Assembly: GCA_030704615.1 (NCBI GenBank)
Contig: CM060731.1
Span: 38,812,001 to 38,876,000, forward strand
Origin: Takakia lepidozioides
Taxonomy: Eukaryota; Plantae; Bryophyta
Direction of reading: 5' to 3'
Length of the DNA: 64,000 nucleotides
The position numbers and the translations under genes are program-made. The notes beneath the pieces were generated by a model. It was not told where the DNA came from, ran no database searches, and saw nothing but the letters and a program-made list of their open reading frames with translations. How positions within the stretch are numbered: position 1 is the first letter of the stretch; every line of letters begins with the position of its first letter. Shown here one piece after another: positions 1 to 64,000 of the stretch.

Positions 1-3000
1 AAATTCAAGTTCAGACTCAAGCTCCTTTGGTTCAGCTTCCGGGGCTTCCTCATCCGGTTCCTCCTCCACTGTGGCTGGTTCCCTCTCTGCTACCAGTTCT
101 ACAAGCGCTTCATGCCTGAGGTCCCTTCCTTCTTCACGGATAGGTGCAACGGGCTCTTCTTCCAACTTGGCATCGTGATCCTCAACAAAGTCGGGGGTGG
201 CAGGGGTTGCTTCCTCTTCCGCCGGTACTAGATTAGTGGGTGGCAATGGTTCAGCAACCTCCTCGACCAGCTCCTTCTCCTCGGCCTCTGGTGGCGCTAT
301 TACCTCACTTACCTGGGTCTCGGGTTCTTCCGGTTCGATGGCGGCCTCCTCAATAGCGGCAGGCAGGGCAGGCTCGGTCTCCTTCTCGGGAGCAAGTGCA
401 AGGTCAGGGTCAAGCTCCTTTGGTTCATATTCCGGGGCTTCCTGAACCGGTTCCTCCTCCACGGGGGCTGGTTCCCTCTCCGCTATAAGCACTGCAAGCG
501 CTTCAGGCCTGAGGTCCCTTGCTTCTTCATAGACAGGTGCAACGGGCTCTTCTTCCAAATTGGCATCCTGATCCTCAACCGGTTTAACAATATCGGGGGT
601 GGCAGGCGCTGCTTCCTCCTCCGCGGCAACCTCTACAAGCTGCTCCTTTTCCTCGGCCTTTGGAGGTGCATGTACATCAGTGACCTCCTCCGGCTCGGGT
701 TCTTCGGGTTCAACGGCGGCCTCCTCAACAGCAATAGGCGGCACATGCTCTGTGTCCTTCTCGGGAGCAAGATGTTCAAGTTCAGGGTCAAGCTCCTTTG
801 GTTCATATTCCGGGGCTTCCTCAACCAGTTCCTCCTCCACGGGGGCTGGTTCCCTCTCCGCTACAAGCTCTGCAAGCGCTTCAGGCCCGAGGTCCCTTGC
901 TTCTTCAGATACAGGTGCAACGGGCTCTTCTTCCAAATTGGCATCCTGATCCTCAACCGGTTTAACAATATCGGGGGTGGCAGGCGCTGCTTCCTCCTCC
1001 GCGGCAACCTCTACAAGCTGCTCCTTTTCCACGGCCTTTGGAGGTGCATGTACATCAGTGACCTCCTCCGGCTCGGGTTCTTCGGGTTCAACGGCGGCCT
1101 CCTCAACAGCAATAAGCGGCACATGCTCTGTGTCCTTCTCGGGAGCAAGATGTTCAAGTTCAGGGTCAAGCTCCTTTGGTTCATATTCCGGGGCTTCCTC
1201 AACCAGTTCCTCCTCCACGGGGGCTGGTTCCCTCTCCGCTACAAGCTCTGCAAGCGCTTCAGGCCCGAGGTCCCTTGCTTCTTCAGATACAGGTGCAACG
1301 GGCTCTTCTTCCAAATTGGCATCCTGATCCTCAACCGGTTTAACAATACGGGGGTGGCAGGTGCTGCTTCCTCCTCCGCGGCAACCTCTACAAGCTGCTC
1401 CTTTTCCTCGGCCTTTGGAGGTGCAAGTACATCAGTGACCTCCTCCGGCTCGGGTTCTTCGGGATCAACGGCAGCCTCCTGAACAACAGTAGGCGGCGCA
1501 AGCTCTGTGTCCTTCTCGGGAGCAAGATGTTCAAGTTCAGGGTCAAGCTCCTTTGGTTCATATTCCGGGGCTTCCTCAACTGGTTCCTCCTCCACGGGGG
1601 CTGGTTCCCTCTCCGCTACCAGCTCTGCAAACGCTTCTGGCTCGAGGTCCCTTGCTTCTTCTTGGAGAGGTGCAACCGCCTGTTCTTCCAACTTGGCATC
1701 CTGAACCTCAACAATGTCGGGGGTGGCAAGTGCTGCTTCCTCCTCCGCCGGGACTAGATCAGCGGGTGGCAATGGTTCAGCAACCTCCTCGACCAGCTCA
1801 TTCTCCTCGGCCTCTTGCGGCACTATTAACTCACTTACCTCCGGCTCGGGTTCTTCTGTTCGTTGGCGGCCTCCTCAATAGCGGCAGGCGACGCAGGCTT
1901 ACTCTCCTTCTCGGGAGCAAGTTCATGTTCAGACCCAAGCTCCTTTGGTTTAGCTTCCGGGGCTTCCTCAACCGGTTCCTCCTCCACTGGGGCTGGTTCC
2001 CTCTCTGCTACCACTTCTGCAAGCGCTTTAGGCCTGAGGTCCCTTGCTTCTTCACGGACAGGTGCAACGGGCTCTTCTTCCAAACTGGGCATCCTGATCC
2101 TCAACAATGTCGGGGTGGCAGGTGCTGCTTCATCCTCCGCTCGTACTAGAGTAGTGGGTGGCAATGGTTCAGCAACCTCCTCGACCAGCTCCTTCTCCTC
2201 GGCCTCTTTCGGCGCTATTAACTCACTTACCTCCGGCTCGGGTTCTTGGTTCGACGGCGGCCTCCTTAACAGCGGCAGGCGATGCAGGCTCACTCTCCTT
2301 CTCGGGAGCAAGTTCAAGTTCAGGGTCAAGCTCCTTTGGTTCAGCTTCCGGGGCTTCCTCAACTGGTTCCTCCTCCACTGGGGCTGGTTCCCTCTCTGCT
2401 ACCAGTTCTGCAAGCGCTTCAGGCTTGAGGTCCCTTGCTTCTTCTTGGACAGGTGCAACAGGCTCTTCTTCCAACTTGGCATCGTGATCCTCAACAATGT
2501 AGGGGTGGCAGGTGCTTCTTCCTTCTCCGCCGGTACTAGATTAGTGGGTGGCATGGTTCAGCAACCTCCTCGACCAGCTCCTTCTCCTCGGCCTCTTTCG
2601 GCGCTATTAACTCACTTACCTCCGGCTCGGGTTCTTCTAGTTCGACGGCGGCCTCCTCAACAGCGGCAGGCGACGCAGGCTCACTCTCCTTTTCGGGAGC
2701 AAGTTCAAGTTCAGGGTCAAGCTCCTTTGGTTCAGCTTCCGGGGCTTCCTCAACCGGTTCCTCCTCCACTGGGGCTGGTTCCCTCTCTGCTACCAGTTCT
2801 GCAAGCGCTTCAGGCTTGAGGTCCCTTGCTTCTTCACGGACAGGTGCAACGGGCTCTTCTTCCAAATTGGCATCCTGATCCTCAACAAAGTCGGGGGTGG
2901 CAGGTGCTGCTTCCACCTCCGCCGGTACTAGATTAGTGGGTGGCGATGGTTCAACAACCTCCTCGACCAGCTCCTTCTCCTCGGCCTCTGGTGGCGCTAT

Positions 3001-6000
3001 TCCCTCACTTACCTTGGTCTCGGGTTCTTCCGGTTTGACGGCGGCCTCCTCAATAGCGGCAGGCAGGGCAGGCTCGGTCTCCTTCTCGGAGCAAGTGCAA
3101 GTTCAGGGTCAAGCTCCTTTGGTTCATATTCCGGGGCTTCCTCAACCGGTTCCTCCTCCACGGGGGCTGGTTCCCTCTCCGCTACAAGCTCTGCAAGCGC
3201 TTCAGGCCCGAGGTCCCTTGCTTCTTCATAGACAGGTGCAACGGGCTCTTCTTCCAAATTGGCATCCTGATCCTCAACCGGTTTAACAATATCTGGTGTG
3301 GCAGGCGCTGCTTCCTCCTCCGCGGCAACCTCTACAAGCTGCTCCTTTTCCTCGGCCTTTGGAGGTGCAAGTACATCAGTGACCTCCTCCGGCTCGGGTT
3401 CTTCGGGTTCAACGGCGGCCTCCTCAACAGCAATAGGCGGGGCAAGCTCTGTGTCCTTCTCGGGAGCAAGATGTTCAAGTTCAGGGTCAAGCTCCTTTGG
3501 TTCATATTCCGGGGCTTCCTCAACTGGTTCCTCCTCCACGGGGGCTGGTTCCCTCTCCGCTACCAGCTCTGCAAGCGCTTCAGGCTCGAGGTCCCTTGCT
3601 TCTTCATGGACAGGTGCAACCGCCTGTTCTTCCAACTTGGCATCCTGAACCTCAACAATGTCGGGGGTGGCAGGCGCTGCTTCCTCCTCCGCCGGGACAA
3701 GATCAGCGGGTGGCAATGGTTCAGCAACCTCCTCGACCAGCTCCTTCTCCTCGGCCTCTTGCGGCCCTATTAACTCACTTACCTCCGGCTCGGGTTCATC
3801 TGGTTCGACGGCGGCCTCCTCAACAGCGGCAGGCGACGCAGGCTCAGTCTCCTTCGGGAGCAAGTTCAAGTTCAGACTCAAGCTCCTTTGGTTCAGCTTC
3901 CGGGGCTTCCTCAACCGGTTCCTCCTCCACGAGGGCTAGTTCCCTCTCTGCTACCACCTCTGCAAGCGCTTCAGGCCTGAGGTCCCTTGCTTCTTCATGG
4001 ACAGGTGCAACGGGCTCTTCTTCCAACTTGGCATCCTGATCCTCACCAATGTCGGGGGTGGCAGGTGCTGCTTCCTCCTCCGCCGGCACTAGATTAGTGG
4101 GTGGCAATGGTTCAGCAACCTCGACCAGCTCCTTCTCCTCGGCCTCTTGCGGCGCTATTAACTCACTTACCTCCGGCTCGGGTTCTTCTAATTCGACGGC
4201 GGCGTCCTCAACAACGGCAGCGACGCAGGCTCTCTCTTCTTCTCGGAGCAAGTTCCAAATCAGACTCAAGCTCCTTTGGTTCAGCTTCCTGGGCTTCCTC
4301 AACCGGTTCCTCCTCCACTGGGGCTGGTTCCCTCTCTGCTACCAGTTTTGCAAGCGCTTCAGGCCTGAGGTCCCTTGCTTCTCATAGACAGGTGCAACGG
4401 GCTCTTCTTCAAAATTGGCATCCTGATCCTCAACAATGTCGGGGGTGGCAGGTGCTGCTTCCTCCTCCGCCGGTACTAGATTAGTGGGGCAATGGTTCAG
4501 TAACCTCCTCGACCAGCTCCTTCTCCTCGGCCTCTGGTGGTGCTATTCCCTCACTTACCTTGGTCTCGGGTTGTTCTGGTTCGACGGCGGCCTCCTCAAT
4601 AGCGGCAGGCAGGGCAGGCTCGGTCTCCTTCTCGGGAGCAAGTGCAAGTTCAGGGTCAAGCTCCTTTGGTTCATATTCAGGGGCTTCCTCAACCGGTTCC
4701 TCCTCCACGGGGGCTGGTTCCCTCTCCGCTACAAGCTCTGCAAGCGCTTCAGGCCCGAGGTCCCTTGCTTCTTCATAGACAGGTGCAACGGGCTCTTCTT
4801 CCAAATTGGCATCTGATCCTCAACCGGTTTAACAATATCGTGCGTGGCAGGTGCTGCTTCCTCCTCCGCGGCAACCTCTACAAGCTGCTCCTTTTCCTCG
4901 GCCTTTGGAGGTGCAAGTACATCAGTGACCCTCCTCCGGCTCGGGTTCTTCGGGTTCAACGGCGGCCTCCTCAACAGCAATAGGCGGCGCAAGCTCTGTG
5001 TCCTTCTCTGGAGCAAGATGTTCAAGTTCAGGTCAAGCTCCTTTGGTTCATATTCCGGGGATTCCTCAACCGGTTCCTCCTCCACAGGGGCTGGTTCCCC
5101 CTCCGCTACCAGCTCTGCAAGCGCTTCAGGCTCAAGGTCCCTTACTTCTTCATGGACAGGTGCAACCGCCTGTTTTTCCAACTTGGCATCCTGACCCTCA
5201 ACAATGTCGGGGGTGGCAGGCGCTGCTTCCTCCTCCGCCGGGACAAGATCAGCGGTGGCAATGGTTCAGCAACTCCTCCACCAGCTCCTTCTCCTCGGCC
5301 TCTTGCGGCCCTATTAACTCACTTACCTCCGGCTCGGGTTCATCTGGTTCGACGGCGGCCTCCTCAACAGCGGCAGGCGACGCAGGCTCAGTCTCCTTCT
5401 CGGGAGCAAGTTCGAGTTCAGACTCAAGCTCCTTTGGTTCAGCTTCCGGGGCGTCCTCAACCGGTTCCTCCTCCACGAGGGCAAGTTCCCTCTCTGCTAC
5501 CAGTTCTGCAAGCGCTTCAGGCCTGAGGTCCTTGCTTTTCACGGACAGGTGCAACGGGCTCTCTTCCAACTTGGCATCCTGATTCCTCACCAATGTCGGG
5601 GGTGGCAGGTGCTGCTTCCTCCTCCGCCGGTACTAGATTAGGGGGTGGCAATGGTTCAGCAACCTCCTCGACCAGCTCCTTCTCCTCGGCCTCTTGCGGC
5701 GCTATTAACTCACTTACCTCCGGCTCGGGTTCTTCTGGTTCGACGGCGGCCTCCTCAACAGCGGCAGGCGACGCAGGCTCACTCTCCTTCTCGGGAGCAA
5801 GTTCAAGTTCAGACTCAAGCTCCTTTGGTTCAGCTTCCGGGGCTTCCTCAACCGGTTCCTCCTCCACTAGGGCTGGTTCCGTCTGTACTACTTGTTCTCA
5901 AGCGCTTCAGGCCTGAGGGTCCCTTGCTTCTTCACGGACAGGTGCAACGGGCTCTTCTTCCAACTTGGCATCCTGATCCTCACAATGTCGGGGGTGGCAG

Positions 6001-9000
6001 GTGCTGCTTCCTCCTCCGCCGGTACTAGATTAGTGGGGTGGCAATGGTTCAGCAACCTCCTCGACAGCTCCTTCTCCTCGGCCTCTTGCGGCGCTATTAA
6101 CTCACTTACCTCCGGCTCGGGTTCTTCTGGTTCGACGGTGGCCTCCTCAACAGCGGCAGGCGACGAAGGCTCACTCTCCTTCTTGGGAGCAAATTCAAGT
6201 TCAGACTCAAGCTCCTTTGGTTCAGCTTCCGGGGCTTCCTCATCCGGTTCCTCCTCCACTGTGGCTGGTTCCCTCTCTGCTACCAGTTCTACAAGCGCTT
6301 CATGCCTGAGGTCCCTTCCTTCTTCACGGATAGGTGCAACGGGCTCTTCTTCCAACTTGGCATCGTGATCCTCAACAAAAGTCGGGGGTGGCAGGGGTTG
6401 CTTCCTCTTCCGCCGGTACTAGATTAGTGGGTGGCAATGGTTCAGCACCTCCTCGACCAGCTCCTTCTCCTCGGCCTCTGGTGGCGCTATTACCTCACTT
6501 ACCTGGGTCTCGGGTTCTTCCGGTTCGATGGCGGCCTCCTCAATAGCGGCAGGCAGGGCAGGGCTCGGTCTCCTTCTCGGGAGCAAGTGCAAGGTCAGGG
6601 TCAAGCTCCTTTGGTTCATATTCCGGGGCTTCCTGAACCGGTTCCTCCTCCACGGGGGCTGGTTCCCTCTCCGCTATAAGCACTGCAAGCGCTTCAGGCC
6701 TGAGGTCCCTTGCTTCTTCATAGACAGGTGCAACGGGCTCTTCTTCCAAATTGGCATCCTGATCCTCAACCGGTTTAACAATATCGGGGGTGGCAGGCGC
6801 TGCTTCCTCCTCCGCGGCAACCTCTACAAGCTGCTCCTTTTCCTCGGCCTTTGGGGTGCATGTACATCAGTGACCCTCCTCCGGCTCGGGTTCTTCGGGT
6901 TCAACGGCGGCCTCCTCAACAGCAATAGGCGGCACATGCTCTGTGTCCTTCTCGGGAGCAAGTGTTCAAGTTCAGGGTCAAGCTCCTTTGGTTCATATTC
7001 CGGGGCTTCCTCAACCCAGTTCCTCCTCCACGGGGGCTGGTTCCCTCTCCGCTACAAGCTCTGCAAGCGCTTCAGGCCCGAGGTCCCTTGCTTCTTCAGA
7101 TACAGGTGCAACGGGCTCTTCTTCCAAATTGGCATCCTGATCCTCAACCGGTTTAACAATATCGGGGGTGGCAGGCGCTGCTTCCTCCTCCGCGGCAACC
7201 TCTACAAGCTGCTCCTTTTCCACGGCCTTTGGAGGTGCATGTACATCAGTGACCTCCTCCGGCTCGGGTTCTTCGGGTTCAACGGCGGCCTCCTCAACAG
7301 CAATAAGCGGCACATGCTCTGTGTCCTTCTCGGGAGCAAGATGTTCAAGTTCAGGGTCAAGCTCCTTTGGTTCATATTCCGGGGCTTCCTCAACCAGTTC
7401 CTCCTCCACGGGGGCTGGTTCCCTCTCCGCTACAAGCTCTGCAAGCGCTTCAGGCCCGAGGTCCCTTGCTTCTTCAGATACAGGTGCAACGGGCTCTTCT
7501 TCCAAATTGGCATCCTGATCCTCAACCGGTTTAACAATATCGGGGGTGGCAGGTGCTGCTTCCTCCTCCGCGGCAACCTCTACAAGCTGCTCCTTTTCCT
7601 CGGCCTTTGGAGGTGCAAGTACATCAGTGACCTCCTCCGGCTCGGGTTCTTCGGGATCAACGGCAGCCTCCTGAACAACAGTAGGCGGCGCAAGCTCTGT
7701 GTCCTTCTCGGAGCAAGATGTTCAAGTTCAGGGTCAAGCTCCTTTGGTTCATATTCCGGGGCTTCCTCAACTGGTTCCTCCTCCACGGGGGCTGGTTCCC
7801 TCTCCGCTACCAGCTCTGCAAACGCTTCTGGCTCGAGGTCCCTTGCTTCTTCTTGGAGAGGTGCAACCGCCTGTTCTTCCAACTTGGCATCCTGAACCTC
7901 AACAATGTCGGGGGTGGCAAGTGCTGCTTCCTCCTCCGCCGGGACTAGATCAGCGGGTGGCAATGGTTCAGCAACCTCCTCGACCAGCTCATTCTCCTCG
8001 GCCTCTTGCGGCACTATTAACTCACTTACCTCCGGCTCGGGTTCTTCTGGTTCGTTGGCGGCCTCCTCAATAGCGGCAGGCGACGCAGGCTTACTCTCCT
8101 TCTCGGGAGCAAGTTCATGTTCAGACCCAAGCTCCTTTGGTTTAGCTTCCGGGGCTTCCTCAACCGGTTCCTCCTCCACTGGGGCTGGTTCCCTCTCTGC
8201 TACCACTTCTGCAAGCGCTTTAGGCCTGAGGTCCCTTGCTTCTTCACGGACAGGTGCAACGGGCTCTTCTTCCAACTGGGCATCCTGATCCTCAACAATG
8301 TCGGGGGTGGCAGGTGCTGCTTCATCCTCCGCTCGTACTAGAGTAGTGGGTGGCAATGGTTCAGCAACCTCCTCGACCAGCTCCTTCTCCTCGGCCTCTT
8401 TCGGCGCTATTAACTCACTTACCTCCGGCTCGGGTTCTTCTGGTTCGACGGCGGCCTCCTTAACAGCGGCAGGCGATGCAGGCTCACTCTCCTTCTCGGA
8501 GCAAGTTCAAGTTCAGGGTCAAGCTCCTTTGGTTCAGCTTCCGGGGCTTCCTCAACTGGTTCCTCCTCCACTGGGGCTGGTTCCCTCTCTGCTACCAGTT
8601 CTGCAAGCGCTTCAGGCTTGAGGTCCCTTGCTTCTTCTTGGACAGGCAACAGGCTCTTCTTCCAACTTGGCATCGTGATCCTCAACAATGTAGGGGGTGG
8701 CAGGTGCTTCTTCCTTCTCCGCCGGTACTAGATTAGTGGGTGGCAATGGTTCAGCAACCTCCTCGACCAGCTCCTTCTCCTCGGCCTCTTTCGGCGCTAT
8801 TAACTCACTTACCTCCGGCTCGGGTTCTTCTAGTTCGACGGCGGCCTCCTCAACAGCGGCAGGCGACGCAGGCTCACTCTCCTTTTCGGGAGCAAGTTCA
8901 AGTTCAGGGTCAAGCTCCTTTGGTTCAGCTTCCGGGGCTTCCTCAACCGGTTCCTCCTCCACTGGGGCTGGTTCCCTCTCTGCTACCAGTTCTGCAAGCG

Positions 9001-11300
9001 CTTCAGGCTTGAGGTCCCTTGCTTCTTCACGGACAGGTGCAACGGGCTCTTCTTCCAAATTGGCATCCTGATCCTCAACAAAGTCGGGGGTGGCAGGTGC
9101 TGCTTCCACCTCCGCCGGTACTAGATTAGTGGGTGGCGATGGTTCAGCAACCTCCTCGACCAGCTCCTTCTCCTCGGCCTCTGGTGGCTATTCCCTCACT
9201 TACCTTGGTCTCGGGTTCTTCCGGTTTGACGGCGGCCTCCTCAATAGCGGCAGGCAGGGCAGGCTCGGTCTCCTTCTCGGGAAGTGCAAGTTCAGGGTCA
9301 AGCTCCTTTGGTTCATATTCCGGGGCTTCCTCAACCGGTTCCTCCTCCACGGGGGCTGGTTCCCTCCGCTACAAGCTCTGCAAGCGCTTCAGCCCGAGGT
9401 CCCTTGCTTCTTCATAGACAGGTGCAACGGGCTCTTCTTCCAAATTGGCATCCTGATCCTCAACCGGTTTAACAATATCTGGTGTGGCAGGCGCTGCTTC
9501 CTCCTCCGCGGCAACCTCTACAAGCTGCTCCTTTTCCTCGGCCTTTGGAGGTGCAAGTACATCAGTGACCTCCTCCGGCTCGGGTTCTTCGGGTTCAACG
9601 GCGGCCTCCTCAACAGCAATAGGCGGGGCAAGCTCTGTGTCCTTCTCGGGAGCAAGATGTTCAAGTTCAGGGTCAAGCTCCTTTGGTTCATATTCCGGGG
9701 CTTCCTCAACTGGTTCCTCCTCCACGGGGGCTGGTTCCCTCTCCGCTACCAGCTCTGCAAGCGCTTCAGGCTCGAGGTCCCTTGCTTCTTCATGGACAGG
9801 TGCAACCGCCTGTTCTTCCAACTTGGCATCCTGAACCTCAACAATGTCGGGGGTGGCAGGCGCTGCTTCCTCCTCCGCCGGGACAAGATCAGCGGGTGGC
9901 AATGGTTCAGCAACCTCCTCGACCAGCTCCTTCTCCTCGGCCTCTTGCGGCCCTATTAACTCACTTACCTCCGGCTCGGGTTCATCTGGTTCGACGGGGC
10001 CTCCTCAACAGCGGCAGGCGACGCAGGCTCAGTCTCCTTCTCGGGAGCAAGTTCAAGTTCAGACTCAAGCTCCTTTGGTTCAGCTTCCGGGGCGTCCTCA
10101 ACCGGTTCCTCCTCCACGAGGGCTAGTTCCCTCTCTGCTACCAGTTCTGCAAGCGCTTCAGGCCTGAGGTCCCTTGCTTCTTCACGGACAGGTGCAACGG
10201 GCTCTTCTTCCAACTTGGCATCCTGATCCTCACCAATGTCGGGGGTGGCAGGTGCTGCTTCCTCCTCCGCCGGTACTAGATTAGTGGGTGGCAATGGTTC
10301 AACAACCTCCTCGACCAGCTCCTTCTCTCCGGCCTCTGGCGGCACTATTATATCTCGTATCTCCACCTCGGGTTTTTCCGGTTCAATGGAGGCCTCCTCA
10401 ACTGCGACAGGCAGCGAAGGCTCCGTCTCCTTTTCGAGAGCAAGTTCGAGTTCAGGCTCAAGCTCCTTTGGTTTAGTTTTCGGGTTGTGCTCAACCGTTT
10501 CCTCCTCCACGGGGGCTGGTTCCCTCTCTGCCACCTGCTCTGCAAGCGATTCTGGCTCGAGGTCCCTTACTTCTTCATGGACAAGTGCAACGGCATCTTC
10601 GGCCTCGAACTTGGCATCATGATCCACAACCGGCTCAACAATATCGGGGGTGGGAGCTGCTTCCTCCTCCGCCGGGACTAGATCAGCGGGAGACGATGGT
10701 TTAGCAACCTCCTCGACCAACTCCTTCTCCTCGGACTCTGGAGGTGCAAGTACATGAGTGACCTCCGGCTCGGGTTCTTCCGGTTCAACAACGGCCTCCT
10801 CACCAGTGGCAGGCGGCGCAAGCTCTGGCTCCTTCTCGGAAACAAATTCAAGTACATGCTCTAGCTCCTTTGGTTCAGCTTGCGGGGCTTGCGCGACGGA
10901 TTTCTCCTCCACCGGGGCTACCTCCCTGTCGATTACCCGCTCTGTAAGCGCTTCAGGTTCCATGTCCCTTGCTTCTTCATGGACAGGTGCAACGGGCTCT
11001 TCCTCCAACTTGGCGTCATGATCCTGAACCGGTTCAACAATATCAAGGGTGGTAGCTTCCTTCCTCCTCCGCCGGGACTGGATCAGCAGGAGGCGATGGT
11101 TCAGCAACCTCCTCGACTATAAGCTCCTTCTCCTTGGACTCTGGCAGTGCAAGTACATGAGTGGCCTCCGGCTCGGGTTCTTCTGGTTCAACGGCGGCCT
11201 CCTCAATAGCGGCAGGCGCCACATGCTCCGTCTCTGTCTCTTTCTCGAGAACAAGTTCAAGTTCAAGCTCAAGCTCCTTTGATTCAGCTTTCGGGGCTTG
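1..11300 (-). repeat. Coding macrosatellite: ~378/393-bp monomers in ~1.55 kb and ~6.19 kb higher-order repeats
   Basis: The marker GGTGCAAC recurs at about 143, 536, 914, 1292, 1669, 2061 ... 6333 (16 units per 6,190 bp). The sequence at position 1 recurs at 6191, and rare variants recur at the same offset (about 1481/7673 and 3291/9476). Units at 10300-11300 are more diverged. Confidence 0.95.
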
Positions 11301-13459
11301 CGGAACGAGTTCCTCGTCCAGCTCGGGGACGTCTAGTGTTGCGGCAAGGGCTTTTGGATCCACACTGTTTGGTTGTTCATGGGCTAGTATGTCCTCTTTA
11401 GGAGGTTCCTTGTCCAAATTGGCAAACTGGGGAGAGTCTCTTACTTCGTCTTGTTCCTCGTATGGATGTGACAATTCTCGAGCTATCGTTGGAGCTATCC
11501 CTAGAGCGTCGGGCTCAGCTTCCTTCACTGCAAACATATCAGGCTCGGGCCCCTTTGGTGGTTCATCAACGTTTTCCCTAGAGCTAGTGGCAGGTTCCTC
11601 GAAGGTGGGGGGTGGTGACCGCATCGGCAAAATGTACTTGTGCCCGTCCGAATGCAACCGTCCTTCCTGGTCGCCTCCTGCAAATCCTTCCGGCTCTAAA
11701 ACTTTCGCGGAGCTCCCTGGATAATCAGTTATGTAAGGCACGACTTTACTTTTCAATCCAAACGCCTTTGATTGCGGCTTAGCTGAAGTTGACGAGCTCT
11801 TTTCTACGAGCTCTGCGCTAACAGAATCAATCGGACCGGCCAATCTTGTAGCAGCTTCCTCAATCTCTGCTGTCGGCTGATCGTGTGAAGTACCCAGCAA
11901 TACATATCCTCCGTCGCCGTTCACAGAATGAGTTTCAATATCATCAGACTGGTCACTCCCGAGAGATCTAACAGTATCTATTTCTTCAGAAGGATCAATT
12001 TGGGTTTGAGAGTCTGGTACTAAGTGGAATCCCTGCAAAGACCCCAAGCCACTCTGAGAATCTACTAGTGTCGCATTTGGAATACTGCCAGTTATTGAAT
12101 CTGCTTCTGGAACCGAACCTGTTTGGCGAATACCTTCCACTACATATTCCTCAGGGAGTGCCTGCTTTCCTGCATCCCTCTTTTCCACTCGAGTAGGGGT
12201 CTGGGAAATTTTCTCACTTCGCAAATGACTGATAGTTGGGTCCACTTTAGCAGTAGCTGCTGCATCTCTTGCTACAATTTTCTTCACCTCTCTTGCTTCC
12301 TTTTCCTCCGAACTAGATGCCAGGACCGGTTTGTTTTCCACGTTTCCAGCCAGCTGGGTTGCTGTGGGAGATATGCCCACTGGTTTGGCGTCTGTAATTA
12401 CAACTGGACGGGCCTCTCTAGATTCTGAGACCACACTTACGAGTTTAGTGTCTGGTGTAACCAGCTTAGGCACCGTCACCAGTTGATCCGGCGAGATACT
12501 TCTTGACCGCGGCTCCCGCGTTACCAATTCCCAGTGATCCCCCAACTCAACGAAGTCCTTCAGCGTCTGCAATGCTTGTGCGTCCAAAGCTGACTTCCTC
12601 GTGTCGGCGTCGTGTGAAGTGAGTGGCGCGACAATGCTATCAGATTCCTTTCTCGGCACCGCTGCCAAGGGAGATGCAGCCACCTCAGATTTTCCAAGCA
12701 AAGGCGTTCTACTCGGCAGCACAGCGACTGGTAGAGGTCTCTCGTCCTCCCGTGCATCGGGTGGCATGCTACCAGTGGTTGAAAGAGTTCTTGAATCAGG
12801 ATGGGAGCTACTGACTCTTTTCCGAAGACCAACGGTGCTTCTTTCTGGCAGGCTGCGAGAGGTTGACAATGTGGCTTCTTTAGATGGGAATAGATCATCA
12901 TCACTACTCGTATCATAGAACCTCTGTTGTGTGGGGGGCACAGAAGATTGGGCAAGCAAAGCAGGCCCCCCGCTTGGTTGAGGTGCATCAGCACTGGATC
13001 GGGGGTACTTGGGCGGCAAATTCAAATCCACCCGGGCTGGCGAGGGCTGAAAGTGTTGAAGCTCCTCGGAAGCATCGTGGAAAGTATCGGGGCTCCGTCC
13101 TTCACTGGAGAAGGAGCGGGAGGGACTCGGCATTGCAGTGTTGTAAGCACTGTGAAGTTCTGAGGAAGCCTGTAGCTTCCTCCCAGAATTGGAGACCGGC
13201 GATTGCAGCTCTTGTTCATCGAAAATAACATCCTCATCGATTATGTCGTCGTCCTCTGTTTTCTGACTCGCTGTGCTCTCCTCTTTCTGCAAGCATGTGA
13301 AGACTTCATCAAAATTGGAAATCAACGTCACTTATCTATCTATCTTATCTATCCCTCCCATGTCCTTGAAACTCATTCGAGAGGATGGCTTCGGGTCATT
13401 TTTACGCTTCTAGAGGCCTGATGGCACACTTGATCAACAGCTTCTTTCACTTTCGCCAT
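1..13459 (-). CDS. Giant acidic tandem-repeat protein (Glu/Pro/Ala/Val-rich, PEVK-like, probably intrinsically disordered); 3'-partial, at least ~4,400 aa
   Basis: Model: exon 13459-13430 (MAKVKEAVDQ, ATG directly preceded by an in-frame TGA), GT..AG intron 13429-13287 (phase 0), then one very large exon from 13286 (KEESTASQKTEDD...) to beyond position 1. Minus-strand ORFs 11043-13331, 9965-11107, 7580-8356, 3009-3914 and others all encode the same repeat, joined by 1-bp frameshifts that differ between near-identical repeat copies. Confidence 0.8.
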
Positions 13460-13640
13460 TCACTCCGACCTACTGCAAATTGCAAAGTTGAGTACAGAAC
13501 CCATATATTGCAGTTTTCAACTTGAAGGTGCAATTTAACAGTAGCAAGCCTTGTCGCCGTGCACTGATTTTCATAGACCAACTCCTGGGGGAAGACCGCA
13601 GTGAATCATTTTCTGCCGGTTAGATATATATGTATTTTTG

Positions 13641-14363
13641 CTACGCCCTCCGCGTTCCCGTTTTGTTCTTATACTTGGGAACAGTATCGGGCAAGAAATC
13701 GACCAAGTGGAATTTTTCATCGCGTGGCCTGGTCTGCCTTTCATGAATGGCAAAATCAATGAAAGGTTCACGCCAGGATGGTGTAAGTCCAAGTGGCCAT
13801 TCCTGTTACTTGTTCGTTAACATGTAGGATCAGATAACAACAGGTTACTGGTAAAAGTGAGTACACTTCTACACTCACATATGAGCGCGCCCCGCAACAT
13901 CAATCACACCACACGGTCTGTGGAAGCCGTAGATCAATTTGGGAAAGAAGGGAGGTGGACAGACAACTTCTTTCTACCGGAATTTAGATTTTTGCGACTC
14001 AAGCTGGATCTCTTTCCATGGAGTGATCTGAGGTATCCAGGCCCTCGGCAAGATTTCCTTGTTTACTGATCACCTACAACGAGCCTTTCAAGTTGACAAG
14101 CGATGCGGACTCATGCTGGTGGCACACTTTGCTCTGACATTAAGTCTGAAACAATCAAGACATACCTTGGGAATGAGCAGCTCCAAGGTGCTACGATCAG
14201 GTTCGGTAGTAGTGCGAATGTCCTTCGCCTTGGATGCGGACTTAGCCGCTGGTGTGGAAGAGACAGGCGCAGCTGCAACGGATCTGGGCTGAGGCTGTGC
14301 CCTAGACGCCACCGCATTCCCACTCCGATCCCTGCTTGCACACTTTCCCCCGCCTTTCCCCAT
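13641..14363 (-). CDS. Small spliced ORF or uORF of unknown function upstream of the giant gene (exon structure uncertain)
   Basis: Acceptor ttgcag|GG-ATG, then 14363-14166 (MGKGGGKCAS...LELLIPK) ending at a strong AAG|gtatgt donor. Further exon-like blocks start at 14073 and at 13802-13641 (EWPLGLTPSWREPFIDF...TRRA*). The simplest splice gives 90 aa with a stop at 13999. Confidence 0.35.
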
Positions 14364-15559
14364 CCCTGCAAATCTATTCTATCCAGATAACAAACTCGAA
14401 TACACACTGATATATATGATCTACAGGTCTACTACTAAATCCCCCAAAACTTCGACAGTCCAAGTCTTGAGTTCAGTCGATCAAAAACGTTACCCGTTCG
14501 AACCTTTTACTATATGCAGAGACACAGACTCGCAAGCTTTACCAAATTGATTCAATTCGGGGAACACAAAAGAGATGTACACAGGAAATTTGGTATGTGC
14601 GATGAGCGCGTCTGAGAAATGCCACCGGGACTTGATATGGTTACAGCTAAAGTTTTGATATACAACAATTCACGATATAGATCCGATGCTTCGTAGAACA
14701 AATGATTACCGTATGTTTCTTGGCAAACTCTGCGTGCAAGAGACCGCACGAAGCTGTCCTAGGTGTGAAACGGAGCAGGGAGATAAATCCTCACTGTATT
14801 GCGGGCGTGCCGTTTGAAGAAAATCAGTTACACAGAATTACACAGAACTTCCAGAGGCCGAATTGCCTTAGATGTTCAAATATAAGGCCAGAGATCTTTT
14901 CAGGTCCCGGGATGAACCTGAGATCAGCTCTGAAGCTTTCCCTGCACACTTGCTCGCACCTGAATAGTACGAGCACCAATCTGCAGATAAATCTCGTAAG
15001 ACGGAACTCAATATGTGTGTACGTAATCTATACGCTCACACGAGGTTCAGAGAACTGAACACAGAGAAAAGTGCGACACAGAACAAAGGAAACAAAATGG
15101 ATCTTTGAACACGGACAAGTGTCGAATTTACCTCAGTTACGAACTCAGTTTGAATGACTAATACATTTGTTTGCAATTTAAAAAATATGCAAACGCTCGG
15201 ACGTCTCCCACGTTATCCGGCTGCTTGAGGAGCTGTTCCGCTAAAATTGGACAGTTCTCCCCCTGAACGATCAGCAAGAAGCAGGAAAATCGGCGACGGT
15301 AAAGAAAACCTGCACTACAGATTCAACGAAATGCAATTTGTTTGTATTGTTTACAGTCTGAATGCTTGACAGGCAGGCGGGAAAATGAGACACAGAGCTC
15401 AGACGCACAATGATTTCCAAGAGAGTCTAATGCGATCTATCGGCTTGCATGAAAAAAATAAGCAAGCTTGCCTAATGCTGCAGACTGAAGAGCTTAGACA
15501 CGGTATGTGTTGTTTTGCGAAGCGCTGGTATCGAGCCGTTGTCTTGTTTCGAAAAATAG

Positions 15560-16060
15560 ATCAGAAAGGGAGGAAAAAGAGATAGAGATCGAGATCGAGA
15601 GAGAAGGGGATGCCTGAAGCAAGATTGTTCCTGGCTTCGGAGGAAGGAGGAGAAGGTATACTGTACGCACCGGGACCCAGAGGTCGGTTTACTTTGACTC
15701 TCTTCTTGCAACCCAAGATTAGCCAAACCCTCTGTGTTGACCTGCAATATCCCGTCTCCCGGTTATCACTCAAGGCACCTAACCAATCCCCTCCGTGAGA
15801 AAACCCACCAACCTTAAAACTGGCCGCCCTAACCACGAATTACGCCTTTTAGGGCAGCCACGACATGCTATCGCCAGTCGCATGTCGGTCGAGTAGGTTT
15901 GGGGGGCCCCTGGGGTCACCGCCTGAAAACCCTGGTAAGTGGGGCTGGTGATAAGGGGAACGAGGGGCTGCGCACAGCTGGGCGGCAGGCCTGGGCCCCG
16001 CCGGGCGGGAGGCGCCAGGGGTCCGCCCGGGTGTCTGAAAGGCCGACCAGGCTTTGCAGA
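15560..16060 (-). promoter_or_regulatory. Probable promoter/5' leader of the minus-strand locus (CT-rich tract on the minus strand plus GC-rich island)
   Basis: GA-rich run at ~15565-15610 (CT-rich on the minus strand, typical of plant 5'UTRs) followed by a very GC-rich block at 15850-16060. Confidence 0.3.
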
Positions 16061-19000
16061 GGAGTAACTGCTTAACGAAACTGCTCAACGCTGTTCTAAC
16101 GGACGTAGTTTTCTGATTCATCTTTAGCATGTATGTACCCCCCCCCTCATCACAACTTTGAGGGAAGGAAAAGCTGGAGTTTAGATACTATATTCCCAGG
16201 ACCTTTGCGATGATCTAGAGGAAAGCATTTGTACAATCTCCGGGTACGTTTACGCTTAGTTGGCAACCACATTTCGAAAACGGATTGTAACCGCACTGTA
16301 GCGATGTCTCAAATAGTTACTGTGTCAAAATTCAACAGTTTATATCATGATCTCTCCAGGATTGGAACCAGTCAAACTTTTCTGGAGAGCTCCCACAAAT
16401 TAGGTAGATGCATTTTCGTCTTCAGGGTTATGGTTTCAAGCATCCCATTTAAAAGTAAATAAGCTCGACAGCAGTTGTCGGTTTTGGGCTCTGTGGAACC
16501 GATCGCCATTCTGGCAAAGCACGTCGGCACATGGCTGGAGGGTCCTGAGAGTGACCAGTTAAATCCGCAATATAAGCTTAATGCACACGCCTATCCTTAA
16601 GTACATTTGGTCACACTTCTGTACTCTTTTTCAAGCTTCTTTCTGTAATTGCGGGTAGATTATGATATACATGCGTGTAGGTCTCTGAGACCTTGAATAT
16701 GATATGTGACAGCCATTCCCCTTATTGAATCCGCAATATCTAAGCCATCTAAAACGAAGTCATGACCAACCGTACCCGTACCACCTTTCATAAAAAGGTG
16801 TGGAACGATGAAGAGCTTGTAGTTAGGTGATTTAAATACTCTTACGGTTTGCATTTGAGGGCCCGGCCTGCCAATAATACAAAATTGAAGCAGAGCACAT
16901 GGTGAATCATTCCAGGCTGCAGATAGTGCAGGGGACTGTCCTGGCATCCACACTATTCGTGCTAATCAGCCATTTCTACAGGAAATTACGAGTGGATAGT
17001 TGCATAAGGGAAAACATCTGTGAGGTATTGAAATGAGATCATGAAGTTTAACAGCAATTCATGTACGTAAACCCCACAAAACACTTACGAGTGTGTAAGA
17101 TTATTGAGAAAGGCGTTTGTCTGTTTGTTTGTTTAACGTCCAAGAGAGAGTGTTGGAAGGGTCACAGCCTGGGTGGAAGTGGTGCAAGGGCGGTTTGATA
17201 TGGACAGAGGGAACCGATCGTGCTGGACCACCTGCCATGCCTGGCTGACGCTCTTCACGTGTAACTTATTCCCAGACTGGCTTGGAGCTCAGCTCATCGC
17301 CATTTGACTCTGTCTACCGAGTCACTAGTCACTAAGTTAATCATATAAAGTTTGGCATGTTTGGTCTGGTATCAGACGGATGAATTTTGAAGGAGAAGTG
17401 AGGGGCATTTCACATCATGCTTGGCTCGGCCAGTCAAGACTCAAGAGTCACGAGTCACGCCTGTGGAGAAAACCTTCCCCCAATTTGCTAGTGTATTCTA
17501 ATTTCTGGGGCCCTCGCTTTAGGGCAATAATATTTTGTGCATAAAGTGTGGGTCTCTAACCGTACAGGTGAGGGTTTTCCACAATTAAAGGCCCTCAAAA
17601 TACACTAAAACTGTGCTTTACAGATGTTGGTAATCATTTTGAATTTGAATCCCACTGTCATACCCTTGCGTAATACTTTCCTACCAAAATCCTGCATCAT
17701 ATCTTAACTCATATATCCTATCCTAAATTGTATTCCAATATATACCATCAACTCATAAATTATGATACAATTTTATTTCTGTTAATTTCTCCCATCATCA
17801 TGCCGATCACACACCAGTGTTGGGAGGTTTTTTGATTCAGCTACAAACCCCGGGGTGTTATCAATAAGGTTACATGGATATGTAACTGCGGTTCTCAAAA
17901 AAGCAAAGAACTGGCAAAGGCTCATACCCGCTGGTTTGGTAGTTCTGAATAAAACAGCCTGAAAACTGTCAAAGATCCTCCAAGTTAAGACCTACCGGTT
18001 ATTTGATGGAACCTGTGGGTTGTTTGAGATTAACCAGAACAGGTGGTTTTTCCCATAAAAAAAAATCTAAGTCTGTGGAATTCAAGCTACTCCTTTTTTC
18101 GACCGGTGAATTGAAGCTTTGGCTGATAAAATCTAAAAACAGATTTCAATCTCGGTTTTTGGGGCCATTTGCACGGCATGAACCAGGGATGAAATGCCTC
18201 TTGCGCCCCTCAAACACGCCATGGATGTGACAATGAAGGTGGCCAAATCGAAGAGAAGAGGAGTAGGGCCCAAAGGATGACGCGACCTCACCTCCACTTT
18301 TGTCTCCCTCGATATTATTGCATTGGTGTGGGCAAGTTGGTGGGTCGGTCAGTGTGACCCCACTACAAACTCAATGCGGCGCAATAGGCCGCCATTAAAT
18401 ACTTGGAGCCCAAGGCAGTTCTCAAGCTCCCAGAACTAGGAGACAACGCCGACCATTCCCCCCTGACTGGGTCTTCGTTTACCCCTTCCATCCCCTGCTT
18501 TTCTTGATAGCACACTTTTAGTCTATTTTCCACCGTCCATTTGCTATGTACTACCCCACTGAACCCTTTTTGTAGAGATATACAAAAATAATAAAGAAGA
18601 AGAAACCCCTTTGAATATTGTATTGGGTGGTGTAATTGCTTCAACTTTGACAGCTACTAAAAGTTTAGGTATAGGGGGCGAAAGAGGGAAAAAAAAATGA
18701 TGGATGTCATGTAGAACATCAAATACTCTTTTCTATGCCTAAATGTCTTGAAAGTGCAAAACTCCATCACATAATTTGCATAGACCCTCCTTTCTTTTTT
18801 TTGACTGTTTCCTTGGAAACCAAAAAATCCTGGGAGCGACTGCCCACAATTTTTGTTTTCCGAAAAGGAACTCTCTACTAAATTACTGGATATTGTTAAA
18901 ACTATAAGTCTTCTTTCCTTTTTTTCTTTTTTTTTTTTTTTTGGTCATATGTGAGGTGCCAGCCGGATGCCCGGATACCTTAGTTATTTATGAGTTGGAG

Positions 19001-22000
19001 GGCAGGAATCTAGTGTACATTGGGGACTGGGGTTTCTGAAGTGCCATGGAAATTCAGGAGGATTAGGAAACAGAATCATCTGTCCCTCTATCCGATGGCT
19101 TATTCGTCAGGGCCCTGCCGGAATTAGAAGAAGATTAACAAAAAGGAAAAAAAGAAGAAGAAGAGGGGTTACGTCTTTACAGGCTGCTTATGTGCAATTT
19201 GGAGAGGCCTGCACCTGCCACTATGGTGGGTTTGGACTTTGGACTGGCCCAAGGGTACCTAAGGGTAAAAATATTTAGAGAGTATCACTTTGCAAATAGG
19301 AAAAACTACATAACTTGGGCATATTTTGAGCACTTTAATGCTGGTGTCACTCACCAGCATTTATTCTGGAAGAAACCTGGTCGGTTCTCTTTCACCTGTG
19401 GGATCCCACCATTAAAAAATAACCATAACTCGTCCCACTCTAGAGAAATCACACTCACAACTGTGGCTCAGCATAAGGCTTTGTCTCCTCTTGAGCTGGA
19501 GCCAGCTCAGCAGTCGCACCCTACATGTGGGTGTTGCATAAGATTTATGTAATTTTGTCACTTATTGTGAGGTCCACTTTCAAATTCAGTCTGACAGTTC
19601 CGAATTTCGACCACCCAAAATACTGGAAAAAACTACAAAATATAGGTCGGAAGTTGGGATCTGAAAAAAATTTCAATCCAAAGACGCCACATAAGTAAAG
19701 TTAAATGCCACATGGACAATTGGTTGAAACTGGATGAAACATGCCACCCACACATTACTAAAAGTATACTGTTACACATGTAGGGCAGAGTCACATTATG
19801 TACATTACAGTACCAATAATTGGGATGAGTAAGGGAGGGGTCAATATTGATGCATCACAGGTAGAGTTTATCTTGGTGGCTAAAGTACTTGATGCCCATG
19901 AAATACTTCTCCCAGGATTTGCTCCATACAATAAAAGGCTCTCATGTGAGCACGATTATTTTGAAACCTGAATGCAGTCACAATCATGTGCAAGCACCTT
20001 ACATGTGACCCCACCCTTACACACACAGATTTTGTAATGTTCACATGACAGCAAAGACAGGCAAATTAGTTACACTGGGCCACCAACTTTATAGGAGTGG
20101 ATGTTGATCGCCAGAGTTTCAAGACCTGCCTGTTTGGAGATCTGTCCCATCACATGAACACGTATTTATCTGGAGTATCTGCCGCAATCTCTGAAGATGT
20201 ACCCACATATGGTTTAGTAATAGTGTTTGACAGTGTTAAGCAGTAAGTAGTGGAGTAGTGTTTGACACTACTTAGTGTTTGATGGGTTCATGATCTTGAT
20301 CATATAACACGTACGAAATTCGAGGAAGCATGGCCAGTAGCCCTCACATATCGGATATTTTTCATGGGTCGTTTCCATTAGTGTCATTCTTACCTGCGAG
20401 ATGTGTGCAAAGCTGGGTTTGAGGGTGTCAAATAGTGATGAAATTGGAGAGCCGTATGGGAGGGAGTCTTGACATGGTCGTCGTCCTTGGTGGGCCACAG
20501 TGAGCACAAAGGCTGCGTGGGCGGTGGAGCGGGGCATCCCGATGATGCCAACCGTGACTGTGGCCAAGTACCCACCACATTCCTCCTCTTTCCACTCTCT
20601 GGAGTACTGTGCTGTTACTCCACTTCCTTTGGTTTTCTCTTCAAAAATTACCTGTCTCTTAATGATGCTTGCATTACGCTCTGAGGCTAATCCATAAACT
20701 AGGAACCAAATCCCTCCTCATAAACTCAGTAAGAAACAGAAGGTGGATAACGCTGCAGTGGTTTTCACTTTGAGTATAGACGATCTACATCTCAGGCCGC
20801 CAATGCATGCAGCTTAACCACTGATATGCTCCTCCGTGACATTGGAAAACATGAAGGATTGGAACATGAGCCAGGAGTCAGGACCCGACATCCCATTCAA
20901 GTGCCTTTGGCAGATTCCTTCTACAATCTGCTCTACGGCACTGGACAATTATTTTACATCTCTACTGGCTAGTGTACATCTACTAGCCGAGCCTGTACTG
21001 CCAGTTGCAATATTCTCGATGGGAGTTTATTTGGCCATGCATGGGCCTAATACCGAGATCTGGTGTCCACGGAAAGCTCAGCATTTGCTCTGCTTACGAG
21101 GTATCTCTCTCTCCTGCCGGGCTGACCCCTCTCTCCTGTGCCGGTTAGTCCGCGTGCGTTGATGGATTTCGTCTTGCGCGTCTCCACCTTCTAAAAAACA
21201 GGTCCGTGGATATGTACAAGTGATGATTCCTATAAGTACTAAATAGAAACATGCAAGTCAACATTGTCTCTCAGGACGGTGGTAGCAGAGATCTAAGCTT
21301 CTCTGAATTTTTTCTGAAGTAGACAAATTACAGCCAAGGCTCGCAATATCGGAGCTCGTGTAGAGGCCGCATGCAGCTCCAAGACATTGTCGAAGAAATG
21401 TGTGTTTTGTATGCATGCTACATGCTTGTGAGGCATCTCTCGTCATGATCACACATTTTATGCCTTTATAATTTAAACTTGCAATGTAGCATTAAACCTT
21501 GAAAGTGTTTGTAGTAGTCGAGAGATCAAGAATTCCAATGGAACGTCGTGTCCCGTCTGTCTAACTCTGCTGAAGACGGTGGCGGATCTTTGCAGCGTCA
21601 TATACTTGAACTTCAACACGTCAGGTTTGCGAGAGTATCGTATTCATGTGTGCAACCACAGCCACATGGGAGAGATATATAGCATGTATACCGTAACTTA
21701 TCCATCATAACTCTTAATATCCTTTAGAAGTTAAACATACCTGTAGTGGCTTGTCATGCCTATGCAATGTGCAGTTTGGGTCTATCTCGTAATCTCGTAA
21801 GGTGGATTGTATATTTTCAACCCCTATCCAGATTAACCATCTGAATTGGGGTGTCCTGATCCCCAAATATTTGAACGAACGCCACACATTCGAAATGAGC
21901 TACAGATCCTTGGGCTTCAAGTAGTCACCAAGTTCAATTAGGGGGCAGATGCTTGCCAGGTTTTGAATAGCGAACTACAAGAGTTATATATGAGGTTTGC

Positions 22001-22339
22001 GAACATAGTCTTTCTGGTCTCTCAAAGTTTGTATGGCAGTGGGAAAAACTTGAACTGAGAAGATTCTCTAAACGGGAAGGAAGTACCCTGATCCGTTGCA
22101 CGGGGTTGCATTTCTGAGACGGGGAACAAATGGAATGAGAAAGAAGCTCTCCAGCGTAGGTCTGTCCCTGCACCCTTATTTCACGCCTTTCCTCTCTTTG
22201 AGGTACCCACTTCTGAGATTGTGAGATGCCAAAGATTGTGATAAGAGTAGTTCTAGGCTTGGAATTATGAGACATTATAATTCATCATTGGCGAGTCAAT
22301 GTGGTTGGATGCCAACTTCTCATTTGAGGGCAGGATAGT

Positions 22340-22500
22340 ACTGTATAGGGCTGTGACATGTGGCCTTTGGGGCTGTGATAGGCTGAGGCTTGTGGGGCTG
22401 TGATCCTGTGACCTGTGTAGGGCTGTGACAGGTTGTGGCTTGTGTGGGGATGTGACGGCTGTGACCAATGAGCTATGTGGGTCTGTGGGACGAAAACTTC
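22340..22500. repeat. Degenerate GGCTGTGA minisatellite
   Basis: Many imperfect copies of (g)gctgtga / tgtgg. Confidence 0.6.
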
Positions 22501-23372
22501 CACATGCATAGTTGGGAATGCAATGGAACATTTAGAATGTTTGATTGTTTGATGTGCAGTGGCTGTTTCTGGCCAATCTATTTTGATTACACGAGAGGGC
22601 AACGTGAATCCTCATCCTTGGCATTGGTATTGTGGATGGCAGGAACAATGAAGCAACTCAATGTCTGTTCTCAGAATGTGTGTTGTCTCCGTTCTTCTGG
22701 TGGCACTGTTTCCATTCATCCTTCTTTGCTGTGTCAATGTTACCTTTTGGAAGGAATTTGAGCAAATAGATTATCTGCAATACATGGGCGTCCACTTTCT
22801 ATGCTCAACAGTGATATTGATCAAATAATTTGCAGAGCTGCTACCTCGTTTATCTCCCCCTCGCAGGAGAATCCAGACCTGTGGTGGGTGAGGAATTGGG
22901 GGTAGGGTTTAAGCAGACAAGAAGCCAATTACGTATCAACCTCAAAACCAGATTCCAGGCATCATGAATAAGCGACTACTAAATGCAACAATCCTAATGC
23001 CGAATGTCTCACAAGGCACACTGGTCAGCCATTCTGAGCCTGGGCCTAGCAGAACTTCACGCGCAAAAACACACCAACTATCTCTCAGTCCAATTCAAAA
23101 GCATGCTTTTCCCACCGAAGGAGGTCAATGGAACGAGCACCCATTGCCCGGGAAGCTCTCAGTGAGATTAGGGCACAGCAAAAGATCACGTCCCCTCAAG
23201 AACATAAGTAACGTTTAAATTTATGAGGCGTGAAACGGAAGTAACTTGTACGTTCCCAGCTGCTCGCACAAAGAAGGGTTCCAAAAGCGCCTGTGCCATC
23301 TTCGCCTCTCGAGATGTTGTACCCGCTGGGTTTTATTCAAATTAACAATGCTTTGAGCAAAATGTACTTCAA

Positions 23373-25292
23373 ATGAAGCATGCTCACATGGAGAGTATCG
23401 ACGATGGACTTCGGCGCCCTCTATCCGGAAAACAGCTGGAACATATGCTCAAATCCCTTTCCAGGTTAGTTCTTTCGAAAGTACTGAGTGAAGAATCCGG
23501 TGAGCTTGTGTAGACTGGCTGCTGTATTCGATTTGTGTCACCTCATTCACCATCAGTTTCTGTCATCTTTGGGAGACCAGATTTGTACGCAGATTTGTTT
23601 GTATTTTTATCCTTTCTTGGGCGGTTGGAATTTCCTGTTAATGCAAAAGATCAGTGGAGTTTGAATGCCATGGGTGTTAACTCAGGGCTATCGATATTGT
23701 GCTGGAGGCCAAGGATGGAGAATCGTTTCCTAAGAAGGTCAAGAAAAGTGGGAAACAGTGTCTGGTTAGAGGATTAAAGGTAATGCCCCAAGCTCTTTTC
23801 AATATTGACAGTGAGTAGCATATACTTGTTTTCTACGGATTGTCTTCTAACAGTGAGGATCCTGAACAGGACTATTTGTGTGTTGGCGTCAATAATGTGA
23901 CTCGCGCTTTGGAAAAGTCTTCTGCCAGCAACCCCGCAGGTGTGACAGAAGGGGAACCAGAGACAAAACGCTTGAAGACAGACCATGAAGCAGACGAGAT
24001 GGTGAACTTGGGGCAGTCTTCCAATCCACAAGACCTGAATGTTACGCAATTGCAGGTTAGTGGCTTGCATTAGTCGTTCACTGGGATTCTGTCTCCCGGT
24101 ACCCCTCTATTGTCAACTTTTCTATCAACAATTTACTTCTCAGAAGAATTTATTTCTGATAATGCTCATTGTTGTTGACGGCATGGGCCTATGTACTAGG
24201 GGCCGCATGGTATTAGGTTAAGTCGAGTGTGGTGTGAATGGTTTGATTGGAATATTCAGATCTTGGGGTTCTGTGAGGCCAAGCCTAGGCTCACATTCCA
24301 AAGATGAAGGTCTGAAGGAGGATTTGCACAGATAAAAGGGAATAATTATGGTTCTTTGGATAAGCTCACATTTGAGAGAAAGAGAGAGCTTACCATTTGA
24401 CAGAGTGGGCGGATAGACAGTTTGAAATATAGTGTGTGAGGGGGGGATGTATGTAGGCAGTGGTGGTGGCCATGGAGGTGCATCCACGGGTGCTGGTCCA
24501 CCATGTGGCATTGCTGTGTGCGAGCCGAGCAGTACCACTTCTACCCATAATTGGAGGTGATGGTTGTGGGTCCCTGCGACTGGGAGAGCTGCTGGGGACA
24601 CGAACTGCAATTGCAATTGGAATCAAGGTTGGACTAGAAGTTATGTCATTAAAATATCTATGTTTTGAGACTGGCTGTGTTCTACAAGGGGAGATACCTA
24701 CAAACTCCTCTATCATGACCCATTACTTTGGATGGACATAGTTTGTTGCTTAATTTTTAAAGTATTTGGAGTCAATGTCCATTAAAGCACCCTTCTTTTG
24801 ATTGGCTGTCTTCGATTGTCAATGCTATTAAATCAGCTTGTGTGTAGTTATTCGCACCCAACTATGTATTCCACCATTATCAGTGACTGCCATTGAGGAG
24901 ATGCCACATAGGTTTTCCCTAAATTTGTTACACAGTGTCTTGGTAAAGCATTGAGGGTAATTCCTTCTCCATTATTTCTCTCTGTCAACCAGGTGCTGCA
25001 CCCTTCTCAAGTTTGCTCATAAAACTTCCAGGTTTATTTAAACTACATGAATCAAAGGTCTGAAACTATTTTAACAGTTTCGTGATTCCTGGTTGCTAAA
25101 TATGTAATTCCAAAGTTGAATACTGTCAAGGGGGCGGGCTGGAGACTGTGGACTTTGAGGCTTAAGGATTGGCAAACATGGCTGACACTGAATTTGACTT
25201 TTGGACTGTAAATACTGCTCGGTTTTGCACAGAAGGGGGAGTCTGCAATTAATTGGGCAATACAGTCTACCTTGGAGACACAGTTGAAGTGA
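23373..25292 (+). CDS. RPP38: L7Ae-family protein, RNase P/MRP subunit RPP38/Pop3-like (~200 aa, 5 exons)
   Basis: Exons 23373-23464, 23686-23779, 23870-24055, 24457-24627 and 25233-25292, all GT-AG and phase-consistent (603 nt). Motifs VGVNNVTRALEK, LQAVVVAMEVHPRVLVHHVALLCASRAVP and GSLRLGELLGTRTAIAIGIKKGESAIN match the plant RPP38-like L7Ae pattern. Confidence 0.85.
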
Positions 25293-26253
25293 AATTGCAG
25301 CAAAAACTGGAGCTCCATTGGGCTCCCAGCGGTCTTAGATGGAAACTTGGAGATGCGGAGCTAGGTCAGCAAATTTACGGTCATTGCAGGTACAGAGATG
25401 AAAGATGGACTATTACGATCTTGCACAACATTCTTATCTCTATCGCATTTAAGTGTCGGCCATCCATCTCTTGAAATGAAGCTGCATGTATGTCTGTTTA
25501 GGCCGTGTTTGCTCCGCACCCACTTGCAAAGGATCTATAATTCTGGGTGTTGGGGCTTCTTACACCATCCTATTTCCTGTGCCCCATTGCTGCTCGCCAT
25601 CTTGGAGATCTGTTAGTCAAATGTGGCTCGTGTACATGTTTTCAACAGATGTATTATGCCACATGTAAGTCCAGGGTCTTGCTTGTATGCATGGCAGATT
25701 TCAGAAAAAATCAGTCCCATGTATTGACTGGGGCTTTGCAGGAGTATCCTCAACATCCTCCCTGAGTCAACATGAGGCAGATGAAACCATCAGACACAGC
25801 AGTAGCTATCCAGAATGTAGTTGAGTTTTATAGTTCGTCTGGTTCTTCAGTTCTTTTAGAATTACTGGAGGACCATGTACTCCTTGCCCACATGGGCCTC
25901 TCTGCTAGACCTGCAAAATATTAGATGTTGCTGCGTTCTATTCCTGGCAGTGAACCAGTTACCTGTTTATATAAGAAGGTCCACTTGCTTTCTCACTGGA
26001 CTTTTGCACCCGTTGGGTTATTCTTCCTTGAGCATGGTTACAGATGTAGGAGCAAGTGAATAGTTAGGCTCATTTTGAATAGGTAGTTGACATATGGTGG
26101 AAGTCCTTCACAGTTGTACACAGCTGCTTAATTGTAACTGCTTCAGCCCTGGTTGATCAAGCAAAGTAGTTGAAAGTTGCACACAAGATATGATCAAACT
26201 CTTGACACCTCATGGATTATGGACAAATCAGATGGGGAGAGAGAGAGAGAGAA

Positions 26254-26560
26254 GGTACTCATAAGTCATTGTTTGTTGTAGCCTTGTGGCCATAGACCTC
26301 ACACTCAGGGCAGAACAAGAGGGAACAGACATTACCTACACTCAGTCCAGTAGTGGGACTTACCATGATATGAACCAATAATTTGTTCAGACTTTCCATA
26401 TTTCCTCTAGAAAGTACTTCACACAAGCATCAATGTGTTGTGTGTTATCTGCCCATGAGCAGTTAGATGCCAACAAGGCCTGGTCTTTAGCCTCAGCCTC
26501 AAGATTTTGGAAGTTTGTGGCGGGAGGTGCAGGGACGATGTTCTTGAAGAGGGTCCACCT
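26254..26560 (-). mobile_element. 3' fragment of an RTE/RTEX-like non-LTR retrotransposon (same family as 40995-42783)
   Basis: Encodes WADNTQHIDACVKYFLEEIW versus WANHTQQVDACVKGFLEDI in the long copy. Ends in ATGGCCACAAGGCTACAACAAACAATGACTTATGAGTACC followed by (TC)n. Confidence 0.8.
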
Positions 26561-26900
26561 AAGACCTATGAGCAAATGATAGGGGAAGGGGGGGTGCCAG
26601 AGATGGTCATTTGCACTCGCATTCTCAAGGTGTGTGCAGCCTGCAGGAGTGAAAAGTCTGGCAGACGGAATACATGTGGGCGACCCCATTATTGAAAGGG
26701 GATTGAAGGCAAACCATCTTTCTCCACATGCTATCAATACGGATGCCAAGTGCGGATTGTGATGGATGCACAGCCGCAAATGCCTGATTAGGAATGTCTA
26801 AATGGAATGTATGATAGCAGGATATGGCAGGATATGTGTACATGGGTGTGGAATGGAGGCCGTGATGTGGAGACGTGGATCACTGCTGAAATAGCTAAGG
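26560..26900 (+). pseudogene. Degenerate PLS-class PPR fragment
   Basis: KTYEQMIGEGGVPEMVICTRILKVCA resembles EIYEQMIRIGGTPDMVTFTCILNVCA; remnants of AKCG and atgatagcaggatatg...catgggtgtggaatggaggc (MIAGY..HGCGMEA) with frameshifts. Confidence 0.7.
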
Positions 26901-27556
26901 GAAGTGCTTTGCTTCAAATGTGAATTGGAGGTAAAGAAACTATGCATGTCATTGAATGTGACAGTTACTGGTGCACAGTCTGAGAGCTGCCTTGGGCAAT
27001 AATCAAAATTTAAGTATGTTTTGATAGCTGCAGGGGAAGCCGTTGGAAACTTTTATTGCAGAGGAGCTGTCGACAATTTGCAAACAGTTTGCAAAGAACA
27101 GCTTGCATGAAAAAAAAGCTACAATGAAGGAGGATGAAAGGTTTGCATGGGAATCCCCAAAGATTGGAAGACAGGGATACTTGAGGGTAGTTTTCTGTGG
27201 AGAGTATCGATTCTCACCTGTTCCTTCTTTGTGCCAGAAGAAGAGCTGACAAGCTTTCTAGTTTTCAAGAGTCTTCAGTATGAGAGTTCAGCTGACAGAT
27301 TTTCAGCTGTGATTTAATGAAAGAAAATTTTAATGGGTGAGTATGTGAGCTGTGCTCGGAATGGATGTCATATACAAGAAGCCCGAAGCTACAAAGCCCA
27401 AACTGGGATGCACTTGTTTACCAAGTTCAGGTTCTCTATTGTGTTCCTCTCTCACAGCCCCTCTAGCAGGAAAGCAGTCTCTCTGTGGGTATTGTCAAAG
27501 GTTTGGGAATACATTCCATGTTAACTTATCTGCCAGTTGCAATGCATTCTGTACAA

Positions 27557-27799
27557 CTTGAGGAAGGAGTACAACCTCACAAGCTCAGGCTCAACACAAC
27601 TTGCAATCATCCGCTGGATTGTAACTGTGCTGTTGGACAGACCCTAGGCTGTCGGCTGTTGGCTGCCCAAGAACCGACCTTGAGGAAGGAGTACAATTCT
27701 GCAAGCTCGGCTTAACACCATTCTGTAATCACCCACTGGATTGCAAATGTGCTGTCGGGCAGACCTAGGCTGTCGGCTTTTGGCTGTCCAATAACCGAC
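27557..27799. repeat. Two diverged tandem copies of a ~122-bp unit, each ending in a hairpin
   Basis: CTTGAGGAAGGAGTACAA starts at 27557 and 27679; each unit ends CTAGGCT-GTCGG..TTGG..CCAA..CCGAC. Confidence 0.8.
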
Positions 27800-30700
27800 A
27801 GCTCAGAGGGGCCCCAGATCCCAGCCTTGGCTTTCAATGTCAAGAGTTTATCTTAGTTCAGTTGCACCATCTCTCACAATGGAAAGCATTGTTTGAGCTT
27901 ACACCAAAAAACGATTTCCCTTTTCCAGAGAGCTAACTTCAAATATTCTGCAGATGTAGCATATTTCAAATAAGTTTAAATTATACACAATCTAGCCAAT
28001 TGATGAAGTGGGATTGATTATGTACAAGATCAATCATATGTCTGCACAGCAAGTGTAATTTTCAAAATTTTGGAATAATGCCACAGACTGCAGTGATCCG
28101 TGCCTCTAGCCTAAACACTGACGTCGGCGTGGGGAAGGCTATGTACGTCTCCTGTAGGAAAGGGCGCGTGACAACCTCTTTGGTATGACATGACAAGCTC
28201 TGAAGCGTTGAGCTGGAAACCTTCAGTTGTCGATTGCAGGTTTTTTTTTTCCCCTGGGATCCCAAGTGAGGCAGCTGTCTGCATCTATGTCACCCACGCC
28301 GTGTAAGTGATACTCATGTCACGATCTGGACCGCTACATAAATGAAAAGCTGAATGCCGGCTAACGAGAGAATGAATCTGTGACCAAAGGACCTAACTTA
28401 CGTGCCATCCGGTGCAGTTTGTCGTAGCAGTCTGGAGGTATGTAGTGGGCTGTCAAGGTGCAGTTTGTCTTGGCCTTGCTGGCTTGGTCAGGTCCCTTGA
28501 GCCAAAAGGACAAATGGGAAAACCCATATGAGCGGGTTTGTGTTTTTAGGGGAACCATCATCGTTGGGACGTCCAGCCTCCAAGCATCCCTGATAGCCAG
28601 TGTAATGCTACAATTGGGAAGCTAAAGCATCTTCCAAACTACAAAACCGGGTGTTAGCAATGGGCGAATAAATTGAGAGAAAAGCAGCTGGGGGGTGGAT
28701 TGGCGATGTTGGGTTGATGGTGATTGTTCAGTCTAAAACTTGTGATCGAGGGCTACTTAGCAAGAGGAAAGGTTCCGTTTGGTGGGCCGCGTGTATCCCA
28801 CGGTGAGGCATATGACAAACGCTTTGTACAGCAGTATTATTGTACTGCAGGCTCCCTGCCCATTTGAAGCATGGGTACCCATTTGAACATTCATTCAACT
28901 TTCTTCTTCAACATCTGAGATTGACCTCCATAAATGCATGTTTCTTTTGGAATCCTCATTCTTGCAATTTGATTAGGCATTGATTTTGCTTACTTTTATA
29001 GCCGGCATTTTACAATACCTACCAGTTGGGCTTCATTCCTTCAGTTGCCCTTCGTTGGGAGAGTCGCATATTGGGCCAAATTCCCTGCGGGCTCTTGGCA
29101 AATGGGATGGTGAAGAGTCAAGATAGAGAAGACTCTGGTCAAAGCTGGGAGGATGGTCAACACACAGCAAGATAACAAGCAAGAGAACAATGTAAGAAGG
29201 ACTACCTTAATCATAGGATTGTAACCAATGCTAAGTCGATGACAAGGTCATCTTCAGTCATTGCAAAAGTGGGGAATATCGTACATTGGACCTCTGATAA
29301 CTTCAAAGTCCAAAGAAACCAACTGGAATTGTTTTCTGCCTTTATTTTAGAAGATGGAAGAATGTTCCTACCTTTTACATGATTGAAACTCAAGGTTGCC
29401 AATGAAGCAAGTACTTACTTGAATGGAGGGGAGAGGGACTGTAACAGAGAGCCTGCCAGGCAATGGGCCTCCTGAGTAGCCATCATGCTGTAGCATACTG
29501 GGTGCCTGCTCTCCTGGCATCACCAGTTAGAGCCATCTTTTAGGATCTGATTTTCCTAGCAGATTGAAGTCGCTTGGAGATCGGACCGTGAACCACAAGC
29601 CTCCTCCCTCATTTGCCACATTTTCACCCTTCCAGTGTCTCTAAACCTTACCAGGTGATTGGACAATGGATCTGATTGAGACCCACTTTCACACAACTCT
29701 TGGTTGGTTGATATCCATCTTCCTTACGACGACCAATGAGGTAGTTTAAGAAGAAAGTCTTCAACACAGTAAGAGCCTCATCCATGCAGATGAGGCCCGT
29801 AGATTGATGATGCCTGTCTTGCAGGAGGCAGAGGATTGAAGACGACGACAATAAAAACCTTTATGTGGGCCACTGCTGTGCGCAGGCATGTTGTAAGGAA
29901 ATTACCAAATTACTATGGTCATAATTACCGGCTCCAGTCAATTTCCTTACAACTCATGAAAATAGTGCGCTGTCAGAGGTAGGTCCTTTGATACGAAAAC
30001 CTTCCAGAAATTTGATCCAGGCCGCAATAACATCAGTCTTTGAGCAAAAAGGAGAAACCCTTCAACAAGGGCCAAACATGGCTAGACTGTGACTCCAAAT
30101 AGCAATAGTCTCAGTCATCATGCAGTGTTGCGGTCCCAAGCGAGTGGACAGTGTAAGATGGTCCTTGCTATTATGTAGAATGAAGCGAACATCATAATGA
30201 ACGAGAACAGTATTAGGAAACCCATCCCTAGCTCCATCTACCCATCGGCTGCTCTGAGGGTGAAAGAGGCTTGCTTCCCCGGGATGTGTGCCTCCAAGTT
30301 TCTTTCTTTTGTTTGAAGGAAACTCTGTGGCCCCTCAGGCGTAAAAACGTGAAAACCAGTCACGTGTCTGGGTTGTTTTTAATACTATCATTTGAAAACA
30401 TTTTTTTAGCTTCAATTCTTGGCAACTTACTAAACAGGAAAGGATTGCGGCCGAGTCCTGGGCCTCTGTTGTTCCACAAACATACAAAAAAAAGATTGCT
30501 TACACTTTTTTTTTAAATGTTCTTAAACAATTTCTTCAATAGAAGGTTCGGCGAGTCGTATTTATATCCGTGACATGACCCATTCTTGGAAATGCAGAGC
30601 CAGCTTTTCAAAACAAGGCTCATGTTTCCAAAACATCTTTAGGCATCTACAGATTTTCTTTGTCCTCCTTTTCCTTCTTGTTTTTGTTTCTCGGGTGGTG

Positions 30701-30983
30701 GTCCACTTTCCCTTAGCCGTCACTGCTTTTGCAAGGTTATTTTTTCCTTGCATTTAATTCATTTCAGGGCTTCTGTCCCTTTTTTCAAAGAAGAAAATAA
30801 TATTTAGCTGTTCATTGCGCTGTTCCCTTTTCTGTAAGAAAAATATAAATATAAATATAACACTTAGATGGATCATAGCATACAAATGGTGACATTCGTA
30901 AATTAGAGCAACTTTATTCACGTGAAAATGAGTCGCATAGTGTAATTGTTTGCAAGAATCGAACGTGTCGCCAACTTTACTTA

Positions 30984-31528
30984 GAGCCAGGTTCCATGGG
31001 CACTCCCACTCGCCCCCCAAGCAACTGCCCCCAGGAGCGTATTGCCCCTTAAAAATGAGAAAGGGTGCTTCCATGGACACCTTTCCCATCATCCCTGTAA
31101 AATCTTGGCACCAATTGCTCTGTGGGCCCATGACATAGTAAATGATAATTAATATAAGTTTTAGACGAATGTGTATGAATTCATCCCCTCTCCTAAAATC
31201 TAACTGACTCTGGATGAACATCAATAGCATTCTGTAAGGCTCCGTACCTTTACAGGAAAAGACAAAAGTGTCAGTTAGGTGCGCCGCAAAACTCCATGGG
31301 CCCTTGCAAAGGGAGGTCTTTTTTGCGCCCCTTTAAGCAAGGTGCGATTTTGTGGGGCCGCCCCTTACAGAATGTTCTATCTAAGCCAGTAACGTCTGTT
31401 TACGCCCCCTAAGCAAGGTGCGATTTCGTGTGGCCGCCCTTTACAGAATACTCTAAGCCCAGTAAGGCCTCTTTAATTTTGGGGCGATTCAGTTAGTGGC
31501 GCTTGGGGCTGTCCATGGAACCCGGCTC
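30984..31528. mobile_element. PIF/Harbinger (Tourist-like) MITE, 545 bp
   Basis: Terminal inverted repeats GAGCCAGGTTCCATGG / CCATGGAACCCGGCTC, TTA target duplication on both sides, internal ~65-bp direct repeat, no coding capacity. Confidence 0.85.
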
Positions 31529-32869
31529 TTAGGTGGAGTGACTAATGAGCCACCAATATGGTGATTATTATGTATTTGGAAGAACCGTCAAAATAACACT
31601 TCAGTTATAAAGGTCGCTTTAACACAAATATAGAGAAGTAACACCTATCCCCCCATCTCTCATGCTTATAGTGACATCTCCGACTTCTAATTCTCTAATC
31701 TAGTATTCTAGGTGGGCACATTCCCACAATGGGCGCCTGGATGTGGCTGAACAGGTCTTCATCCCATTCCTTTCTTGATTGTGACTTGGGGTAGGGAAAA
31801 GTTTTGATGGGGCATCATGTTGGTAGGGGAGTCTGCCAATGGGAGGTGGCAGGGTCAAAGAGAGACAGGGAGGGAGGGACGTCAGCCATTACTGGGCCTG
31901 CCATACCTCTCTCGCCTCTGCCCCTCACTAAAACCGAGCCTCATCAAGCCGGGGTTGTCTTGTTGTTCCGCAGCTTTCATAACTTTCTTCTGCACTCTCT
32001 TGACTCTGTCCCAGGGATGAAGACCACTGGGCTGTCCCTGAAGCGTGTCATCGTCCTCACTTCCCACGTGCTTATGACTTGTTTGCCCCTGTATTCATTG
32101 TTCGATGTCCCTTTCTCTCTTCCTTTCTCACGAGCTCTCGGAGAACAGATGAGAAATTTGGGCTTCTGAGACATGATCCAACCTTTCTTGTTTAATTCCT
32201 TTCTCTCTCTGTCGGAAGTCCATACCTCACTCTGTGGCTTGCTGGGGGTCTCTGAGCTAGCTTTCCTTTGCATTCCTTTCCTCCGTCATCTGTGTTCCCC
32301 AGCTAGGCCTACACCCCCCCCTTTCCCTCTCTCCTCCAACTTTCGAGTGTTGCTAGTCCGCAATCATCTATCTGGTTTGTGCACTGAATGACGTTGTACT
32401 TCGCAGGTTTTTGTTCTAGTTTTTGAGCATTTAATTTTGCAACCCGACAGATATTACTCATTCTTTTGTCCTTCTTGACATCTTTAGGAATCCCGTGGTG
32501 TACTTCGGTTCCTCTACTCAACGCCGATGCATTGTGTGGTGTCAAGAATGCAGAGATCTTCATCTCTGTTTCCTTCAACTGTTTGGCCTACTTACCTCAA
32601 CGTCAGGATCATTGTTGCGATTATGGGAATACATTTTTCGCAACATTCAGCACCGCCTTCCCGCAGATTTCGACAGACACATCGTCGGGTATTGTCGTTA
32701 TAGCACTATCTGCATTGCTCAGAGCGATGGGCAGGACCGAGAGAGAGTAGTATACCGAGAAAGGCAAATAGGTCCGAGAATGTTGGTGATGGTCCCAAGC
32801 AAGAAACAGGCTCCACGAAGCAGGTAAGCAAGATAGGCAGACAGGGAGGCCTGACACCCACCCAAGTGA

Positions 32870-34344
32870 ATGAGTCCGACGGAGTGCCCGCCATGTGTGC
32901 CCCCCCTGTTTCTGTGTCCAATATCTTTGGAAATAATGAGGGACCCTGTTACCGTCTGCACTGGCCAAACGTACGAAAGAAGCAGCATTCAGAAATGGCT
33001 AGAAGAAGGGCATCGCACTTGCCCGATCACAATGTGTCACCTCGACAACCACACCCTCATTCCCAATCTGATTGTCCGCCGCCTAATTCAAGCGTGGGTG
33101 CGGGAAAATGGTCCAGGCAGTTTGCCTGAGACCCCCTCAACTTCTCCCCGAAAAGAAAATGCGGGGAGCGAGAAGAGAAGACCGATAGCAGCGGACCCGG
33201 AGCGAGTTCTTTCTCTCTTAAGAGAATTGGCTAGGGGAGGACACAGAGTGAAAATGGCTGCCAGAAGTTTACGATTGCTAGCGAAAGAAAGAGAAGAGTA
33301 CCGGACGTGCATCGAGGAAGTAGGAGGGTGTCTACTACTTGTGTCTCTCTTATGGACCAACCCTGCCGAGGAGACACACGAAGACTGTGAGGCGTGTGAG
33401 GATGTATTGGCGGTCTTAGTCCTTCTCTCACAATGCAGTGCGAACACGCGTCATATGGTGACCGAGCCCCAGAAGCTTACGTGGGTGGTGTGGCATCTGG
33501 AAAAGGGAGCCCCTTGGGCGAGGGTGAATGCGGCAGCTTTGCTCGAGAGCTTGCTAGTCTCAGAGGACTTTTGTGCTGGGGTTGGAAAATTCCCAGGTGT
33601 CTTGCAGGGGTTGGTGAAATTGCTCAATGAAGGCAGCCTCCATCAGCACCGGGGGTCAAAGATTGCTGTGAGAGCGTTGCTGGCTGCATGCCTATGCAAG
33701 GTAGAACTCTTGTGAGAATATTTTCGTCTTGAAACTTTCTCTTTAGAAGGCCTCAGAAGAGCTAGTTTTTGGGTAAATTATCTAAAAAATCAAACCTTAT
33801 ACTGTCACTCTGTCAGACAAGGATCTGGTGTTGCCTATGCATTCTATCACAGATTTTGTAAGACTACAACTTTCTTGTACCCATCGTGTTCGATCAGGTG
33901 AATAGAGCACGTGCAGCGGATGCTGGTGCAGTGGGAGCCTTGGTGGAATATTTATCAGATGCACGATCAACCACAGCAGAGAGATGCCTTGCTACGTTGG
34001 AGTTGTTGTGTACCACCACAGAAGGACAGGTTGCAGCCAGCCGGCATGCACTCGCAATCCCCATGCTCGTGAAAATGGTTTTGAGGGTCTCTCTGCGGGG
34101 AACAGAATATGCAACTGGGACTCTCCTAGCCATCTGCAAATCTGGACCAATCGAGGTGCTCCAGGTCGCAATGCAAGCAGGAGCCCGAACCCAGATGCTG
34201 TTTCTGTTGCAAAGTGATGGGACCCCACGGGCCAAGCGGAAGGCTTTGGAACTATTGAAGCTTCTTCACACGGTCTGTTGCCTGCCCATGGTTGGCAAGC
34301 TTTCCAATGCTGTCACAAACTCTTGGGAACGTGTAATGGGCTAG
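32870..34344 (+). CDS. U-box/ARM-repeat E3 ubiquitin ligase (plant PUB family)
   Basis: U-box VPPLFLCPISLEIMRDPVTVCTGQTYERSSIQKW...CPITM...LIPNLIVRRLIQAW plus ARM repeats. Exons 32870-33700 and 33898-34344 (AAG|gtagaa ... tcag|GTG, phase 0). An alternative short last exon at 34495-34506 is possible, and the start codon is uncertain. Confidence 0.92.
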
Positions 34345-35234
34345 AAAAATTGGTCTGAGAAGCAACTCGCTTTCTTTGGTCCCTACTGTCCTGAAGCAGT
34401 GTCGGAAGTAAACTTCCCACCCACATTTGACAGATTTCTCACTTAAGAGGTCAGTTTGTATTCTGTGCATTATATGAGACCCACTCCTCTGCAGGTTGTC
34501 AACTAGGAAGGAGCATTAGGCAGCTACCCTTGGTGTCCGTCCAGTCCCACCAACGGAAGCATTGAAGTCTATTAGACATGACTTCAATCTCTTGAGTTGG
34601 CTCACATTCAGAAGGTCTCACTAGTCCTGAACAAGCCCAAGCTCAGTCAGCCTGTGCCCAGTATCCTGGTGAGGTCAGATGCCATCAGCTGTGATCCATG
34701 GAAAGACGTGCCCTCTCCATCCAGTTTGGCTTTCTGGCCAGATGTTGCTATATTATTTAAGGGATAGATGAACGAGCTCTGGGTAGATAGAATGCTCCCC
34801 TGGCATCTCAGGGCTTCTGTCTGTGAGGGCTCCCAATGTTTGTTTCTTGGCAGATGTCAGCATCTTGGCTGTCTTACCAGGGCTACATCACCAGAGGACC
34901 CCCAAGAGAATGTACTCTTGAGTTTCTAGTGAGATCACATTGAGTCCTAATGTGCTATCTTCACTCTAAGCCACCACGCACACCTGACGCTCTCAAGACC
35001 TCTATGCACTACTTGTACAGTATGGGTCCAAAAAATATCTCCTTCGGTTCTCTTTCCACAAGGATAGCCAGGAGTGATTGACAGCTGGATTAATGTAAGA
35101 TTACTATGATGGCCATTCAAAGCCGGGGTTGATCCTCGTATCATGGTTTGCCGTCTGAAACGAATTCACAGTTTATTGGGATAGCTGCGATGTGGGGTTT
35201 ATGTATCTCTGCCATGTTTCTATGCTTATGAGCA

Positions 35235-35305
35235 GCAACAGATGGCCCAATGGGTTAGCGCATAAGGCCACCTTACAAGCGGTCATGGGTTCTAAGTCAC
35301 ATAGG
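35235..35305 (+). mobile_element. Degenerate tRNA-like SINE head
   Basis: A-box-like TGGCCCAATGG and B-box-like GGGTTCTAAGTC; shares cttac(a/g)ag(c/t)ggt..tgggtt with the element at 57011. Confidence 0.35.
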
Positions 35306-36684
35306 CATATCTTGGATGCCACCCATTATAGTCACCCCAACTATAGAAAGGGGTCACTCGGTCAATCAATCACCTAATGTGGGTGTACCTCGGGTTTCCA
35401 ATCTTTGGGGGCGGTTTGGGCAACCATGTTGCTGTGGTTACAGCCATGAGAATGAATCCACAAGGCCTTTCGGGTTGAAGAGATGCCATCATTTAAGTTT
35501 TCTTGGTACTTCTATATATTCTATGGGCCATCCAAGAGCACTGGGGCAAACAAATGTGGTAATATTGGGGTGCAATTTAAAAAGACACAGATAGAATGGT
35601 CATTCGCCTGTGTAGGCATTCCAATTGAACACAGCTATCCAAATTTGCTGCTTGTCTGCCCCCTTCACCGAATGAAGTTTTCATGTAGTGACTGCTTCAT
35701 TGCCTGTCAGAATTGGGGGCAAGCATCTTAGTCCAACAATTGTTGTTTTGTATTGTGTCAGTGGGAAATTCTTGACATGGGGGAAAACTCCCTATTTGGC
35801 AGCCATTTCTATTCACAACCATAGGAGTGTCAGGTTGATGTGCTTCATAGGGACGACTGATGGTTAAGAGAACCCAATTCTCACTCCTATTTGGATCAAT
35901 GAAGTCTGCACCTCACATGGGGAAAACAAATTTGTATGTCTGGACTACAACTTTATAGAACTCTTATACTTCCACTTGCCATTTTACTACATTTGTCCCA
36001 GTGTTAACGAAGGTAGACTAGAGACTGGAGGTTGTTCGAGATGGGATGTCATCACGAGAAAGCTATGGGACAATCATATAGGATTGCCTTCCACAGAGAA
36101 GGGTTTGCATCAGTGGAGACATGGCCATTATCTTCCATTCCATCTGTGAACATGGAATTTACACTATGGTGACATTTGTCATTGTCCTCTTGTCAAAAAC
36201 TTGATCCCGACCTGGTACTACTGATTGAACTGTCATGCAACATATGTGTTTTCTCCGCTTTGACTCCATTACCCCTGCCGGAAGGTACCTTCAGTTGATA
36301 TGGTTATCTTGAATGAAAAGAACATCTCTATTGATAATAAACATGGTTCTAGCTAGAAGTGGCCAAAATGGAAAATTGCAGATACGAGAGTTTCCATTAT
36401 ACGACCGCTGCTTGAAGGTTGGAAGTCTTTGAGCTTCAGTTGTGGACTTCTTGATGCACTGAACTTCAAATGCATTTGTCAATCAAACTTGGCATCATCT
36501 CAGCATGGAAAGTTTCATATCAGTCAAGTGTTACCAAACTAAGATAATCCCTTGATTTCAATATGCTGCTAAACTGTGAACTTGACACTCTTGTTTGGAA
36601 CAGTGTCTCATTTTCCACTTCACCCTTCCTTGCAACATATCATGACCTTACAGGCTCTCATTAATATGATGGATGTTACATGCC

Positions 36685-38904
36685 TCACCAGTAATCTCCA
36701 CAAGAACAAATCCCATCGTGGAAATGGTGAAAATGGATGACCACATCCCGTATGACAACTGTTCGGCCAACAATCTTTGAGATGAACTTGGTGGCAGTGT
36801 GGCAGTCACCACACGCCCCAAGGTTCTTGATGATGTGGATGGGCATCCCAGGGGGTGTGCTGACGAGCCCAAAAGCAATGGCCAGCTTCTCACTGTGGTG
36901 GCAAAGGGAGAACTCCTTTTTCTCCTCCACATTATGCAATACAAAGCACGTGTCAGGCATGTAACCAGCCTCCTTCATCTGGACAGACAATCGCTTCAGC
37001 TCAGCATGTATTCCCTCAATTTGTGGATGCAATTTGTCTTCTCCAACGAATGTATGCACTCGGTTGTTAACCTCAATACAGCTGCGGCCTGGCTCCTTTC
37101 TGACACCTCTATCCTCCATCATTTTTCTCACCTTTGCTTGATCATCCCACCTGCCAGATTCAGCATAGATGTTTGATAGCAGCACATAAGTTTGAGCGTT
37201 CTGTGGATCCAAATTGATAAGGCATCTCGCTGCATGTCCTGCTAGCTCCACATTGCCATGAATTCTGCAGGCACCAAGCAAGGCCCCCCACACCGCAGCA
37301 CCTGGTTCGATCGGCATTTCCCTGATGAAGTTCTCTGCCTCCATCAATCGCCCTCCACGGCCGAGGAGGTCCACTATGCAGCCAAAATGTTCAACTGTAG
37401 GAGTAAGCCCATGATCTCGAGTCATGGAATCAAAGTAGTGACAGCCTTCATCCATGAGGCCCACATGGCTGCAAGCAGAGAGAAGACATATGAAGGTGAT
37501 ACCGTCCGGCTTCAAGCCTTCCTGATGCATTTGTTCATATAGGCGGACAGCCTCCCTACCACACCCATGTTGACCATATCCAGCAATCATGGCATTCCAT
37601 GAGACCAGATTTCGTTGAGCCATATTGTCAAACACTTTCCGCGAATCCTTGACACTCCCACATTTGGCATACATGTCAGCAAGGGCATTCTCGAGAATTA
37701 TATCTGGCTCAATTCCAGTTTTCATGATGTCAGCGTGCACTTCTCTGCCCTTTCCCAGGGCTCCTAGATTCGCACATACAGTCAGAATGCAAGTGAACGT
37801 CACCCTGTTGGGAGAAACCTTTCCCCGTTGCATGTGCTGATAGATCTTGAACGCCTCCCTATCAAACCCATGCTGAGCATATCCTGTAATCATCGCATTG
37901 CATGAGACCACATCATTTTTAGCCATGTTGTTGAACACTTGACGTGCATCCTCCAGACTCCCACATTTGGCATACATGCCAATAAGGGCATTCTCCAGAA
38001 CAATATCTGGCACAACTCCAATTTTGATGATGTCAGCATGGATGTTTTTGCCATTATCCAGGGCTCCTAGGCTGGCAAACACATTGAGAACACAAGTGAG
38101 CGTGACCCTGTCGGGCAACATCCCTTCCTGTTGCATTTGCTTGTACATGCTGAAAACCTCCCTACCACATCCATGGTGTGCACATCCTGCCATCATGGCA
38201 TTCCATGAGACCACATTTCGTTTGGCCATATTGTTGAACACTTGGCGGGCATGCTTCATGCTCCCACATTTCGCATACATGTCAACCAGTGCAGTCTCCA
38301 GGATCATATCTGGTGCAATACCAGCTTTGACAATGTCAGCATTGACCTCTTTGCCTTTCTCCAGGTATCCAAGGCTAGCACACACATTGAGAATGCAAGT
38401 GAAGGTGACCATGTCAGGTGTCCCCCCTATCCTTATCATTTGCTCATAGATCTCTAATGCGTCCCTACCATACCCGCGCTTGGCATATGCTGCTATCATT
38501 ATAGTCCACGTAAACAAATTCCGTTCAGGCATTTTGTCAAACACTTGACGTGCATCCACCACACTCCCGCACTTGGAATACATGTTCAGAAGGGTGTTGA
38601 ATAGGAAGATGTTTGGTTTGAATCCACTTTGGATAATATGCATGTGCACCTGCTTTCCCTTTACGAGGTTTTTCTGGTTCATGCACTCCTGCAAGAAAGA
38701 GACGTAGTTATTGGAGTTTGCCTGTATGCCTTCTTGGTTAAAAATGTACAGTGCCTCTTTCAGTTGTCCCGACTTACAGAGCGTCCTCACATCCTGACAA
38801 GTGCCGGAGTTCTTGCTCATTCCCTCCCGTGGTCCAATTTCCAAAACCACTGCAAGCCTGCCATCCTGCATGGCTGAAAACTCTTGAGTTACTAACATCA
38901 TCAC
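36685..38904 (-). CDS. PLS-class PPR protein with E1-E2-DYW deaminase domain (organellar C-to-U editing factor type)
   Basis: Intronless 739-aa ORF: L-S-(P-L-S)x3-P2-L2-S2, PG box (KEPGRSCIEV), HSEKLA, CGDCH and terminal CSCGDYW. The true N-terminus or transit peptide may come from an upstream exon. Confidence 0.95.
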   Translation of the reverse strand: MMMLVTQEFSAMQDGRLAVVLEIGPREGMSKNSGTCQDVRTLCKSGQLKEALYIFNQEGIQANSNNYVSFLQECMNQKNLVKGKQVHMHIIQSGFKPNIFLFNTLLNMYSKCGSVVDARQVFDKMPERNLFTWTIMIAAYAKRGYGRDALEIYEQMIRIGGTPDMVTFTCILNVCASLGYLEKGKEVNADIVKAGIAPDMILETALVDMYAKCGSMKHARQVFNNMAKRNVVSWNAMMAGCAHHGCGREVFSMYKQMQQEGMLPDRVTLTCVLNVFASLGALDNGKNIHADIIKIGVVPDIVLENALIGMYAKCGSLEDARQVFNNMAKNDVVSCNAMITGYAQHGFDREAFKIYQHMQRGKVSPNRVTFTCILTVCANLGALGKGREVHADIMKTGIEPDIILENALADMYAKCGSVKDSRKVFDNMAQRNLVSWNAMIAGYGQHGCGREAVRLYEQMHQEGLKPDGITFICLLSACSHVGLMDEGCHYFDSMTRDHGLTPTVEHFGCIVDLLGRGGRLMEAENFIREMPIEPGAAVWGALLGACRIHGNVELAGHAARCLINLDPQNAQTYVLLSNIYAESGRWDDQAKVRKMMEDRGVRKEPGRSCIEVNNRVHTFVGEDKLHPQIEGIHAELKRLSVQMKEAGYMPDTCFVLHNVEEKKEFSLCHHSEKLAIAFGLVSTPPGMPIHIIKNLGACGDCHTATKFISKIVGRTVVIRDVVIHFHHFHDGICSCGDYW

Positions 38905-40201
38905 TGGAACTCACATAATGGATCTCAAAGCACCTACATCTCTAAACCAAAACATCTCTCTCAAGACCAGGCTTATTGTAAGATATTACCAGCAATTGAA
39001 TTATCATCCAGACAATACCTGTTGTATACTTGGCAACCCTCAACCCAAAAGACCTCATTTGTGTGCGTATGTAGGAAGGCTGGTAATCTTGGACTTTTCT
39101 GTGCAGACCACCAGTTGGCACTTAAGAAACCATAGCTGCAACCAAAGCATCACACAAACCAGACTACAACCACCAAGGGCTGAATCATTATAAGACCTAC
39201 TGATGGCAACAGCGGACCCATTTTGCTACCTTATCATGATAAAAAAAACAAAATAAAATTGTAGCAAGTTGAGATGCAGATGTGTCCGCAACATCACCAG
39301 CAAAGTCACAAGCCCTCTTTGACAGAACCTTTCACATCCTAAGAAAGATATCCTCACATTATCAAACATGTCGCCCCACCACCGTGAATGATATGAGAAG
39401 ACCTCTCGCCGGAGCCATCCAATGCTCATGACTTGACCTGAGTACAAGAACTGCAAGAACATGAGAGAGCTTGCCACCTTTCAGTGCTAATGTATTTCTG
39501 GATACTTTCTAGGCTCTTTCTCTGCCTGAGGCACTTAAGAAACTTACAAACATTCCGTAAATTACAGATATTGCATGAGATACTGCAGGAGTTTGCATGG
39601 GTAAAGCCCGCCCTTGAAGCCAGGTTGATGGTGGGTGATACCCAAGTTCATCGACAATCAGTGCTAGACTATAATCTAGACCACATGAAAGAAAGCTCTA
39701 TTTTGACCCGACACCGGTTAGACACCAACCTTGAGTACAAAGGACCTCATTTCTGCACTTGTCTAAATGGACTTCGATGAAAACCACAAGTGGGCAGCTC
39801 GCAGCCATAGCTTCCGCGACAGCCACTGATCCGATGATAATAACCAATTTCGGCACATGTGACATACTCAGCTCTTAAATGTCATGATCAAAGCGGCAAG
39901 CCAAGGTCAAGTGCACAAAAACATATCATCCTACCAGCCTTCCTCAGAAAGAGATCAAGTCCTTCTTATCCTAAGAACTGAAGACCACTGGGCCAATCGA
40001 GATAACCTCACTTTGTCATTCCTGTTGTACCACCGCTGTGAATTATCTTAATTGAACACCTGCCATTCTATGCTCGTTGTTTTGCCTGCATACAAACACC
40101 ACCAAAATTTTGATTTTAAGAAGCTTCTAGTTGGCCTGAATGTTCTTCAGAAATACTACTGCAGGCATTGGGCAAAACTACTCTCTCTCTCTCTCTCTCT
40201 T

Positions 40202-40316
40202 CCGTCCAAACGGGAGCGGGTGTATGGCCACAAGGCTACGGCAAACAAAGTCTTATGACACCTTCTCTCTTTCTCGCTATGGCCGCATGCCTACGGCAAA
40301 CAACGTCTTATGAGTA
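40202..40316 (+). mobile_element. Two ultra-short 3'-terminal copies of the RTE/RTEX-like element in a (CT)n tract
   Basis: ATGGCCACAAGGCTACGGCAAACAAAGTCTTATGA and ATGGCCGCATGCCTACGGCAAACAACGTCTTATGAGTA follow (CT)10 at 40181-40200; probable TSD TCTCTCTT around the first copy. Confidence 0.75.
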
Positions 40317-40994
40317 GGAGCGTCCCTCCCAAAGTTCTGCAGTCCTTCTCGAGTAAATGTTTGTGTTCTGTGCCGAAGATTCCTGTTACACTACCGTAAT
40401 GCACTTCTGACCTGTCGAATATGGATCTGCTCGAGGTGGCTCATGGGTTGACTCTTTTCACAGACTGTTGTGAAGATCTCCAGCCTGAGTTGTTTTCCTT
40501 CGCCTTAACATTCTTCTTTTTCGGCACTGAGAGAAATGGCTGGGTTGCACTGTGTTATACAGGCAGTTGACTACAGCCAGCTTGCTGTGGCAGGTTGGAG
40601 TTGGAGATGTGGGATATCCTGGCTGAGGGTGGGAACCGGGTTGATGTCTCAGGGTGTCTGGGTGACTGCTTGTATACTGACATGAACAGCCAAAAAAGTG
40701 CCAAGGTCGGTGTTATCTTCATTCGCCTTTTAACCTAACTTTTGTATGTAGACTGATGTGTTGGATGGAACAATGTCAAGGGTTTAGAGGATGGAGAGGA
40801 TTTGGTGCCTTCACGCCACCTGTTTGTAGCAGCTTTTACAGAGTTTCTCTCTTGAGCAGTAGTTGTTTAGGTCTGCTTGTGGAGGGCCCATCTCTCTTGT
40901 TTCATGCTTTCTCTTGTCCCATAAGCTCTTTGAGCTTTCTGCGGAGGTTGTAAAGTATCACTTCATTTCATTTCTCTCTCTCTCTCTCGCTCTC

Positions 40995-42783
40995 AATGCA
41001 GTTGGAAGGATATTTTGCAGAGTTAACAGTACTCGTCTCGAGGTTGATCTGGAATCTAGAGGTTGTTTTCACGAAGGCCAAGCTGGGCTGTGTGGATCAT
41101 ATCTTCACTCTAAGCCAGATTATCCAGGGAAGGAAAAAAGAAGGGAAACCCACTTTTGTATTTTTCTTGGATGTCAAAAAGGCTTATGACACAGTGTGGA
41201 GAGACGGTCTATGGCTCCGACTCTGGTCATGTGGGATCAAGGGAATGATGTGGAGAGTGGTCCATAACTTGTATGCGCACACCAAAAGTTGTGTCACTGT
41301 TAATGGACAGAAGTCTAACTTCTTTGACATAGACCAAGGTGTAGCTCAAGGATGGACCCTCTCCCCTCTGCTCTTCAATGTTTTCATCAATCAACTCCTC
41401 GAGGATGTGGAAAGTGAGGGATTTGGGTTGAGGGTAGGTGATGCCACCATACCAGCCCTTATGTTTGCGGATGACTTCGCAGGCATAGGGGAGACACCTT
41501 CCAATCGCCAGGAGTTGATTGATTGTGCGAAGCGATACTTTGACCTTTGGGGGCTAGAGGCTAACGTCAGTAAATGTGCAGTGGTGGCATTCAAAGACCA
41601 AGGGGAGGGAGGAGGTGATCTCAAGTGGCAGTGGGGAAGCCAAGAGATTCCGGTTCTCCCTTCCTACACATACCTCGGCGTTGGGTTTTCCTCCAAACTG
41701 TAACTGGGATGCACATATTCAGAAAGTTGTTCAAACTGGCAAGTGCAAAGTGCTGGGTCTCACTAAATTTTTCCACTGCAGAGGGATCAACTCTGAGGTC
41801 AAAAAAACCATGCTTTGTCGCGTTATTAGACCTGCCTTGGAGTACGCATCTTGAATATGGGTTGATAACTCCAACCAGGCTAAGTTCTAGAATCCATTCA
41901 AGTGGGGGTGCTTAAGGAGCGCATGTCACCATGCTCCAAAACAGCCAATGTGGCTGTTCGGGGTGAGTTTGGCATCCCTTCCTTAAGCTCCCCACGAGAT
42001 GAATTCAAGGTCAGATGGTGGGGTCAGGTGCAATATGTCCAACATCAGATATCCTAAGTTAATCGACTCTATATCTTGGAAGCAGGACCGCCCTGTCAAA
42101 CAGGCTAAGTCCTGGCGGAAGAGAGTGTAGAAGAGATTCTCAAGGATCTGAATCTTAGCCAGCAAGTCTTGACCCTGCTGGATAAATCTGACTTAGAGGC
42201 TGTAGTGTCAAAAGCCATGTCTGTTGCCAGGAAACGAAATGAAGTTAGGCAGAAAAACTTCCCTGAACTTGTTTCCAGTCGTGACATGGGGGAATGTATG
42301 ACCTCAAGGGTCTACCCACTCTCGGCACTAGACTGAAATTTAAACTCAGGGCGGGAAGCAAACGAAAGCAGAGAGGAAAGGAAGAGTGCAATTGCAATTG
42401 CCTGTTGTGTGGGGCAACCTGAAGACAATATTCATTTTCAGATTCATTGTCGGGGGTTCTCTCACCAGAGAGACACTCTCTTCAAATCTATCGACGGAAT
42501 TGTGCCTGTATCTCTGTTTATTACCAACTTTGGAAGAGCCAAAAGCCCAGGCCCTTTTGGGGCCTAGTTATTGGGCAAACCACACTCAGCAGGTTGATGC
42601 CTGTGTAAAGGGATTTCTAGAGGATATCTGAAAAAACCGGATCAATTGTTTATTCCAACGTAAGTCTTACTACCAGCGTCAGCCCCTGACAAAGGTAGGT
42701 TCTGTCCCTTTGTGTTCTGCTCAAACTGGGCACGGGGTCAATGGCCACAAGGCTACGGCAAACAACATCTTATGAGTACATAT
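40995..42783 (+). mobile_element. 5'-truncated, degenerate RTE/RTEX-like non-LTR retrotransposon (RT plus C-terminal Cys/His region)
   Basis: RT motifs FLDVKKAYDTVWRDGLW, QGVAQGWTLSPLLFNVFIN, LMFADD and YTYLGV; C-terminal TRLKFKLRAG...CLLCG...EDNIHFQIHC across frameshifts; 10-bp TSD TCTCGCTCTC at 40985-40994 and 42784-42793. Confidence 0.9.
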
Positions 42784-42811
42784 TCTCGCTCTCTCAGTCT
42801 ATTGGTTTGTT

Positions 42812-42845
42812 TTAGGCTACGGCGAACAACGTCTTATGAGGACAT
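42812..42845 (+). mobile_element. ~34-bp retroposed 3' end of the same element with a 14-bp TSD
   Basis: GGCTACGGCGAACAACGTCTTATGAGGACAT flanked by TCTATTGGTTTGTT at 42798-42811 and 42846-42859. Confidence 0.8.
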
Positions 42846-43928
42846 TCTATTGGTTTGTTGGTGATTTGATTGATACATCAAGAGTAGTTGGTGGTGCTTG
42901 TGTAATCACCCAGCTATTGGGTGGTTGTGGGGAACTATGTGGGTGGTGGTTCTAACAGATAGTTTGGGGCATGCACGTGGGAAGGGGCTGATGTGTTGAG
43001 TAGTGTCATGTTGGAGCTAGGTGGTTGTTAGCAAATTGAGTATCTGAAATCAGAGACTTTGGGGTGCCATTCTCTCCTGTTCCCCTCAACCTGGGCATGG
43101 GGCCTTATGGCCACAAGACTATTACACAGACATTCCTCACTCTCACTCTCTCCCTCTCTCTTTCCCCTTTGCCCAGAGAAGTTGTTGAGGGAGTTGAGGC
43201 CAAGGTTAGTAAGCCCTGAGAAAGCTGCTGGTTGGTTACAAACAAGCTGAAGCACATTCATCCTAGAATTCACAGCAATATAGGGTCAGAACTTTCAAGT
43301 GTCTTAAGATTCCATACTGAGGGAAAAGAAGTGTGGTGATAGTTGTGTTCATGCCTTTACTACTTCCACCCTTTACCCCCTGCCAATTACTTAGACTTGA
43401 TGTTGTTTTTGGAGAGTTCCACATGGGGTTTTCTGAACAATATCCCTAGGTTTGCTTTTTGTGTTTGGAAGTTGGCCTGTCTGATGGATCTGAGTATTTT
43501 TGACAAGTTACGGCTAGGAAAATATGCTAAAATAAAAAATGTGGAGAATCTTTGGAACAAATACTTTTCAAGTCCAATCACAGTGAAGGTGCTCACCTGT
43601 AGTGATAGCATCACTGATACCTGTGGGGTATGTGCTATGTAAATTATAGGATTGAACTTCTTGGGGTGAGGGAAAGTATCTTACAAATTTGTTATGGAGG
43701 CAGGATTGCTGAAGGAGGTAGGGATGGAGTGTTCATGCAGATCAATCCCAGAAGACCAGATTCCAAGCACGAGTGTGTGAATGAGGTACTGTTGGTTAAT
43801 AGCTACACGAAACCTGTGTGGGTAGATGGTCAATTGAGAAGCTGGAAGCAGCTAGGGGAGAGTCTCCAGCAACCACTGGTGGATGACACTTCGAGTATGA
43901 CAGACCCTCTTTTCCAAATGTAGGCCTC

Positions 43929-45947
43929 ATGGATAGGATGGTGGGGTTGAATAAAGCACAGATGTTCAAACGCACGTCTTCAATGACTACTGCTGTTGAA
44001 AGGGGACCAAGAGAAGGAGACAAAAAGAGCTCTTCTGGTAAATGTGGGGACCTTGGGGCATTATGTAAGGCTGGACGACTGAAAGAGGCACTACACAACT
44101 TGAATCTACGAGGCATTTTGGCAGACTTTAAAACTTATGTATGTCTCCTGCAGGAGTGTATCAAAATGAAAGGCCTTGCAGAAGGAAAGCAGGTGCATGC
44201 ACACATCATCCAAAGTGGAGTGAAGCCCAACATATATTTACTCAACGCTCTTGTCAACATGTATGCAAAGTGTGGGAGTGTGGTGGATGCACGCCAATTG
44301 TTTGATAAAATGCCCGAACGAGATATATATACATGGAATACAATGATGGCAGCATATGCCAAACATGGGTGTGGTAGGGATGCCCGCCAAGTGTTCGACA
44401 AAATGCCTGAACGAGATATGTTCACATGGAATATAATGATAGCAGGGTATGCCAAGCATGGGTGTGGTAGGGAGGCTCTGGAGATTTATGAGCAAATGCA
44501 ACAGAAAGGGGTTATGCCGGACAGGGTCACATTCACTGGTGTTCTGAATGCATGTGCCAGCCTGGCAGCGTTGGAGAAGGGCAAAGAGGTCCATGCTGAC
44601 ATCATGAGGTCTCGAATTGCTCCAGACATTATTCTGGAGAATACCCTTGTTGACATGTATGCCAAATGTGGGAGCGTAGAAGATGCACGTAAAGTGCTCA
44701 ATAATATGGCTCGACGTGATGTGGTTTCATGGACTGCGATGATAGCAGGATATGCTCAGTTGGGGTGTGAAATGGATGCTCTTGAGATCTATGAACAAAT
44801 GATACAGGAAGGGGTGGCACCCAACAAAGTCACGTTCATTTGCATTCTCAATGCATGTGCGAGTCTTGCAGCCCTAAAAAAGGGCAGAGAGTTTCACGCT
44901 GACATTCTCAAAGCTAGAGTTGCAGCAGACATCATACTGGAGAATACCCTCGTCGACATGTATGCCAAATGTGGGAGCATGAAGGATGCCCGTCAAGTGC
45001 TTGATAATATGGTTCACCGAAATGTGGTCACATGGAATGCAATGATTGCAGGATATGCTCAGCATGGGTGTGGTATGGAAGCCTTCCAAGCATTTCAACA
45101 AATGCAGCAGGAAGGCTTGAAGCCAGACGGTATCACGTTTTTATGTATTCTCTCTGCATGTAGCAATATGGGCCTAGTGGATGAAGGTCGCCACTACTTC
45201 AATTCTATGAGCCAAGATCATGGCCTTACTTGCACACTCGAGCATTTTGGCTGCATGGTGGACATTCTTGGCCGTGCTGGGAAATTGGATGAGGCTGCGG
45301 GCTTCATCAACAAGATGCCAATTGAACCAGGTGCTTCAGTTTGGCGGGCTTTGCTAGGTGCCTGCAGAATCCATGGCAATATAGAGCTAGCAGAACACGT
45401 AGCAAAATGTCTTCTTAAGTTAGATCCAGAGGATGATGCCACTTATGTGCTGCTATCGAACATCTATGCTGCAGCTGGCAGGTGGCATGATCAAGCAAAT
45501 GTCAGAAAAATGATGAAGGATAGAGGTGTCAGAAAGGTACCAGGGCACAGCTGTATTGAGGTGGACAACCAGGTGCATACTTTTGTTGCAGAAGACAATT
45601 CGCATCCACAAATTGAGGAGATTTATGCTGGGCTACAAGGATTGTCTCGGCAGATGAAGGAGGCTGGGTACTTGCCTGACACACGATTTGTATTGCGTGA
45701 TGTGGAGGATGAACAGAAGGAATATTCTCTTTGCTACCACAGTGAGAGGCTGGCCATTGCTTTTGGGCTCATCAGCACTCCCCCAGGTTTGCCTCTCCGC
45801 ATCATCAAAAACCTTCGGGTGTGTGGTGATTGCCACACAGCCACCAAGTTCATCTCCAGGATTATTGGGAGAGCAATTGTTGTTCGGGATGCCAACCGGT
45901 TTCACCACTTTCAAGATGGTGTTTGTTCTTGTGGGGATTACTGGTGA
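43929..45947 (+). CDS. PLS-class PPR protein with canonical E1-E2-DYW domain (organellar C-to-U editing factor type)
   Basis: 672-aa ORF: L-S-SS-(P-L-S)x2-P2-L2-S2, PG box KVPGHSCIEV, HSERLA, KNLRVCGDCH, RDANRFHHF and CSCGDYW. The N-terminus may be incomplete. Confidence 0.95.
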   Translation: MDRMVGLNKAQMFKRTSSMTTAVERGPREGDKKSSSGKCGDLGALCKAGRLKEALHNLNLRGILADFKTYVCLLQECIKMKGLAEGKQVHAHIIQSGVKPNIYLLNALVNMYAKCGSVVDARQLFDKMPERDIYTWNTMMAAYAKHGCGRDARQVFDKMPERDMFTWNIMIAGYAKHGCGREALEIYEQMQQKGVMPDRVTFTGVLNACASLAALEKGKEVHADIMRSRIAPDIILENTLVDMYAKCGSVEDARKVLNNMARRDVVSWTAMIAGYAQLGCEMDALEIYEQMIQEGVAPNKVTFICILNACASLAALKKGREFHADILKARVAADIILENTLVDMYAKCGSMKDARQVLDNMVHRNVVTWNAMIAGYAQHGCGMEAFQAFQQMQQEGLKPDGITFLCILSACSNMGLVDEGRHYFNSMSQDHGLTCTLEHFGCMVDILGRAGKLDEAAGFINKMPIEPGASVWRALLGACRIHGNIELAEHVAKCLLKLDPEDDATYVLLSNIYAAAGRWHDQANVRKMMKDRGVRKVPGHSCIEVDNQVHTFVAEDNSHPQIEEIYAGLQGLSRQMKEAGYLPDTRFVLRDVEDEQKEYSLCYHSERLAIAFGLISTPPGLPLRIIKNLRVCGDCHTATKFISRIIGRAIVVRDANRFHHFQDGVCSCGDYW

Positions 45948-45989
45948 AACATGAACATGCATTAAAGAAAATGCGTCGTTTTAACAGTG

Positions 45990-46820
45990 AGGGCAGGAAG
46001 GTCTTGATTTGTTCTCTTATAAGCAGAGGGCAGTTGAACAGGAGAGCAGGGTTGAATCAGATACCTCCACTGTGATCACTGCTTCTGAAAGAGGCCCAAG
46101 AGTGGTTAACAAGAACTGTTCTGGCACTCATGGGGATATGAGAACACCACTTAAAGCAGGACAACTGAGAGACGGTTCTACATTGCGTGGAAACTCCTAT
46201 GGTATGTCTGTCTCTTGCAGGAGTGTATCAAGAGAAGGCCTAGCAGAGTGGAAGGAGCTGCACTCACATCATCCAAAGTGGATTAAAGCAAAACCCCTTT
46301 CTGCACAAACACCCTCATCAACATGTATGCCAAGTGATTAACAAAGTTCCTGAACGAGATACGCTAGCAGGATATGCCAGGCACAGGTGTGGTAGTGAAG
46401 CTTTTGAGATGTAAGAGCAAATGTTATTGGAAGGTGCAGCTGCCAACAAGGTCACTTTCACTGCGTTCTCAATGCATTTGCCAGCCAACAAGGGCGAAGT
46501 GGTCATGCTGACAGCATGAAAGCTGGAGTGGCTCCAGATGTCATTCTGAAGATGTCAACGGCCAACATGTATCTGAAATACGGGAGCATAAAGGGTGCAC
46601 GTGTTGAAATTGGATGAACAACAGGACTTTCTTAACAAAATGCCAATTGAAGGAGGAGGCTCAGCATTGATGGGCTTGCTTTGTGCCTGTAGAATTAATC
46701 CCTCTGCAGCTAGCAGAGTGGCGACATGCTTTCTCAAGCTGGATTCATAGAATGCTGCTGCTGACAGGTGGAACAATCAGGCCGAAATATGGATGAAAGC
46801 CAGAGGTGTCAGGAACCTTG
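45990..46820 (+). pseudogene. Decayed tandem PPR paralog (N-terminus to E domain, many deletions)
   Basis: Nucleotide similarity to the preceding gene: gaaagaggcccaagag, tgcaggagtgtatcaa, acatcatccaaagtgga, caacatgtatgccaagtg, aaaatgccaattgaa, agaggtgtcagga; contains stops and frameshifts. Confidence 0.85.
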
Positions 46821-48354
46821 AATTGCCAAGCTATGGAGGTCATTTTGATCCCCCTAAAACACATATAAAGGATCTTGATAAAGTCAAATGTTGTTTGGCT
46901 TGAAAGTACTTACTGGCTAGTATACAACATCACATTTCTATGTGGGGAAGCAGAAGCTGGAAAAATCAACCTGTCAATCAAACAATTCAAGCTCAAATTT
47001 CTTACATTGCAAATTCCACAAACAATTAAAACCCCACTAAAACATAATCTTTCTTGGGTATGATGGGTTTTCCTGCAATTTGCTGAGCGGATTTACATGG
47101 TGGTGAATGAATTTGGTCAGGTTCATTTTTTTGGATGTTACGACGTGGGAGTGTAGACTGAGTCACTTTCAGCCAAATTTGCACAATGGCGGGCCCATAA
47201 GGGATAACTCATAGTACTGTATTTGATATCTGCAACATTCTGCATGACAACAAACTAGAGGTCAAAGGCTCAATAATCCTGGGACTCCGGGTTGGGCGCA
47301 ATAGCCTGGATTTCACGTCCATGGGGACATTGACCACGCCCAGGTTTTGCATGGATTTGCATATTCACGTATTTTAATCTCACAATAATCTGAAGTACAA
47401 GAAGTCTATAGCTGAGAATCGAAGCACAAGCACATATTGTGTGGGTCAAATGTGAACGCCAGTTAGTATGTCAATAGGAAAACCATCAAAAGAGGCAGAT
47501 GATAACTTTGTGCAGTTTGCAAATCATCAGAGGAAAGTAAAACAAATCTAGTCGCCACTGAATGATTTCATCAGATGAAGATCTCTGGGTGATGGGTGTT
47601 CGCTTTCTGTAGTGAAACTGAGGGTGATTTAAGCAAAAGTGTTATCCCACTCCTCGGATCCACAACGCTCTTTGTTCATGAGGCAGAGGTTTGTACGTAC
47701 AGTATGCCATCCCCTGATCATCTCCAACAAAGTGTACCTCCGAATGTTAGGGCAACGCTAAATACATGGACAACCAACCACATCCATGATTCCAGTAGCT
47801 GTGGAAAACTTTTAGAGGCCCTTGAACTTTAACCGTCGTAGCAACTCGTGTTGCCAACGCCAACATTCCTGTTTAAGAAACGTGCCACAGCAGAAACCTT
47901 CTCGAGACATGAGAAGAGGTAGATGGAGGGTAGATCCCGAGAGAATCTAAAACCTCGGAGAACAGTCTCAGTTTGAGAGTTGTCGGAAGGCCTTTAGGAG
48001 CCAAGCTTGGTTAAAACCCGTTAACACAACTCCGTACGCCAAGCTGCTAACGCTGATTTTACCTGGAAGCTCAGATATTGAAGGCGATGGTGGGAGCTGC
48101 CATGGCTGGAAAGTCCTCCATAGCTGTACTTCTTCACCTCCAAAATATAGAGGTCGAGGCATATGAGCGAGATCTCCCGCGTCGCAATAGCTACTGATGA
48201 TGCAGCTGCCGTTGCACCATTAATACCCCCAGAAGAGGCGCTGGCAGCTGGCACTGATCCGCAATTAATAGCTGGAGAGCGCCCGTGCCTTCTTGTAAAA
48301 AACATCTGATCGGTTGTGCTGCCGTAAAACTGTAGCCCACCAATTCCACGTCGA

Positions 48355-50683
48355 CTATACAATGATTGCTGAGGCGTCATACTTAGATTTGAACTGGTAT
48401 GCAACGGCCCACACTTCATGAAGCAATTTCAGTAGTTCAATAACCTTGTGTTTTGACCGTGGGAAACAGTCACTTTGGAGAACGAGCAAGAGCCGAGTTA
48501 TGGCTCCCGTCTCGATGGCTGTGACACTAACGTCAGGAGGGGCTCCTCTACAAACTGCCAATAGAGCTCCGACTGCATAATCAGTACCTGCTTCTGACCC
48601 CCGAGTTATGCATTTGACGAGGGTAGGAATTCCTAGGGAATATGTCCGTGCCGCCTCCCTGCCCTCTGCAGTCTGACAGAGAGCTTCCAGAATGGAAAGA
48701 ATCTGGTCAGCAAGGTCTCTTCTTGCCACAGGGACGTAGTCGATGAGAGTGCTTACTGCTCCTGCATTGACCGCCAAAGCCCTATTCTTAAAGGGCAAAC
48801 ACATCGGAACTAAAGCCTTCAAAGCTGCAGCAACCATTTTCGGTGGGCTAACTTCATTGATGACGTTAAGGAGGCCATGTAATATACTACAAACTCCAAC
48901 AGTGGTTACAGGTGCTATGATCCGTCTAGGATTTGCACTAGCTGGCGAGCAACCAGATGCGTCTTTGCCGGTGTTCTCAGTGCGCACAGTCTCTTTGATA
49001 TTTCTTCCAGCTGACAATCCTAGACTCATACCGGAGAATGGCATCCCACTTAATCCCAAGGGCAGTTCACAGGTCTCCGCCAGGATGCCCAACATCTCTG
49101 TTGCATACAAGCGTTCCCTTATAGTAGAGCTCTTCAGAAGTGTGCAAATGACAGGAAGAGCTTCGGATTGAAAGATCTGGGTCTTCTGGTTGTCATCCAG
49201 AGGTAGTACAGCGAGCGCCCCAAGAGCTGAAACAAATTCTTCTGAGCACCTGAGAAAGATGTACAGAGCTAAGTTAAGTTTTAGTTTAGAACATAGGATC
49301 ATTGGACACTAACTTTGCAAAAGTTTATACTGCGTTTACGTTCCCAGGTCATCATTCTTGCTGCTAAACTGCACATTTGAATCCTACTTTTCTAGTGCGC
49401 TCGTTAGAGTTGCCTTACGTAGCATGCGTAGATGAAGATGATCACAAGGTGCTCCATTGAGAGTTTAGTTCATGGAACCAGGCCTCACCGACGGAAACGA
49501 CAACTTTCTATCGCTTCGAACGTACTTAGAAGTCTACTTTGGCAGATGACAAAAAGCTGCAGAGTGGGTGGAACCATTTCTTCCAAGTTTCATTAATGGA
49601 TCTAGATACTGCAATAAGAATATTAGTTTGGTTAACAGTGATGATCACCTGATTGCCTCACTCAGAAGGATAGAAATAAGAACTGATGGTGCGCCAGCAT
49701 CCACAGCTGCCACCTTGTTCACTTCACACTCTTTAGTCATACTCCTTAGGGTGTGGAAGAAACTGGAAGCGTCTCTGCCTCTATCCTCCATTATGTCCTT
49801 CAATACCAGCTTGATTTGGAGAGAGAGGGGAAGGGCATCGCCTGAAGCCAGACCCGCGTTGGCGCCTCCCTCCACCCAATGCTTGACAATAAAAGTTTCT
49901 ATGAGCCTTCTCAGTGTGCGGTTGGGGATGAATGACTTCTCGGGCACCCTCTGCAAATGATGTGCAGGAGTCAAGTACGTGAAGAACATGCTGGACATTC
50001 TTGACGAACTAGTCCTCTACAGGGTTCAAAGTTCAGAGATTTACTCAAGAATGAAATCTACCACGGAGCGAAGCAGCTGGTAAGCACGTCAGAGTTTTCT
50101 AATCACATTCACACGTTGAAGAGTATGCAGTTCGACAAGTCCAGACTAAGACAAACTGGCAGGAAGAATCGTGTTCGGCATCCGTAACATCATTCGACAT
50201 GCCTATTATCACATATAACTGCACACACGTAGCATCACTGACTACCACTCAACTTCCAATCGAACCACTTGATGCAGATCGAGACACACCCGATGTCACG
50301 AGTTACAAAAGCGCATGCATCGGCAAAACCAGAGGCAACACCACAGGTTCGCGGTGCGATCGTATGGAGAAAGAGAGAGTGTGCACCACAGCTTTGGATC
50401 CACTATCTAACAAATGTTCACAGGCCTAAGTCCACAAATAGTGTGAGTGGTGTGATAACTTTTCACGAATATAACCAAGCGTCGGAGGCAAAGCAGAGCA
50501 TACCTGCATGGTCATGGGACAAGTATCGTGGCCTTCGTCTAACCAGCGCTGGATATTAACACGGTCGTATGAATGCCCTGTGGACAAGGTTACGGGGTCG
50601 ACCATAATCTCCATGGAGATAGGACAGATGAAGCCATGAGGTATCTCTTTCGTCGACTGCGCTTGCAGCCTCCCCAAGTCCAT
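48355..50683 (-). CDS. U-box/ARM-repeat E3 ubiquitin ligase (plant PUB family)
   Basis: Exons 50683-50504 (IPHGFICPISMEIMVDPVTLSTGHSYDRVNIQRW...CPMTMQ), 49950-49649 (FIPNRTLRRLI) and 49249-48355 (ARM repeats); GT-AG and phase-consistent. An alternative in-frame ATG lies at 50761. Confidence 0.92.
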
Positions 50684-53136
50684 GACTTCATTGGCCTCTC
50701 GTCCCCTTCGTATCCAAACTCTCCCAAGTGTCCATTGCGGCACAGACAGTGACTTTATCATCACGGGACTGCTTAGAACGCCGCATTTGCTGAGAGATGG
50801 TGCGTGGGCTGGTCCACCAAGGAGTGGGAGTGTGAAACAATAGATGAAACTTGTCTGCAGGCATTCGAAGATGATTGTCTACTCCAATAAACAGATAGCT
50901 GCACAGTACAGTCTCCAACACGTTGTGGGTTGTGAGGGATGGGCGGAGGGAGGGAGAGAGCTGGATAGATCTACCCCGATCGAGAGAAAGGGAGGTGTAA
51001 TGGGTCAAGGACAGAAGCAGCGGCTGTGTATAATTACGAGGCCGATCATCACCGCCGTCGTTTTACAACGGCGGCCCCGCCGACGATAACCGCCCATCAC
51101 AACGCTCCCCTACTCTCTCTCATGTCTACAATGCTATCCCTACTTCCAAGTTCCATTTTCCGAAGAAAACTCGTCTACGCATTTCAAAAACTATGTGTCT
51201 CACATTGATGCGGTGCAGGACACGAGGCTTAGGCTGCCATGAATGCAATATCGGCAGCTTTGGTTGATGAGGCAGGAAAACGAAGGTCAGCTACGTGTAA
51301 CTTACTCGGACTTTTTAGCTTCTAAGTACCCTCACCTTACATCCTGCCATAAACCTGATCAGCCGGCCTTGTTTGCTACTTTTTGTTCTATACCACTCAA
51401 TGGTCCGGGTTACTTTTTATAGTTTAAGGCTTTCCATGTCCAAACGTCCAAACCCGAAACTCACATGCACACATAGGTGGTAAATTAGTAGGCTTACCAA
51501 AACAACAAAGGTAAAATGGTAAAGTTAAGGTTAAACTCAGCCGCATCGTTTTATAGAAAGACCCAAGTGGGGTGACTGTACAAATGAGTAAAACTGTCCC
51601 CAAATCTCATAGAGCTAGATTTAACAAAGAGAAATCAAACTATGTTAGTATCACCTACGGCCTGAAGAAGGTCAGACAACAGGAAAGAGGATGTGAATGG
51701 TTCCTTTGTTGTTGTTGAAATGAGGTGATTAGACAAGTCTTGGGTCAGAGCACTAGAGCAGGTAGCCCAATTTGTGCATAACCCATGTGATCTAGGGTTC
51801 AAAGTGTCCACCTTCCAATGGACGAGAGTGGTCATTCGGATGAAGAGAAGAGACACGGTAGTTTACACTTTCTCCGGGACGAGTCCTCTTTTGTGGTCAA
51901 AGACATTTCTTCGGACCAATGTTTATCCCCCAACTATTGAAAAAATCCGCGGCAATGTATGAATAAACTCATGCTAGCCTTTTTGTGCGGACTCTGCCTT
52001 TATCTTCTGATATCGGGTTCTCCAGGGTTATTTTTTCCTTGACTTTTAATCTGAGCAGGGTCTCTGCTGCTTCAAATAAAAATCCTGGAAATCTTTGTTC
52101 TTTCTTTGTAAATTCACTGGACGTTAAAGAAACTTTATCTTTATCTTTGTAAATCAAACAGATTTTTACCTTACTGTACTTTTTACTTTTGTTTTATTGT
52201 TTTCAATCTTGCTTGCATTCATTCATGTCGATGGATGACTCGTCCTTCATCTCCATCATGACAATTAACTACCTCATATGCACTCTTCAATTCCACGTCC
52301 AGCCCAACGTTTGAATGGATGACACTAAGGGATTGGTACTCAAGTTATCCGACGTCCTAACTTCTCCCAACAAGTAAGACCACCGCTGCTCTTGTTGTAC
52401 TGCCACAAAGACCGTGCAGCATGCATCACAGGACTTAGTATAAGCAGGGTGGTGTCAGGAACCTTTATGATAAAGTTATGTGCCGAATATTGGCAAGCTG
52501 GTCAGTCAGGTTCTGAATGACTGCAGTCGCAATAATTCCATTGCAGAGGAACACAATGACTGAGGTATGATTGATGGCATGATGGCCAATTTCCAGTTGC
52601 AAGGGACCTGTGGACAGTGGAAGGCCCACAGTGACCAACAGTTGATGGGCTGGGAGCCTGGGCCGAGTGAGTGTGTGGGGGAGAGAGAGAGAGGAAGATA
52701 CTTAAGAGTCAAGCTTTGACTACCCACACATTCCAACACTTCAGCACTCACCTTTCAATGTGCTGTGTTGGCAGAGTGGCCCACTCACTGTGCACACTCA
52801 CCTGTGAGCATTTGTGCATTGCTTCTTTGATGTGAGGGCCCGACATGACATGACATGACATTGTTGGGCACCAGGATGTTTGAATGGTCAAGACTGAAAA
52901 CTTGGGTAGGATGGGTTCAAAATACATGCCTTTCTGAGACTAATGTCAAACCTCTCCTCAAAACATGATTTTAAGTCTATCATTCCAATATAAGAAATGT
53001 TTTCAACAGAATAGTGTAAATTGCATAAAAACAAAAACAAAACAAAAAAAAAACATATATTCATGTGATCCCTAGAACTGTTGCGGTTTTGAGGTTGCTG
53101 CGACAAACTTCGAACCTAAACCCTAAACTTCGAAGA

Positions 53137-53174
53137 TGTGTAGATGTTCCGAAGATGTTCGGAACATCTACACA
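53137..53174. repeat. Perfect 17-bp inverted repeat with a 4-nt loop, next to a telomere-like motif
   Basis: TGTGTAGATGTTCCGAA-gatg-TTCGGAACATCTACACA; AACCTAAACCCTAAA at ~53113-53127. Confidence 0.85.
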
Positions 53175-53629
53175 AGTCTGGTCGGAAAAAAGTCTTAGAC
53201 ATGCATCAGGCTGGCGAAGTTTCTAAGATACCATACGCAAGGTTCTAGAGCAACATCAGCTTTAAAATGGTAGGGACAGAACTCCACATATTTTATGTAG
53301 TGGAATCACTGGTTTTTGGTTCATTGTTCAAATACTTTGTAATAGAAAAAAATATTTCTAATGTATATCTATATGGTTCAGGTGAGGAATTTGATCCGGA
53401 GTGATGAGTCTCGAGTCTTGACCAAAACAATCAACTTTGTCAAAATAACTAAATAGAAATATTAGATATCACCGAATTAAGTGTAAATAATCATGATTTT
53501 GTTCAAGAATGCTTCTCATTGTTGAATAATTATTTACCTTCTTTTGGAAAATGGACACCTTTAACAGCCATAACCTAGGGTATATGGTAGTTCAAACCTC
53601 AACTAAGGACTCCAAAGTATCCACACACT

Positions 53630-53961
53630 AAAGTTATCCCTAAAGTGCCAAAAACTGGGGACGAGTACCGCCAGTTCGGCCAAAAGCGGGGACGAGTTAA
53701 CAAACTGGGGCCAAACTCATACAAAGGGAAAAAAACATGGGATAAAACTACCAAAACTGGGGGTCAAACAGTTTCATACCCAGTTTGGGTTTTGCCAAGC
53801 TACACGCCCCTGACGCCGAGCGACCTGCGAGCAGGCTCATGCCCAATTCGGCAAACTCGTGCCCAATTTGGCTGATTTTACTTTTGCAGTCAATCTGGGG
53901 ATGAAACACAGGTTAGAACCAAACTGGGGACCAAACTGGACATGACTTTAAGGATAACTTT
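53630..53961. mobile_element. MITE-like element, ~332 bp
   Basis: Terminal inverted repeats AAAGTTATCCCTAAAGT / ACTTTAAGGATAACTTT, short TSD (ACT or TA depending on the boundary), internal AAACTGGGG repeats. Confidence 0.75.
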
Positions 53962-56900
53962 ACTATGTATCCGGTTGACTCAACAGCCCCCATTTTTATT
54001 GGCCATAGTGGGTGGATACAAACATCTAACATAGAGTTATGTGGCTTTGAAACCATGACTGCTTATAAGGTGCTCCTAACTCCTAACCAATTTCCATCTA
54101 TTGGTGGATGCATTTAATTTGTCGAAACTTTGCAAACTATTTGACCAAAAATAAACTATAAAAAATAAAATCAGTACACTTGAATAACTCTCATTTATAA
54201 TTTCCGGGAAGACCTCAAAATACAAAGTCACACTCTGCAACTAGTTTCTCTATATTTATCGGGACAAACAGATCATTGATTGGTGCACTGGTGGGGATCA
54301 TCCCTTTTTTTTTCATTTCTGCCTAGGCGTGGACATGGCGAAATGTTTGGGGATTAACCCCTATGCGTCAAAACGACCCAAATTGGGTCGGTTGGGTTTA
54401 CAAAACAGGTCGGTTATCCCTGAGGTTAAGCCTGATGTGGGCCCACATAGGCTCATTCGATTGGAAATCAAGTCAGGTTTGACGTGGTATTTCCCAATTG
54501 ATCATACGACCTAGCAACTTCCACGTGGAGAGCGTAGAGTCCGCCACCTGATTTTGAGGCCATTTTCCACCATCTAACATGCCCTAGGAGGATGACGTGG
54601 CAACAAGGGTCACCTTAGGGTGAAATTCCATGCAACCCCCCATGGCAGGGTGGCGCGTCTCCCAACACCCTTTATTGCGCCACTTACCCCCTAAATGGCA
54701 CCGGAGCCGACCTGCCTCGGAGATCTCCATGCCTAATCCCCAAGCTGGCGATGGTAGCTCCGGGCGTGGTTTGGTGTCAAACCTGTTGTTGTGAGGGGAG
54801 AGCGGGAGGAGACTCAATTGATGCGCAGCTCGAGACTTGCCTGGAGATGCTTCTTCGACATTTTTAACTATCGCAACAAAGGGAGGGTTTAGGGCCAAAA
54901 TGGACAAGTTGGTGCACTTAGGACTTAGGCAATTCAAAGATCCAAAATACCCCTCCAATTTCATCCAAACTCATCCAAATTCATCCAACATCATCCGTGG
55001 AAGTATGGATGTAGAAACCTCCCACATTCATCCAAATTCAAAATCTTGTTGGCATATTCCGTCCACTTTGTGAAATCCGGCGAATTTTGTTTCTCCGTCA
55101 TGAAATCCGGGACACATTTCTGGCATGGGTGGCCCATGAACGCATGGTGTGGGTGACCCCAAAACCCAATAAACATAGGGGTGGCCCGAACCTGGGTGGG
55201 GGGGTGGACATACCTTGGGAGGGGTGGAGGCCTAATCAATTTAGGGACGGGTAGGATGAGGCACCCCCTAAAACCCTCCACAAGAGAGGGCTACTGGCCA
55301 AAAATTATAGGCCCACATAGGTGCAATTGCAAGTCTCATGGGCAGGGGGTAAAAGACCTAGTAGGGGACTCAGATTGGCCCGAAATGTTTTTGAAGGAAA
55401 AGCCATACCCACCCACAACATTCCCACCGGAGCGATTGTCAAATGAACGGCTCAAAAAATTTCCTTAATTTTCTGAACAAACCTTTTCACCTGCCCGCAG
55501 GAAAACCCCAAATTTGACCCCCCATTTTTAGCATACAAAGCAGCCCACCTGAGATTATGTCAGAAAAAGATGAAATTTGCAGGGAAGGTGTCTTATATGA
55601 CAGGGCACCAGATTCTGGAGAGTGTCATGTCAGACCAGTTTGCAGATGGGAAATTCGATAGAAAAAGCACTTTTTTTTCCCTATTTACTTGAATTTGTTT
55701 TGCACCACTTTAGACATTACATTCTTTGGATCTACAGGTTGGATTTAGACAGGGATTTTTGTGGTCGTAGGTGGGGTAGTTGAGAGTATATTCCAACGGT
55801 CAGTTTTACAGGGCCTTAGTAAATCTCAAGATATAAATGTTTTAGAGGGCCAGGGTCCAGTTTTTGAGGTCTTGGCAAAAATTGGCCCTTGTCCTTTAGG
55901 GGTTAAGTGTAGAGGTGGCGACTAGTACAATGTCCACCTGGATCCTACCTGGCTACAGGTATGCTATACATTGTGCAATATGGTGAATTCTTCAGAGCTT
56001 ATATATATTACCCAGGTCACACATCTGGAAATGGAGGCAGAAATAGGTGGCGAAAGTAGCCCATCTACTGTAGGAAAGTCGCTATGGCAGGTGCAGGTGG
56101 CGAGATCCTGTAGGATCCTGGTGGCCCTTCGATTTAGGGCGCAATGGGACCCAATTCCCAGGCGAAAAGGGTCGGTTCCCCTGGTGCTCTCTGGCTCCAC
56201 ACTGGCCAGGGAACCGACACTTTCCAGCTTTCCGGCTATCTTGTTTTTCAGGACCCTGTTTTTTGCATAGGGGTGTTGCGGGCCCATTTTTGGTTTGTGC
56301 TTTTAGGCTGAATATCGCCTAAAAAGGAAGGGCTGAGTGGGGATGTGGAGAAATGGCACAACATTGCAAATTGCAAATTGCACTATGATGATGCGTCGTT
56401 GGAAAGCCCTCAAGGTGCGCTCTGAGGTCAACTGAAATCTTAGGAATGCACATGACAAAATAGTGCGGTTGTTCCGCCATTGCGTGGAACTGGACTATTA
56501 TGGGTGTAGCCTCGTAAATCTTAACCGGAAAATTTTGTATTATCAATGAGCAATTTTTTTGGTGTAAAAGGGTAAGGGATTGAGACCTCATTCAACACGT
56601 AGAGTACATGACCAACCACTATATTTATAGATGTGAACATCGACCACCCATAATTAGAAACACGAACAACGTGAAATGTCCGGCACTGAAGAGCCTTTGA
56701 TATCAAAAGTCATTGCCAGTTGATACTCACTTCCATGTACTTATTGGAATTTGTTGGCTCTCTTGTAGAGAGAGACTTTGCAACATGTTGAAGTCAATGG
56801 AGAAAATGTGGTCAAAGGACCTTACACCGTGTCAAGCCTCCGATTGGGGTGTTGTGCTGAGTCCCCCTTAGTCTCACCTCCTCTTATGTTTTGCCAAAGC

Positions 56901-57010
56901 AAGAGAGCCCATCGCCGTTTTGGGCTTGTTAATTTATAAGTTTGGCACCAACTTTCACCGATGTTTCTTTTGATATGGAGTTTCTTTTTTTATATATAGT
57001 TTTTATTTAA

Positions 57011-57190
57011 ACAACCAACATGTAGCCCAGTGGTAAGGGCATATACCCTCTTACGAGTGGTTGTGGGTTTAAACCACCCTGTTGGTTGTTACAAAGGTAT
57101 CCACCTTCCTACCGGAAGGCAATAGCCATTCTGGGTCAAGTGACACCATAAGTTACATTTGCTTCGGCAACGCGTCCGCTTTTTTTTAGT
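57011..57190 (+). mobile_element. tRNA-derived SINE-like element
   Basis: A box TAGCCCAGTGG and degenerate B box GGTTTAAACCAC, closed by a 10-bp stem (ACAACCAACA/TGTTGGTTGT); T-tract at ~57180. Confidence 0.45.
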
Positions 57191-57931
57191 TTTTATTTAT
57201 ATATAGATTTGGATAGTTGATTTGATGTTGCACTATACATGGATAAGACAATGATAAAAAAAATTGTATGAGATCAAACACATTTTGCGACTTTTAACTA
57301 CAATTAATGAAATTGAAAAGCAGTCTAGACACATTTTTCGTCTTTTGATAGCAAATTCAATCCCAGATGATTGAGGAACACATGGAAGCTACATTTTGTG
57401 TCAAATACTCTTGTCTTCTACAATATGCACTTCCAATAGAATTTATATAGGTGTAGAAAATCTCTCACCTCCCTCCCCCCTCCCACCACCCCCCTCATCG
57501 CCACCTCATCCTATGTCTCTCTAATCTTCTTATTTGTCCGCCATGTTTCCAATCATAGAAGGGTATGGACTCTCCTCAATGATTGTCACTCGGGGAAGCA
57601 AAGACTAGGCTGGTGGGATAGTAGCAACCCTCCACCCTCCCCAACAGCAATTCTCTCCCTTGTCCGCCACTCTGTCCTGGAACCTCACGTATGAGGGGTT
57701 GTCGGTGCACAAGGATGGTAGTAACCAGTTTGTTCATCAGGAATGTAGCAGTAAGAGAAGAAAGTCCAAAACAGTCTTCTTTTGGGAGCTCCCGCTGTTA
57801 TACCCCCCACTCGCTGGTTTCAGGTGGGTCTCCACCATCCCTCCCGCTGATAAGCGTACCAAATACAGCTTCACCTCATCATGGCCATCAAATCAATATG
57901 GAAGCTCCATTGGCCTGTGTCTCCCCCCTCC

Positions 57932-60270
57932 ATGAATCTCTCCCTCTGCAGCTGGAATATAAGAGGCATTGGCTCTGAGCATTCGGCCCCGAAAAGGGCC
58001 AGAATCAGACCTTGGGCCTCAGACTTTCTCAATAAGAGAGCACTTATCCTACTCCAAGAACATAAGTTAGATCAGGCAAAAATCACCTCTTTGGGGGGCT
58101 CCATCCCACTGCCAATGCTTATTGGAACCCAACAGTCACTGATTCTAAGGGAGGAACGACAATTCTCATCTCCATTTTGCTAGGATAGTTTGTGCTTTCT
58201 ATTGGGGTGTGGGTCCAAGGTAGTGTGCACTTCCTGATCTTCAACCTCGGCCAATCCTTGGGCTCTCTGGGACTGCTAAATGTTTATGCTCCCAATGGAG
58301 AGGATGAAAAGATAGCTCTGTGGGACCTTATAAGGAGCAAACTGCTGCAAGCTGTGGACATCCATCATTGGCAAATTGCAGGTGACTTCAACATGGTTGA
58401 GGAAGAGACTGACCGCTTGGGTCCTTCGGCTCACAGCTTGTCAATTCCTGAAAGAAACTCGTAGGATTCGTTGTGCATGGTGATAGGGCTGCTAGATGCC
58501 ACAGCCCAAGGCAGGGGGAACTCAAATACACCTGGTCGAATAACAGATGTCCTCCAAATTTATGCCAGGCCAGGCTGGATAGATTTTACTGCACGGCCAC
58601 GTTGCTGCAATGGTCCAAAAGAGTTCCTATCGAACCAATCCAACCAGGCTTTGACCATGCAGCCATTCATATTATGCTTGCCACACCAGGTTCCAAAGTC
58701 AAAAGCAGGGGTTTCTTCAAATTAAACCTAACTATTGTGCAAGACCCGCTAGTGGTTCGAACCCTAGAAGTGGCATAGCTCATCCTTTCACCTCCATCAC
58801 GTTGTCTTTCCTCTCCAAACTTCAAAAGCTACGAACGTTATGTCAAGAGATTTCCAGGGAAAAGGCAGAGGAGAACTCGAGGAGGCAGAAAGCTGTAGCA
58901 AAATGTTTAGAAGTATGCCAGTTCCAGCTGCAATCAATGCATGAGGGGCCACATACGTTGTTATCGTACAACATGGCCAAGAGAAACTTGTTTATGCTCT
59001 TACATACCAAGGAAAATTTCATGAGGATCAAGGCAGGGGTTAACTGGTCTTTTAAGGGAGAGAAGATGACCAAATATTTTTTCACCAAGGCGGCACAACG
59101 TAGATCTGCCACTGCAGTTCCTGCTCTGATAGACCCAGACGCCGGCCTTATTTCTGATAACCCCGAGATCATGGCTAAAGTGGCAGCAACATATTTCAGG
59201 AAACTTCCAATGCCAGCCCCCTCTGCTATCAAGGACCAGGCAAGAGCAGACCTTATTGAAAGAATCCCATGTGCTCTGTCGGAAGGACAAAAGACCTCCA
59301 TAACGGATGCTTTCACCACCGAGGAACTGGGCCGCGCAATAGAATCTTTGGCTTCAATGGAATCGCCCGGCATGGATGGACTGCCAGTTGAATTCTTCAA
59401 GGTGATGTGGAGAACTATTGGAGGGGATTTCCTATTAATGATCAATGACATACTGGAGAAGAAAATGATGCCCTCTCAAATCTCAGAGGGGCTGGTCACC
59501 TTGATCTTTAAAAAAAGGGACAGACATAGTATGGCCAACTATCGCCCAATAACTCTTCTCAACTCCACATACAAAGTCATTGCAAAGGCTCTAGCCCTCA
59601 GGCTTCAGCCCCTGTTGCCACAAATTATCAGAAAGGACCAGACAGGCTTCCTCAAAGATCGTATGATACTGGACAATATATTATTGGGCCATGAAGCCTT
59701 GCACAGGGCAATGTTGAACCACCAGCTGTTAGCCTTCCTTATGCTCGACTTTGAAAAGGCCTCTGACACAATCGATTGGATTTTCTTGCTGCAGGCTATG
59801 GAAAAAATAGAACTGACAGGTTCATTTCTAATCAGGGTTCACATCCTTCTTCACTCGGCCTCAAGTAGAGTAATGGTCAATGGGGTCATCTCTCAATCAT
59901 TTCCCATTTCCAGGTCGGTGAGACAATGATGCCCACTGACCCTTTCTTTTTTCTGATTGCAGCTGACCCCTTCGGACACCTCATGGACTACATGCATGAC
60001 ATAGTGGGGCTCCATTTGCCAACACTCCAAGAAGAAATGCTAAAGTTGTCCATGTATGCAGACGACATGGTGTTGTTGTTGGACAATTCATGCAAAGAGA
60101 ATATTGACAGAGCATTGCAGGCACTGCACACCTTCTGTCCCGCATCTGGTCTCAAGGTGAATTGGAGAAAATCCGTGGGAAACCTATCTATCTTGCAAAA
60201 TGGCTCATCTGCAAGTCACTACCCATCATGGGGACAAGAGATAGGCTTGACTTCTCTCGCCATTGTAGCA
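57932..60270 (+). mobile_element. Degenerate L1-clade LINE ORF2 (APE endonuclease plus RT), 3'-truncated
   Basis: SWNIRG, LLQEHK, NVYAPN, GDFN, YTW, RLDRFY, SPGMDGLPVEFFK, NYRPITLLNSTYK, LDFEKA, MYADD and SGLKVNWRKS across several stops and frameshifts; homology ends at an AT-rich block. Confidence 0.93.
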
Positions 60271-61634
60271 CCCCTATATTAATTCTAAAAAATATATAAT
60301 TGGAGCATATATTCATAACCCTATTTTTATTTAAATACGGTATCCACAATAAGGACGCCAATTTTATTCCTAAAAATATTGTAAATTTTATCTTCAAAGA
60401 ATTGTTACTCTATATTTTTTTGCACGCCGGAAAAAAATGGAAGTGACTTCCCCGGGACTGGATATTTTAATTTGACGTCAAAATTTAGAGTTTACAACCA
60501 CTTGTCTATATGCCACCTCACCATTGTATATTATATGTTTGTATGTCTTTTGGTAAAAGATGACAACCCAAAAAACCAAAACATAAGGTGCTATAGATAA
60601 TTTGTTTTTAAGGTGTAAAATAGTCCACAGCTCTGAATTCCTACGGTAGTCCATGTAAAAGTGGATTTGGGTTGGTTTTAAAAATGGCACGTTTTTCTTT
60701 GTGGCATTATATGAGTGTAGATGATATTTTCTTAGTCCATAAGATTTTATGTGTAACATCTACAATCCATAGTAATAAGCTTTAAAGTCCATGGCTCTTT
60801 GATACATGATTGTTTTTACAATCTGACAGTTGGTACACATACCTATTGTAGTTAGAAACCCTACCCCATATAAATTTAGATGAAATATTGAGTTGTTGGA
60901 CAAATATGGGTAAAACGTCCATGGAGGAAGGTCACTGCAGTAACTGTATGTTACGCAGTTTTTGGTCCACCCATCTGACAAATCGTTCGTTCAAAGCTAG
61001 CATAAATCATGAAGGGATTGAAAACATTGGAAACTGATTATTCTCTATTTCAGAGTGAGTAATTTGTCTGTAGATCCTTATCATTAGCTTTCAGGCTGGT
61101 TGATTGAATTAGACAGCAATGGAGACGGAGGTATCACTTAAATGGATTATGATCCGTTGGAGAATAACAGCGATGATGGGGTCGGCATACATATGGACCA
61201 CCATATCCATTGATGATTTGATGTAAGCCTTAAGACAAGTAATAATGACTGGTTCTCTAAAGTATCTTGTGCAGCAGACTCCCGAACACTGTTATGTTAT
61301 TATTCTGAGGGCTTCCTAGCTGTTCCCATTGTACATGCATCTCACATTCAGATCTCTCTCTTCATTCATTTCATATCATCTGTTTTACATTTGTCGATGT
61401 TCGTGTTGCAAGGATCTCGCCTTGACTGCTACGCTCTTAACACCGTTGATGTAGATAATAACAATGTGGGTAGAAGGCGTTGGGTTTCAAGCACTTAGCT
61501 CCTTAAAGGGAGGACTGCACTTCCTTTGCATTAATTAGTAGTGGAGTCCAAGAGTTGTAGCCTTGATTTGAAGCTGAAGTACTTATTAATATAAGCTTTT
61601 GACATGCTTTGACATTATTAGATTAAGCATTAGA

Positions 61635-61720
61635 AATGGGAGCTTGACCACATCATGTTTGTGTGCGTTTGCAGTGCGTGTGCAAGCCTGCAGCCCTGGA
61701 AAAGGGCAAAGTATAAAAGT
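61635..61720 (+). pseudogene. Tiny PPR L-motif relic
   Basis: gaccacatcatgtttgtgtgcgtttgcagtgcgtgtgcaagcctgcagccctggaaaagggcaaa reads DHIMFVCVCSACASL(A)ALEKGK with a 1-bp deletion, matching the L motifs of the intact PPR genes. Confidence 0.5.
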
Positions 61721-64000
61721 TGGAGCATGAGCATTAACTTACAATACTCAATCTATTCCATGCAAATATTCATTTGAATGAGCAAGAATAGCACATATCG
61801 ACGATGACATTGTAAATCCCATAATGGCAGCTGAGCTAGATGTGTTAATGTTTGAAAACGTATCTGTTTCAAATTCCAACAATGTTAATCAATCTTCGTA
61901 CATTCATATGGATACTAGCTTGTCTCATGTGACTAATCTATTTATATGAGAGTCACTCAAATTTTTGGCCCAAAACCATGCGTGGACAACTTCGTCTTTA
62001 AGCTTTTAAAGTGTACAGTAGTAGATTGCAACCGCATCGACTATACAAACTACTGCTATAACATCTCAACATGTAATATTATAATTAAATACACCTTGAG
62101 CCTTGGACATATGAATCCGTCAAAAAAATCCTACAGGGAAGGTTTGTAGTTTGAAATCACCTCACACATAGAATTAAGACTCTCCCCCACAAGTAAGCAA
62201 AATCAATCACAACTTGGAGACTATTGATTGATAGGTATCACTTCATCTCATATCATTTTTGTACTATTTTTATCCACTTCCAAACAATGATAATGATGGA
62301 AACAATTTTGGCAATAATGATAAACTCTAATTCTGGAGCCAACACAAGCCAAATCTCTTGACCATTATCTGTCATGTGCATCCAGTGGTCTGCCTTATCC
62401 TTATCCCTATAAAGCAGTAGACTGATGTACCAGATCAGATATCAAGGACCAGAAAGCTGCTTGCCTTTGTGCAACTAAAATTATACCGCACGTAAAATAA
62501 ATTCACCCTGTAATAATATGAAAAAGGAGGGTTCCTAGGGTGGCTGTTTAGTTTTGAGAGCATTAGATTTATGGTAGAGAGGATAGGGAAAAGGCTTACA
62601 AACCACTAATGGATTGGGTGGTATGTACAGTTTATTGAGCAACAACAGCAAGCACTCTGCCAATCTTGATATCATGTGCCAACCACAGCCAGGTGATTGA
62701 CACCATCTCTTGAGTCTTGTCAGCAAAATCATGTCGTTTTGTTGATCAGGTCTGGTTAGGTCGTTCAAAACACCATGGTGGCAGAGATGACTAGTTCTTG
62801 ATCCAGCAACCCACTACCTATCTTTACACTTGCAACTCGTTTGACGCCCTGTAAGAGGTTGACCCAGAATGGACTATTAAGGATGGCAAACCTAACCCCA
62901 AGGCCTATGCAAGAAGATCATGTCAGTCAGACCTGCCTTTACGTGCAGTGACCGATCAAGCTGTGAATGAAGGTATGTCATGCTCAATGGCATGCCAATC
63001 CTCAAAGTTTACACAAGGTGATCAAAGCCTGCACGCAAAGAAGCTGACTTGATTTCTTGTGTGATAATTGTGCAATCATCGACGGGGAACTTCAGTACAG
63101 TATTTGGCTGAGACTGAAACTGAAAGGCAGCATGAGGGCTCTTTGTGGGTGTCTACATGCCAACAGAGGGAGCCCTTAGTGTGACGCTTATAAAGCCTTC
63201 AAGGAAGTTAACCTTGACTTGCTCCAAAATTTCATCAACACCTGGGGCAAAGGCAACCTGCTCGGAACCTATCATCCTGACCTTCATTTTCAATGGAAAG
63301 ATGGCATCCCCCCACAATGGGAAGTCCCCTAGTGATGGGGAGGAAGCCGACTTCAACTAGCATCATAAGAGAGCTAGAGACACAAGTTTAAGACTCAATT
63401 GAAATTCTAGTACCTACAAGCTTCTCTGCAAATGCCTCTCAAAGTTCCCTGCTCTTGTCTTGAGCTCCCTCCACAGTTATCTCACTCCCTAGATAGCTAC
63501 TCCTCTTTCCCTCACTCGATCTTCCCCTCCTCGGATACACTCGCTCACCACTACATCACTCCTCAAGCCCTTAATCCACCTCATCATCTGTCTCTGCTTC
63601 CATATCTCGATGCTCTGGTTCTTGTTTGTAGCTAGTTTGCTAGGGTTACACGAAAGTTCCCCCTCAGGTAAATCTCTCCGTTTATTTGAGCAAAATAAGT
63701 TTTTTTTTTATAAAAATGAGTAAAAGAGGACGGAGGCCCTTTTATTAATAATAAAAAGAGTCACATTTAGTGGAAAAGATAACCACTACTGAGGCCGTGA
63801 AGGCTAACCTTAAATGAATCACATTAATTTGCATATATGCCTATTTTGAATATGTGACATCCACAGTACACCCAGTGTTCTTTTTTTCACTTTTCCAAAG
63901 TTGTCACAAGGGCCACATGTAAATTCTACCCAGTGCCCATGTGGTGAGAATAACGAGGTGGCAGGGTTCGAAAAGTTGCTTGTATAGCAGGTCTCACATT

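What the first reader, a model, noticed from the sequence alone, without database searches (positions are those of the whole stretch)
1..13459. Giant titin-PEVK-like acidic repeat protein in a plant
Seen: a ~670-aa Ser/Pro/Asp/Glu-rich head followed by about 29-30 repeats of 126/131 aa (roughly 30% Glu, rich in Pro, Ala and Val, almost no aromatics or Cys) in what appears to be one exon of over 13 kb that runs off the window. I see no signal peptide or folded domain, and I noticed no stop codon in the Glu-rich frame despite many substitutions between units (not checked exhaustively). Known: titin PEVK is an entropic spring with Ca2+-responsive Glu-rich motifs, and long polyacidic disordered proteins act as spacers or cation buffers. 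Inference: an uncharacterised megaprotein acting as an elastic tether, scaffold or ion sponge, convergent with PEVK rather than homologous. Standard annotation would probably fragment or mask it.
Basis: partly seen in the sequence, partly recalled or inferred. Interest (0 to 1): 0.85.

Follow-up and report, generated by a model that had tools for sequence, protein, structure and literature searches.

The report
Giant acidic repeat protein of mosses
This is a real moss gene for a huge (over 4,500 residues), floppy, negatively charged protein whose apparent frameshifts are almost certainly sequencing errors; peat mosses carry an even larger, transcribed version and the model moss a short one, and its conserved front end looks like a membrane anchor plus docking tags for the ER and autophagy machinery.

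Summary
Real, with corrections. About 29.4 units of 378/393 nt encode a 30% Glu, Ala/Pro/Val-rich polyacid (pI 4.05) in four subtypes, with a 16-unit higher-order duplication. No single frame is open: there are about 42 private 1-2-nt indels. They behave like long-read errors: twin blocks differ by 24 indels but only 4 substitutions in 4 kb, shared indels are all multiples of three, and there are 0 stops where 6.9 are expected. Orthologues: Sphagnum models of 5,963-7,646 aa, with spliced transcripts running into the repeats; Physcomitrium 1,099 aa; other mosses under 1,000 aa. The Sphagnum 135-aa unit shows no similarity to this unit beyond composition. The head is disordered but keeps an N-terminal Gly/Cys acylation-type motif, an FFAT-like motif and two AIM-like motifs; several orthologues end in a basic motif. 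Best reading (about 0.4): a membrane-anchored disordered spacer or tether. It is not titin. Giant acidic 'titin-like' plant proteins are already listed in surveys, and RBB1 is the closest analogue. The host is probably Takakia. Reads were not obtained. The scan has no note of this on other DNA of this genome.

The parts
14166..14363 (-). Coding exon 1 (66 aa): starts Met-Gly-Lys, Cys at position 8; candidate N-myristoylation plus S-acylation anchor
   Evidence: 57% identical to Sphagnum exon 1, first 11 residues invariant; same start in P. patens; same GT donor position as Sphagnum
13287..14165 (-).
   Evidence: window sequence; the equivalent 827-nt Sphagnum intron is removed exactly in contigs L002/L003
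11371..13286 (-). Exon 2, non-repetitive disordered head (about 640 aa)
   Evidence: open frame; 44% identity to Sphagnum; pLDDT 46, pTM 0.13
13104..13151 (-). Conserved Ser/Thr-rich block just upstream of the FFAT-like core (candidate phospho-flank)
   Evidence: invariant between window and Sphagnum, partly in other mosses
13062..13085 (-). FFAT-like motif (T-F-H-D-A-S-E-E); Y-x-S-[AG]-S-E in other mosses
   Evidence: the only match to a loose FFAT pattern in each of three heads, at the same place; alignment; binding untested
12522..12539 (-). AIM-like motif 1 (D-H-W-E-L-V); the only Trp of the head
   Evidence: Trp invariant in 8 of 8 sequences, D-x-W-[ED]-[LM]-[VLM]; binding untested
11892..11975 (-). 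Most conserved block, acidic then Gly-rich, ending in AIM-like motif 2 (Y-V-L-L)
   Evidence: found in every orthologue except one Sphagnum paralogue
1..11370 (-). Coding tandem array, about 29.4 units of 126/131 aa in four subtypes (order roughly A B C D with local duplications); runs off the window
6190..10183 (-). Higher-order block, copy A (units 3-13)
   Evidence: 4 substitutions and 24 private indels against copy B
1..3996 (-). Higher-order block, copy B (units 19-29); very recent duplication or assembly duplication
11055..11065 (-). First frameshift (+1 nt in a purine run); the only one outside near-identical sequence; if genuine it would end the protein at about 810 aa
   Evidence: tile only 85% identical to another copy

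Best explanation
An intact, expressed gene of a moss-wide family, mis-spelled in this assembly by unpolished long-read indels (about 0.85). The product is an intrinsically disordered protein of at least 4,500 aa. Inferred mechanism: the N-terminus is myristoylated and S-acylated and holds the protein on the cytosolic face of a membrane (plasma membrane or tonoplast); the FFAT-like motif binds ER VAP27 proteins and the AIM-like motifs bind ATG8, placing the head at a membrane contact or autophagy site; the polyacid (net charge -0.28 per residue, 15% Pro) is an expanded, cation-sensitive spacer whose length and charge matter, not its sequence; a basic amphipathic motif near the C-terminus (seen only in orthologues, the window ends earlier) grips a second anionic surface. 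Shown: gene structure, selection against stops and frameshifts, conservation of the motifs, spliced transcripts in Sphagnum and P. patens. Inferred: every binding and localisation step.
For: Twin blocks: 24 private indels against 4 substitutions. All subtype-defining indels are 3, 9 or 30 nt. 0 stops against 6.9 expected. About 4 indels per kb in the array, none in 8.2 kb of unique coding DNA in the window (about 30 expected), most in homopolymer or dinucleotide runs; all but one in 150-nt tiles at least 93% identical to another copy. Orthologues of 5,963-7,646 aa; S. tenellum frames open for 4,104 and 3,285 codons; spliced contigs running 6-7 kb into the repeats; the P. patens protein on 98 contigs, mostly spliced run assemblies. 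Motif conservation amid unalignable linkers; a second moss lineage has the canonical Met-Gly-x-Cys-x-Ser start; basic tail motif net +3 to +6, hydrophobic moment 0.5-0.6 in Sphagnum.
Against: The indel at 11060 lies in more unique sequence. AIM and FFAT patterns are short and often false (PMC8666691, PMC7610837); the published FFAT matrix was not available; the FFAT core needs a one-residue gap to align with Bryopsida and is lost in one Sphagnum paralogue. Position 6 is Gly, not Ser, in the window's N-terminus. P. patens lacks the basic tail motif. Short orthologues show that giant length is dispensable.
Confidence: 0.4

Rival explanations
1. Bulk polyanion: a high-capacity, low-affinity Ca2+/cation buffer or a dehydration and freezing protectant (crowding shield), membrane-anchored or free; the AIM-like motifs only serve its turnover.
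For: About 1,270 carboxylates in the window alone (D+E 33.6%); pI about 4.1 kept in all orthologues although the unit sequences are unrelated; plant precedent in acidic cation-binding proteins (PCaP1, PMC8457133; RVCaB, from memory).
Against: A buffer need not be one giant chain nor keep seven ordered head motifs and a basic tail; short orthologues suffice in other mosses.
Confidence: 0.22
2. The head (and tail) do the work, for example as a selective-autophagy or contact-site adaptor; the array is a tolerated linker that grew by unequal crossing-over with selection only for an open frame.
For: dN/dS 0.61 pairwise, 0.86 by unique alleles; linker about 360 aa in L011/L012 against over 7,000 aa in Sphagnum; length differences between Sphagnum copies are mostly whole units; unrelated units in two lineages.
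Against: A 0.5-1 MDa chain is costly; giant size with similar period (126-135 aa), charge and Pro content occurs in two deep lineages.
Confidence: 0.25
3. The gene is broken or truncated in this plant: the indel at 11060, or many of the indels, are genuine, leaving an about 810-aa protein or a young pseudogene.
For: No reads checked; the 11060 indel sits where short-read polishing should work; 800-1,100 aa forms exist in other mosses.
Against: 24 indels to 4 substitutions is not a mutational spectrum; no indel is shared by twin units; no nonsense change; giant intact orthologues.
Confidence: 0.1
4. A true titin-like elastic filament bearing load between two anchors over micrometre distances.
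For: Contour length 1.7 micrometres for 4,500 aa; P+E+V+K 58%; super-repeat order; motifs at both ends.
Against: No Ig/FnIII domains, no PPAK-type motif; strongly net-negative; no filament-binding domain; relaxed size only tens of nm (Rg about 30 nm, scaling law from memory).
Confidence: 0.08

Closest known systems
Uncharacterised Sphagnum giants (CAK9209670.1, 7,549 aa; S. fallax BDL97_17G087100; S. jensenii 6,303 aa) and P. patens XP_024402453.1 (1,099 aa, auto-named 'FLO11-like')
   Same: Orthologous head, same N-terminus, same intron 1, acidic tail of pI about 4.1
   Different: Repeat unit 126/131 aa, Ala-rich, against 135 aa, Gln/Thr/Ile-rich, with no similarity above shuffles; intron 2 of Sphagnum has no clear counterpart; P. 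patens has no regular array. No paper names the S. fallax gene.
Arabidopsis RBB1 (At5g40450, 2,890 aa) and cotton GhRBB1; 'titin-like' giant acidic plant proteins listed in PMC6681478 (Selaginella 8,462 aa, cotton 7,209 aa, S. fallax Sphfalx0133s0012.1 9,126 aa, pI 4.05)
   Same: Very large, no domains, cytosolic, conserved mainly in a short C-terminal region (PMC4411111); RBB1 affects vacuole membrane shape. The listed S. fallax protein has the same mass per residue as the orthologue found here (112.6 Da) and may be an older model of it.
   Different: The head profile found 15 proteins and no recognisable seed-plant member. The cotton C-terminus, read by hand from a supplement, is also a basic helix ending in Ile-Leu-Gly, but spacing differs by three residues and homology was not tested.
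Titin PEVK region
   Same: Disordered, rich in P, E, V; super-repeat order
   Different: 16% Ala, 4% Lys, net charge -0.28; no PPAK repeat, no Ig/FnIII; no homology
PCaP1/DREPP (and, from memory, RVCaB, MARCKS, BASP1, AKAP12)
   Same: Candidate N-myristoyl anchor plus acidic disordered body
   Different: No DREPP Pfam hit; 20-40 times longer; FFAT- and AIM-like motifs

Membership tests
Titin / PEVK | Ig and FnIII domain arrays | tested here: not met
   No Pfam hit in window head, repeat or orthologue termini; window C-terminus unseen
Titin / PEVK | 28-residue PPAK repeats | tested here: not met
   Period 126/131 aa; no PPAK-type words, no Pfam hit
Titin / PEVK | Disordered, P/E/V/K-rich | tested here: met
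   58% P+E+V+K, pTM 0.18; single-sequence AlphaFold is weak evidence
Titin / PEVK | Entropic elasticity under load | not testable with these tools
   needs force spectroscopy
RBB1 family | Very large domain-free protein | tested here: met
RBB1 family | Conserved 75-aa C-terminal region | tested here: inconclusive
   Window lacks its C-terminus; orthologue tail motif search returned only Sphagnum-like hits; loose resemblance by eye to cotton, not scored because that sequence has no reference
RBB1 family | Shared N-terminal region | tested here: inconclusive
   Head profile over 1.84 billion proteins gave 15 hits; all that carry a species name are mosses
DREPP / PCaP | DREPP domain | tested here: not met
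FFAT-bearing VAP ligands | Core E-F-F-D-A-x-E or tolerated variant, conserved, in a disordered cytosolic region | tested here: inconclusive
   F2, D4, A5, E7 match; Y2/S4 phospho-type variants in other mosses (PMC7610837); matrix score not computed
FFAT-bearing VAP ligands | Binding to the VAP MSP domain | not testable with these tools
   needs pull-down
Selective autophagy receptors | [WFY]-x-x-[LIV] with acidic flank in a disordered region, conserved | tested here: met
   two conserved motifs (consensus from PMC8666691)
Selective autophagy receptors | ATG8 binding and cargo delivery | not testable with these tools
   needs binding and flux assays
Moss family of XP_024402453 / CAK9209670 | Shared N-terminus, intron 1 position and ordered head motifs | tested here: met

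The most novel reading that the evidence does not exclude
Mosses have an undescribed family of lipid-anchored, FFAT- and AIM-bearing disordered tethers whose acidic spacer ranges from about 360 to about 10,000 residues and was amplified from unrelated 130-residue units in two early-branching lineages (here and Sphagnum), making it a tunable-length molecular ruler or ion-gated spring between membranes, possibly the bryophyte counterpart of RBB1.
Probability: 0.2. Interest if true: 0.8.

Novelty: new variant of a known kind. Interest (0 to 1): 0.55.

Why it matters
Giant acidic 'titin-like' proteins turn up among the largest entries of many land-plant proteomes and have almost no functional explanation. 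This family offers a handle: a short, expressed orthologue in the genetic model P. patens, a conserved head with specific testable motifs, and natural length variants spanning more than twenty-fold. If the S. tenellum exon is open across its unfetched gap it is about 31 kb and encodes about 10,000 residues, among the largest in land plants. It is also a clear case of a real gene hidden by long-read errors and fragmented by annotation.

Tried and rejected
Programmed frameshifting or recoding: rejected, about 42 sites, private to single units, no common signal. Non-coding satellite or transposon: rejected by the stop deficit, frame-preserving shared indels and orthologues. Plus-strand ORFs: shadows of the repeat. 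A GTAAGT at 12440 as intron 2: wrong phase, no fitting acceptor. Homology of window and Sphagnum units: scores 75-93 against 82-91 for shuffles, profile scores within the null. Pfam and ESM Atlas: nothing. The spliced model was searched exon by exon; the joined exon 1 + exon 2 search was left out. The Takakia genome paper and the FFAT matrix were not held. P0004 was too long for the contig look-up, so the 8.6-kb S. tenellum gap stayed unread.
Full report
1. The observation. Tandem Repeats Finder finds an array over 4-11,320 with periods 378 and 392/393 nt. Cutting at a fixed anchor gives 28 complete units plus partial ones at each end, about 29.4 in all: nine of the 378-nt type, eighteen of the 393-nt type and one of 402 nt. 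In register the units read on the minus strand as E 29.8, A 15.8, P 15.4, V 9.5, L 8.0, D 4.6, K 4.2%, net charge -0.28 per residue, pI 4.05. A non-repetitive Ser/Pro/Glu/Asp-rich frame lies upstream, open from 13286 to 11046. Pfam finds nothing and AlphaFold predicts no fold for head or repeat (shallow or no alignment, so weak evidence). But no single frame is open: the longest minus-strand ORF in the array is 380 aa, and frame tracking needs at least 31 shifts. The three stops on that path lie between pairs of compensating shifts that the tracker missed.

2. The frameshifts look like sequencing errors. The units fall into four subtypes in a recurring order, and units 3-13 recur 16 units later as units 19-29. 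These two 4.0-kb blocks differ by 4 substitutions and 24 indels of 1-2 nt, none shared. Every indel that defines a subtype is 3, 9 or 30 nt. Among 212 distinct substitutions none makes a stop; 6.9 are expected from the observed spectrum (P about 0.001), and none of 3,272 in-register codons is a stop. About 41 private indels (about 4 per kb; 31 of the 45 counted events are in homopolymer or dinucleotide runs, and four of the 45 are alignment artefacts of unit 1) fall in the array, none in 8.2 kb of unique coding DNA of the same window, where about 30 would be expected. They sit in 150-nt tiles 93-100% identical to another copy, where short-read polishing fails; the divergent units 1-2 have none. 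One exception is the +1 at about 11060, in a tile only 85% identical to any other copy; if genuine it would end the protein near 810 aa. The near-perfect duplication may itself be an assembly artefact.

3. Gene structure and family. The donor and acceptor (intron 14165-13287) match the Sphagnum intron 1, which is removed exactly in two JGI contigs, as is intron 2; these spliced contigs run 6-7 kb into the repeats, so the Sphagnum array is transcribed. The window protein is thus at least 66 + 4,428 aa. Sphagnum models are 5,963, 6,303, 7,152, 7,549 and 7,646 aa, built of about 135-aa units with 18-19% Glu, 11-13% Pro, net charge -0.20. In S. tenellum the repeat exon is open for 4,104 codons on one side and 3,285 on the other of an 8.6-kb stretch I could not fetch; if open throughout it is about 31 kb, about 10,200 codons, while the annotation splits it into three small models. 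A head profile against 1.84 billion proteins gave 15 hits, among them P. patens XP_024402453.1 (1,099 aa, on 98 contigs), a 1,510-aa S. balticum paralogue and short genes of an unnamed moss lineage with a linker of about 360 aa. The window sequence is its own deep branch, closest to Sphagnum at 42%. With two PPR-DYW genes in the window and about 5,084 windows of 64 kb (325 Mb), the host is probably Takakia lepidozioides, 325 Mb, PacBio plus Illumina, PPR-rich (PMC13120521); this is inference.

4. The repeat. The window unit and the Sphagnum unit share period range, acidity and Pro content, but align no better than shuffled or reversed controls. Either they were amplified separately from different stretches, or concerted turnover erased a common ancestor. 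Between window units amino acids change almost freely (dN/dS 0.61 pairwise, 0.86 by unique alleles) while stops and frame breaks are excluded. Selection therefore acts on frame, and probably on composition and length, not on a fold.

5. The ends. Amid unalignable linkers the head keeps, in order: a Met-Gly-Lys start with a Cys at 8 (Met-Gly-Lys-Cys-Ala-Ser in a second lineage), an acidic Phe motif, a Ser/Thr-rich block followed by an FFAT-like core (F-H-D-A-S-E here; Y-x-S-[AG]-S-E elsewhere, the phospho-FFAT pattern of PMC7705450), the single invariant Trp in D-x-W-E-[LM]-[VL], and an acidic, Gly-rich block ending Y-[VI]-[LF]-L. The last two fit the ATG8-interacting consensus in a disordered region (PMC8666691; 10.1101/406538). 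Dual acylation directs plant proteins to the plasma membrane (PMC3927097). Sphagnum and the short genes end in a basic motif closing with G-L-P-W-P-P, net +3 to +6, amphipathic in Sphagnum; P. patens lacks it and the window ends before it. All such short motifs give false positives, and none was tested for binding.

6. Mechanism. Most likely (0.4) a lipid-anchored disordered protein that docks on ER VAP27 and ATG8 through its head and uses the polyacid as an expanded, cation-sensitive spacer, with the basic tail holding a second anionic surface. For 4,500 residues the contour length is 1.7 micrometres and the relaxed radius of gyration about 30 nm (constants from memory). Rivals: tolerated runaway growth of a linker (0.25), bulk cation or drying buffer (0.22), broken gene (0.1), load-bearing titin-like spring (0.08).

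7. Comparison. It is not titin: no Ig/FnIII, no PPAK repeat, strongly acidic, 16% Ala. Giant acidic 'titin-like' or unknown proteins were listed for Selaginella, cotton, Marchantia, Klebsormidium and S. fallax (9,126 aa, pI 4.05, probably this gene) in PMC6681478, without study. Arabidopsis RBB1, 2,890 aa, domain-free, conserved mostly in 75 C-terminal residues and affecting vacuole membrane shape (PMC4411111), is the nearest functional analogue; the cotton tail read by hand from a supplement resembles the moss basic motif only loosely, and membership is unresolved.

8. Verdict. A real, conserved, undescribed moss gene family with a giant member here; a new variant of a class known only from annotation lists and one genetic study. 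Interest 0.55.

Noticed in passing
window 36685-38904 (+) and 43929-45947 (+): Two intact single-exon PPR genes ending in DYW domains (739 and 672 aa), typical organellar RNA-editing factors; used as the error-rate control.
   Followed up: partly
window 32870-34344 (+) and about 48355-49960 (-): Two plant U-box/ARM (PUB) genes; the first has U-box and ARM_PUB Pfam hits and continues in a second ORF after a probable intron.
   Followed up: partly
window 40996-41703 (+) and 58802-59929 (+): Fragments of LINE-type reverse transcriptase ORFs (judged from the translation only).
   Followed up: no
window about 12230: The position of Sphagnum intron 2 reads as uninterrupted coding sequence here; intron 2 seems lost, with a roughly 60-codon insertion just before it.
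   Followed up: partly
L004 11541-11950: The Sphagnum models end by reading through a GT donor; a further exon at about 11768-11938 would add some 70 residues, so the annotated C-terminus is probably wrong.
   Followed up: partly
L002 1-1603, L003 1-1612: The Sphagnum spliced contigs carry about 1.6 kb upstream of the ATG, collinear with the genome: a very long 5' leader; P. patens contigs have up to 1.46 kb.
   Followed up: no
L011, L012, L013: Short family members of an unnamed moss sit next to a convergent protein-kinase gene; no such synteny with the window, Sphagnum or P. patens loci was seen.
   Followed up: no
P0024 (S. balticum CAM6023210.1): A 1,510-aa Sphagnum paralogue keeps the N-terminus and basic tail but has eroded FFAT-like and Gly-rich AIM-like motifs.
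   Followed up: partly
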